From the NCBI GenBank assembly GCA_051294375.1, contig JBJCIZ010000836.1, positions 1 through 64,000 of the forward strand: 64,000 bases of DNA. Direction: 5' to 3'. Of this stretch, positions 1-64,000 are shown piece by piece. Numbering within the stretch: position 1 is the stretch's first letter; each line of letters opens with the position of its first letter. The notes below the pieces were generated by a model. That model had not been told where the DNA came from, made no database searches, and saw only the letters and a list, made by a program, of their open reading frames with translations. A program made the translations under genes and the position numbers. The stretch comes from Paraspadella gotoi. Lineage: Eukaryota > Animalia > Chaetognatha.

Positions 1-842
1 AGCCTCTTTTGATATGAAAGAAAAGTAGGTATAGTTAACAGTTTTTTATTTGGAGTGGGCATCAAAGTTTTAATATATTAGGAATCTACGTCTTCTTAGA
101 GATCGAGCAAGATCTTTTTTCAATGGAGATTTTCGTTCAAATCTGACTACAAACAATATAAACCTCCTGGTAAAAATTCTGGTAAAATATCGATGTAAAA
201 ACACTTGATTCCGATCCTGTTGCATCTGAAGGGCTCGCATTTTTTTTTTCTCTTGTCAAATCATCAACATCTTGATATCAACAAGCCAGAACAAATAGAC
301 TGCTTCTCGATGAAAAAATTTTCTATCTCTGATTTTATATAGAATAAAAGGGATTTTTTTTTCCTTGAAAACGATATAAACGTGACTGAGGTATGTTCCT
401 GTTCAACAAATGAGGTCCATTTTGGAATCCTTTGGCAAAGTGTCTGAAGGGCTTTCAAATTTTTCTTTAACATTTTATTTGGTTATTTTGATATGATACG
501 ATTATGGTAGTCCATTTTGGTGAAATTTTTATTTAAAGTAAAAGTAAAGAGGAGCTAACATCGAAATTCTAAGAGTTTTCACCGGGAGTCAGATTCGGGA
601 AAAATCTCTATGGCGAAAAATCTTCCAAAGAAGGGGTGGATTTCCGAAGATTTTGGTTAATATTTGTATACAGTAGCATCCGTCTAGAATTTCTGAGACG
701 ACAAGCTCTGTACTCGTGTAACAAATGATAATTTGGAAAGAGAGTTTTTGTCTTGTTATCGTGTATCATATGGCTACTCCCCTTTGGTAAGCCATTGCTC
801 TACGACCACTTTTGGGACATAGCAGTTATTGTAAAAGCTTAC

Positions 843-914
843 TTTGAGTGGGATTCGAATCCTACCATTCCATTCTCGTCGAAGACTTAGTTTTTAACCA
901 CTCGGCCATCTCGT
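843..914 (-). pseudogene. tRNA-Ser-like sequence inside the MITE, facing outward
   Basis: Minus strand reads ACGAGATGGCCGAGTGGTTAA (A box) ... GGATTCGAATCCCACT (B box). The acceptor stem does not pair. Confidence 0.6.
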
Positions 915-1736
915 TATTAAAAAAAAGAATTCAAAACCTCAATATAAATTTTGATTTTTCTTTTCTTTTTAGTCAGATCTGGAAAAAAAAATTCACTATT
1001 TGAACACCAATTACTCATGAGTGGATGGGGAGATTGACTTGAAATTTTGTATGTGGGTAGAAAAGTGTGTGATTAAACTGGAAATCAAGTTCGATGGAAT
1101 CGTCTGAGTGGAAATGAGTTTTAAATGGAAAAAAACAAAAAAACGTGTTTCACTAATTGATTATGCTTTTTATATTAAATATAAATGCAAGATGTATTAA
1201 TTAATCAATAATTAATCAGTTAATAATAAGTCAATTAATCAATAATTAATTAATCAGTCAATTAATTAATCAAAAACAAACATTTTGGTATCAAAATAAT
1301 TAATTAATTGCCTAATTAATTAATTAACTTGAAATTAATTATAATAATTAATTTACCGATAATGATCGTTTGAGCAGATCGACATGGTTTTGGCCTCAAA
1401 CTTCTGTTATATTACAACGTGTTATGATCTGTTAAGTCATAAATTTAAAGTCAGGAAAAACAAATTACCAGAAATTTATCATCGTATTAAAGCTTATTAC
1501 TGCTTAATTATTGTAGGCAGATCCTACATTGTTTGCTCAAATATGTTTTTATTCAGAATCGAAAACTTAGATTATTTCTTTTTTTCGAAAACGATTTCAT
1601 TCTCATTTCTCTCAATCCTTAGCCTATTTATTAATATTTGAGTACAATTAATGCAAACTAGTTAAAAAACACTTATAAAACATCTTAAAAGAAAGGGAAA
1701 AAGTTTCAACGTCGCTGCTTAAAGTATTTAACAATT

Positions 1737-1770
<34 letters not shown>

Positions 1771-1969
1771 TTAAAAATAAGCCAGATATTCAACTTTCTT
1801 CGTATTAATCGTCGTTGTTGCGACGTTCTGTCACAAATTCGGGAAACTTGGGACTCAGATGCGAAATCTCTGCCTCGATCGTTGAATTTTTGTTTTCCCC
1901 CAAAAAATTATAAAGCGAACCTACCAGCGATTTATATTAATTTAATTTGTACAAAATTTTATTGAAAAT

Positions 1970-2046
1970 CATTTGGCCGAGTGCTTAGCGCGCCGGAATT
2001 TCAATGTTTACCCAAAGGTTTCAGGTTTTCAAATCTGGCTGAAGCA
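1970..2046 (+). pseudogene. Second, different tRNA-like sequence inside the MITE, facing outward
   Basis: TTGGCCGAGTGCTTAGCGCG (A-box-like) ... GGTTTTCAAATCTGG (B-box-like). A cleaner copy lies at 20307-20382. Confidence 0.45.
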
Positions 2047-2312
2047 TCTTTTTACACTAAGTTTCTGATGTCCCAAAAAATTGGTCGTAGAGCAAATGCT
2101 TACGAAGGGGGAGTAGCAATAGTGTACTCGATATCAAGACAAAAGCTTTCTTTAAAATTCTCATTTGTACTCGATGTTACAGAGCTTGCCGTTCCCTCCC
2201 AGAAATTTAGATGGATGCTACTGTCTATTATGGTGGATTTTTGAAACTTAATATTAACAATTATTTCCATCATTCTACCTTATGGCCGGTATAAGAAATA
2301 TATTAAAAAAAA

Positions 2313-4408
2313 TCTTAAAAAGCATAAGGATCAAGCCATGATGATAGTCATTCATTGATGCGTGATATGTCAGTTTTCATTCATCGTAAATAAAACAAAC
2401 AAATGCGTGTATGAGTGAAGAGAGAGAGAGAGAGAGAAGATGAGAGATGGCTTGGACAGTTTTCCGCCAACGAAACGCCAATCAGAATTTTTTAGGGAAA
2501 AAATCCACGAAAATCTCGCGATGTAAAATTGGGAATTTTGTTATGGAGAAAAAAAGCGCGTAATAAATGGCGCATAATAAAAGTTTTTAGAAGGAAAAAA
2601 AAAAGGAGAGATGGAGAGAGAAGAGAGAGGAGAGCTGGCCGACCGCCGACTGGACACAAAGACAACGCTGCAGAGCTGAACTCATTTTCCGACGAATATG
2701 AGTAGGACGAACTCTTTTCCTGTTCAATAAAAAAAATATTACAAAAATAAATATTGGTATAGAGCCATTATAAGAAATTTTTTTGTACATTGAAAGGTAA
2801 ACTTAAAAATGCATAAATTTTCTTTGAGCATGTTCCCACACTAAATTTTGATTCACCCCATGAGAGGCTACCCTATTCGAGAAAAAAAAATACTTGATAA
2901 AGCTAAACTCTTTTCAATATAATTTGATCCAAAAATTATAATCCTATTAACAAAATATATAGTTTTTGAAAATTACTTCAGTTAACGACTAAGATATTTT
3001 TGGACTCAATATTTTTTTTCCTCATTTTAAAAATTTTAATCTGAATGAAATTTTTGATTGTTCTTTTTTTAGCGAAGAAACCAGACCGAGGTCCAAATTT
3101 TATATTTGCATATTTAATTAATTTATAAATAGTTATCACAACCCAAATAATTATTATTTTTTAAAAAAAAGATAAAAATGATTAAATATATACACTAAAT
3201 AATATTTATAATTTAATGAATAGTATAAATTATCAGAATAACAAAAAAAAAAGTTAATGTTTAATTTGGACTATATCTTCCTTATCAACTCCTATTTTAG
3301 ATATAATTTTGCCAAATAGTGCGGCAACCGTCAAAGTTTACAATAATAAATAAATACAAATTTTTTTTTTTAAATGTAATGCATATTGTTAATACTGTTT
3401 TTGGTATTAATAAAAAAAAAAAAATTAAAAAAAAAAAAAAAAAAAATATTGTCGGGAAAGTGCTGCATTATATAAATAAGTCCACATTAGCTGATTTACA
3501 TGGACAAGCATGTTCAACTATAAGTCTATTCTTCCACTTTTTTTTAAAATGTATCCACGAAAATCTCGGATTGTAAATTTGCGGATTTGTATGAGAAAAA
3601 AGCCCCGAAATAAAAGTTTTGAGAAAAAAACATAATCATAAATTTTTCAAAAAAAAGAACGATCACGCAAGAAGATCGTTTAAAGATGAGAAAGAGAAGG
3701 AAAGAGAAAGAGAAAGAAAGAGAGACAAAGCTGGACAGCTTTTTTTTTTATTTTTTTTTATTAATAAATGAACTAAACATAAGAAACATAAAAAATAACG
3801 TTTTTCAAGAATAAAAGATAAAATAAAAAGAAAGGCCAAAAAAAAACATGGAAATTTTTCCATTTTTTTCAACAATCGCCAGGCTTGTAAGATAATTTGT
3901 ATTATATAAAGATATAGCTTCTCATAAAAAAGTTTACCTATTAGAGATTTAAAAAAAAATATTTCATCTTCTTATACCAAATGTAAATCATTTCTATATA
4001 CTAATTTGGAATTGATAATGAGTACTAAAATTCCTCATTTTCATATTGCATGTAAATCATAATGAAGTGGAAATTCAAACAAAAATACTTAAATCCAAAT
4101 ATAATAAGAAAATATCAAAGCTATTTCAAGATTGAGAAGCCTATCTAATTTTTAACTTACTAGAATGCACACTTTTAAACTTATCATAATTCATAATAAT
4201 TTTATTTTTTTAAAAAAAACGTAAGTCACAGCCAAACCTATTAAACCGTAGTAGTTTTTAATTTAAAACAGCGTGACGGCGACGAACGACGACGACGACG
4301 GACGACGCCGACGACGATGACGGACGACGACGACCGGCGACTACGTCACAAAGAAGCTCACCCGAATCAATATCAAGCCTAAACCGCTTCGCCGGTCATT
4401 GGCTTGAT
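2313..4408 (-). mobile_element. HINE-like non-autonomous element, family B (GTC microsatellite)
   Basis: Noisy reverse complement of 6402-9002, with the same 5' hairpin, (GTC)n tract and 3' end GGCTTGAT-CCTTATGCTTTTAAGAT. Confidence 0.65.
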
Positions 4409-4533
4409 AAAAACCTTGGGCTTTGTTCGTCAGAGCCTTAGTTCCTAAAGTATTACATTAACATCAGTATATTTGTTAAGGTTAGTAGATTTCTTCTATA
4501 GATTTTTTTAATTTTGAGAACGTTACTCTTTTT

Positions 4534-5930
4534 ATCGAGCCTTGACCGTGCGAAGCGGTCGGCTCTATAATGTTTAGGGTGCTTTTTTTGTGACGTAGTC
4601 GTCGTCGTCGTCGTCGTCGTTTGTCGTCGTCGTCGTCACGCTGTTTTCATATATAAAAACTACTACGCTTTTATAGTTGTGTGATACCTAAATAAAAATT
4701 ATTATGACATTATTCTAAAGTTTTACAAAAGTGTGCGATCATAGTAATAAAATAAAAATAGGCTTTTCATCTTGAAAATAGCTGTGAATATTTTCATATT
4801 ACATTTGGATTTAAATTATTTTTGTTTTGAATTTATCCACTTCATTATGATTTACTGCCATATGCAATGAGATTAAAGTACTATTATAATTCCAAATTTA
4901 GTATATAGAAGATGCTGTTTAATCTTAATTTACATATTGCAGTATATAATTATTTGAAGATGAAATTAAAAAATTTGTTTTAATTTTTAATAAAAATGGG
5001 AAACTCAAAGGATTTTTTAATGAGAAGCTAATTCTAATTTTAATACAAATAAAAATAAATTCTTTTTACAAGCTTTGCGATGGAAAAATGGGAAAAATTC
5101 CAAATTGTAAACAATTGTAACATATTTTTGCCTTTCTTTTATTTTCTTTAAAATTGAATATATAATTTTTTCTTTTTTAGAAAAAAAAAAAAAAAAAAAT
5201 TTTAGAAAAGAAAAAAGAAAAAGAAAGAAAAAAAAAATTTTTAGAAAAGACGAGTTCAGGGCTCTGCAGTTGGACTGTACAAGCGGGCCTTCCAGCAGCT
5301 GTCCAGCTTTGTCTCTCTTTCTCTCTTTTTCCTCGGTACGATCTCAGCTGATCGTTTTCGTTTTTTTAAAAATTCTGATTATTTTTTTCCTTCTTTTAAA
5401 ACTTTTATTATTTCGCCATTTATTCCGCGCTTTTTTTATACAAAATCCTAAATTTAATCCGAGATTCCTGGATAACATTTTAGAAAAGTGAAGAATAACT
5501 TATAACGAATTCCGCCTCTGCAGCGTCTGTTCAGCTTCTTTCTTCTCTCTCTCTCTCTCTCTTTCTTCTCTCTCTTTCTCTCCTCTCTCTCTATCTTTCT
5601 CTCTCTCTTCTCCTCTCTCTCTCTCCCTTTCTCTCTCTCCTATTTTTTTTTAGTCACTTTTTTTTCACCACGTCACTGGCGACGAGTAAACGATCATGTA
5701 AAACAGTTCCGGCCTCTGCAGCCGTTCCTGTTCAGCTTTTCTTCTCTCTCTTTCTCTTTTCTGTACTCTTTCTCTCTTTGCGTGACGTTCGTTTTTTAAA
5801 AAATTATGATTATTTTTTTTACTTCTTAAAACTTTTATTATAACCATTTATTCTCGATACAAAATCCCAAAATTTACATTCCGAGTTTTCTTTGGGATAC
5901 ATTGAGAAAAAAGTGAATAATAACTTATAA
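4534..5930 (+). mobile_element. HINE-like family B, 3'-truncated copy
   Basis: T-run followed by ATCGAGCCTTGACCG...GGCTC and (GTC)n. The body is shared with the 6402 and 26007 copies. The right end is approximate. Confidence 0.55.
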
Positions 5931-6401
5931 TGCCCATGCAATGTCACATGAGTTCTGCTAATTGAAGGTAGGCAATTATCTTCCTTACATAAAGAACAAT
6001 TCTAAAATTTCATTCCAAGATTAAAATTTTTGTTAAAATCGAGGAAATAAAATTTTTTTTTGATAAGTAAAAAAAATTTTGCGAAGTCAAAAATATCATA
6101 GTCGGTTTAAACTGGAGTATTTCAACTATATATTTTGTTAATAGGAGATTAGTAATTTTTTGACCGTTAGTTATTGAAAATAGTTTAGCCTTATAGCGAC
6201 GAGTTTTCATTTCATACAATCAATATCAATTCTTCATTAATTTTCAATAATATGCAAAAAAAAATAAGGTTTTTCAACCTCATTTTGAAACTAGATGAAC
6301 AAAAGACTTCAGTCTTTTTCAATTGGAAAAAAAAAATAGAACTTAATTGATAGCTTAATCACATCTAATAATACAAATTTATTTTATCACGCCTCTTTTT
6401 T

Positions 6402-7226
6402 ATCAAGCCATGACCGGCGAAGCCGGTTCAGGCTTGATATTCATTCGGGTGAGCTTCTTTGTGACGTAGTCGTCGTTGTCGTCGTCGTCGTCGTCCGTCA
6501 CGCTGTTTTTCTATATAAAAACTATACGCTTTTATAGTTTGGCTGTTGACTTACCGTTTTTTTTAAAATTAAAAATTATTATGAATTATGATAAAGTTTT
6601 ACAATCGTGCATTCATAGTAAGTTTAAAAATTTAGATATTTGGCTCTTCATCTTGAATAGCTTTGATATTTTCTTATACATTTGGATTTAAGTTATTTAT
6701 TATTATTATTTATTATTGAGATTATAGTACTCATTATCATATCCAAATTAGTATATAGAAATGCTTTAATCTAATTTACATATTGCAGCTATATAAATTG
6801 AAGAGAAATTCAAAAATTTTTTTAAATCTCTAATAAAAATGGGAACTCAAAAAATAACTTTTAATGAGAAAGCTATATCTTAATTTTAATTTACAAAATA
6901 AAATAAGATCTTTTACAAGCTGCGATTTTGGAAAAAATTTTGCGAAAAATTTAAATTGTAAACCATTGTAACATTTTTTGCCTTTCTTTTATTTCTTTTA
7001 AATTATACAGTATTATTTTTTTTTCTTTTCTTTTTCTGCGTTAGTGTCTTTTGTTTTTTATTTGAATTTCAATACATAGTAGTTTCCAGTTCTTTTTACA
7101 CTGTTTACTGTTTATGATTTATGTCAATACTGTTTCTTTATTCTTTTATTCTTTTTATTTCAGAAAAAACGAGTTCCAGTTTCTGCATGACTGTACAGCG
7201 GCTTCAAGCAGCTGTCCAGCTTTTTC

Positions 7227-7257
<31 letters not shown>

Positions 7258-8844
7258 ATTGAAAAATTCTTGATTATGTTTTTCTTTCTAAAAAACATAT
7301 ATATTTGAATCAGGCGCTGCTTTTTCTGAAATCGTTTAAAAAACGAGTTTCAGGCTCTCTCTCTCTCTCTCCCTCCCTGTCTCCCTCCCTCTCTCTTCTT
7401 CTCTCTCTCTCTTCTCCTCTCTCTTTTTTTTACAAAAAAAAAAATATTCACTTTTACCACAATTTTTTTGAAAATCTTATTATTTTTTCTTTCTAAAAAC
7501 TTTTATTATTCGCCATTTATTGCGCTTCTTCTCAATACAAAATCCCAAAATTTAAAAAAAAAAAAAATTCTCTCTCTCTCTCTCTTTCTTTTCTGTCTTC
7601 TTTCTGTCTTCTTTCTCTCTTACGATCTCTTGCGTGATCGTTCTTTTTTTTGAAAAAATCTATGATTATTGTTTTTCTTTCTTAAAACTTTATTCGGGGC
7701 TTTTTTCTTCAATACAAAATCCCAAATTTAACCATCGAGATTTTCGTGGAACATTTTTAAAAAAGTGAAAGAATAATTATTTTGACATGGCCATTGTCAC
7801 ATATAAATTCAAGCCTAATGTTGACTTATTTATATGCAGCACTTTCGCGAACCAATATGCATTACATTTTAAAAAAAATTTAAATTTGTATTATTGATTA
7901 TTGTAACTTTGACCGGTTGGCCCACTATTGGCAAATTATATCTAAAATAGGAGTTTGATTAAGAGAGATATAGTCAAATTAAACCATTACTTTTTTTTTG
8001 TTATTTGATAATTATTATACTATTATTAAATTTATAAATTATTTTAGTGTATATATTTATCATTTTTATCTTTTTTTTAAAATAATATTATTTGAGTTGT
8101 GATAAACTATTTTATAAATAATTAAATATGCAAATATAAAAAATTTGACCTCGGGTTCTGGTTTCTTTCCTTAAAAAAGAACAATAAAATTTCATTCAAG
8201 ATTTAAATTTTAAAATGAGGAATAAAATTTTTTTTTGATAAGTTAAAAAAAAATTGGGAAGTCAAAAATATCATAGTCGTTAACTGGTATTTCAACTATA
8301 TATGTTAATAGGGATTATTTAATTTTTGGATCATTATTATGAAAAGAGGTTTAGTTTTTTTTCTTCTGAATAGGGGGTAGCCCCTCTCAATGGTGTGAAA
8401 ATCAAAAATTATAGTATGGGAAACATGCTCAAACGAAAATTTATTGCATTTTTTAAGTTTACTTTCAATGCTACAAAAAATTCTTATATGGCTCTATACC
8501 AAATAATTTATTTTGTAATATTTTATATAGAAAGGGAAAAGAGGTTCGTCCGCTTACTCATATTCTGGAAAATTTAGTTCAGCTCTGCAGCGGAGGTCCA
8601 GCGGCGGTCCAGCGGCTGTCCAGTCTTCTCTCTCTCTCTTCTCTCTCTCTCTCTTTCTCTCTTTCTTTTTTTCTTCTAAAAACTTTTATTATCGCCATTT
8701 ATTCCGCGTTTTCTCAATACAAAATTCCAAATTTACATCCGAGATTTTCGTGGATTTTTTGCCTAAAAATTCTGATTATTTCTTATATAAAACGAGAGAG
8801 ACCATATATAGAGAGATATATATTGGCGGGAAAAACTGGTCCAG

Positions 8845-8884
<40 letters not shown>

Positions 8885-9002
8885 ACTCATACACGATTTG
8901 TTTGTTTTATTTACGATGAATGATTCATCGCGTCAATGGAATGACTATCATCGCATCAATGAATGACTATCATCATGGCTTGATTCCTTTATGCTTTTAA
9001 GA
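6402..9002 (+). mobile_element. HINE-like (Helentron-associated, DINE-1-type) element, family B, apparently full length
   Basis: Sits in a T-run. The 5' subterminal repeat ATCAAGCC has a nearby inverted copy (GGCTTGAT) around the ACCGGCGAAGCCGGT hairpin, followed by a (GTC)n microsatellite. The 3' subTIR GGCTTGAT is followed by the short hairpin CTTA-TGCTTT-TAAG and a T-run. Confidence 0.7.
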
Positions 9003-9189
9003 TTTTTCTTAATACAAAAATCCCAAATTTATTTCCGAGATTTTCTGGATTTTTATTTTTTTCCTTCTAAAAACTTTTATTATTTATTATTTCTCTCTAT
9101 ATTTCTCTTCTCAATCAACACTATGTCGCTTCTCTCTGCTCTCTCTCTCTCTCTCTCTCTTTCTTCTCTCTCTAATTAACTCATCACGT

Positions 9190-9290
9190 CAATGAATGAC
9201 TAGCATCGCATCAATGAATGACTATCATCGCATCATGATAATGATTATTCATTCGCATCCAATGAATGACTATCCATCGCATCCATCATT
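9190..9290 (+). repeat. ~22-bp tandem repeat ATGAATGACTATCATCGCATCA from the HINE-B 3' region
   Basis: Several degenerate units here and at 8915-8975. A second HINE-B 3' end follows at ~9362-9386. Confidence 0.6.
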
Positions 9291-10278
9291 TTGCGTTATG
9301 GCATGCGCATCAATCCTTCTGGTTATCATCGGCATCAATATTTGGTTATTCATCAAAAGTAGGCTCGATTCCTTATGCTTTTAAGATTTTTTTCTATAAT
9401 TTTTTGACACGCAAAACGTTTCTTTGATTACGCGAAGGAGAATGTAAAAAATTAAAAATAAATAGTACCAATAGTTAGAGTTATGTCTAGAATAGATGAA
9501 AAAAAAACCTCGTTTAAAAATTTGATCGGGAAGTGGGGTAACTAAGGCTTACCAACGGTATCCTCCATGCTGATCGTTCTCTCTAATAATTTTTTTAATT
9601 TAATACATTTGAAAGGGAAAAAAAGAAAATTCAGAATGCAGGTGGCATAAATGGTAGAGATAATCTGTATATAGTGACATGATAATAATGACCTTTTATG
9701 TCTTGCGTAATGGGGGCAGTAAAGAAACCTAAAAAATTAAATCATTAAGTCAGTCAATGAACCCTTTCCTATCGGCTATTCCGCAAAAATTTTTTTCTTA
9801 ATTAAAATGGATGATAAATAATAGAATTAAATTCCCTGTATAAAGGTTGTTATATTTAAAGGAAAATTATCAAATAAGTCAGCAGCTAAGTAATTTGTTA
9901 AAATTTTATTATGATAAACAAGCAGTATATCAAGCTTTTTCTTTGCTGTTGAATATAATGAAAAATGAAGATTTTTATTCACAGACAAGAAGGGAGACGT
10001 CCAGACTGTTTATATCCAGCTGAAAACATCTTTGTATTTATCATTTTTCATATTTAAAAAGACATTTTATCAAGCTACTACAACAATTTTTGCTTGTTAT
10101 TTACTTTAACTGAAAAATACAAGCAAATTTATACAGTAGAGAAAATTTAATGATAATCAAAATGTAATTCAGACTTTCCTCTTTCAAATTACAAAAGAAA
10201 AATAAAAAATTTCATATGACTTCATTGAAATTTGTAACGCAAAAAACTGTTATAATTTTAACTCGTGTAAGCTTTTAA

Positions 10279-11539
10279 GGCCTGGGATCATTCAAACAAG
10301 AATTGCATAAAGCTATGTAAAATTTATTATTATGTCAAAGAAAGTGTATTCCCTTCACGTTTCAAAAAAAAACTCTAAATTTGATTAAGGTTCAGCTTCA
10401 AGAGGCAACTAAAAATCGGGCAATTTTTTTATCAGTAAACCTTAAAAATTTCATCAAACATGGTAAAGTTATTTTTAAACGCAAATTTTAAATTTTTTTT
10501 TCAATTTAACAGCACCTACCTCAGTGTAATACTAACAACTAAAACCAAGTCATTCCATTTATGTTATAGAATCAATTAATGATGAAAACATAAACATTTA
10601 TGTAGAGAGAGAGCAGAACGCTTATATGAGGATGTCTATTATCATTTTATTACAAAAAAGAATGATTAAAAATTATAAAATTGTAAAATTCAAAGACATT
10701 CGTCCCCTGCATCTTGAAGTTGGGTCCACTTTGATAACAACCCTCAATGGTGCCATAGACTGCCACAGATTCCACAGACAGACCAGCCTCATGCTCTGCT
10801 TTTGACATTTAGTTTCTGTTCCCCAGGTTCAAAACTGGTTCAAAACAAGACTGAGAAAAAAAATAAATAAACAGCATTCCTCCTTGTTTACTGACTGCTT
10901 TCCCCAGCCACAGCCATTTGTTAATTTAAAAAAAATTGTACAAAAATTTGGATAAAACTTTAAAGATCGTTAAAGCCATCATTTAAACTAGAATGATGAA
11001 ATAGATTTCGGAAAAGCGTATCGATTTTAAAGTTCTTTGCTCGACTTTTCAGTTCTGTAAAATCTACAGAAAAAAAAAAAAAATAAAAAATAAATAAACA
11101 AAAAGGATTGGAGCTAAACCGTTTGAAATAAAAATAAACTAAAATTATTTTTTATAAGTATGGAAAGGTGGGAGAAATTCTATAAGAGGGATTTTGGAAA
11201 ATGTTACTAGTTTTCAAGATATTTGCCAAAATTTTTCTTATTCTTTTTTTTTCTTATGAAGATAAGTGAATTTGAAAAAATCCCTCTCATAGAATTGGGA
11301 CCCTTGTCCTCAAGTAAATTTATGTAAAATTTCATGAAAATCCCTTTAGCCGTTTGGGCCGCAACTCTTCCGAAAGGTTTCTTTTATTTTATATAGTATT
11401 ATAAAATTCAAAAAAAACAGCAATGGATTCGAAAGAGAAGATAAAGTGAATACATTTTAAGAATCACTGGACCTCTACTTTTCGAAATACAAGCTTTATT
11501 TAATCCTAATTATAACTTTTGGCCAGTCGATCCCAGGCC
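10279..11539 (+). mobile_element. Non-autonomous TTAA-targeting DNA transposon (Kolobok-like GG..CC termini)
   Basis: TTAA|GGCCTGGGATC ... GATCCCAGGCC|TTAA. A near-identical copy with different flanks lies at 44412-45677. Confidence 0.8.
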
Positions 11540-11650
11540 TTAAGCTGTGTTAAAGATTATAGATTGTGTTAATCCTTTTCGGCTTCGTTGAGTATAGAGA
11601 TTTAACAAAGTTGGGAAATATTTTCGTCAACGATTTTTATTCATTAATAT

Positions 11651-11692
11651 ACGGACATGTTTCGATTCTTCATTTCGGGTCTTCATCAGCGT
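11651..11692 (-). ncRNA. Minimal type I hammerhead motif (degenerate stem II)
   Basis: Minus strand reads ACG-CTGATGA-A-GACCC..GAATC-GAAAC-ATGTC-CGT. Confidence 0.5.
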
Positions 11693-11889
11693 TGAGTGAT
11701 GCATTTACAAATTTGTGTTAAAAGAAGGGAGGAGAGAGAGAGAGAGAGAGAGAAAGAGAGTGAGAGAAAGAGAGAGAGGGCTAAAAGTTTCCAACACAGA
11801 GATAGTGGTTAACGAATGAGTACAGTTTGAGTTGAGGACAGATCAGTTGTTGAAAAGAAGTGAAATGGTCAATTGGTGATAAAGAGAGA

Positions 11890-11941
<52 letters not shown>

Positions 11942-12418
11942 AGGGAGAGACAAAATAATACATGTAATGTACAACAAGGAATAAGTTTAAACTAATGGTG
12001 AATTTAACAATTATTCTAATAATAAATAGTAATGAAAGGAAAGAAAGTTTTTAAATGTGAAGTGATATATTTTTGTGAGGGATAGATAAGTGACTGTTAA
12101 AGTGAAAAATTAAGAATTAAGTAAGTTTCACATTAGTTTAAACTTATTCCTTGTTGTACATTACATAATATATTATTTTGTCTCTCCCTGTTTCTCTCTC
12201 TCTCTCTCCCTCTGTCTCTCTCTCTCTCTCTTTCACCAATTGACCATTTCACTTCTTTTCACAACTGATCTGTCCTCAACTCAAACTGTACTCATTCTTT
12301 AACCACTATCTCTGTGTTGGAAACTTTGAGCCCTCTCTCTCTTTCTCTCACTCTCACTCTCTCTCTCTCTCTCTCTCTCCCTCCCTTCTTTTACACAAAT
12401 TTGTAAATGCATCACTAA

Positions 12419-12460
12419 ATGCTGATGAAGACTCGAAATGAAGAGTCGAAACATGTCCGT
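12419..12460 (+). ncRNA. Minimal type I hammerhead ribozyme motif
   Basis: ATG-CTGATGA-A-GACTC(gaaatgaa)GAGTC-GAAAC-AT-GTC-CGT. It has an intact core, a 5-bp stem II, the palindromic ACATGT stem III, a GUC triplet and a 3-bp stem I. Confidence 0.7.
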
Positions 12461-13595
12461 ATATTAATGAATACAAATCGTTGACGAAAATATTTCCAAA
12501 CTTTGTTAAAGATTTATAGATATAATTTAACAAAACTATTTTAGAAATGTGTCCCATGATTAGGACTTTAATTTGATACCACACCCACCTTGCTACCTCT
12601 TTTTTTTCAAAAGATATTCAAGAAAATAACTTTTTTTACTACTGTTTTGCATCTTGCAGTTTCTTTTTAAACAACCTTACTTTTGGCCTTAAAAATGTCT
12701 AGTGGGGATTGTTTAAAACTTTTTAAATTTTGTCCAATGATAATATTATATCACTCCACAAAATTAAATAGCATGTGATTTAAAAAACAGTTTTTGTCTG
12801 TTTCATACAGAATTTTTAATACTAGTAATTTTTGGATTTTGTTAAAAGTAAGTAAAAATAGCAGTCAGTATTACTAAAAATAAAAAAATTTATAAAATTA
12901 TTATAATTGAGAAGGATACAACTGACCAGTAGCTTTTAAAATCATCATGAACAATTAATTAAAAATTATGTTTATTATGCTAAAAAAAATTCAAAGTTAT
13001 AATTTTTTTCATATATTTAATTTTATAAATTATTTATTTTCTATGTCAAAAAATAATAATAATAAACTTACTGTATATGTATTCGAAGGCCTATGTTAGG
13101 TAGGTAAGTCCCTTATAATAAAATTTTTTTTCCATTCATTTGGCATAGTTATAATTTTTTTAAATTTAAATTATTTGAAAAAAAATTAAAATAATATTTT
13201 AATAAAGAAAAATTAATTACAAATAAACTATTAAAGATAAAATAAAGGTTATGGACTCAAACGAAAGGAAATTGTTTATAAATTATGGATGATGCATAAT
13301 ATTTTCATTTTTAAAAGAATTTAAACCATTTTTTATTTTTTTTATTCTACTTTACTGATTTTATATAGCTAATTTGAATATTAATTTATAAAAAAACTGT
13401 CATTAGGAAAAATTTGATTACCATTTTTTTGTGTAGCCTAAAGGTCCGGAAACGTATCCCGGGACATCTCATTCTTGTGCACTCCATGCCGATTAAATCG
13501 ATGTAAAAAGGAATTTAGTTTCGGTAAAATTGCCAGATATATAGTAGGTATTACCTACCTATTAGGGCGTTGAAAAATAACGAAATATAACAAAT

Positions 13596-14173
13596 NNNNN
13601 NNNNNNNNNNNNNNNNNNNNNNNNNNNNNNNNNNNNNNNNNNNNNNNNNNNNNNNNNNNNNNNNNNNNNNNNNNNNNNNNNNNNNNNNNNNNNNNNNNNN
13701 NNNNNNNNNNNNNNNNNNNNNNNNNNNNNNNNNNNNNNNNNNNNNNNNNNNNNNNNNNNNNNNNNNNNNNNNNNNNNNNNNNNNNNNNNNNNNNNNNNNN
13801 NNNNNNNNNNNNNNNNNNNNNNNNNNNNNNNNNNNNNNNNNNNNNNNNNNNNNNNNNNNNNNNNNNNNNNNNNNNNNNNNNNNNNNNNNNNNNNNNNNNN
13901 NNNNNNNNNNNNNNNNNNNNNNNNNNNNNNNNNNNNNNNNNNNNNNNNNNNNNNNNNNNNNNNNNNNNNNNNNNNNNNNNNNNNNNNNNNNNNNNNNNNN
14001 NNNNNNNNNNNNNNNNNNNNNNNNNNNNNNNNNNNNNNNNNNNNNNNNNNNNNNNNNNNNNNNNNNNNNNNNNNNNNNNNNNNNNNNNNNNNNNNNNNNN
14101 NNNNNNNNNNNNNNNNNNNNNNNNNNNNNNNNNNNNNNNNNNNNNNNNNNNNNNNNNNNNNNNNNNNNNNNNN
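13596..14173. other. Assembly gap
   Basis: Run of N. Confidence 1.
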
Positions 14174-14256
14174 AAATCCATGAAAAAAATTTTGAAATTA
14201 TTATTTTTTCACTATGTACGTGAGCAATTGGTGAAACCGAAAGACAAAATCCCCAG

Positions 14257-14516
14257 NNNNNNNNNNNNNNNNNNNNNNNNNNNNNNNNNNNNNNNNNNNN
14301 NNNNNNNNNNNNNNNNNNNNNNNNNNNNNNNNNNNNNNNNNNNNNNNNNNNNNNNNNNNNNNNNNNNNNNNNNNNNNNNNNNNNNNNNNNNNNNNNNNNN
14401 NNNNNNNNNNNNNNNNNNNNNNNNNNNNNNNNNNNNNNNNNNNNNNNNNNNNNNNNNNNNNNNNNNNNNNNNNNNNNNNNNNNNNNNNNNNNNNNNNNNN
14501 NNNNNNNNNNNNNNNN
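14257..14516. other. Assembly gap
   Basis: Run of N. Confidence 1.
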
Positions 14517-15031
14517 CGAAACATGTCTGACTAAATTGTGTCAATTAAATCGTTGTTAAATAAAACTGTTTTTGTCCAAATACACACTTTTACAACTTAT
14601 GACTGATAAAAATTGTAACAATTTCCAATTGTAAGCAATTGTAATATTTTTTTTGCCTTTCTTTTAATTTTCTCTTTTTGTCCAGCGCTGCCTTTTCTAA
14701 TTCGTTTAAAAATTTGAATTTTGAACGTTTTTGAACGTTATATTTTATAGTTTCTTATGAATTAGTCCATAACATTTATTTATGAGTCAATTTAAACGTT
14801 AGTGTCTTTTGTTTCTGTTGAATTTTAATAGTTTAGTTTTTTACACTGATACTGTTTTTGATTTTGTCAATACTGTTTTTGGTATTAATAAAAAAAAAAA
14901 AAATTCTAATTCGTCTAAAAACGAGTTCAGGCTTTGCAGCGGCTGTCCAGCTTCTCTCTTTGTCTCTCTCTGTACGATCTCTTGCGTGATCTGTGGCAAG
15001 GTCTCGGTGATGACACGGCGTGTCAGAGAGC

Positions 15032-15798
15032 NNNNNNNNNNNNNNNNNNNNNNNNNNNNNNNNNNNNNNNNNNNNNNNNNNNNNNNNNNNNNNNNNNNNN
15101 NNNNNNNNNNNNNNNNNNNNNNNNNNNNNNNNNNNNNNNNNNNNNNNNNNNNNNNNNNNNNNNNNNNNNNNNNNNNNNNNNNNNNNNNNNNNNNNNNNNN
15201 NNNNNNNNNNNNNNNNNNNNNNNNNNNNNNNNNNNNNNNNNNNNNNNNNNNNNNNNNNNNNNNNNNNNNNNNNNNNNNNNNNNNNNNNNNNNNNNNNNNN
15301 NNNNNNNNNNNNNNNNNNNNNNNNNNNNNNNNNNNNNNNNNNNNNNNNNNNNNNNNNNNNNNNNNNNNNNNNNNNNNNNNNNNNNNNNNNNNNNNNNNNN
15401 NNNNNNNNNNNNNNNNNNNNNNNNNNNNNNNNNNNNNNNNNNNNNNNNNNNNNNNNNNNNNNNNNNNNNNNNNNNNNNNNNNNNNNNNNNNNNNNNNNNN
15501 NNNNNNNNNNNNNNNNNNNNNNNNNNNNNNNNNNNNNNNNNNNNNNNNNNNNNNNNNNNNNNNNNNNNNNNNNNNNNNNNNNNNNNNNNNNNNNNNNNNN
15601 NNNNNNNNNNNNNNNNNNNNNNNNNNNNNNNNNNNNNNNNNNNNNNNNNNNNNNNNNNNNNNNNNNNNNNNNNNNNNNNNNNNNNNNNNNNNNNNNNNNN
15701 NNNNNNNNNNNNNNNNNNNNNNNNNNNNNNNNNNNNNNNNNNNNNNNNNNNNNNNNNNNNNNNNNNNNNNNNNNNNNNNNNNNNNNNNNNNNNNNNNN
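15032..15798. other. Assembly gap
   Basis: Run of N. Confidence 1.
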
Positions 15799-16716
15799 TT
15801 TATATCAAGCTTCGTCACACATTTTCCTACCCACACACAAAATTTGAACTCAATCTATCCATCCAATTATGATTAATTAGAGTATTTATTGGTTAAAATA
15901 AGTAAAAAGATTTTAGTAAATGCGACTTATGTTTTTTCCACTTAAACTCATATCCACTCAGACGATTCCGTCCAAACTTTATATCCAGCTTCAGCACACA
16001 TGTTCCTACCCATACACAAAATTCATTCCGATCCAACCAGCCAATCACAAGTTATTGGGGCTTTTTGCTAAGGTTGGACGGGTGGACAGATTGATTGACT
16101 GATTAATTAATTAGTGATTATTAATTGACTAATTGATTAATTAACTGATTAATTATTTGATTTATTAATACATCCTGCATATACATTTAATAGAAAAGGA
16201 AAAAAATCATAATCAATTAGTGAAACAGGTTTTTTGTTTTTTTCCATTTAAACTCATTTCCACTCAAACGATTCCATCGAAACTTGGTTTCCTGTTCAAT
16301 CAGACACTTCCCCACTCACATACAAAATTCCAGGTCATCGCCCATCCACTCATGAGCAATTGGTGTAAAAATAGTGAATTATATTTTTTTTGTTTTTTCC
16401 ATTTAAACTCATTTCCACTCGGACGATTCCATCGAAACTTAATATCCAGCTCAATCACACACTTCCCTACCCACACACAAAATTTCATTCAAATCCATCT
16501 ATCCAATCACGAGTAATTGGTGTTTTTTGCTAAGGTGGGACGGACGGAAGATCGGACGGACGGACGGACGGACGGACATCATTTTTTTGGAATAATTTAT
16601 CATAATTCGATGTTCTGACATGATATAAGTTAGTGCCCGACAATATTGAGGGGGCGGACCGACGGACCGAAAAAGTGAATTATAGAGTCGGGATCGGCTG
16701 ATAAGCAGATCCGACT
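15799..16716 (-). mobile_element. HINE-like element, family A (GTCC microsatellite); 3' part lost in the gap
   Basis: 5' end on the minus strand is AGTCGGATCTGCTTATCAGCCGATCCCGAC. A (GGAC)n tract lies at 16540-16578, and the internal subrepeats match 31324-32104. Confidence 0.75.
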
Positions 16717-16977
16717 AACAAACTACATTTGAAACCATGATCGTCGCCATTTTGAAAGTCAGCCAGAAAGTCGAGGCAGCTCAAACATAAAGTAAATTAA
16801 CTATTGATTATTTTTATGCAGGGAGTAAATTTTTATCTTATACTCATGAAAAAAATAATAAGTCTACATTAATCGTGTTCTCATACGTAAAATATTAAAA
16901 AATATATAATTATTATTAATAAATCAATTATCAAATGAATTCATACATAAATTGATAAAATTATTATTGATTTAAAT

Positions 16978-17148
16978 ATTAGAGAATTGACAAAGTTTTT
17001 GTTTGCAACAAATTTTATTTATAGTTGAACAGACATGTTTCGACTTGTCTTCATCAACGCTGATGAATACTTGTAAAACAAGTTGAAACATGTCTGTTCA
17101 ACTATAAATAAAATTCGTTGCAAACAAAAACTTTGTCAATTCTCTAAT
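16978..17148. repeat. ~64-bp-arm palindrome with back-to-back degenerate hammerhead cores (Penelope-like pLTR relic)
   Basis: Arms at 16978-17041 and 17085-17148. Plus strand has CTGATGA..ACTTG/CAAGT..GAAACATGTC; minus strand has TTGATGAAGAC-AA-GTCGAAACATGTC. Confidence 0.65.
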
Positions 17149-18332
17149 TAATAGTAACAACGAAAAAGAAAGGATTACTTCAATATGATTTAAAAATAAA
17201 AAAATCAGTTATAAATTAGTAAATTAAAAAAATTAGTACTGATATATATATATATTAAGGCGGAACAGGTTACAAACTAACAGAAGTCCGGTATAAATAT
17301 TGTTAATGTGTTTATTAAAGATCGTGAAAATAAAAAAAATTTAAGATTTATCTTATAGTTAAACTCATGGTAGCTCTTTTATATTAACCGAATACTATAT
17401 AATATCAAAAATTGTTAAATTTTGGCCCGCCTTAATATATAATATATATATATATTACGGCGTTGAAAAATAACGAAATATAACAAATCAAGTGAGGTAC
17501 ATAGCTATTTTGTTGTAACAAAGTCTGTAGAATTCGATGATGATAACCATATTTTTGTATAGTCTCATCTTCTTTGTCAGAAATGGCGATTTTTGCAGAA
17601 TATAAGGTGCTATTAAAATGTATAAGAAACTCAAATCATTAAGATTTTATAAAAGCCATATTTAACTTACACTAATATGAAAATAAAGACCCATATAAAT
17701 ATTTTGGTAAGTTTATTTACAAATTTTTATTTTATTAATAGTTTGTTAGCTATATTATTAATAAAAAATAATAAAAAAAAAGCTAGTGAAAAAACAAGTT
17801 TGAGCAAACAATGTCGGATCTGCCTACGATAATTAATTAATTAATTAATTAATCGATTAATTAAATAATTAATTATTTTTAATATGAAATAATTAATTTT
17901 AAATTTATATTCTACTTATCATCATCGATGTCCTTAAAATTGGTTTAGGACAGTTATTAAATATGTTTTGTTTACATTTTATCAAAACAAACAAATATCC
18001 TCTATTTTATTTTATGTCTCCTTCTCTCTCTCTCTCTCACTATCTCTCTCTCTCTCTTTTTATGCAATTGCGACGATCCTTATGCTTTTAAGATTTTTTT
18101 AACTTGCATCATTTTTTCACATTAATTAATTAATAATTAATTAATAAACATTTATTAGTAATCATTAATATTTAAAGTTTCAGGTAAATGTGACATAAGT
18201 TTTATCCATCTAAACTCATTTCCACTGGCACAATTCCGTCAAAACTTTATATATTATTATATATTAATAAATATTTAAAAGCTTCAGTGCAACAACCCAA
18301 TGAACTATCTCTCACTAATTGATTGATTGATT

Positions 18333-18680
18333 GATTGACCAAATTATTGCCAATTGACAATAATTTGCAGTTGACCATTTCTGCCAGTTGACCAAATTTG
18401 CCAGTTGACCAATTATGCCAGTTGACAAATTATGCCAGTTGACCAAATTATGCCAGTTGAATAAAAATTTAGCCAGTTGACCAAATTATGCCGGTTACCT
18501 ATTTATGTTAATTGACCAAATTATGTCAGTTGACCAAATTATGTCAGTTGACCAAATTATGTCAGTTGACCCAATTATATCAGTTGACCAAATTATGCCA
18601 GCTGACAAAATTATTCAGTTTGACCAAATTATGCCAGTTGATCAAATAATGCAAGTTGATTAATTATGCAAGTTGAACAA
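18333..18680 (+). repeat. 18-bp minisatellite TGCCAGTTGACCAAATTA
   Basis: About 18 tandem units ending just before a HINE-A 3' end (GCAGATCGACATTGTTTGCTCAAACTTG). Related TTATGCAAGTTGAAAAAA arrays occur at 19620-19700 and 32530-32668. Confidence 0.85.
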
Positions 18681-18834
18681 GTTAGCTTATTACCACTTAA
18701 TTATCGTAGGCAGATCGACATTGTTTGCTCAAACTTGTTTAATGAAAAGACATCAGTTAAAGAAAGTCAGTCTTGTATAAGAAAAAGATTTTAAAAAATT
18801 GATTTGACCAATGATCATTGATAATTATATTTTT

Positions 18835-19600
18835 AGTCGGATCTGCTTATCAGCAGATCCCGACTCTATAATTCACTTTGTCAGTCCGTCGGTCCGCCCC
18901 CTCAATATGTCGGGCACTAACTTATATCATGTCAGAACATCCAATTATGATAAATTATGCAAAAAAATTGATGTCCGTCCGTCCTTGTCCGTCCGTCCGT
19001 CCGTCCGTCCGTCCGTTCCGTTCGTCCGTCCGTCCGTCCGTCCGTCCCACCTTAGCAAAAAACACCAATTACTCGTGATTGCATGGATGGATTGGAATGA
19101 AATTTTGTGTGCGGGTAGGGAAGGTGTGTGATTGAGATGTATATGAAGTTTCGATGGAATCCGTGCGAGTGGAAATTGGTTTAAATGGAAAAAACAAAAA
19201 AATATAATTCACTATTTGTAACACCAATTGCTCATGAGTGGATGGGGCAATTGGCCTGGAATTTTGTATGTGAGTAGAAAAGTATGTGATTGAACAGGAA
19301 TCAAGTTTCGATGGAATCGTGTTTAGTGGAAATGAGTTTAAATGGAAAAAAACAAAAAACCTGTTTCACTAATTGATTATGCTTCTTTTTCCTTTATATT
19401 AAATGTATATGCAGGATGTATTAATAAATCAAATAATTAATCAGTTAATTAATCAATTAGTCAATTAATTAATCAATTAATTTCATAATCAGCTAGATAT
19501 AAGTTTTGACGGAATTGTGCCAGTGGAGAATAAGTTTAAATGGAGAAAAACATAAGTCACATTTACTTGAATCTTTATGATTACTTAATATAATGTTTAA
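18835..19600 (+). mobile_element. HINE-like family A copy
   Basis: TTTTT|AGTCGGATCTGCTTATCAGCAGATCCCGAC, with (GTCC)n at 18973-19047. The right end is approximate. Confidence 0.75.
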
Positions 19601-19922
19601 TTAATAATTAATTAATTAATGTTGGAAAATGTTGCAATTTAAAAAAAATTATGCAAGTTGAAAACAATGATGCAAGTTTGAAAAAAATGATGCAAGTTAA
19701 AAAAATCTTAAAAGCATAAGGATCGTCGCAATTGCATAATTGCGAGAGAGAGGAGAAAGAGAGAGAGAGAGAGAGAAGCAGAGAGAGAGAAAAAGAGAGA
19801 GAGAGGGAAATAAAAAGGAAATTAAAACTTGATGTTGCAATAGCCAAAATTGATAACATGCACGAGAATGCGATGCAATAATTTTACGAGTTCAATCCTA
19901 ATTCAATATTTTTTTTAACAAA

Positions 19923-19967
<45 letters not shown>

Positions 19968-20306
19968 GTTTCGGACGAATCAGCAGGGCAGCAGCAGAGA
20001 CAGCCAGAAAAAAAGAAAGAAATCAAAGGCAGCAGCAGAGCAGCAAGAGAAAAGAGAGAAAGAAAGAGCCCCGCAGAACCTCTGCAGACCTCGTTTTCCC
20101 GATGAATCAGCACTGGGGAAAGGGGAGAGAGATAGCTACAGTAGCATACCGTCAGAATTTCTGAGACGGCAAGCTCTGTAACTCGAGTACAAATGATAAT
20201 TTTAAGAGAGCTTTTGTCTGATATCGAGTAACACATATGGCTACTCCCCCTTCGGTAAGCCATTGCTCTACGACCAATTTTGGACATCAGAACTTATTGT
20301 ATAAAA

Positions 20307-20382
20307 GTGCTTCAGCCAGATTTGAACCTGAAACCTCTTTCGTTAGGTTGAAATCCGGCGCGCTAAGCACTCAGCCAAATGA
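20307..20382 (-). pseudogene. tRNA-like sequence inside the MITE
   Basis: Minus strand reads TTGGCTGAGTGCTTAGCGCGCCGGATTTCAACC...CAGGTTCAAATCTGG (A and B boxes). Confidence 0.5.
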
Positions 20383-21617
20383 TTTTCCTAAAAAATTGTA
20401 CAAATTAATTTATATAAAGCTGTAGGTTCGCTTTTAATTTTTTTTGGGAAACAAAAAATTCAACGTTCGAAGGAGAGATTTTGACATCCGAGTCCCAAGT
20501 TCTCCGATTCGTGACGGAACGTCGCAACGACGACGATTATTACGAAGATAGCGACTTCTGGTTATTTTTAATGTTTGAAATTGAGGTAAAGTCAGAGGCA
20601 GTTGCCTCGTTAAGCCGCGACGGTCGAATGTTTCACGTGCTTTTAAGGTGTTTTATTAAGTGTTTTTAACCAGTTGCTTATGTGAAACAACTGAAACTGT
20701 TTTTATACCTCGTCACCTTTGTATCAATATTAATAAATAGGCTAATGATTGAGAGAATGAAAAGAATGAATATCGTTTTGAAAAAATAATAATTTAAGTT
20801 TTCAATTTGCATAAAAACAAGTTTGAAAGCAATAACAAATCTGGATCTCGCACTACAATAATTAAGCGGTAATAAGCTAATACGATGATAATTATTGATA
20901 ATGTTTTCTGATTTTCAATTTGTGATCTTAACAGATCATAACATGTTGTAACATAAACAAGTTTGAGCAAACAATGTCGGATCTGCCCACAATCATTATT
21001 GGTAATCAATTAATAATTAATTCAAGTTAATTAATTATTTTGTTTTGATTGATTGACTGATTAATTAATTATTGATTAATTAGTTGACTTAAAAAAGAAA
21101 AAAAGCATAATCAATTAGTGAAACACGTTTTTTTTGTTTGTATTTTAAACTCATTTCCACTCACAACAATTCCATCGAAACTTGATTTCCAGCTTAATCA
21201 CACACTTTTCTACCCACATACAAAATTTCAAGTCAATCGCCCATCCACTCATGAGTAATTGGTGTTCAAATAGTAAATTTTTTTTTTCCATTCAAACTCA
21301 TTTCCACTTGGACGATTCCATCAAAACTTCATATCCAGTTTAATTACAACTCCCTACCACACACAAAATTTCATTCCATCCATTCATCCAATCACGAGTA
21401 ATTAGTGTTTTTTGCTAAGGTGGGACGGACAGATGGACATCATTTTTTTGCATAATTTATTATAATTCGATGTTCTGACATGATATAAGTGAATGCCCGA
21501 CAAGACTGAGGGACTGACAAAGTGAATTATAGAGTCAGAATCTGCCGAAAGCAGATCTGACTAAAAAGAAAGAAAAAACAAAAATTTATATTTAGGATTT
21601 TGAATTTTTTTTTAATA

Positions 21618-21690
21618 ACGAGATGGCCGAGTGGTTAAAAACTATGACTTCGACGCAGAATGGAATGGTAGGATTCGAATCCCACTCAAG
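21618..21690 (+). pseudogene. tRNA-Ser-like sequence inside the MITE
   Basis: ACGAGATGGCCGAGTGGTTAA resembles the 5' end of eukaryotic tRNA-Ser(GCT), and the B box is GGATTCGAATCCC. There is no intact cloverleaf. Confidence 0.6.
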
Positions 21691-22129
21691 GTAAACTTTT
21701 ACAATAAACTGCTATGTCCCAAAAGTGGTCGTAGAGCAATGGCTTACCGAAGGGGAGTAGCCATATGAGTCCTCGATAACAAGACAAAAAACTCGCTTTC
21801 AAATTATCATTTCTACTCGAGTTACAGAGCTTGCCGTCTCAGAAATTCTAGACGGATGCTACTGTACATATAATTAAAAGAGAAAAATCAGTTAATTAAT
21901 AAATAATTAATCAGTCAATTTATCAATCAATTAATTATTCAATCAATCAATTTATTTATCTATTAATTAATTATTTAATCAATCAATTCATTTATCTATT
22001 GTTTGATTATTCAATCAATCAATCAAGTCAATCATTATCGGCATTATTCTCTTCGTCGTCATTGCTTTTGTTATGGTTAGTGACGAAAATACCTAAAACA
22101 AACATTTCAAATCAAAAAATTAACTAATT

Positions 22130-22800
22130 GCCTAATTAATTTGCTCATGAGTGGATGTGGCAATTGACCTAGAATTTTGTATTGGGTAGGATGTGTGATT
22201 GAACAGGAAAACAAGTTTCGATGGAATCGTTTGAGTGGAAATGAGTTTAAATGGAAAAAAACAAAAATTGATTATGCTTCTTTTTCCTTTTATATTAAAT
22301 GTATATGCAGGATGTACTAATAATAAATCAAATAATAATCAGTTAATTAATAAATTAGTCAATTAATCAATAATTAATTAATCAGTCAATTAATCCGTCA
22401 TCCGTCCCACCTTAGTAAAAAGCTCCAATAACTCGTGATTGGCTGGTTGAATTGGAATGAAATTTTGTGTGTGGGTGGAAAATGTGTGACGAAGCTTGAT
22501 ATAAAGTTTCGGGGAAACGTACGAGTGGAAATGAGTTTAAATGAAAAAAATATGAGTCACATTTACTTGAATCTTTTTATTTATTTTTAACCCATGATAG
22601 ATTGAGATGAAATTTTGTGGCAGAAGCCAGATATAAAGTTTTGACGGAATTGTGCAAGTGGAAATGAGTTTAAATGGATATAATGATTACTAATAAATGT
22701 TTTAATTAATTAATTAATTTAATGTGAAAAAATGATGCAATTTAAAAAAATTATGCTAGTTAAAAAATCTTAAAAGCAAATCATCGCAATTGCATAAAAA

Positions 22801-22831
<31 letters not shown>

Positions 22832-23157
22832 CATAAAATAAAATATAATTAATTAATTAATTCATTTAAAATTAATTAATTAATAAATTATAATAATTAT
22901 TTATTAATAATTAATAATTAATTAATTAATTAATAAATTATTAATAATTATTAATAATTAATAATTAATTAATAATTAATTAATTAAAAATTAATTAATT
23001 AATAAATTAATAATAATTATTTATTAATAATTATTTATTAATAATTAATTAATAATTAATTAATAATTAATTAATAATTAATTAATTAATAACTAATTAA
23101 TTAATAATTAATTAATTAATTATCGTAGGCAGATACGACATTGTTTGCTCAAACTTG
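22130..23157 (+). mobile_element. HINE-A 3' portion with an expanded (TAAT/AATT)n tract
   Basis: Family A internal subrepeats, pure A/T low complexity at 22845-23122, and a 3' end GCAGATACGACATTGTTTGCTCAAACTTG. Confidence 0.65.
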
Positions 23158-24683
23158 TTGCTAAATAAATGAAAATTTAAAAAAATGAAAAACATCAGAT
23201 TTGGCCCAAAATAATTATCTCCAATTTGATGTTTTTAGAAATATAAAATGTTTGCTCGTTTTCTTTATTCTTAATTATGAACAAAAAATTCTGATTTTTT
23301 TCAACTAAAAAATTCAATTATTTTAATAAATAAAAATGCCCTGTCTTCAAAGTTGTACATATTTTTGTTTCAAATTAATCATGGATTATCATAAAAATAT
23401 AGATTTATGGCTACTACCCTCCAAATTCATGGATCTTCTTGTAGAAAAGACATCAGGGCAAAAAAGTCAGGCTTATATGAAAAAATGATAAAAAAAATTG
23501 ATTTGACCAAGGCTCATTCATAATTATGTTTTTGCATAAAAAATAAAAATATAAAAAAATAAAAAACATCAGATTTTACGCAAATTGATTACCTCCAATC
23601 TGATGTTTTTAGAAATGAAATATGTTTACTCGTTTTCTTTAATTATAATTATGAACGCAAAAAATATTATTTACGAAAAACTGGAAAATTCAATTTTTTT
23701 ATTAAAGAAAAATGTCCTATCATCAAAGTTGTGCATATTTTTTATTCAAATTTATCATGAATGATCACAACAACATAGATTTACCGCTACTACCCTCCAT
23801 TTTTGTTTTTTTTGTCATAACAAAGATATCAGTGCAAAAAAGTAAAATATTTGATAAAAAGTAGAAACCTGTTTGTCAGTCTAAATTTCTGATTTATTAA
23901 TTGATTATGAACAAGCCCTGATTCAAAATTGACGCAAAAAATATGTAAAGGCTTGGTCTGCTCTAACAGAATATGTATTAAAAATGCGTTTTTTAAACCA
24001 TTTTGTGACAGTACCATATTTTCAAAAAAATACAGTAAAAAATTTTGTCACACCTTTTTCATATTTTTTTTTCAACGATTGGACCTTGTTAATCTTCTCA
24101 CAGGGAAATAACGGTCCTTCACATTGTATCTGAACCTTCTGAGTACCAAATGGCTGCATAATTGATAATATTGGGTAAAGGAGTTATCTCTGAGATCAAT
24201 AAATTTGTGCAAAAGTAGGCTGAAGCTCCCTTTTAGCTTTTATCTTGCATTGCGACTTAATACAGCTTTTTAAGATTTTTTGGTTTTATTAATGAAAATT
24301 TTAAAAACTATAAAATTCAGCCAATGATAATGATAATTATAACTTTTAAAGGTTTTTCTATTTTTAACCAATTTATTGTCAAAATTTAAAAAAAAAATGT
24401 AGTACTAACTTTCATTTAACTTTTCAAGCTCTAAAGGAATTCGTTCTTAAAAAATTAAAATTTTAAAATTTGTTTTCCCATTTTTTTTATATATTAATAA
24501 ATATTTATAAGCTTCAGTGCAACAACCCAAAGAACTAATTTAAAAGTTGCATTGAAAATTGATTTAGTAATAGAAGGGAAAACATTTTTGGAGAGATTTA
24601 GAAGTTATAAAAAGTGTTCAATTTTGGCCCGCGTTAATATATATACTTATATATTACAAGCAACATTAAACATTATTTAGATT

Positions 24684-24862
24684 CGGAGCTGCAGCGGGAG
24701 CTTGAGCTGGAGCTGTCTCAAAATTTTTATGGGATCTGGAGCTGGAGCTGGACAAAAATACTGTATAGGTTGGAGCCGGAGTTGGAGCTGGAGCTGAAAT
24801 TTTTTTGTCGGAGTTGGAGTGGAGCTGGAGCTGGAATAAAAATGGACAGCTCCACAACCCTG
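24684..24862. mobile_element. One end of a GGAGCT-repeat MITE (hAT-like terminus)
   Basis: Clustered GGAGCT/GGAGCC/GGAGTT hexamers ending in CTCCACAACCCTG (CAGGGTTGTGGAG on the minus strand). The other end was not found. Confidence 0.5.
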
Positions 24863-25351
24863 GGTCTGTAGAATAAAAGTTCAAATATTTGGTGCGACTT
24901 TCTTCAAAACATCAGAGGAACTCGTGTTAAACCCTTCGAATGGGCGAAGCTAAAATCTCCATTAATGTGAAGACAAAACGTGTTCACAATTTTTAAAGGG
25001 TTATTACTTACTTACGTCGATAGTACAGAAAAATTTAGTACTCTCTAATGCTTAATATTACGATCATATGTTTTCTTATTATACAATACGAAGAAAAAAA
25101 GATTTTAATTTTATTTCTGTAAGGGGAAATAAGAGAGAAAGAGCATGGATAAGAGGAAGAGTGATTAGTCGGAATGCACAGCGAGAATCGGTGAGAAGGA
25201 GGGAAAGAGAGATAGACCATAAAGAAGGAGATGGAGAGAATCGCTGAAGGGAAAAACGACGAAGACAGAGTCAAATGAGACGAAAGAAGAGGATGAAAAA
25301 CATGAAAAGAAAATCGTGGGTTTCAACCAAAAGAAAATGTTTTGACGGAGC

Positions 25352-25397
<46 letters not shown>

Positions 25398-26006
25398 AAG
25401 AGAGGGAGAGAGAGAGAGCAATAAAAAGAGAGAGAGAGAGAGAAAAATTGTTTTTTCCACGGAAATCTAGTAGGATTACGGAAGAAGGCGGAAAGGAGTA
25501 AAAAGCAGATGAGAGAAGCAGAGGATTGAGTGTGATTATTAGAAAATTCTTAACTCGGTGAAGTAGAACCAGTGGACGCAGATAGTTTGTCTACCGAGAG
25601 AGACTGAGATATCTCTCTCTAGCTCTCTCCTCCTCTTCTCCCCCGGTCAACCTCAGTCAGACTTTGGATCGCCAATTTAGTTTGATAGATTCTGCTCGCT
25701 TGGACTAATTTCCCTCGGATTATCAACCATTTTCTTACGGCTTTTACGCTGGCTTTTGCATCGACTTGTACTACATTTATTGAATGATTTATGACGGATT
25801 TCTTTTGGATTATATTTTGATTTCTCTACGATTTCTTTTTCATTTTTCGTCGAGATTTATTGACAGTATATATATTTATTGTCGGTTGCGGTATTTAGCC
25901 GAGCCTCTCCTGGACTAATGATTAGTACTACGTAGTTCAAATCTTATGGAGCCCACTTTTTCGCTCGTTAAGCAACGAAAGTTGATCCCCCGGAACGCGG
26001 CTTTTT

Positions 26007-26730
26007 ATCGAGCCATGACCGGCGAAGCCGGTTCAGGCTCTATAATGATTTAGGATTGCTTCTTTGTGACGTAGTCGTCGTCGTCGTCGTCGTCGTCGTC
26101 CGTCACGCTGTTTTTATATAAAAACTACTACGCTTTTATAGGTTTGGCTGTGACTTACCGTTTTTTTTTAAATAAAAATTATTATGAATTATTATAAAGT
26201 TTTACAAAAGTGTGCGATCATAGTAAGTTAAAAATTTAGATATGGCTTCACATCTTGAAATAGCTTTGATATTTTCTTATTACATTTGGATTTAAGTATT
26301 TTTTGTTTGAATTTCAACTTCATTATGATTTACTGCAATATGCAAATGAGATTATAGTACTCATTATAATATACAAATTAGTATATAGAAATGCTTTAAT
26401 CTAATTTACATATTGCAGTATATAATATTGAAGATGAAATTCAAAATTTTTTTAAAAATCTATAATAAAAATGGGAACTCCAAATAACTTTTTAATGAGA
26501 AGCTATATCTTAATTTTAATACAAATAAAAATAAAATCTTTTACAAGCTGCGATTGGAAAAAATTGAAAAAATTTCCAATTGTAAACCATTGTAACATTT
26601 TTTACCTTTCATTTATTTATTTTTTAATTATATATATTTTTTTTTCAGGCGCTGCCTTTTCTGAATTGTTTAAAAACGAGATCAATCTCTCTCTCTCTTT
26701 GTGAAAAAAAAATATATTTGATCAGGCGCT
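26007..26730 (+). mobile_element. HINE-like family B, truncated where it abuts the 3' end of the orphan gene
   Basis: TTTTT|ATCGAGCCATGACCGGCGAAGCCGGTTCAGGCTC and (GTC)n at 26074-26100. The sequence switches abruptly to GC-rich at ~26730. Confidence 0.7.
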
Positions 26731-29010
26731 AGTGGAGCGGCGCCGGGGAAGCTGCTGCTGGAAGTGGCGCCGCCGACGCCTCCTCGAAGAATTCCACGTC
26801 GAGGTCCCGCACCCCGAGAAGATTAGGGGCGCCGGACTCCGAGGGAGAGGAGGAGATGGGCGACCAATGGACAGGCAGAGATAAGGCCAAGGGGACTGAG
26901 ACCGGCGTCACATCAATGATCTCCGGCGTCACCTCTACCTCTATGATTTCCGGCGACCCGATGGGAGAGTCACTTATCCAATGGATGGTGGGTTCCCGCC
27001 GGGGGCGGACGGCAGTGGAGGTAGACGCCGGGACGAGGAAGGGCACTGGCGCGAAGATGGCGTCCGGTTGCACTGGCGCAATCGATGTTATCCTGTCTCC
27101 CGTCGGGGAGAGTTCGACGAGTTCGACATTCTTGACGGGATCGGATGCACCGGGAGTGGATGTGAAGTTAAGACCGGACGCGGAGCACGAGGGTGATGTG
27201 AGATCCGGGAGGACCGGCGAGATAAGCGCCGGATCCACCACGCGGAGTTGGGGCGCCGGGCCCGTGGCGTCAGCCATGGTATACCTCGATCTCGGTCGAC
27301 GGCCTTTGGGGAGTCGTGGATGACAGTCACGACGCCGGCGGATTCGGAAGTCCACGCTTGATTCCCCAGATGGGGAAATGGGGCGTGGAAAGGGATCCGG
27401 AGCGCCTCGGGGAAGAGACGCTAGCGAAGCCGGAACCCGACAACCGAAGAGCTGATGAAATGGAACCGGCGTCGGCGCTGATCCATCGGCGGCAGGTGGC
27501 GGAAGAGGTTCACACCTGGAGGGCAGATCCGGAGAGTGGCGGTATCCGCGGATCCAGGGGGAGCGCTGGAACAACCGGCGTTCCCAAAGAACCTGCTGAC
27601 GCTCATCTGCAGGGCCGAGGTGATGTCGAGGATGGGGAAAGCGGATGAGGAGAGCTCCGCACAAGCTGTGTTGAGACCGCCGGGGGAGCGTCTCCGCTTC
27701 CCACCCCGACACACCCATCTCCCCTGGAGTGTCATCAGAAGCGCCGTCTCGAAACTCCGCGGGGCAAGGGCAGACTGGACAGCAGTCACAGCCTCTCCTA
27801 CCCCCTTGGAGGCAGCCCTAAAGACAGATAAAAAAGAAAATTTAATTTTCTTCAAGTTTGGTAAAGGTTCGAGTAATGAGCAAACAAATATGACCGGAAG
27901 TGAACGAAAATCAGAGTGAACAAAGTCAAGTGAATGAATTGAGTGAAATCGATTCAAGATTGATTTAGGTTAGTTTAATTTAAATGAGCAAGCCTTACCC
28001 GGTAGGCGCGGTGGAGCCGCGGGGCGGCGTACACGAGGTGAGGGTCAGATCCACACCTTTCGGTGTGCATCGCCTCGAGAGTGAAGCTTGGAGGATCGCA
28101 GCACGTGGAGCCGTCGCGCTCCCGTGCCACGAAGATGCCTCTGCCGAACGCGAGACGGAGCTCGACCGGCGTCATTTCACGGTGGCTGATGTACCGCCGG
28201 ATCCAGGTGAAGAGCCAGCGAAGCTCCTCCCGGGAGAGGAGTTCCACCGGGGTTGGAGATAGACCCCGGGGGAGATACGCTGGCGTCCTTACCGGCGGTA
28301 GCGGAGGCCGAGGAGCGGCGGCTTTGGAGGAGGCGCTGGGATCGGCGTCGGGCGAATCGCCGTCGTCCTCCTGGTCCACCAGCCGAATGGGTGGAGGCTG
28401 GAGAAGTCTAAAAAGAGGAAAAGAAAAATGTCAAAAATGACTAAAAAAAGTTTCAAACTAAAAAATAATCGATTATAAACAAAAACGTGACCGACCAATT
28501 ATTCTTAAAGAGAAAACGAGTAAATAATCATTAAACAAATAGCCGGATTGCCTTAAAATCTCCTACTAATTGTACCCCGAAAATATTTACAGCCACTATT
28601 AATTATATGTTAATCGTTGTGTCGTAATCTTTTAAATACTGGTGAATACTAGTTATGTAACCTAGGTGTTGTCAATGCTAATGTATCATGCATTGTGATA
28701 TTGTCAATTTAAAGTCGAAAGATAATCGGCTTTGCATCGCCAGTGGTGCCTATCCGTTCGAGGTGAAAATCGTAATTGTCAAAGATTTCCTATTTTTAAA
28801 GAAAAGTTCGGGGATCATAAACAAACGATTGTTTTCATTTAACTCCTATTCTGTCGATTTTCGTTCGTAAATGTTTAGTGATAATATTGTGATAATATTT
28901 TGTCATTTTCTTTTGTCATTTTCCGTGGACTTAGCCGACCCCTTTTCCTTTGGAAAAACTTACCCCAGGGAAATAAGTGTAAGAAAAGTGAGGCCCGAGG
29001 CGAGGCGCAT
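26729..29010 (-). CDS. Three-exon orphan gene, ~514 aa, with hydrophobic N-terminus, Cys cluster and Pro/Ser-rich C-terminus (exons 29010-28964, 28407-27999, 27817-26729)
   Basis: GT-AG introns (GTAAGT..TTTTTAG; GTAAGG..TCTTTAG) join MRLASGLTFLTLISLG to ORF 27975..28379 and then to ORF 26729..27718. All phases are compatible (2, 0). Exons are GC-rich and introns AT-rich. Confidence 0.7.
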
Positions 29011-29091
29011 GTTGTCTGTCGTTGTTGTTAGAAAATAAAATTAAAATTTGACGAGAGTGGCGGACAACGCGGGGGAAAAATTGTTTAGGAG

Positions 29092-29128
29092 CAAATGAGT
29101 AAGACTCCTTTCCCCGATCCCTTTTATA
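29092..29128 (-). promoter_or_regulatory. TATA box plus Inr for the 26729-29010 gene
   Basis: Minus strand has TATAAAAG at 29128-29121 and TCATTT about 30 bp downstream, ~85 bp before the ATG. Confidence 0.6.
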
Positions 29129-30190
29129 GAAGGGCAAGCGCCGGGCCGGCATCGCGACGCGATGCGGGGCCCTCAACGCCGACGGGGAAAAAACGAGAGT
29201 CATCATCAATGTCTGATAGGGGGATAAGGGGAAAGAACAAGTGACATCCCTCTGAAGTCAGATGATTGAGAATAAAGATTTTGGGTCCGTGTTTTCAAAA
29301 CAAAAAGTTTTACGACTCGCTTGAGGACAAGCGGGCTGAGGCCTTTTTCCGTTGGGGGAGAGGGTGAAGCGGCTAAGAGAGAGAGAGGGAGAGCGACGGA
29401 GATATCGAGAGAGAAAGCGAAAGCGACGAATATCGAGAGAGAGAGGGAGAGCGACGGATACAGAGAGAGAGATAGATTGGCTTTTTCGTTTGACCTGCAA
29501 CTCTTCTGATAGGTTTCTTTTATTTTATATTATAATTAAAACCGATATAAAATGGCGTAGAATGTATCATATGTTTAAAGTAAATACATTTTTGGAATCG
29601 CCAGGACCTCAGCTTTCTGAAATTGTACTCCATTATGGCCTATTTTGAGGTTGATTTGAATGACCCTTTTTCTGAAATAGCGCGAGTTGATCCGCGGAGA
29701 CAGCGTTTTTCGCGGTCTGTTTTTGCCGATTACTTTTGAACGCTTAGTCCGATTTTCATGAAATTTTGGATTTCGGCTAATTTCGCAATTCTCCTTTCCA
29801 CGATACCAAATTTATATAGGAAATACGTCTAGTTTCGAAACGACTTGCATCCCCATATATATCATATTATATTATATTATAATATATATATATATATATA
29901 TATATTATATCATATTATATGTATTTTTCTTCCTATTTTTGTCAGTTTCTGCCTCTTCTGAACCCTTTAAAAACGAGTGAAGGCTATGCAGTGATTGTAC
30001 AACTGTCTTCCAGCGGCTGTCCAGCTTTCTCTCTTTCTCTCTCTGTCTCTCTCTGTCTCTGTCTGTCTCTTTCTTTCTCTTTCTGTCTCTCTCAGTCTCT
30101 CTCCCTCTTTCTGTACGATCTCTTGCATGATCGTTTTTGAAAAATTTTGATTAATTTTTTTCCTTTTAAAAACTTTTATTATCGCCATTT

Positions 30191-31320
30191 TAGGAGTCTA
30201 CGTCGTTCTTAGAAATCGAGGAAGACTTTTCAATGGAGATTTTCATTAAAATCTGACTACCAAACAATGTAAACGCCCCTGGGAAAAATTCAGGTAAAAA
30301 ATAGATGTAAAAACACTCAATTTAGATCCTTTTGCATCTCAAGAGCTCGCATTTTTTTCCTCTTGACAAATAACCATCATTTTGGCATCAAACCATCAGA
30401 TTCAAATGGTAGGACTAAGCTCTGACAAACAAAGCCAGAGGTTTTTTTAATATATTCTTAAACCGGCCAAGGTAGAATGATGGCAATATTGTTAATATTA
30501 AGTTTCAAAAAAATCCTACCATAAATATAGAAAATATCAACCAAAATTTTCGGAAAATCCACCCCTTCTTTGGAAGATTTTTGCCATAGAAGATTTTTAC
30601 TGAATCTGACTCCCGGTTGAAAACTCTTAGAATTCCGATCGTTAGATCCTCTTACTTTTACTACTTTAAATAAAAATTTCACCAAAATGGACTAATTCAC
30701 TTTCCCAAGATTGTATCGTATCAAAATAACCAAATAAAATGTAAAGAAAAATTTTGAGAGCCCTTCAGACATATGGCTATCGGATTCCTGAATTTGAAGT
30801 TTATTGTAAAATCACAACATATGTTAAATGCGTTGACATTGTATTGAAGTTGAGAAATCCCTTTATTTTATATATAAAAATTGCATCGAAAATATTTTCC
30901 CGAGCGGACCAGTCCATTTGAATCTGATGGTTTGATGTCAAATAGATGGTTATTTGTCAAGAGAAAAAAAATGCGAGCCCTTCAGATGCAACAGGATCGG
31001 AATCGAGTGTTTTTACTTCTATTTTTTACTTGTATTTTTCCCAGGGGCGTTGACATTATTTGGTAGTCAGATTTTAACGAAAATATCCATTGAAAAAGTC
31101 TTCCTCGATTTCTAAGAACGACGTAGACTCCTACAAATGGACTGGTCAACTCAGAAAAATATTTTTGATGCAATTTTTATATATAAAATAAAGGGATTTC
31201 TAGACTTCAATACAATGTAAACGCATTTAAGGTATGTTGTGATTTTACCATAAACTTTGAATTCAGGAATCCAATAGCCATATGTCTAGGACTAAGATCT
31301 GACGAAAAAAGCCAGAGGTT
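30191..31320. repeat. Unclassified interspersed repeat in a rearranged, fold-back layout
   Basis: 30191-30410 is inverted at 30915-31133, and 30765-30915 is inverted at 31136-31288. The same family occurs at 1-668 plus 2225-2305 and at 32108-32232. Confidence 0.6.
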
Positions 31321-31323
31321 TTT

Positions 31324-32104
31324 AGTCGGATCTGCTTATCAGCAGATCCCCGACTCTATAATTCACTTTGTCGGTCCGTCGTGTCCGCCCCTCAATATTG
31401 TCGGGCAATCACTTATATCATGTCAGAACATCGAATTATGATAAATTATGCAAAAAAAACGATGTCCGTCCGTCCGTCCGTCCGTCCTACCTTAGCAAAA
31501 AACGCCAATTACTCGTGATTGTATGGATGGATTGGAATGAAATTTTGTGTGTTGGTAGGGAAGTGTGTGATTGAGCTGTATATGAAGTTTCGATCGAATT
31601 GTCCGAGTGGAAATGAGTTTAAATGGAAAAAAACAAAAAAATATATTTCACTATTTGAACACCAATTATTCATGAGTGGATAGGGCGATTGACTTGAATT
31701 TTGTATTTGGTAGAAAAGTGTGTGATTAAACTGGAATTCAAGTTTCGATGGAATCGTTTGAGTGGAAATGAGTTTAAATGGAAAAAACAAAGAACCTATT
31801 TCACTCATTGATTATGCTTCTTTTTCTTTTTATTTTAAATGTAAATACAAGATGTATTAAATAATTAATCAGTTAATTAATCAATTAGTCAATTAATTAA
31901 TCAATAATTAATTTATCAGTCAATTAATCAATCAAAACAAACATTTCTGATCAAATTAATTAATTAATTGCCTAATTAATTAAATAATTAACTTGAATAT
32001 ATTAATTATTAATTAATTAAATAATTAATTAACTTGAATAATTATTAATTAATTAATTACCGATAATGATCGTGGGCAGATCCGACATTGTTTGCTCAAA
32101 CTTG
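31324..32104 (+). mobile_element. Full-length HINE-like family A element
   Basis: T-run; 5' subTIR GTCGGATCTGC with an adjacent inverted copy; (GTCC)n; 3' subTIR GCAGATCCGAC; hairpin GTTTG-CT-CAAAC; T-run. This is DINE-1/HINE architecture. Confidence 0.85.
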
Positions 32105-32410
32105 TTTTAATGTTTTCTTATACTGGCCATGTAGAATGTTGGCAATATTGCTATGTTAAGTTTCAAAAAATCCGACCATAAATATAGAAAAATATTTAAC
32201 CAAAATCTTTGGAAAATCCACCCCTTCTTTGGATCTTTTGTCGGATCTGCTTATCAGCAGATTCCGACTCTATAATTCACTTTGTTGGTCTGTTGATCCC
32301 CCTCAAATCTTGTCGGTAAATTATTTTTGTCATATTAGAACATCAAATTATGATAAATTATGTTTAATTGCGAAATTATTTCAGTTCAACAACAATTTTT
32401 ATTTAAATAG

Positions 32411-32450
32411 ATGTACTTGTTTCGGCTTTAATTCAAGCCTTCATCAGTGC
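32411..32450 (-). ncRNA. Hammerhead-like motif (stem I not evident)
   Basis: Minus strand reads CTGATGA-A-GGCTT(gaatta)AAGCC-GAAAC-AA-GTA. Confidence 0.45.
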
Positions 32451-33246
32451 TTTTTAGCACAACTTGAATTTTTATTATTTATGCTCACACATAAATGTTT
32501 TAATTAATTAATTAATTAAAGCTAACAAATAATGCAATTTGGAAAAAATTATGTAAGTTAAAAAAATTATTCAAGTTGAAAAAATTATGAAAGTTGAAAA
32601 AATGATTCAAGTTAACAAAATGATGCGAGTTGAAAAAATTATGCAAGTTGAAAAAATTATGCAAGTTGGAGAGGGGAGAAGGAAGGCTTGAAAAAGCCGA
32701 GATCGTGAGAGACGAGAGTGAGGCCGATCTCCAAGACCCTAATCCGTGACTCGGGGATGAGGAAGAAATAGTGAAACAAGTAATTTTGCAACTTTCAGAT
32801 GAATATGAAAAAAAAGATAATATAACTTAAAAATAAATAAAATATAATAAAACTATTAAACTATAATTAAACTATAATTAAACTATAATTAATTAAACTA
32901 TAATTAAACTATGAAAAAAAAGGAAGAAAAAAAAACAAAGATCTAAAAAAAAAAAAGAAAGAGATAAAGAGAAAGAAAAAATAAGAATAAGAAAAAAATA
33001 AGGAAAAAAATGTAAGAAAAATAGAGAAAGAAAGAAAGGGAGAACGAAAGAACGAAACAAAAGATAAAAAGACAACAAAGTTAATAAAGAACCATAAATT
33101 AGAAATATTAAAATAAAAATAAAATAAATACAAAATATTACAAGATTTATCATAATTTATCATCTGATTAGCTGCTTAGTGCGTACTGCTAAATTATCGT
33201 GGGCAGATCCGACCTTGTTTGCTCACACTTGTTCTATTAATTTTTT

Positions 33247-34105
33247 GTTAGATCTGCTTTCAGCAGATCCCGACTCTATAATTCACTTTGTCGGTCCGTC
33301 GGTCCGCCCCCTCAATATTGTCTGGCACACACTTATATCACGTCAGAACATCAAATTATGATAAATTATGCAAAAAAATGATGTCCGTCCATCCGTCTGT
33401 CTGTGTGTCTGTCCGTCCGTCCATCCTACCGTCCATCCGTCCGTCCATCCGTCCGTCCCACCTTAGCAAAAAACACCAATGACTCGTGATTGGATGGATG
33501 GACTTGAATGAAATTTTGTGTGTGGGTAAGGAAGTGTGTGATTGAGCTGGATATGAAGTTTCGATGGAATCATCCAAGTGGAAATGAATTTAAATGGAAA
33601 AAACAAAAAAAATATATTTCACTATTTAAATACCAATTGCTCATGATTGGATGGGCTGATTGACCTAGAATTTTGTATGTGGGTAGGCAAGTGTGTGATT
33701 AAGCTGGAAATCAAGTTTCGATGGAATCGTTTGAGTGGAAATGAGTTTAAATGGAAAAAACAAAAAACCTGTTTCACGAATTGATTATGCTTCTTTTTCC
33801 TTTTATATTAAATGTAAATGTAGGATATATTAATTAATCAAATAATTAATCAGTGAATTAATCAATTAGTTAATTAATTAATAACTAATTAATCAGTCAA
33901 TCAATCAAGTCAGTCGTTATCGGCATTATTTTCATCGTCGTCATTGCTTTTATCGTGGTTAGTGACGAAAAAACCTAAAAACAAACATTTGGGATCAAAT
34001 TAATTAATTAATTGCCTAATTAATTAATTAATTAATTAACTTGAATTATTTAATTATTAATTAATTAATAATTAAATCAGATCCGACATTGTTTGCTCAA
34101 ACTTG
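33247..34105 (+). mobile_element. Full-length HINE-like family A element
   Basis: Same termini and microsatellite as 31324-32104. It is immediately preceded by another family A 3' end at ~33198-33231. Confidence 0.8.
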
Positions 34106-35709
34106 TTTAATGTTTATTTCTTACATTCTATTTCGCGTAATAAGAGAAACGCTTAGCGTGCCAAAAATATATGGTTAAAAAATAGTAAAAATTTAGAAAT
34201 CAAATTTAAAAATTTAAAAGTCGATGGAGGAATCTTCATTGACAGACAGAAACACAGATATCATGTAGATTTTTCAAGTGATTAACTGAAAAACAGGTAA
34301 TTAACAAGGTTAATTACAGAGCCGTTATCAGTCGCGACTTTAAAAAATGGAGCGGAATGATTGGTCGGCACCTAAGAGGCGATTATGAGAAGAGGAAAGA
34401 GCTGAAGCTGAGCTGATGCAGAGAAGAGGAGAAAGAAAACAAAGAGAGGAATGGATAAATTTTAATACAACCTAGTAATTATAAGGTTCTCCAAAGTTTT
34501 TAAACATCAAATATAAAAAAATATTTTAAATTTACATTATCTCTCATATTTTCTTTCGTTCTCTTTTCTCTTTTCGTCTTTCTATTTATCTCCTCTATTT
34601 ATCGTTCTATTTATTCTGATCGAAGAAAACTAAAAAAATTTACCCTCTAAATTCAAATTCCAAGGCCTTAAGCCTAAGATTTCAGGGAGGGTCCGTCCAT
34701 TAACAGCTTCTTTCTCTCTTCTCTATTTTTGAGGATACCTTTTATATCTTTTGCTTTACTCTAGTAGTCTTTCATGAAAAAAGGGATCCAAAATGGAAAA
34801 ATATATTTTAATCTTTATTTATCTTTTAATCTACCTTTTATCTCTGTTTCATCTTATCTTATCATCTCTTTCTCATTGCAACGATTATTTTCTCTTTTTT
34901 CTTTTTGCTTCTTGTCTTTTATTCATTCAGACAGCGAGAATTAGGCGTTGCTCCCCCATTAACTCTTTCTTTTCACTGTTCTTTCAAGTGTTAAAAAGGA
35001 GAAAGCGAAACACATCATGAATAATGAGATGGAGGGAGAAAGCGAATGCTAGAGAATGAAGAATATAGATAGTTAAAGATCCTCGGCACAAGGCTCAGTA
35101 ACATTAGGGCAGTAGGGCATTTAAAAATAACAAAATATAACAAATCGAATAAGGTACATAGTTATTTTAGTGTAATCAAGTCTGTAGAATTCGATGTTGA
35201 TAACCATTTTTTTGTATAGTTTCATCTTCTTTTTCGGATATGGCGATTTTTGCAGCATATAAGGTAAAATTCAAATAGAGCAAACATTGTAAAGTATAAG
35301 AAACTCAAATTATTAAAATTTAATAAAAACATATTTAGCTTACATAATATGAAAATAAAAACCCATATAAATATTTTGATAAGTTTATTTAAAAATTTTA
35401 TATTTTATTAGCAGTTTTTTAGCTATATTTATTAATAAATAATAATAAAAAATAGGCTAAAGTAAAAAAATAAAAGTTTTAAAATTTTAAAATCGGATTT
35501 TAATTCCTTACAAAAATTTGATATAAGAAAGTATAATCCATTTTAACAAATTCTTTTATTAAGTAGGTTAAAAATATTAAAAACTATTTTTTAATTTAAT
35601 TTTTCAATTTTTGGCTTGTAGACATTGTGTTTGAACTTTCTTTTTGTTGTTTTATCAAAGTTTAGAGAGAAAACGAAAATGTCGTTGCAACAACAAGTGA
35701 ATTAATTAA

Positions 35710-35756
35710 TTCGGACATGTTTCGACTCTTATGTTTTTACGAGACTTCATCAGCAA
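35710..35756 (-). ncRNA. Minimal type I hammerhead motif in a Penelope-like remnant
   Basis: Minus strand reads TTG-CTGATGA-A-GTCTC..GAGTC-GAAAC-ATGTC-CGA. The neighbouring 35760-36130 resembles 11700-12100. Confidence 0.55.
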
Positions 35757-35808
35757 GTACTCAATAAGTGTTTAGTTTCACAAACATTAGTTTTTGAGAG
35801 AGAGAAAA

Positions 35809-35844
<36 letters not shown>

Positions 35845-36317
35845 TTTTCCAACAAAGAATTGAGCAAGGGATAGAGGTCAGATGTAAGGACAGGTGAAGG
35901 TGAGGACAGGGAAAGAGTAAGTGAGATTATAAATGGTGGAAGGAGAGAGAGAGATAGAAATCAATACATTAGGCAATGTACAACAATGATAAAATTTGAC
36001 AAAAACTAAACATTTAACATGAATTAATAAATTAGTTTGTACTGATGAAAGTTTGTAATTTTAAAGGAAGTGAAAAATGAAAGGAAATAGGAAAATGAGT
36101 AATGAGGGATAGATAAGTTAAAGATAAGTAAAATGATAAGATGAGAAAGAGCTCAAAATGAGCCGCTCTGATTCCGTCGACCCCCGAGCTTCAGGCCGCC
36201 GAGCTTGAGCATGTCAAAAGAGCCCTGGCGATCTATGGTTACCCTCTGTGGGCGTTCGAGAAGGCAAGGTTCCGGCAGAACCTGGCTGAGGATAGTGGCC
36301 ACCTAGGGGCTGTCCAA

Positions 36318-36875
36318 TAAGGCGTAGTAAAATTCCTAAGTTTAACTTTAATTAAAATTCTAAAAGTGAGGAACGAACAACATTATACTTATGAACATTT
36401 ATGTATAAAAAAAATTTATAATAAATTTTACAATTTACGCAGTAGGCCATATTTATACTAGTACTAAACCAATAAATGTTAAAATTTCAAAACAGTTTTT
36501 TCTAAGATTTTTTTGCAGATTTGGATTCGTCATAAAAAGTTGATGAAAAGAAATATAACTCTTTTTGAAAATTAACTTTTTATATATTAAATATAGTTTT
36601 TTTAATTTTTAACCCACTTAATGAAAGAATTTTTAAAAATGATTTATATTTTCTTTTATCAACTTTTGACGAGGTATTTAAATCTGCAATCAAAATTAAG
36701 AAAAGCCTATTTTGAAAATCTTTTGATTTTATAAGGATAGTACTATATATAAATATAGCCTACTGCGAAAATTAAAAAACATAAATTAATTTTTTTTACA
36801 AATTAATGTTCACTGATCGTATATTGTTCATAATTAACTTTTAGAATTTTCGTATGTAACTTTCACTACGCCTTA
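36318..36875. mobile_element. MITE with an 8-bp TSD (hAT-like)
   Basis: CTGTCCAA|TAAGGCGTAGT ... ACTACGCCTTA|CTGTCCAA, with long imperfect inverted arms. Confidence 0.85.
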
Positions 36876-37093
36876 CTGTCCAAGTAACCACTGACGCAGG
36901 TTCAACCTCCACCCCCCAGGAGGAAGAACGAGACCTTGCTGTTGAAGGACCGACCGCGCCCACCACAGTGCAAACGGGAGATAAACAGAAGCGTCTCAAG
37001 AACGTGATGGTTACATCGCAGGAGTATCAAGCCACCAAAAGCAAATCGGATCCGAGGCTCGGGCGATCTCCGCGGAAATGGAATCGCCGAATC

Positions 37094-37338
37094 CTGATTG
37101 GTCAAGCATGGAACCGGAATCGACCAATCAGCTTGCAGAATCATTGAAACTGTAAATTTTACCCACGTCGCCGATCCTCTTCCTTAGATATAAATAGACT
37201 TAGCTTGTTCTAGTTTCAGTAGAATTGATCAAGACTCCTGCGCGCGTCTCACCGTCACCTTTATTCTTCAGAATAAAACTTACCTTGATTTTGTCCATAG
37301 AAATCCATGAGTTTTAACTTAAATGTGGTGACAGGACT
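37094..37338 (+). promoter_or_regulatory. LTR-like promoter block (CCAAT boxes, TATA, Inr, AATAAA, possible PBS)
   Basis: CTGATTGG and CCAATCAG pair, TATAAATA at ~37189, TCAGT about 30 bp later, AATAAA at ~37272, TGGTGACAGG at ~37327. A Pro-rich ORF follows and is cut off at ~37525. Confidence 0.4.
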
Positions 37339-38566
37339 TCTGGGCAAGACTCACCACTCCTCCAAGAAGCCAAAGCCACCAGCAACCACGCCACCCGAAA
37401 TGGATCCTGCACCCTCAACCTCCACCTCTGCCCCCGCCGGGCAGATACCTCCACCACTCCCGGCACCCAAGGGCAATTGGACGGATTGGCGAGATCCCGA
37501 CAAGATGGCGCCGAAACTCGGTTTATATATATAATTTATATTCAGCTTGTCATCATCGATATCCTTAAAATTGAGTCAGGACAGTTATTAAATGTTTTGT
37601 TTACTTTTTATCAAAACAAACAAATATCCTCTATTTTACTTTGTCTCCTTCTCTCTCTCTCTCTCACTCTTTCTCTCTATCTCACTCTCTCTCTTTCTCT
37701 CTCACTCTCTCTCTCTCTCTCTCTCTCTTTTTATGCAATTGCGACGATCCTTATGCTTTTAAGTTTTTTTTAACTTGCATCATTTTTTCAACTTGTATAA
37801 TTTTTTCAACTTGCATTCCATCAAAACTTTATATCTAGCTTCTTCAATCACTTTCCTACCGGCTCACAAAATTTCATCTCAATCTATCATGGGTTAAAAT
37901 AAATAAAAAGATTCAAGTAAATGTGACTCATATTTTTTTCATTTAAACTCATTTCCACTGGTACGAGAGATATACTATTACACCTTCTGGCCATCTTGAT
38001 AAGGTTTGTGGGTACTCGAAACTCAAAAAACTTATCAGTTTATCAAGATGGCCAGAAAGAACGCTGTCGTAACGATTTTCTAGCTGCTGATTATCACTCT
38101 GTGAAACCGCCAGCTGCGTTTTGATTTCAGTGGATCGTTCAGCCGATTGTTTGGCTGACTGAGGCGTGGTCACAGTTTGACCACACCTTGACCAAGATAA
38201 AGATTCGCGGCGCTCAAAATCGAAAAAACTTATCAGCTTATCAAGATGGTCAGAAAGAATGGTGCAACCGCACTTTCGTTTCTGCGAATCGATTCGACTA
38301 GACGTTCTTATCTTTTTTTTTGTCTGGCTGACTGTCTGGCCGACTGCCAGAAAAAATTATGACATAAAAAAATGCTGACGTAACACTTTTTTAGCCGCGC
38401 GAAACCGCCAGGTGTGCTCTTTCTCGTCGAACCTCTTTACGTCTTTTGTTTATTGATAGATCTACACAGTGTCGGATATTTTTCTAGTTTTATTAGTATA
38501 AATTGGTCAAAAAAAATCAACAAATAATTTTAGTTCCCTTTATTCACCCCCCACTCTCTTTATTGT

Positions 38567-39115
38567 TTATTCAAATAAGTCAGGCATCGCGTTTGGATTT
38601 TTTAAGACGAATGGAATGTTTGGAATTACTATGCTAGATAGTTTTACCATATTCTGTTGACTTTCGCTTTCATTAGTTTCTCTACTTTTATTTTCATCAG
38701 TTTCATACGTTTTTTCAATTTTGGTTTCTTTTTTATCAATATTTCCAAATGTTTTTAATGAAGCGGGGTTTTCCTCATGTAGTTCTATAAACGTAGTTTC
38801 TTCGTGATAAGTGTCTTCGTCGGAAGAAGACGACGACAACGGTATCACCGAATTCTCAAAACCTTTATTATTTTTACTTTCCAGAAAGGTAAGTTTATAA
38901 TTCTCCTTAATTTCTTTTCTTTTTTTCAACAGAGATGCGAAGGTTTTTTGAGTCACTTCGCCATCGAATTCCACTTCTTCACCCGAATCGGGATCTTCTC
39001 CCTGTTTCTTCTCATATTTTCTAATACTCTTATTTTTTCTTTTATAGTATTTATTAATGCTCGACGTTCGTTTGGGCGGAGAGGGTCGATTTTTTTTAAT
39101 TTGATGTTGAATCAA
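38567..39115 (-). CDS. Lys/Glu/Ser-rich ORF, probably the 3' part of the 39117-40050 gene
   Basis: 182-codon open frame in AT-rich DNA starting 1 nt after the upstream stop. A candidate acceptor TTTTTTACAG lies at ~39150. The exact junction is unresolved. Confidence 0.45.
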   Translation of the reverse strand: MIQHQIKKNRPSPPKRTSSINKYYKRKNKSIRKYEKKQGEDPDSGEEVEFDGEVTQKTFASLLKKRKEIKENYKLTFLESKNNKGFENSVIPLSSSSSDEDTYHEETTFIELHEENPASLKTFGNIDKKETKIEKTYETDENKSRETNESESQQNMVKLSSIVIPNIPFVLKNPNAMPDLFE

Positions 39116-39116
39116 T

Positions 39117-40050
39117 TTATTTACTTTTAATAAAATGGTGAAAACCCGACTGTAAAAAATTTATCACCAAATTCATCGTTACATCGCCTTCTTCCTTTAT
39201 TCTCTGTTGCAGTTTAGCAGTTTTGGTTATTCCCAACGAGATGGTCGAATCTTCATAACCTATGCAACTAGTCCATGGGTTAGTTATTTTTGAAGCAGTT
39301 TTATTTTGTTCCATCTTACTACTAGTATGAATTCCATCATCATTTGTTATCCTCGTTGTCATCATCGTTGTCCAAGTTAACTCCGTGGAACTTAACATTT
39401 TGCCGCTCGTGCTTTTTGTTTTATCAATTTTGGTCGTTTCGTCGGTTCCAGCTGTTTTGTGGTGGTGGGTGGTTCTATCGCCGCTTCCATCGGTCGTCGT
39501 CGTCTCTTCGTCTACTCTCCTACCCGTTGTGTAATCTACTTCCGTCTTTGTCGAGCCACTCGTTGTTTCCATCACCTCCCTCGTATTCCCTCTGGTCGTT
39601 CGCCAATCCCCAGTCGTCTCCACTCGCCCGTGGGTTGTTCGACAATCCCCAGTCGTCTCCACTCGCCCGTGGGTCGTTGCAGTTACCTCCTTGGTCGTCA
39701 TCGTCATTTTGTTTGTCTCGCTCACTTCTTTCGTTTTCATCTCGCTCGTGGTTGAACTTATTTCCGATATCGTTCGATCCGTGCTCCATGGTGGTGTCAT
39801 GATGGAAACCGTCGTCGTCCTAACTATCGTCGTTGACTTTTTCGTCCACCAGAAAGGGGGACGCGTTTTCTTTACCGTTGACCCTTTCGGTTTTACCGTA
39901 AGTATCTTAATGGGTTTTTTTTTATTATTTAAACAATATTTTAATAAAATAAAGTATTACTAACGCGTTTACCTGATCGGGTTCCACCACGCAAAAAATA
40001 TCTTTTAACAGTAAGTAAAAGATTAACGAGGTTGTAAGGACAGTTTTCAT
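39117..40050 (-). CDS. Signal-peptide-bearing Thr-rich (mucin-like) glycoprotein (exons 40050-39973 and 39905 onward)
   Basis: Exon 1 encodes MKTVLTTSLIFYLLLKDIFCVVEPDQ|GTAAAC. It splices in phase 0 at ..ATTAAG| into the frame of ORF 39117..39800, which has a TTHGRVETTGD duplication and many Thr. Confidence 0.65.
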
Positions 40051-40296
40051 TTTTTAGCCGTTATTACAACGTCGATTTTGGATCGAGACTGATTTCTTTA
40101 AAAAGAATCGATAAGGCCAGCGGAACGTAGCCAAAGATTTTTTTGATAATAGAGAGATAGAAGGAAAAAAAATAAAAAATACACACTGTGTAATCACGAA
40201 ACCGAGCCACTTATTCTTGACTTTTGACATTTCAAGTGCTTTCAATATGGGTATAAATAAGACCTTTTTTCTCACCTATTTTACAGACCCAACAGT

Positions 40297-40563
40297 ATGT
40301 CTATGCGTTGTCCAGTCTGTTACGAAGATTTTTCTGCCCAATGGCGCACCATCGTTTGTCGGGAAGGCCACCCAGCCTGTATTTTTTGCTACGAAAAATT
40401 ATTAATTAATGATAAAGATAACGCCGTATGCCCAACTTGTAAGACTAATTTATTTACCCTTTGCCAAGGGTGCAAAGAAAATAAAATTAATCGTACGACG
40501 AGAGACGTTGAACTCGTTCAATTAATTGATGTCATTACTCTAACTGGAGGGCTCTGGGCCTAA
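40297..40563 (+). CDS. C3HC4 RING finger protein (small gene or terminal exon)
   Basis: CPVC-x12-C-REG-H-PA-CIFC-x13-CPTC followed by CxxC. The acceptor TTTTACAG at 40286 precedes it, and AATAAA follows at ~40606. Confidence 0.75.
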   Translation: MSMRCPVCYEDFSAQWRTIVCREGHPACIFCYEKLLINDKDNAVCPTCKTNLFTLCQGCKENKINRTTRDVELVQLIDVITLTGGLWA

Positions 40564-40905
40564 CTGTGTCTCACGTCTGGTAGAAACCGAACGGAATGGG
40601 AGGAGAATAAATGTATTTCACAACTGAGGTCTAAACTCTATCTGAAAAATAATAAAATGTCCGAAAAAAGGGAGAGAGAAAGAGGCGGAGAGAGAGAGAG
40701 AGAAGATGGACTGAACCTAAAACTTGAACGCGACCCCGAATCCCTGTGAGGAGGATGAGGAGGGAGGAGGAAAAGAGAGAGAAGAGGAGCTAGAGACCCG
40801 CGTAGTCTATTGGCCTTCGATTCTGGGCTCCTTGTTTGCGTCAAGATGGCGTCTCGGGCCTTGAATGGCGTGAGACGTCATCGTGCTGGTGCGTAGTGAG
40901 AATGC

Positions 40906-41064
40906 CTAACCGTGCTGAAAGTGTGAGTGGTGGAGAGAGGGGAGAGTGAGAGAGGGTGTCCGGGAGAGGGAGGGGGGAACAATGGTAGATTGAAAAAAAA
41001 AATATATGCATATAACAGTAACGCTAACAATAGTAGTAATAGAAGCAAGATAACAAATTTTCAT
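40906..41064 (-). CDS. Possible small membrane or secreted protein
   Basis: MKICYLASITTIVSVTVICIYFFF hydrophobic segment followed by a Pro/Ser-rich tail. It is co-oriented with the env-like gene. Support is weak. Confidence 0.25.
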   Translation of the reverse strand: MKICYLASITTIVSVTVICIYFFFQSTIVPPSLSRTPSLTLPSLHHSHFQHG

Positions 41065-41323
41065 TGCAGGTGGCGATGATGTGATAGGGTGATTAGAGTT
41101 AATTGTTTGTTTATATTGATGATGTTGCAGAGATGACAAAATTGTATAAGCAGTACAAAACTAACAGACAAAAGGACATATAAGACAAAGGACAAAAAGA
41201 CAAAGAGCTACTTGGCGATGATATTGTCATGCAATTAGTTGAGTTGGGTTGTTACTTTTTTTTCTTTTATTGATTTTTTTGCGAGCCGCTTTAGCGTCCT
41301 CATTTTCTTCTAACTACGAAACT

Positions 41324-41461
41324 CGGCGTCACCGGAAATGGAGGATTGGCGTCACCAGAAGTGGGCGTTGCCGAGAATTGGCGTCACCGGAAGTGGGGGT
41401 TGGCGTCACCGGAAGTGGGCGTTGCCGGGAGTTGGCGTCACCGGAAGTGGGGGTTGGCGTT
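41324..41461 (+). repeat. Five copies of (TT)GGCGTCACCGGAAGTGG with alternating spacers
   Basis: Directly visible. The core contains CGTCA and CCGGAAGT. Confidence 0.85.
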
Positions 41462-41769
41462 CAGAAGGGGTGGCGGCGCGGGAAGGCGACGATCGCCCTC
41501 TCGTCGTGGTTGGGCGGTTCCCTGAGGCCCAAAGCTCTTCTCGGCGGTCCTCTTTGGTCGATCGCCGCCACGATGGATTCCAACTCTTCTAGGCGGGTTA
41601 GAATCGCGTTCAGCGATTCCAAGTTGTTCCCGACGATTTCTTCCAGGTCTTGGGTTTGGAGTGGGGGATTTGGAGCGGGGTCTTCATAGCAAGGGGATTT
41701 TTTGCTAAGTTTCGCTTCTTTCAGGTAATTTTCATAGTCAACTAGTATTTTGAAAATACTAATACGCAA
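41461..41769 (-). CDS. Coiled-coil ORF, probably the frameshifted cytoplasmic tail of the env-like glycoprotein
   Basis: It overlaps the env-like stop by 11 nt and lacks an ATG. It contains the heptad-like segment LEEIVGNNLESLNAILTRLEELESIVAAI. Confidence 0.45.
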   Translation of the reverse strand: MRISIFKILVDYENYLKEAKLSKKSPCYEDPAPNPPLQTQDLEEIVGNNLESLNAILTRLEELESIVAAIDQRGPPRRALGLREPPNHDERAIVAFPRRHPF

Positions 41770-42562
41770 GGAATTTTATTGGCAATATGCCGCGGTTCAG
41801 CGCGAGCGATACAACCACTACTGCGATGATCGCATAGGCGGACAGGTAAGCGATAGTTAGTTTTGGCCATAGATAGCGAATTTGGAGAGTGAGCCCATGG
41901 AGTGAGCTGTCACTCTCATATTCTTCCATCTCAATCAGTTTATTGATGGATTTTGAGTTAAAGAGGCCGCTAATATCGTCCTGAAAACCGCCTTTAAAGA
42001 GGCCTTTTGTGATGGATTGCATGGTGAGCTCCATGAGAACTCCCATGTCTATGTGCTCTGCCGCTTTTCTGGCATATTGCCCGATTCTTTCATCTTTCTC
42101 ATCACATCTCATCTCTGGGCTATTGGTAAGTAGCAGAGACGTTGCATTGTGCAAGAATCTTGTCTCGCCATTGGGCATTTCCACTTTTTGCACAGTGTGG
42201 CATGCCTCTTTTTCACGTATGGGCCTTACCCATGTTTCATGGCACCTGATAAGCATGGCTCGGTCGTCAACGACGACGGCGACAAGGCCTCGGTCGGCTT
42301 TTGCATCTACTTCATTTAAGGATACGAAGCCGTACTTTGAGAGCAGGGTATAAACCCAATCTCCATGCCATATTGTCTGGAAGGTGTAACTAAGCACTTC
42401 GAACTGGGCTTGTTGTGGGTACTTTGTCACAACCTTGCCAAGAGGCTTTGTGTGGAGGATGCTCGTGCGGGGGTCATAGCAATCGAATCCTGTGAGGGTC
42501 TCGATGCGGGAAGGGAGGAGGGAGGTGAGGAGGAGAAGGTGTAAGAGGTGAGCAGGGGTCAT
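41759..42562 (-). CDS. Env-like type I membrane glycoprotein resembling chuvirus/Bel-Pao-associated (class III, gB-like) glycoproteins, internally shortened
   Basis: Signal peptide MTPAHLLHLLLLTSLLP, then LTGFDC, then the block AVVVDDRAMLIRC-x13-CHTVQKV..RFL..TSLLL..C. A membrane-proximal segment ISGLFNSKSINKL and a C-terminal TM follow. The ORF is intronless with TATAAAT ~65 bp upstream. Homology was recognised by eye. Confidence 0.6.
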   Translation of the reverse strand: MTPAHLLHLLLLTSLLPSRIETLTGFDCYDPRTSILHTKPLGKVVTKYPQQAQFEVLSYTFQTIWHGDWVYTLLSKYGFVSLNEVDAKADRGLVAVVVDDRAMLIRCHETWVRPIREKEACHTVQKVEMPNGETRFLHNATSLLLTNSPEMRCDEKDERIGQYARKAAEHIDMGVLMELTMQSITKGLFKGGFQDDISGLFNSKSINKLIEMEEYESDSSLHGLTLQIRYLWPKLTIAYLSAYAIIAVVVVSLALNRGILPIKFLAY

Positions 42563-42734
42563 TTTACTGATCCCTCTTTTGTTTGTTTTGCTTCTCACCC
42601 TTATTTTCATACCTCGAAACATATTTATATTTCTTTATTCTAGACGCGTTATGATTTGTTTACTGGGTTTTTTTTATATTTTTTTTTTTTATTATTTTTT
42701 TTTTATTTCAGTGGATATTGCCGGGAGGTTGGTA

Positions 42735-44582
42735 TTAAGGTTTACTGATAAAAAAAAATTGCCCGCTTTTTTAGTTGCCTCTTGAAGCTGAACCTTAATC
42801 AAATTTAGAGTTTGTTTTTTTTGAAACGTGAAGGGAATACACTTTCTTTGACATAATAATAAATTGTTACAAAGCTTTATGCAATTCTTGTTTGAATGAT
42901 CCAGGCCTTAAACAAGAAATATAATTACTGCTTTTAAAAATTCTTACGTTTTCTAAGTGAAAATATAAAAAAACTGATAAAATCATCGAAAGATGATGAT
43001 GATGATGATTTTTTATAGTTTTTCTTATTTTTTTGACACACTTATCGTAAAAATATTTTAAAAGAATCATACTTTGTGTAGACAACTTTTTTATGAGCTA
43101 TCTGAATCTGGTCTTAAAATTTAAAAATTCCAAAAAAAATTTTTTGGCCTTTCCTATCTATAAATAAATATTAAAAAATTAATTACTCGGGTATATAGCC
43201 ATATTAGAAATTTTTTGTCCATTGAAAGTATTCTTAAAAATGTCTAAATATTCGTTTGAGCATGTACTCACTCTAAATTTTTGACTCACCCCATTGAGTG
43301 CGGCTACCCCTACCCCAGTCGCCCTTCCCCCTTGAGACTCCGCTGCGATCATTCGTAGTTACACTCCTTTTGGAGTGGGAAGAGCGGCGACTTGAGAAGA
43401 AGAAAAATAGGATCCCTCGATCTCTTCCGTAAAACTAAACCTGTTCCTATGACAACCGATAAACATGATGACTGAAGAAAACGCCATTTGAAATTCGTTG
43501 CCTCGCGACGTGTAAACATTTAGATAAAAATATACTTTTTTTGATTAACAATGAAAACAAACAATTAACTAGGTGTTGTTTGTTTATTCAACTATATATA
43601 TCCCTGTTTACCCTCTCTCAGGGACGATAAATGTCTAAAACTATGTGAAGCTCTAACTAATAAACTATTGTAAATAAACGTCGGCTTAAGCCTACNNNNN
43701 NNNNNNNNNNNNNNNNNNNNTATATAGTTGGAATAAACAAACAACACCTAGTTAATTGTTTGTTTTCATTGTTAATCAAAAAAAAGTATATTTTTATCTA
43801 AATGTTTACACGTCGCGAGGCAACGAATTTCAAATGGCGTTTTCAGTCATCATGTTTATCGGTTGTCATAGGAACAGGTTTAGTTTTACGGAAGAGATCG
43901 AGGGATCCTATTTTTCTTCTTCTTCTCAAGTCGCCGCTCTTCCCACTCCAAAAGGAGTGTAACTACGAATGATCGCAGCGGAGTCTCAAGGGGGAAGGGC
44001 GACTGGGGTAGGGGTAGCCGCACTCAATGGGGTGAGTCAAAAATTTAGAGTGAGTACATGCTCAAACGAATATTTAGACATTTTTAAGAATTACTTTCAA
44101 TGGACAAAAAATTTCTAATATGGCTATATACCCGAGTAATTAATTTTTTAATAATTTATTTATAGATAGGAAAGGCAAAAAATTTTTTTTGGAATTTTTA
44201 AATTTTAAGACCAGATTCAGATAGCTCATAAAAAGTTGTCTACACAAAGTATGATTCTTTTTAAAATATTTTTAGATAAGTGTGTCAAAAATAAGAAAAA
44301 CTATAAAAAATCATCATCATCATCATCTTTCGATGATTTTATCAGTTTTTTTATATTTTCACTTAGAAAACGTAAGAATTTTTAAAAGCAGTAATTATAT
44401 TTCTTGTTTAAGGCCTGGATCATTCAAAACAAGAATTGCATAAAGCTTTGTACAATTTATTATTATGTCAAAGAAAGTGTATTCCCTTCACGTTTCAAAA
44501 AAAACAAACTCTAAATTTGATTAAGGTTCAGCTTCAAGAGGCAACTAAAAAGCGGGCAATTTTTTTTATCAGTAAACCTTAA
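42735..44582. repeat. ~865-bp inverted duplication around a 25-N gap
   Basis: 42735-43600 is the near-perfect reverse complement of 43721-44582. The gap is at 43696-43720. Confidence 0.9.
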
Positions 44583-45677
44583 AAATTTCATCCAACACAG
44601 TAAAGTCATTTTTAAACGCAAATTTTTAATTTTTTTTTTCAAATTAACAGCACCTACCTCAGTGTAATACTAACAACTAAAACCAAGTCATTCCATTTAT
44701 GTTATAGAATCAATTAATGATAAAACATAAACATTTATGTAGAGAGAGAGCAGAACGCTTATATAAGGATGTCTATTATCATTTTATACAAAAAAGAATG
44801 ATTAAAAATTTTAAAATTGTAAAATTCAAAGACATTCGTCCCCTGGCATCTGAAGTTGGGTCCACTTTGATAACAACCCTCAATGTGTGCCATAGACTGC
44901 CACAGATTCCACAGACGGACCAGCCTCATTCTCTGCTTTTGACATTTAGTTTCTGTTCCCCAGGTTCAAAAACTGGTTCAAAAAAAAGACTGAGAAAAAA
45001 ATAAATAAACACTTTGCAGCATTCCTCCTTGTGCTTTCCCAGCCACAGCCATTTGTTAATTTAAAAAAAAATTGTACAAAAATTTGGATAAAACTTTAAA
45101 GATTGGTAAAGCAATCATTTAAACTAGAAATGAAAATAGATTTCGGAAAAGTGTAACGATTTTAAAGTTCTTTGCTCGACTTTCAGTTCTGTAAAATCTA
45201 CAGAAAAAAAAAAAAAAAATAAAAAATAAACAAAAAGAGTTGGAGCTAAAAACCGTTTGAAATAAAAATAAACTAAAATTATTTTTTTATAAGTATGGAA
45301 AGGTGGGAGAAATTCTATGAGAGGGATTTTGGAAAATGTTACTAGTTTTCAAGATATTTAGAATTTTAATGCCAAAATTTTCTTATTCTTTTTTTTTCCT
45401 ATGAAGATAAGTGAATTTAAAAAATCCCTTTCATAGAATGGGACCTTGTCCTCAAGTAAATTTATGTAAAATTTCATGAAAATCCCCTTAGCCGTTTGGG
45501 CTGCAACTCTTCCGAATGGTTTCTTTTATTTAATATAGTATTATAAAATTCGAAAAAACAGCAATGGATTCGAAGAGAAGATAAAGTGAATACATTTTCA
45601 GATCAACTGGACCTCTACTTTTCGAATACAAGCTTTATTTAATCCTAATTATAACTTTTGGCCAGTGATCCCAGGCC
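44412..45677 (+). mobile_element. Second copy of the TTAA (Kolobok-like) non-autonomous element
   Basis: TTAA|GGCCTGGATC ... GATCCCAGGCC|TTAA, collinear with 10279-11539. Confidence 0.8.
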
Positions 45678-46081
45678 TTAACTTTTTATGCTCTATCAGA
45701 ATCCATCAAAAAAATTTTAAGATTTAAAAAAAATATTTTTAGCTCTATATAGTAATATAATATTTTTAATTAGGCGAGTACCCTCAGAAGAAAGCATTTT
45801 TTGACAAAAAATATTTTTAATACCATAATCTATGGTCATGATAGATTATTTTAAAGCTGTATACATTAGCATTTAAATTTCATCGGCTATGGGGGAAGAG
45901 GATTTGCTCTTCTCCCTCGTGTTTACTTGCATGTATTCACTACTTTTACGGCGGTCTTGGGGGGGGGTAAAGCGTTTTGGTCTTCCATCGCTTTTTCGCC
46001 TTTTCACAACCGCTCTTGGTCTTGCCAACGGAAGACAAAAAAAATTTTTTTTTAGTCAAACTGATAAAGGAAACCGGAGAC

Positions 46082-47987
46082 ATGCCCTGCAGCTCTCGGT
46101 CGCAGGGAGACGGGCGCTGCCCGTGTGGCGCCGGCGCCATGCCTTACGGCGTCGTTTCTCTCGTTGGTCTGCTCTCCTTCCTGGAGAGCCTCCGGCCGTC
46201 CGCCGAGTTGCTCGGCCGGATAACGGACGCGGGTCCGCCCTATCTGCCTCGCGGCGTCTGGGCCCTTATCCGGTCGGCGACCCTGGCGTCGCAATCCGTA
46301 TCGGGCCTCGCCTACCCGGCCTTGTGCCGGATGGTGCAGGCCCTGATTTCCAGGTGTGGGATCGTTTTAATATTTCCTTTATCTCCTTCTTTCCTCCTTT
46401 TATTTCTCTCAAGCTTTTATTGTTATCAGTTTCATTTGTTTATTTTGATTTTAATTATCACTATCTTTTTGCTTAAGTTCGAAAATTTTTTTATTTTTGT
46501 TTGTTTTCGCCTTTTCTTTTTTTTTTCTAACGAAAAAAATTCTTTCTTTTAGCACCATGGAGTCCGTCGGCGGCTCCACTTATACTGGGCCCGCCTCGGC
46601 GGTCTCGGACGGAACGGGGGCGGCGGGAGACCTGCGCTACTACCGGATTGTTAATCCTGGCGAGCAGGTCCTCGTCGTCGCCGGGGACGGCGCCGCCGAG
46701 ATTGTCGCTGAGGCAGTCGTCGGGGCGGCTACGCCTTCCCGGATCTACGTCGGCGACCTGCCCGCACCCGGTACCATGCGGGCAGGCGACGGGCGCCAAC
46801 CTCTTCAACGTCCAGTGTAAGTAAGGTGGCGATTATTATTTACTGTTTTCTCAAGTTTTATATATTTTTTTGGAAATTTACTATATGTATTTTACATTTG
46901 CATAGTTATTTTCTTATGTTTTTTTTTGGTTTATTTCAAATTTATTTTCGAATTCACTTATTTCTTTCTTTCGAATTTAACTTTTGTTCTAAATGCGGGA
47001 TAATTCTGGGAGGTCTAATGTTTAGTTGTTACGGACGTCCAACATTTAAGAGAAAAAAAAATATTTGTTTACAGCTCCCAAGTTTGGCCCGAAGTCGGGT
47101 TCGAGGATATTTCGCCGGCCGAGGACGACGAGGATGATGACGAGGTCGAGGTGGAGGGGGCTACGGCGGGCGGCAGCGGGGCCAACGGCGTCGGCGGCCC
47201 TTTACTCTCCGCCCAACCCTCTCAGACTTATCAACCGACGCCGCGCTCGGCGTTGATGCAGGCGGCCCCATCAACGTCGGCGTCTACACCCACGAGTGCC
47301 TCGACGGACCTAACGGGGAACTTCGGGCTCCCGGAAACGCCGCTGCAGGACGAGGGACCCTCTAGGCGTCCGCCCCTTGAGGACTTCCTGTTCAGCCTCT
47401 CCGGGAGCCAGGGGTACGACCCCGAGTCAAATTTCGCGCTGCCCGGCCGCGACGTTCTCAACTTGACCATGACCACTGTCACGATGACGACGACTCTGAC
47501 AACGACGACGGCCCTGACCACGACGACGGCGTCGGCCGTCGTTGCGCCAAGCCAGGCCGAGTCCACGGGCAGCACTTTTCGCGCCTCGGCAACGGCGTAC
47601 GGCTTCCCGGCGGCCAAGTCCAGCCGCGGGAAGAAACGGCGCCGCCCCGGGAGGCGCGGCTCTTGTGCCCCCAACACTCCACAGCCGTGGAGTGGGCATC
47701 ACCATCATGCGCCGTGGGGGCAGGGTCACGGCCGTGGTCAGCCGGAAGGGCAGCAACATGCGCCGCCCTACGGCTATAACGGCGCCCAGATGGCGGCCAC
47801 GGCCGTCTCCAATTGGCGTCCATGCGCCGACGCCCACCTCTACTCCACCCCATGCCGCATCGCTGGGGACGTCAATAACCCAACGTGCGTGCACCGCCTC
47901 GGTGGAGGTGGGGCGCGCAGTCGCGGCAATGGCGGTCACGGCGGGTCGGGTTGGCCGCGCGGGGAGGGCCGCGGCCCCCTCTCTTAA
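46082..47987 (+). CDS. Three-exon orphan gene, ~482 aa, with acidic tract, Thr run, NLS-like motif, Cys/His cluster and Gly/Arg tail (exons 46082-46353, 46553-46816, 47075-47987)
   Basis: GT-AG introns (CAG|GTGTGG..CTTTTAG; GT|GTAAGT..TTTACAG), both phase 2, join ORFs 45977, 46497 and 47151 into one frame. Exons are GC-rich and introns T-rich. Confidence 0.75.
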
Positions 47988-48501
47988 ATGTATATGTATG
48001 TGTATAGCATTGTTAGCTTTTAGTTTATCTTATTCCCTTTTTCTCTTTTTTGTTTAGACTTAGCTATTGCTTGACACTGTTATTTTTTTTGTTTATTGTT
48101 ATCGAATATTGATTTTGACTGTTTTTTTTTTTGATTATGCCTGTTTGCTGTGTTTACTAATTTTTCATGTTTACTGCCATAATAAATATTGACGTAGAAG
48201 TTTTTATTGAAAAAAAGGTGGAAATTATTATCTTCTTCTAGCATTTTGTTTAGTCTCGACATCTTAAAGAGTTAGCTCGATTTAGTGACGAGAGAAAAGG
48301 AGACGAGAGTGTTTATAAATGTACTTAATTGTTTGGTCGCCGAATCTTTTCAGCTTCAAGGCGACAAACAGAAAGGGAAAGGAAAAAAAAAGGCGAAAGT
48401 CGGTCTGTCCTCATGTTATTTTTTTTTTCGACGGCTGAGTTAAATTTCGGAACGGGAGAGAACCGAAAGCGGATAATATTTTTTGTAAAATCGGGTGACG
48501 T

Positions 48502-48736
48502 TGTGGACGCAACAAAGTTTCAGAGTAAGAATGATTTATTCTTCAACAACGTTATAAACAATAACAGTCAAAATGCTCAGATGCTAAGTCTTATTACAAT
48601 GGTATTTACAAAGGTCAACGTTTGACCATAAAGGTCAACGTTTTGACCATAAGTAAGTTGGGGGAATTGCAGCGAGATAAGTTTGGTAAGGTCATGTGGT
48701 TTGACGAGGGTTGCGTGTTCTTGATGTTCGTCCACA
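48502..48736 (-). repeat. 3' LTR
   Basis: TGTGGACG...CGTCCACA 8-bp terminal inverted repeat. Confidence 0.9.
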
Positions 48737-48799
48737 CATCCCCCCAAGCCTTTGACCGGGTGGGGAGAAGGCTTGAGAGTATTGAATTGCATCGTCTTT

Positions 48800-51700
48800 T
48801 TCATCGTATCTTCCGGCGGCTTGAAGCATCGCGGAAGGATGTGAAAGACCAGGTATTGATGCAGATTGTCGACGAGCGATTTGGCGGCGTCGTGGAAAAC
48901 GCGAGTGGCGCGCTTCCGTTTCCGGAGGTGGGTGCGGGGCGGGGCTGCAGTGGTAACGACGCGGGGGCGACCACGTGTCGCGCCTGCGTGCGGATGCGGG
49001 GGTGCGGATTCGTCGGTGACGACGGGTTTCAGTCGATCGACGGAGATACTTCGACGCCGCGGCCGGTATTCATTTTGAAAGTTTTTGGGCCACGTTCGAG
49101 GACGTTGTAAGGGCCGTCATAGGGCGGTTGGGCGGCGTCGAATGCCACGCGTCGGACATAGACGCGTGTTGACGTCTGCGAATGTTTCCGCGGACATGAG
49201 AAGGCTCGCGCATGCCAAGCGGCGGGCAGAGGGCTGCATGAGAGCGACATCTGCGCGGAGATCGTCGAGGATTCGCGGAGCGAGCGGCTGGCGTCGGCGT
49301 CGTTGTCGGGACTGGAAGTAGCTCGGCCAGGAGCGTCAGCGTCTCGCCAGCGTTAATTCGCGCGGGGAGGCGTCCGAGTCTTCTCGTGGTGTTGCGCGGA
49401 GACTCAGAGAGTCCAAGGGAGTTGCGCCAACCAGTTATTTCCAGCGCGCGTCGCAGCGGGCCCGAGGCCGCTTTCAGCGTCCGATGAAGGCGCTCGACCA
49501 TCCCGTTGGATGGGGTGGTAGGCGTTTCGTCGTGGAAGGGTCAAAGCCGAACTACCGCCGCCACTTGGCGCCCATATTTTCGACGTGAATTGGGCGCCAC
49601 GATCGGTGGTGACGATCGGACGGGACGCCAAAACGCGAAACCCAGTTTTGTAGGAAGGCGGCGGCGACGAGTGCGGCGGAGATTGTCGCAAGTGGTGCCG
49701 CTTCCGGCCAGCGCGTGAAGACGGTCAATCATCGTCAGAAGATGAGTATGACCAGAGACGGCTGGCAGCGGCCCCACCAGGATCGATATGAACGTGAGCG
49801 AAACGTTGGCTGGTGGTTCGAATTTCTGGAATGGCCGCGCGGACGTGGCGCTGCGTCTTGGCGCGCTGACAAGTGTCGCATGACCCTGCCATCGTCCGAT
49901 GTCGGATGAGGCGATGGCCATACAAGCGCGTCGTCACGAGCTTTTTGGATCGCGCGAACTCCCGGTGGGCGATTGCCATGGGTGGCGTCGAAAACGCGCC
50001 GGCGCCATGACGCTGGAACAATGTGGCGGCTCGGGAGCCGTGAGATGTCGCAGCATGAGTGTCGTGTTGCTGATTGGAATGTTTTTGAGTCGGAGCCGCG
50101 TATGAGGGTCGTTTGAGGAGCCGCTGGACATCGTCGTCGGTGGCTTGATCAGCCGCCATTGCCTCAAAGTTGACTTGGAAGGCGCCGACGGCGTTGACGG
50201 TGGCGGCCGATGTCCTCACGCTCTTTTTGCGCGTTCAAGATCGCTTCAGGTTGATCTGTAGGGATTGTCCGCGTGGCGGCGCTGACGGAGGAAGTTGGCG
50301 GGCGGGAAGAGGCATCGGCGACGACGTTCGCCTTTCCGGCGATATGACGGATGTCGCCGGTATTTCGGCGATGCCCGCCAGTTGATAGGTTTGCCTCATG
50401 GTGTGATGCTCGGCCTTTTTCCGCAGCGCCGGCACGGAGCGAGATGTGGTCGCTAAAAAGTGTGAAGCGGCGTCCTTCGACGTATGGGCGGAAATGGCGA
50501 ATTGAGCGTGGGCGGCGAGAAGCTCCTTGTCAAAGGGTGCCATTTCGTTGATTGGGTTTCAGGGCTTTGAATGAAAAACCCAGGGCTGCCATTGGCCCGT
50601 CAACAAGCTGTTCGAGGACGGCGCCTCGACGAGCGACGTCAGGAGGCGTCAACCAGTGGAGCAAGGGGAGGCGCCGTCGATAGGGTGGACCAGCATTTGT
50701 AGAGTCGGCTGAGGGCGTCCTTGATTGCCTGGAAAGCGGCGGTCTTGCGGGGCCGCCCATTTTAGCGCGCGCGGTTTTCCGCGGAGAACTTCAAGAAGGT
50801 CGGTCGAGATGATGTGCGGCGTGGGGCACGAATCGGCAGGTAGTAGTTGAAAACCCCAAGAAAGCGTTGAAGTTCTTTTACAGTAGTGGGCGTGGCCATC
50901 TCGCGTAAGCGCTCTCACCTTTGACGGAAGTGGGCGGACGCCATCTTTGTCGACGTGTAGCAAGAAACTCCAGGCTGGAGGCACCGAAAACGCATTTAGC
51001 GGCGGTTGACAATGAGCGCCGTTGTCGGCGAGCGCGTTGAAGACAGCTTTGAGATCCTCTTGATGCTCTTCGTGTGAGTGGATGCCACAAAGCAGGTCAT
51101 CCAAGTAAGACGAAGACGTGGGGAATTGCGCATAGGACTTTGGTCCATCATGCGTTGGAAATCCGCCGGCGTTTTTCAACCAAATGCATTGAAGAGGAAA
51201 CTCTAAGGGCCGGCCGAACGGCGTAAAGATGATTCGCCGTTTTCATGACATCTTCTTTCGCGACAGGGATCTGATGATATCCCTTTGCAGAGGTCGATCT
51301 TCGAGAAGACTGTCTTCCCGGCGACGTCGGCGTTGAAGTTCCATAGAGTTGGCGGATCGGTAACGGTCATCGACGGTGACGCCGTTGAGACGTCGATAGT
51401 CACCGCAAGGACGAAGAGAGCCGTCGGGTTTCCGAGTGAGTGTAGCGGCGACGCCCAGGCGGCGTTGAGCGCCGGATAATCCCGAGTTCCAGCATTTTTC
51501 TCGAACTCGGCCTTGGCGGCAGCGAGCTGATCTGGGGCGCAAGGGCGGCGGGCCGGGCAAATACGGGCGGACCTTTCGTTGGAATATGATGCTCGACAAC
51601 CGTGCTTTGGTGGTGCCGAGTTTGAAGACAGTTTGGTAGTTTCTGGTCGCCCATCAAAAAGTCCAGAGTAAGGCGTCGCGAACGTGTTAGAACGCGGGGG

Positions 51701-52176
51701 CGGCGCAGCGGCGGCGGCGTCGTGGGCATGGCCGGAAATGACCATGTAGTCATCGAGGTCGAGAGAGAATACGGCGTTGATGTATCAACGCCGAGATGGT
51801 GCTCCATCAAAAGTTCACGCCGAGGAATGGGCGTGGCGACGTCGGCGATGATAACGAGATAGGAAAAACGCGTTTTCCCAATCTAATCCCCATCTCTCGG
51901 ATGCCGAAGGTTTCGATGGGCGTGTCTGTGGTCACGGCGCGGAGTGGCGGGGGATTAGCTAGCGGCGGAGCGCCGCTTTGACAGCGGCGGGGTCCGCTTT
52001 TGGCGCGGCGCGTATCGGACGGGAGGCGGGGATGAGCGCGCCTCGGAACCGCCGTCGACGAGCCACTCCAGGCCGCGTCGGGGTCGCGCACAAAGAAGAG
52101 TTTCGAGTCGTTTTCGGCCGGCGACACGGGCGACTATCGGCCGCCGGCGTTGGCGTTTGACGCGTGCCATGGGCAT
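48800..52176 (-). pseudogene. pol: pol (frameshifted)
   Basis: Fragments EWLVDGGSEA, RKPDGSLRPCGDYRRLN, KTVFSKIDLCKG, YLDDLL, PFDKELLAAH, TTDRGAQF, VERLHRTLKAA and PPYDGPY are spread over different frames. Confidence 0.9.
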
Positions 52177-53382
52177 GGGCGGCCATCGCGGTTAGTCCCG
52201 TGGCATTTGAATGCGTTTGGTGCCAAAGTATATAGTGGTAGAAGCACTTGGCTTCTCCCATGGGCGGTTCGCGGGCTGGCTGAGAGCGGGGCGTCAATGT
52301 TGGGCGCCGTTGCTGCTGCTATGCGCTGCTGCATTGGCGCTGTTGTGATGGGCCGCTGCTGCGAGGAGGGGCGTTGTGTTGCGGCGTGGCGGCGGTCGTC
52401 GTACTGCGTTTGCGTATGAGATGGCAGCAGGTCGTCGTCGCTTGCCGATTCGTCCTTGAATCGCCAGTGGCTCGTCCACTGCGACTTCGATGGAGGTGAC
52501 GGCGTCACCGAGATGAGGGCGATCAGAGGCTTGCGGAGTTGTCCGGAAGGGAGAAAAACTCATCGGCATCTTTGCGATGTCGACGGGCCGTCTTGTCCTT
52601 TCTGACGGCGTGCTCTCGGACGTCTAGAGAGGGCAGGCGGAGCGGCAATATGGGCAGCCTGATGTTGTCGATTGTGAGGCCTTCAAGGACGGCGTCGATC
52701 GCGGAAGGTGCTGAGAAGGTTTTGTGACGCCTTTCAGCGTCGTCATCTTCAGCGCCGTTTGCGGCGCGCGCTGTTGGCATCTTCACCAATATATTTTTTG
52801 CAAGTGGAGAACCAGGTTTTATGAGGCGTTGGGACATCTCGTCGATGCGGAGACCATGTGGAATAAGTCGGTGCGGGGAGATGGGAATGGCGTGAGGATT
52901 AGTGGCCTTCTTCTCGCCGGTCGGTGACGCCGGTGGCGCCAAATCCACAGCGGCGGTGGTCGAGCCATCTTACGATGTGTGTCATGGGTCGAGCGTCGTG
53001 AGTTTTTGGATTCCTCCTTCTTGCCCGTAGTGGGGCTGGAGGAAGGTCGAGGATTGGTTTGGCGTTGCCGCGGGGCGGCGTCGCTGACGCCATCTTCACT
53101 GATGGGGGCAAACTCCGTAGAGGCGGTTGCTGCATCCGCTGAGAGGGAGTTGGTCTTTCGATGACCGAGGCGAGTTTTTCGTTTATTTCAAAATCATGGA
53201 ATAGTTTTTCGATTTGCGTCTCGGTAGACGTCGCGGATGTCGAGGCGGCAGCGTGTGGAAAGCATCGTCGCGGCCGCGCGTCGAGTGGGCATGGCGTTGG
53301 CCGTTGTTACGGGCATCGTTGGTTTCCTCTTCGTCGGCCGGCGTTGCAGGCGTGAGACCTTGGATGATGAGGACGGCGGCAT
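52134..53382 (-). pseudogene. gag: gag (frameshifted)
   Basis: Fragments LPSLDVREHAV, ISYANAVRRPP, KCFYH and ASNANAGGR* match the gag of the plus-strand element. Confidence 0.75.
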
Positions 53383-53700
53383 TTATAAAAAAGATTTAAT
53401 GAAAAAATTTATTTGCGTTAAAAATGATTTTATTTTTTAAAAAAATGATTAGATTTTGAAAAGGAAAAAAAAAGATATTCGTTTGAAAAAATGATTTGAG
53501 TTGAAAACTGGTTTGAAAATTGATTCGAATCGAGATTTTGGAAAAAAAAATAATTTGGCCAAAGAAAAATTAAAAATAAAAAAAAAACGCCGCAAAAGTT
53601 TGTTTCGTTTTCGTGAGTTGTAGTTTTTTCTTTTTCTTTTTGTTTTTTGTTTGTATATTTTTTTGTTTTTGTTTTCGTTTTTTACATCGGCTAAACCACG

Positions 53701-53930
53701 TTGGACCGGCAACAAGTTTCAGAGTAAGTAATGATTTATTCTTCAACAACTTATAAACAATAACAGTCAAAATGCTCAGATGCTAAGTCTATTACAATGG
53801 TATTTACAAAGGTACGTTTGACCTAAAGGTCCACGTTTTTGACCATAAGTAAGTTGGGTGGAATTGAGCGAAGTAAGTGGTAGTCATGTGGTTTGACGAG
53901 GGTTGCGTGTTCTTGATTGTTCGTTCCACA
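53701..53930 (-). repeat. 5' LTR
   Basis: Direct repeat of 48502-48736 with many single-base indels. Confidence 0.85.
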
Positions 53931-53937
53931 ACGTTAA

Positions 53938-54003
53938 AACATAAGTAATTCTGGTCGCGAACATGAGTAATCAGGGACGCGAACATAAGTAATCAAGGTC
54001 GCG
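53938..54003 (+). repeat. Three 22-bp tandem units AACATAAGTAATxxxGGTCGCG
   Basis: Directly visible just outside the LTR. Confidence 0.8.
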
Positions 54004-54401
54004 GTCGCTTTATAAAGAAAATACGACTTTTTGTCGTAGTAATAAAGTTGAGTCGCTAGCATTTTTTTTATCGCGTATTTCGCGAGAACTCGCACGAGGC
54101 AAAGTTACGATGAATCATGGCTCGCGTCTGACGTCAGCAGGGGGCGGTTTTCGTAGGCGGAGCACTGGCCAGTTGCTCAGCCTTGGACTGGAAAGAACGC
54201 CGGCTCCGTGCGATGAAAAAAAAAAAATATCCGGGGCGCCAGAGAAGTGGCGCGGCGACTTCCGGTGGGGCGGGGCGTTTCCAGGCGGCGCCGCCGCACT
54301 CTCAAAGTCGTCGGTAGCCGAGGCTCGCACCCATCTGGCTATCTGGTTGCCAACCGACCTTGATTGTTTATGTTTATTATTCTCTCATTTCTCAGCCGGC
54401 G

Positions 54402-54996
54402 CTAAAGGGCGTTGTCCGCCTCTTTGCGCAACTTTCTCATTGTGCGTCTGTGAACCACGCGACGCGCGGCGCCATCTTCTGGTTCTACTAAATATTCATC
54501 GCCTTTTTATTTATAACAGACGCTCGTTCATATTTTGGGTATAATTTGAACTCAAGCGATTTGACTTTATTCGCCTTTTTTTTGTACAAATTTCGCCAAA
54601 TCAAAACTTTTTCTCCTATTTCATATTCGATTATATTAGTTAAAATTAAACTAGGCGTCGTTTCTATATTACGAGCCCGGCATATTTTATGTAGTAGGGC
54701 CTCAATTCAAAAATTTTTCTCTGCCAAATAACTCTCACTCGAGCCCTCTGGCGGTTCCGCTTCGGCGGTTTGAGAGCAAGGTAAGACCGGATCACGCCCA
54801 TAGAAAAGTTGGTGGGGTGAAACTAGCAAGTCGTTTTCGATCTTTATGGGGGCAAGATTTATCGCCCTTACCACCGAACGCCAAGTTTTAGTCCAAGGCT
54901 GTCCCGATGGTTGTAAACGCCGAAAAAGATCGATTAGGGTAGCGTTAACCTTCTCAGACAAATTCGAATTTTTTTGTGATGGTCTGAAGAAGTTAC
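54402..54996 (-). pseudogene. C-terminal half of a retroviral-type (rve) integrase, not part of the adjacent LTR element
   Basis: Reads VTSSDHH(K)NSNLSEKVNATLIDLFRRL..W..VVRAIN..SPHQLFYGRDPVLP, then YEIGEKVLIW..KLYPKY..V..GDEYLV..VVHRRTMRKL. This reading needs two frameshifts and passes one stop. Confidence 0.7.
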
Positions 54997-55128
54997 AAGT
55001 AAAGTGAGAAGGAAATCTTTCGGGGCCAACTTTAAAACGCGTTTTTGCTGAGACGGAGTCAATTTTTTAATTTGTTTCAAAAAGGGAAAATTTTTTCTGA
55101 ACCTGTCGACGGCCGCGTCGTTGCTCAT
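54997..55128 (-). pseudogene. N-terminal part of a small basic protein resembling a conserved Maverick/Polinton (adintovirus) ORF
   Basis: DRFRKNFPFLKQIKKLTPSQQKRVLKLAPKDFLLTL follows the R-x-K/R-N-h-P-h-L-K-x4-T-P-x-Q-x-K-x-h-L-x2-A-x2-D-h-h-x2-L pattern I recall for Maverick small proteins. TATATAAG lies ~55 bp upstream. Confidence 0.5.
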
Positions 55129-55373
55129 TTTTTTACAAAATACACTTGAGTGAAATAGGGATCTGAGGGTAAAAAGTTACTTATATACTGAATTTTTTGA
55201 TTACCTAGATTATGAATATTTATCAATTTTAGTTGAACTTATCCTGAGCTTTGATATCGTCAAATATTTCGACCAAACTGAGAGGATGGCGAGGTTCCAA
55301 TTGTCGACCCTGGTTAATGAGGGAGGAACGATCTCGTCTCAAATTGCATAAAATTAAATATAAACATTGAGCT

Positions 55374-57890
55374 ATAAAACTTTTTTGCCTCATTTTTTTG
55401 GCTCTGGCCGTCGCCGATCAACCGTGGTTCCGTCGGCAAAATGAATCTCAGAGATTCTACGTTAGTTTATTGTCATAAGTTAATTGGGAATTTAAGTTTG
55501 CGAAAATATTTAAATTAACTATTTTTTCCTTTCTTTCCCTCCCCCCACCTTTTTCAGAATTGTATCGAGAGATATTGCGGCGAAGGAAAGACGGAATGTA
55601 AGCGAAAAGAGAGAGAAAAGAGGAAGAAGCCAACCAACTAACGCCATCTACGTTTTTTCTTTTGTCTCTTGGCAGCCTTCATACGTCGACAGTGTTGGCG
55701 CTTTACCCGCGCCGTGCTAGAGCGCTTTCGTCAGATGCTGTGAGTTTATTTTTTTTCGCCTCGAAATCTTAATCTTTCGCCTCGAATTTTTAATCTTTCG
55801 CCTCAAATTTTTAATGTTTCGCCTTGAATTTTTAATCTTTTGCCTCGAATATTTTTTCATCTCTCAGAGCTCGAGATCGATCCGACGAGGCGACGACGAC
55901 CACGAAGGAGACGACGACGACGGTGAGAAGGACGACGACGGCGAGAAGGATGACGACGACGACGACTTGGCGACCGGCGCCGAGGAGGGTGACGACGACG
56001 ACATCCTGGCGACCGGCGCCGAGGAGGGCGACGACGACGCGGCGACCCGCGCCGAGGAGGACGACGACGCGGCGACCGACGCCGAGGACGACGACGATGC
56101 GGCGACCGGCGCCAAGGACGACGACAACGACGACGACGTGGCGACCAGCGCCGAGAACGACGACGCGGCGATCAACGCCCGTCAATTGGCGTCCGGCGCC
56201 CGTAGATCGGCGTCCAGCGCCTTCGAATCGGCGACCGGCGCCAGAGGTTAGGCGACCGGCGCCAATACCTACTTTTCCATGGCGACCGGCGCCAAGGACG
56301 ACGACAACGACTCGGCGTCCAGCGCCGAGAACGCCGACGACGATACGGCGACCGGCGCCAAGAACAACGCCGCGATCAACGCCCGTCAATTGGCGTCCAG
56401 CGCCTTTGGATCGACGACCAGCGTCCGTAGATGGGCGTCCAGCGCCGGAGGATAGGCGACCGGCGCCAATAGCCACTTTTCCGTGGCGTCCATTGACGAG
56501 GCGACCGGCGCCAAGGACGACGACAACTCGGCATCCAGCACCGAGGCAACCGGCGCCAAGAACGACGACTCGGCGTCCAGCGCCGAGAAGGACGACGACG
56601 ACTCGGCGACCGGCACCGACGACGACGACTAGGCATCCAGCGCCAAGAAGGACGACGACGACTCAGCGACCAGCGCCGGAAGTTCGGCGACCTGCGCCGG
56701 AGGTTTGGCGTCCAGCGCCTTCGACGAGACGACGAGCGCCCGTACCGACTTTCCCATGGCGACCTTCTACACGACGACCAGCGTGGACCAGGAGTGGACG
56801 ACGCCCGCGCCGCCACCGGGGAGAGTATGGGTGGCGAGGACGCCGGCGTCGCTCGTGGCGAAGCCGACTTCGCCAATTTGGGTGGCGCCGTGGCCATCAA
56901 GTTGGCGACGGCGGCGACGAACAACAACAACAGCAAAAACATCATCATCCACATCATCCTCAACAACTACAACATTCTCTACATCAGCCTCCCCAACAAC
57001 CTCCACAACATCCTCTACAATATCCTCCACAATAACCTCTACAACAACCTCTACAACAACCACCTCCATAACATCCTCTACAACAACATCTACATCATTA
57101 ACTCCATTAACCTCTACATCAGCCTCTACAACAGCCTCTACATCATCCCATCCATCAACCTCAGCTTCGTCAACCTCTACATCACTCTCTACTACATCAT
57201 TATCCACTCCATCAACCTCTACATTTCACTCTACAACAACATCATCCACTCAATTGACCTCTACATCATACTCTACAACATCATTCAATCCATCAACCTC
57301 TACATCACACTCTACGACAACATCATCCTCTACAACAACATCATCCAGTTCATCAAGCTTTACATCAACTCGACCCATTACATCATTCAAACTAACTACT
57401 TCAAAAAAGTAAGTTTTCAAAAGTCTAAAAAAAAATTCGCCGCGAAACGCGATTTTTTTGCCACAAATATTTCTAATTTTGCCTCAAATCTTTTTTTTCA
57501 GATTCGAAATTCCGAGAACGATGGCGATGACGACGATGGTGATGACGACGAGAACGAGGGTGGAAGAGGAAGAAGATCAAAGGGCCTTTTGGCAGAGCAG
57601 TTTAATGTGAGTAATAATTGATATTTTAAAATTCCAAAAAAAGAAATTGAAACTAGGATAATGATTTTATATAAAATATCTTGAATATTTGTTTCTACAG
57701 CATCTACATAATAGCTATCGCGAGCGTGGTGGGGGCGCTCGGCGTCTTTGTGGGCGTCGGCGTCGGCGTCGTCTTTAGGCGCCAACTACGGCGCCTTGTG
57801 GACCATGTGCGGCGGCGGCGACGAGGAACTCGAGACGTTGGGGTTTTCGTGGTGGAGGGAGAGGGAGAAGAAAGAAGAGGGAGGGGGTGA
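55374..57890 (+). CDS. Six-exon type I membrane mucin-like glycoprotein (exons 55374-55460, 55558-55597, 55676-55739, 55868-57408, 57502-57606, 57701-57890); ATA at the start position and one frameshift near 56790
   Basis: Signal peptide (I)KLFCLIFLALAVA, a small 3-Cys domain, ~25 RPAP/Thr repeats, a Ser/Thr stalk, TM IIYIIAIASVVGALGVFVGVGVGVVF and an Arg-rich tail. All five GT-AG introns are phase-compatible (0, 1, 2, 2, 2). Confidence 0.75.
55754..55850 (+). repeat. Intronic ~21-bp tandem repeat TTTCGCCTCGAATTTTTAATC
   Basis: Five units fill most of intron 3. Confidence 0.8.
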
Positions 57891-58276
57891 GATTGGGAGA
57901 GTGGGTGAGAGAAGTGAGAGGAGGCGAGGAGAGTGAAAGGGAGGGAGATGGAGAAGGAGAAGAGGAAGAAGAAGAAGAAGAAACTGTTTTTGACAGGAGA
58001 ATTGTATATAATACCATGTAAATATTTTTTGTAGTTTTTTTTTTTAGCTAGGGTTAGTTAGTTTTTCATTGTTATACATTGCTATTTTATATTAAATATC
58101 AAAAGAATTAACTTCTTTTTTTTTTAATTCTTTTTTTTTTAATTCTTTTTTTAATCTACTATTTCAGAAGAAGGATTCACAACCGTTTCACAAATGGATA
58201 ATTCTGATGTATGAATTAAAGAGAAAAGGGATACATTGTTGTAAAAATGTAAATAAATAAATTCTAAAAATATATA

Positions 58277-58315
58277 TGTGGCAGCAACCACACGTGACCT
58301 TCTGTAACCAAACGT

Positions 58316-58357
<42 letters not shown>

Positions 58358-58522
58358 CTCTCGCTCAACATACGATTTTACCAAGTTGTCCTCGTTGTCC
58401 TTACTAGTTCTGTATTGTCTCATTGTTTAGACTTAGCATCTCAAATTGTTAATGTTATTCTTTATTGTTGGAGAATAAATCATTCTCGATCGAAACCTTT
58501 GTCGTAATTATCTCCTGCCACA
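58277..58522 (+). repeat. 5' LTR with an internal (CT)n tract
   Basis: TGTGGCAG...CTGCCACA termini and an internal AATAAA. Confidence 0.95.
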
Positions 58523-58524
58523 CG

Positions 58525-58539
58525 TGGTGAACCCGACGT
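58525..58539 (+). promoter_or_regulatory. Primer binding site (tRNA-Trp)
   Basis: TGGTGAACCCGACGT, 2 nt after the LTR, is complementary to a tRNA-Trp 3' end (ACGUCGGGUUCACCA). Confidence 0.85.
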
Positions 58540-58666
58540 AATTTTTCTCCCTCCTTGAAACGAAAAAATCAAAAACAAAAATGAAACTTTACCTCGCTTT
58601 CGCTCCAAAAGAATAACGACTTTCGCTCGTCCACAAAACGCCAGTCAACTAAGAAGAGTTCCCAAG

Positions 58667-59799
58667 ATGCCCGTCAACACCCGCAACGTCTCTCGGTCCG
58701 AGGCAGCGAGGACGCATTCCACGACGCCGCGACGTCGGCATCGTTGCCGCCAACGTCGCCGCCATGGACCATCGACACCCTCGCGCAAATCGTGATGCAA
58801 TTACATGACGACATGCAAAAACAATTGACCGCCCTCACGGAGAAGGTCAACAAAAATAAGGTGAATTCAAACGACGAGTCGTCCGAGATCCCGCCCTTGC
58901 GACCGGAAGCGACGACTACGACGCCGTCCCCAGAGGCAACGCCATTACAACACGACCAAGAACGCCGAAACTTCCGAGTTTCGACCCAGACAACATCGAC
59001 GAATGGATCGACGCAATTGATAACGCCTTCGAGGTTGCCGACGTTGTCGATCCCCGCGTCAAGAAGGCGCACACGCTCGCGGCGATCCCGACAGATCGCC
59101 ACCGTCATCTCAGTCCAACGCGTCAAACAGGACAAATCACTCAATTCATACACAAATCTAGTAACTCACCTCAAAGAGATCTATGGCGATGGAAAGACAC
59201 AGCGCGCTGCTAAGCTGCTGAAGATGACATCGCTTAAAGGAAGCACTCCCCTCCAGCACCTCGCTGCTCTGAAGTCACAGTGCCAAGGCCTCAAAATCGA
59301 CGACATCCTCAAAGCCCTCCTCGTCGCCTCCCTCCCAACTTCAGTTCGTGACCACGTCCTCAAAGAAGAAGAAGACGTCGATGTCTCGCCAAAAAAAAGC
59401 CAACTTAATTTCTTCACTCCCTCAGGACAGCTCCGCAATCAAACAGCTTCAGTCAACGCCCTGACCTTCACAAGCCCGTTTGAAGACCCAGCGGATGAGC
59501 AGGTTGAGCCACCAGAAGAATTCGCAGATCCAGAGGCCGACACTACGCCCATCTCCTATGCCAACGCCGTCAAGAGGATTTACTCAAGACCGCCGCTACG
59601 CCTGCGGAACCAGCAACAATCACGACGCCAACCACAACAACAACAACGACGTCCACCACCATCGGATTTCCGCACACGAAACCCTCTTCCTCCCGGCGAA
59701 AAGAAGTGCGTCTATCACTATGTCCATGGCCATAAAGCATTCCAATGTGACGGACCGCCGTGCAGCATGGCGTCAAATGCCAACGCCGGCGGCCGCTAG
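58667..59799 (+). CDS. gag: Gag, with apparent frameshifts near 58700, 58955 and 59093
   Basis: ATG at 58667. KLPSFDPDNIDEWIDAIDNAF lies in an alternate frame. The C-terminal knuckle is CVYHYVHGHKAFQCDGPPC. Confidence 0.85.
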
Positions 59800-62700
59800 T
59801 CGCCCGCGTCGCCGGCCAATCAACATCAAAACTTTTCTACCTGCGCGACCCTGATGCCGGCGTGGAGTGGCTCGTCGACGGTGGTTCCGAAGCCACCCTT
59901 TTACCCGCTACTGCCTCCGATCGCGCAAAGGCAGCGGCGGATCCTGTTGCCCTCAAAGCAGCCCTTGACGCCGCAAATTTTCCAATGCTCCACGCCGCCA
60001 ACAACACGCCCATCAAGATTTTTGGCATCAAAGAGATGAACATTCGCCTTGGCACCCGCGCCTACCCATACCTCGTCGCCCTCGCCGACGTCGCCACTCC
60101 AATCCTTGGTGCCGATTTCTTGATGGAATTCCACCTCGGCGTCGACCACCGACGCCGCCTACTCCTCAATCTTGATGACTTTAGCGTCATTGCCGGCCAC
60201 GCTGGAATAGGTTTCCCTACACCTCCTCCCAGTGTCCACCATGTCCGCGACGTCTACTCAACACTCCTTGATGAGCGCCCAGAACTCACTAAGCTCGTTT
60301 TCAATGCCGCACCTCCAAAGCATGGTGTGGAGCACCATATCCCAACAAAGGGCCCACCAGTCCACGCCCGTGCTCGACGCCTCGCCCCCGACCAACTTGC
60401 AGCCGCAAAAGCTGAATTCCAAAAGATGGAAGAACTCGGCATCATACGCCGATCTACCTCAGCATGGGCATCGCCACTTCATGTTACCCGAAAACCAGAT
60501 GGCTCCCTTCGCCCTTGTGGCGACTACCGGCGCCTCAATGGCGCCACCATTGATGATCGGTATCCAATCCGACACCTGATGGACTTTAATGCTGATATAG
60601 CAGGGAAGACCGTCTTCTCTAAGATAGACTTGTGCAAAGGCTATCACCAGATACCTGTCGCCAAGGGGGATCGCCACAAGACAGCCATCATCACTCCATT
60701 CGGTCTTTTTGAATTTGATTTCATGCCATTTGGGCTCAAAAACGCCGCACAAGACTTTCAGCGCATGATGGACCGTGTCCTCAGCGGCATTCCTCATGTC
60801 TTCATTTACCTTGATGACCTTCTTGTAGCCTCTAGCTCTCACGAAGAACATCTTGAAGACCTCAAACAAGTCTTCAATGCCCTCGCCAACAATGGCCTCG
60901 TTGTCAACAGAGCAAAGTGTGTGTTTGGCGCCTCAAGTCTTGAGTTTCTTGGCTACCATGTCGACCGTCATGGCATCAGACCACTTCCGACCAAGGTGGA
61001 CGCCATCCGCAACATGGCCACACCAAACACCATCAAGGAACTCCAACGCTTCCTGGGGATGTTAAACTACTATCGCCGTTTCATTCCCCATGCCGCTCAT
61101 CACCTCGCCCCTCTTTACGAGCTCCTTCAAGGAAAACGGCGCACCTTCAAGTGGGCGGAGCAACAAGAAGCTGCCTTCGGCGCCATCAAGGATGCCCTTG
61201 CCGATGCCACCCTTCTCGTCCATCCGGTTGATGGCGCCCCACTCGCTCTCACCGTCGATGCTTCCGACGTCGCGATTGGCGCCGTCCTCGAACAACGTGT
61301 TGAGGAATCCTGGCAGCCATTAGGATTCTTCTCCAAAGGCCTCCAAGGATCTCAAAGAAAATGGCCGCCATTTGATAAAGAGTTGTACGCCGCCCACACC
61401 GCCATCCGCCACTTTCGCCCTTATGTGGAAGGGCGCCGCTTTACGCTCTACAGCGACCACATTTCACTTGTCCCTGCACTCAGGAAAAAAGCAGAACCAC
61501 ACACGATGCGTCAAACGTATCAACTCGCGGGAATCGCCGAGTTCACCGGCGACATTCGACATATTTCCGGAAAGGCAAACGTCGTCGCTGACGCCCTTTC
61601 CCGCCCACCAAGCGCACCACCTCGGCCAGAACCAGCCCCAACAACTAAATCCAAAGACGAGGACCGCGAGAAAGATGATGTCATCGCCACAATCAACGCC
61701 ATTGGCACTGCAAGTGTCAACCTGGAGGCAATGGCCGCTGACCAGGAAGACGACGACGATGTCCAGCGCCTCCTCAATGATTCCCACACAGCCCTCCGTC
61801 TCAAACGCATCACAATCGGCCGTGCATCGCTCATCTGCGACGTTTCCGGTGCGCGGGCGCGCCCACTCGTTCCTGAGACATGGCGGCGCCGAATATTTGA
61901 TGCCACTCACAATGTCGGCCACCCCGGCGTCAAGGCGTCAAAGACTCTTGTATCAAAACGTTTTGTTTGGCCCTCTGTCTCCAGTGATGTCGGGCGATGG
62001 GCGGGTGCGTGTGACACATGCCAGCGCGCTAAAGTCCAACGGCACGTGCGCGCACCACTACAACACTTTGACCCTCCTACAAAAAGGTTTGCGCATGTCC
62101 ACGTCGATCTTGTAGGTCCACTGCCCCCTGCTTCCGGCCACACCCACCTTCTCACAATCATCGACCGCTTCACGCGCTGGCCAGAAGTGGCGCCGCTGCG
62201 TGACACTTCCGCCGCCTCCATCGCCAACGCCTTCCTTCTTTACTGGGTCTCCCGCTTTGGCGTGCCCGCCGTTGTCACAACAGATAGAGGCGCCCAATTC
62301 ACTTCCGAACTGTGGCGTCAAGTAGCGGCAGTGGTGGGTTTTGACCCTGCCACTACCACGGCGTACCATCCCCAGGCGAACGGGATGGTGGAAAGACTTC
62401 ATCGCACCCTCAAGGCAGCCCTTCGTGCGCGTTGTGACTCAGCTGGTAACAACTGGCTCCAACAGCTTCCCTGGACGCTCCTCAGCCTCCGAGCAACTCC
62501 AAGAGACGGGTCCGATATTTCTCCGGCTGAGCTAGCACTCGGAGAGACACTGACGCTTCCCGGACAGCTGCTTCCGGTCCCGACAACTGACGCAGACGCT
62601 GACGCCCGTGCGCGCATTCTTGAAGAGCTGCGTGCGGACGTCGCCCTGATGCAGCCTTTCCCAACATCTTGGCACACGATAATACCTTCACAAGTCCCCG

Positions 62701-63104
62701 AGACGCTCGCGGACGCCACGCGCGTCTACATCCGGCGCGACGGCCATTCGACACCTCTCCAGCCACCATACGACGGTCCATATATCGTCATTGAACGGGG
62801 TGAAAAAACTTTCAAAGTAGAAATTCCTGGGAGAGGCGTGGAGACGATCTCCGTCGACCGACTCAAACCCGCCGTCCTCGACGCCGATATTCCACCTCCT
62901 TCGCCTCCCCCGGCTCCGCGCCGCGGACGCCCACGTCTCGCTTCGCGAGCGCCTCCGCCAATGCCCCCGATCATTCCACCGCCTCCTCCCGCGTCACCGT
63001 CTATCATCCCAACACTCAGACGTCAGGCGAATCAAGTTCCAGGCCTGCTAAACATTTTGCCTACGATGCTGCAACCACCGGACGAAGATGAAACCTATCA
63101 ATAA
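59760..63104 (+). CDS. pol: Pol polyprotein (protease, RT, RNase H, integrase), in the -1 frame relative to gag
   Basis: LVDGGS; RPCGDYRRLN, MPFGLKNA and YLDD; VDAS, DKELY and ADALSR; H-x3-H..CDTC zinc finger; HVDLVGP, TDRG and VERLH (DDE); PPYDGPY. Confidence 0.97.
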   Translation: MQHGVKCQRRRPLVARVAGQSTSKLFYLRDPDAGVEWLVDGGSEATLLPATASDRAKAAADPVALKAALDAANFPMLHAANNTPIKIFGIKEMNIRLGTRAYPYLVALADVATPILGADFLMEFHLGVDHRRRLLLNLDDFSVIAGHAGIGFPTPPPSVHHVRDVYSTLLDERPELTKLVFNAAPPKHGVEHHIPTKGPPVHARARRLAPDQLAAAKAEFQKMEELGIIRRSTSAWASPLHVTRKPDGSLRPCGDYRRLNGATIDDRYPIRHLMDFNADIAGKTVFSKIDLCKGYHQIPVAKGDRHKTAIITPFGLFEFDFMPFGLKNAAQDFQRMMDRVLSGIPHVFIYLDDLLVASSSHEEHLEDLKQVFNALANNGLVVNRAKCVFGASSLEFLGYHVDRHGIRPLPTKVDAIRNMATPNTIKELQRFLGMLNYYRRFIPHAAHHLAPLYELLQGKRRTFKWAEQQEAAFGAIKDALADATLLVHPVDGAPLALTVDASDVAIGAVLEQRVEESWQPLGFFSKGLQGSQRKWPPFDKELYAAHTAIRHFRPYVEGRRFTLYSDHISLVPALRKKAEPHTMRQTYQLAGIAEFTGDIRHISGKANVVADALSRPPSAPPRPEPAPTTKSKDEDREKDDVIATINAIGTASVNLEAMAADQEDDDDVQRLLNDSHTALRLKRITIGRASLICDVSGARARPLVPETWRRRIFDATHNVGHPGVKASKTLVSKRFVWPSVSSDVGRWAGACDTCQRAKVQRHVRAPLQHFDPPTKRFAHVHVDLVGPLPPASGHTHLLTIIDRFTRWPEVAPLRDTSAASIANAFLLYWVSRFGVPAVVTTDRGAQFTSELWRQVAAVVGFDPATTTAYHPQANGMVERLHRTLKAALRARCDSAGNNWLQQLPWTLLSLRATPRDGSDISPAELALGETLTLPGQLLPVPTTDADADARARILEELRADVALMQPFPTSWHTIIPSQVPETLADATRVYIRRDGHSTPLQPPYDGPYIVIERGEKTFKVEIPGRGVETISVDRLKPAVLDADIPPPSPPPAPRRGRPRLASRAPPPMPPIIPPPPPASPSIIPTLRRQANQVPGLLNILPTMLQPPDEDETYQ

Positions 63105-63139
63105 CTCTCATAGTCTTCTCCCCACCGGGTCGAAGCCTC

Positions 63140-63151
63140 GGTGGGGGGATG
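63140..63151 (+). promoter_or_regulatory. Polypurine tract
   Basis: GGTGGGGGGATG immediately before the 3' LTR. Confidence 0.85.
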
Positions 63152-63189
63152 TGTGGCAGCAACCACACGTGACCTTCTGTAACCAAACG

Positions 63190-63229
<40 letters not shown>

Positions 63230-63391
63230 GCTCAACATACGATTTGACCAAGTTGTCCTCGTTGTCCTTACTAGTTCTGTATTGTCTCATTGTTTAGACT
63301 TAGCATCTCAAAATTGTTAATGTTATTCTTTATTGTTGGAGAATAAATCATTCTCGATCGAAACCTTGTGTCGTAATTATCTCCTGCCACA
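63152..63391 (+). repeat. 3' LTR
   Basis: Direct repeat of 58277-58522 with few differences. Confidence 0.95.
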
Positions 63392-64000
63392 ATTAACATT
63401 TTTAATCAGCCGAATTCTTTCTATCAATCTTCACTGTGGGTCCCCCAATTGTTTCTCCTAGACTTATTGTTTGCCCAAATATTCCCCCAAGGAGAAACAA
63501 TATTGGTAAAGTACTTTGTTCCTTAACTAGTAGTACAAGTCACCTCAACTGTAAATAGGGGTCAGTTCGAACCCCTAAGGTCCGAACTTGAGGGGGAGTG
63601 AGGCGTACTTACCACAGGTCTCTCTCTCTAACCTTCCTCTCTCCTCTTTCTTCGAGCCGGTCTATTCCACACGGTCACTTTGCCCTAGCGTTTGGCAATG
63701 ACCTTAGATTGACCGACACAGTAATAGGGCCGAGGCGACCGTAAGGTCAATTGGTCCGGGCGATGATTAAAAAGTGGCATCAGGAGAGAGCTAGACTCAC
63801 TTCTTTCTACTTCTCTTACAACGTCACAATTCTTCACTCTCTCTTCATATTTATTATTACATTTTTCGTCTTCTGGCGAGATCAGTATACTTTTAAGATT
63901 TTTTTAACTTGCCATCATTTTTTCACAATAATTAATTAATTAATTAACTAATTAATTAATTAAAACATTTATTAGTAATCATTAAGTATTAAAGATTCAA

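Follow-up and report, generated by a model that had tools for sequence, protein, structure and literature searches.

The window, a stretch of 64,000 nucleotides from the chaetognath Paraspadella gotoi, contains a cluster of compact genes that is interrupted by a MITE and a Ty3/Gypsy LTR element (Table 1). The GC content of the cluster is 42-52% compared with 29-33% in the flanks. TATA boxes accompany three of the six starts in the cluster versus 9% of 398 background ATGs (P=0.012), in line with the nearby TATA boxes described in an earlier, sequence-only reading. The Thr-rich secreted ORF, the RING ORF, the 482-aa orphan, the type I mucin-like gene, the MITE and the LTR (Gypsy) element recognized in that reading are likewise confirmed. 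The cluster genes are mostly real compact genes, and the element to which they were attributed is itself unproven. An exact look-up found none of nine window proteins, and locus scans against viral, metagenome and prokaryote collections revealed no relative.

Table 1. Features of the gene cluster and of the DNA inserted into it.
Feature	Position	Strand	Remarks
Probable left edge of repeated module	37966..38260	.	Host repeat ends, AG-AG start, 18-37-nt motif three times
Lys/Glu/Ser-rich open frame, 197 codons	38567..39160	-	From ORF list; no family match
Thr-rich secreted protein ORF	39117..40050	-	Hydrophobic leader, no TM, one intron
RING-finger protein, 88 aa	40297..40563	+	RING models, TATA box
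Cytoplasmic tail of short gB-like gene, other frame	41461..41775	-	Similarity to P0122 tail
Crown-only gB-type (env-like) glycoprotein ORF, 267 aa	41759..42562	-	Leader, four Cys, TM; PF24664 match
Inverted copy of 43721-44582	42735..43598	-	97.7% identity; likely assembly artefact
25-N gap	43696..43720	.	Seen in sequence
MITE, GG...CC ends, TTAA on both sides	44412..45677	.	Second copy in window
482-aa GC-rich orphan	46082..47987	+	Two GT-AG introns
Ty3/Gypsy LTR element	48502..53930	-	Later insertion, 4-bp duplication
Possible 3' half of retroviral-type integrase	54488..55066	-	One internal stop; gypsy integrase profile
Basic ORF, 64 aa, 15 K/R	54934..55128	-	TATA box 59 nt upstream; overlaps integrase-like frame
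Type I mucin-like membrane gene, six exons	55374..57890	+	Five GT-AG introns, phases consistent

At the left edge, the host repeat has loose ends at 37965-37966, and the three copies of the edge motif comprise two direct copies and one inverted copy. No inverted partner of the edge was found within the window. Two viral contigs share a 19-nt edge motif by chance, given that they have nothing else in common with the window and that one of them is a tailed phage. The Lys/Glu/Ser-rich frame lacks its own start near the 5' end and may be a detached end portion of the Thr-rich gene, and no consensus donor that links it in frame was found. Contigs from other copies cease matching at 39146 in two of four runs. 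The Thr-rich ORF is split by a 67-nt GT-AG intron (39972-39906). The RING ORF, which has its TATA box 45 nt upstream, matches several RING models (best E 1.8e-4), all under the curated cut-offs. The contig depth, which is no true copy number, is 2.8, 15.6, 17.6 and 6.8 times higher for the Lys/Glu/Ser-rich frame than for the env-like gene in the four runs, and the ratio of the env-like gene to the orphan is 0.6-1.6. The left module appears to be multi-copy, and the env-like gene and the orphan do not. Therefore, the env-like gene was not amplified together with its neighbours.

The env-like ORF begins with a signal-like sequence, contains one TM segment and has no intron. Its frame breaks just after the TM segment, and short-read contigs are concordant with the break. 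The tail that follows in another frame is 34% identical to the tail of the homologue P0122 over 80 aa (E 6e-7) and also matches a profile built from homologues only (E 4e-7). Homologues of the env-like protein form four clusters (E 5.5e-10 to 2.3e-4), with pairwise identities of 24-43% among the window protein and its relatives. The ENA contigs behind these clusters are short (0.7-7.8 kb), and several have roughly the length of an mRNA and may originate from transcripts. P0122 has an additional N-terminal region with faint Ig-like matches only. The window protein matches the PF24664 family (E 9.7e-5) under the Pfam cut-off, which the homologues P0124 and P0130 exceed.

All five complete sequences, including the window protein, retain four Cys residues, with 75-91 residues between the first and second conserved Cys and 202-221 residues from the first conserved Cys to the TM segment. 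The family-model match begins at approximately position 366-378 of 653. Given this Cys spacing and match start, domains I and II with their fusion loops, which were found in none of the five sequences, and most of domain III are probably missing from the short gB family. The domain IV crown with conserved Cys residues is present and is followed by C-terminal helices and a TM segment; no furin-type site was found in the short proteins. The short gB-type protein is conserved, and the window gene represents a broken copy of it; a one-off internal deletion was dropped as an explanation once the four homologue clusters emerged. Word-index protein searches with the env-like protein, at near and longer lengths, gave no match. 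A search of openly readable article texts found no description of the short form, and the crown-only gB family appears to be the new finding at this locus.

The structural model of the env-like protein has a mean pLDDT of 54, with residues 61-130 at 62-80; a single-sequence fold (pLDDT 37) was unusable. In Foldseek searches, the model resembles gB domain IV and chuvirus-type (chu-like) glycoproteins. Pseudorabies gB domain IV occupies PDB ranks 1-7 (best E 3.6e-3, prob 0.93), with nothing in the PDB at E 0.001 or better, and each of the 23 BFVD matches at E<=0.001 is either a viral glycoprotein or an entry that carries no name. A VIA-align search returned long-helix matches only (best Z 5.0), and PDB sequence searches gave no useful match. 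Of the herpesvirus-type fusion proteins, the match covers the crown and the membrane anchor and nothing else, and the short gB-type protein is therefore predicted to function in surface or membrane binding and not in fusion.

The junction between the two halves of the cluster is suspect. The inverted segments 42735-43598 and 43721-44582 differ by no substitutions and by 15 indel events, 12 of them single-base, and the part of the MITE included in 42735-43598 is limited to its initial ~170 nt. The inversion appears to be one piece of DNA that was written out twice, likely as an assembly artefact or patch, and the two halves may therefore not adjoin each other in the genome, which bears out an earlier doubt that they form one element. 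A palindromic TTAA transposon or TE with TIRs at 42.7-44.6 kb was considered and dropped; the arm contains only part of another MITE. The second copy of the MITE lies at 10274-11543 (92.6% identity). Both Gypsy elements in the window are closed units at least 6 kb from the env-like gene.

On the right, the orphan contains introns at 46354-46552 and 46817-47074, and family searches assigned it to no protein family. A paralogous contig of ~90% identity was found in one of four runs. Another orphan at 26.7-29.0 kb was not accepted as a paralogue (best of seven pairs, 13 of 300 shuffles). The mucin-like gene encodes a leader, a small Cys region, Thr/Pro/Arg and Ser/Thr repeats, a TM segment and a basic tail; it has no in-frame start codon and undergoes a frame change inside the repeat exon (exon 4). 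The integrase-like frame is limited to the catalytic Glu, its surroundings and the part that follows. Its signal, scored against gypsy integrases only, is weak: it reaches 3.3-3.8 bits at the expected positions of a profile of 120 gypsy integrases (3 of 1000 shuffles), and it is not significant when this profile is run over the whole window. Pairwise comparison gave 64 of 300 shuffles, and Pfam gave no match. The N-terminal 45 aa of the 64-aa ORF may resemble a small Maverick protein. This ORF had no match in family, collection or locus searches and was rejected as an integrase core (368 of 1000 shuffles with the gypsy integrase profile).

Is the cluster a Maverick-type element? The sequence-only reading had noted that no polB, capsid, ATPase, protease or termini were visible, and our searches agree. 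No family match to pPolB, packaging ATPase, major or minor capsid or cysteine protease was obtained in the tested ORFs and read-through frames, every long ORF in 34-64 kb is accounted for, and neither a second TIR or TIR pair for the 37966 edge within the window nor a 6-bp target duplication around the cluster was found. The core genes have possibly been deleted. Other proposals of that reading hold in part. Spliced glycoprotein genes are represented by the mucin-like gene and not by the env-like gene; the env-like protein keeps its leader, TM segment and gB relationship and lacks an intact frame and the N-terminal fusion half; the putative rve integrase relic is weakly backed by the profile and not by Pfam or pairwise comparison. 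The Maverick-like origin is retained as a layout that fits accessory and cargo regions as far as these are described in the available literature. The env-like protein lends no support to the description of the element as enveloped, because it belongs to a conserved short form that leaves fusion domains no room.

We tentatively propose, at a little short of an even chance, that the cluster comprises one or more decayed accessory regions of a Maverick-type integrating element from which the core genes are gone and into which the MITE and the Gypsy element were inserted. The elevated GC content and the AG-starting edge with its subterminal repeats and repeated left module point in this direction. 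Similarly, an integrase-like frame beside a GC-rich intron-containing gene recalls nematode Maverick cargo, and accessory regions with varied ORFs border Maverick cores in the published accounts at hand. However, those accounts give Maverick ends as (AG)3 or (AGT)2 TIR termini with a 6-bp target duplication, and the two AG units at 37966 are one short of the three reported. The missing core genes and termini, the weak integrase-like signal, a small-ORF likeness that is presumed, the unequal read depth of the left module and the env-like gene or orphan, and the suspect join also count against a Maverick-type origin, as does the occurrence of gB-type env genes in Gypsy and BEL/Pao elements. A more specific proposal, which we consider unlikely, is that the locus is a deleted member of an undescribed invertebrate Maverick-like integrating lineage that encodes mucins, a RING protein and, in place of a fusogen, a crown-only gB protein for attachment or for blocking superinfection.

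The cluster could instead be a patchwork of unrelated passengers that nested insertion, deletion and the faulty joining of a gap have placed side by side, a reading that we regard as doubtful but a serious contender. The parts would be a repeated left module, a short gB pseudogene that is nearly single-copy and derives from an LTR element, an orphan carried by another transposon, a gypsy-type integrase scrap and a mucin gene. Unequal depth and an inversion free of substitutions speak for it, the window is full of repeats and of other GC-rich orphans (e.g. at 26.7-29.0 kb), and gB-type env genes are, in the sources as available, common in Ty3/gypsy and BEL/Pao elements and also known as arthropod EVEs (PMC10084718). 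Nevertheless, the genes lie close together and are enriched in TATA boxes, no high-copy host repeat except microsatellites was found within 38.0-42.7, 46.0-48.5 and 53.9-58.2 kb, and the env-like gene stands free of any attached gag, RT or LTR. The gypsy integrase profile detected no integrase near this gene, and no linkage to gag-pol between LTRs was found at the locus. It is improbable that hosts have domesticated the short gB family as an entry blocker, as with other co-opted env genes, and that the cluster is a decaying host surface-defence locus. The single short architecture at such divergence, the mRNA-sized homologue contigs and the absence of differences among the env-like contigs of the records listed (four runs) would suit a host family, but adjacent non-coding DNA likewise shows no differences, and the env-like identity is therefore no sign of selection. 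In addition, the window copy is broken and intronless and has an integrase-like scrap among its neighbours. Least probable is the strong form of the sequence-only reading, in which the cluster is one deleted copy of an integrating DNA virus of an undescribed kind that was enveloped and had the env-like protein as its fusogen. The gB relationship, the several surface proteins side by side and the 866-aa gB-like fusogen reported in the accessible part of the nematode Maverick study (bioRxiv 10.1101/2022.07.12.499685) speak for it, but the env-like protein is less than half of 866 aa and has no room for domains I-II, core genes and element ends are missing, and the join is suspect.

The short family differs from known systems in what it has kept. 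Class III gB-type fusion glycoproteins (PF24664 Monjiviricetes_fusion, chuvirus-like G and herpesvirus gB) share with it a leader, a domain IV-like beta region with conserved Cys residues, C-terminal helices and one TM segment. However, the short family has ~210 ectodomain residues after the first Cys, compared with 653 positions in the family model, and has neither room for domains I-II (fusion loops) nor a furin-type site. The HSV/gB-type ENVs of Ty3/gypsy errantiviruses are also gB-type proteins in an invertebrate mobile-DNA setting but, in the available part of PMC13524379, have five domains, fusion loops, and gag and pol between LTRs, none of which is attached at the window locus. Nematode Mavericks likewise carry a gB-like gene and a GC-rich intron-containing gene beside an integrase-like frame; unlike the short form, their MFUS-1 has 866 aa with domain I, and they have pPolB, capsids, ATPase and TIRs, none of which was found in the window (bioRxiv 10.1101/2022.07.12.499685, as far as accessible). 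Maverick/Polinton accessory regions resemble the cluster in carrying varied small ORFs in series beyond the core modules and in their AG-type start, whereas intact elements have eight core genes, which are intronless, TIRs and 6-bp duplications (PMC8097293, in the portion available). Jingchuvirales glycoprotein EVEs of arthropods are also endogenous chuvirus-type glycoproteins without the remaining virus, but compared with the EVEs described in the accessible text of PMC10084718, the window form is conserved and internally shortened with its own leader, TM segment and tail, and is not a random fragment.

Intact members of the short gB family would reside in the membrane with the crown exposed. 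The displayed crown may mediate attachment of particles or cells, or may block full-length gB-type fusogens through receptor occupation or mixed trimers. Mucins and the RING protein would provide shielding and modulation of the host cell, and the Maverick-type element would move using its own integrase or core proteins from complete relatives.

Envelope genes of the gB type in mobile elements are taken as signs of infectivity, and our observations caution that an element with an 'env' match is not necessarily enveloped. Taken together, the cluster genes are important only if they prove to form one element. In the short family, the crown and anchor are kept and the fusion half is lost at one length across 24-43% identity, which suggests a second use of the gB fold, likely in binding or entry blocking to judge from sequence. 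In the short gB family, nature offers an equivalent of an isolated domain IV construct, and the family lends itself to direct testing.

Within the flagged interval (38567-57890), the env-like gene belongs to a conserved family of glycoproteins that retain only the crown (domain IV of gB-type, class III fusion proteins), and we regard this crown-only gB family as the solid result of the analysis; no description of it was found in the published literature searched. Pfam PF24664 (Monjiviricetes_fusion) aligns residues 90-155 of the env-like protein with model positions 366-429 of 653 at an E-value of 9.7e-5, below the cut-off, which is passed by the homologues P0124 and P0130; P0121 and P0125 lack a match to this model. 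A full HMMER scan identified four homologues, and the complete member P0129 was added via cluster members. The window protein and all four complete homologues examined share 24-43% pairwise identity, a spacing of 202-221 residues from the first conserved cysteine to the TM and three further cysteines, and none contains a furin-type site. Domain IV consists of a short N-terminal piece and a C-terminal piece, and the four conserved cysteines presumably form its two bridges. The homologue P0122 has an additional N-terminal region before the crown (residues ~25-150) with faint Ig-like matches, which would fit a binding role.

The structure model of the env-like protein, built from a nine-row alignment (pLDDT 54), had pseudorabies gB domain IV as its seven best PDB matches (E 3.6e-3), none of which reached 0.001. 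Against viral models, 23 matches were obtained at E<=0.001, mostly to chuvirus-, xinmo-, borna- and entomopox-type glycoproteins. Known gB-type ENVs, as outlined in PMC13524379, comprise five domains, of which domain I bears the fusion loops. In contrast, the crown-only family has no space for domains I-II, and because of this its members likely cannot mediate fusion. Thus, the sequence-only reading was right in proposing a glycoprotein of this type, but the proposed relic of an enveloped virus is unlikely. Its claim of spliced glycoprotein genes holds for the mucin-like gene and fails for the single-exon env-like gene.

The window copy of the env-like gene is disrupted directly after the TM, because a homologue-only profile aligns end to end across two frames, first that of env (E 6e-31) and next the tail frame (E 4e-7). 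This break is real, since the read contigs spanning it are identical to the window in three of four runs. Read contigs stop at the break (41732-41761) in all four runs. Another version of the gB tail region may exist elsewhere.

Features in and around the flagged interval
Feature	Position (strand)	Description
GC-rich orphan	26729-29010 (-)	apparently three exons, first short and hydrophobic; third-exon region looks frame-broken
Possible retroelement scrap	36160-37140 (+)	presumably Penelope-like; split by small MITE, ~36320-36870
ORF	38567-39160 (-)	
Thr-rich ORF	39117-40050 (-)	one intron
RING ORF	40297-40563 (+)	
54-nt tandem repeats	41325-41460	immediately downstream of gB tail frame
gB tail frame	41461-41775 (-)	
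env-like gene	41759-42562 (-)	267 aa, single exon
Inverted arms	42735-43598; 43721-44582	first is inverted copy of second and contains MITE start only
MITE	44412-45677	flanked by TTAA on each side; second copy 10274-11543, 92.6%
482-aa orphan	46082-47987 (+)	two introns
Inner Gypsy element	48502-53930	4-bp duplication
22-nt tandem repeats	53938-54003	immediately downstream of integrase-like frame
Integrase-like frame	54488-55066 (-)	
64-aa basic ORF	54934-55128 (-)	overlaps integrase-like frame
Mucin-like gene	55374-57890 (+)	six exons; no in-frame start; frame shifts within exon 4
Ty3/Gypsy element	58277-63391 (+)	near-intact, pol frame 1117 codons; LTRs differ by 3 substitutions; no obvious target duplication; ~71% DNA identity to inner element

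Is the interval a single element? The window is AT-rich and dense in repeats, with four N gaps. Within the flagged interval, the left part (42% GC), orphan block (52%) and right part (47%) are all richer in GC than the flanks (29-33%). The MITE and the inner Gypsy element are later insertions, as proposed. Gene models uphold the Thr-rich, RING and orphan reading units along with the mucin-like gene, and the suggested TATA boxes are enriched (3/6 starts versus a 9% background, P=0.012). A family search matched none of the orphan, the Thr-rich ORF, ORF 38567-39160 and the mucin. The 482-aa orphan resembles the 26729-29010 orphan over 8 residues only (13/300 shuffles).

Sequencing data matching the left part came from nine runs of one organism in three studies. 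In a comparison of ORF 38567-39160, env and orphan, contig depth, which is no copy number, was 2.8-17.6 times higher for the ORF than for env in 4/4 runs, and the ORF contigs differed from the window by 9-26 letters. Env and orphan were alike in depth (0.6-1.6), and most of their listed records showed 0-2 differences. The left module begins at ~37966, where its edge shows AG-AG plus three short repeats, and no partner end was found within the window. The warning that the two halves may be separate elements was justified: the inverted arms beside the 25-N gap (43696-43720) differ by 15 indel events (12 single-base) and no substitutions, so the halves may not be neighbours. Between the two MITE copies, 31 substitutions were counted. 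The arms resemble a single stretch that was rendered two times from error-prone long reads; according to PMC3504050, gap-filling with such reads yields 'overfilled' gaps that are linked to scaffolding errors and inversions, and the present assembly may have been made in this way. Likewise, the inner LTR pair differs by 4 substitutions versus 16 indel events, so long-read errors may account for many frameshifts around this element and for some of the right-half breaks. We consider a single element a serious but unproven prospect, slightly short of an even chance.

A profile of 120 gypsy integrases scored 3.3-3.8 bits at 54710-55066, directly past the catalytic Glu (3/1000 shuffles), and at chance level on five neighbouring frames; the signal was not significant window-wide. 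The 64-aa ORF, which may resemble a small Maverick protein, overlaps this frame, and the overlap would suit a deletion joint. PMC8097293 defines Mavericks through a set of eight core genes together with TIRs and duplications of 6 bp, and describes accessory regions as well; the locus falls outside this definition. Nematode Mavericks are described as encoding a gB-like fusogen of 866 aa and as carrying, next to the integrase, spliced cargo that is GC-rich (bioRxiv 10.1101/2022.07.12.499685), and the main text of PMC8502044 mentions no mucin, RING or glycoprotein among Adintovirus accessory genes. The sequence-only reading is confirmed in part, and the locus may still function like a Maverick accessory region.
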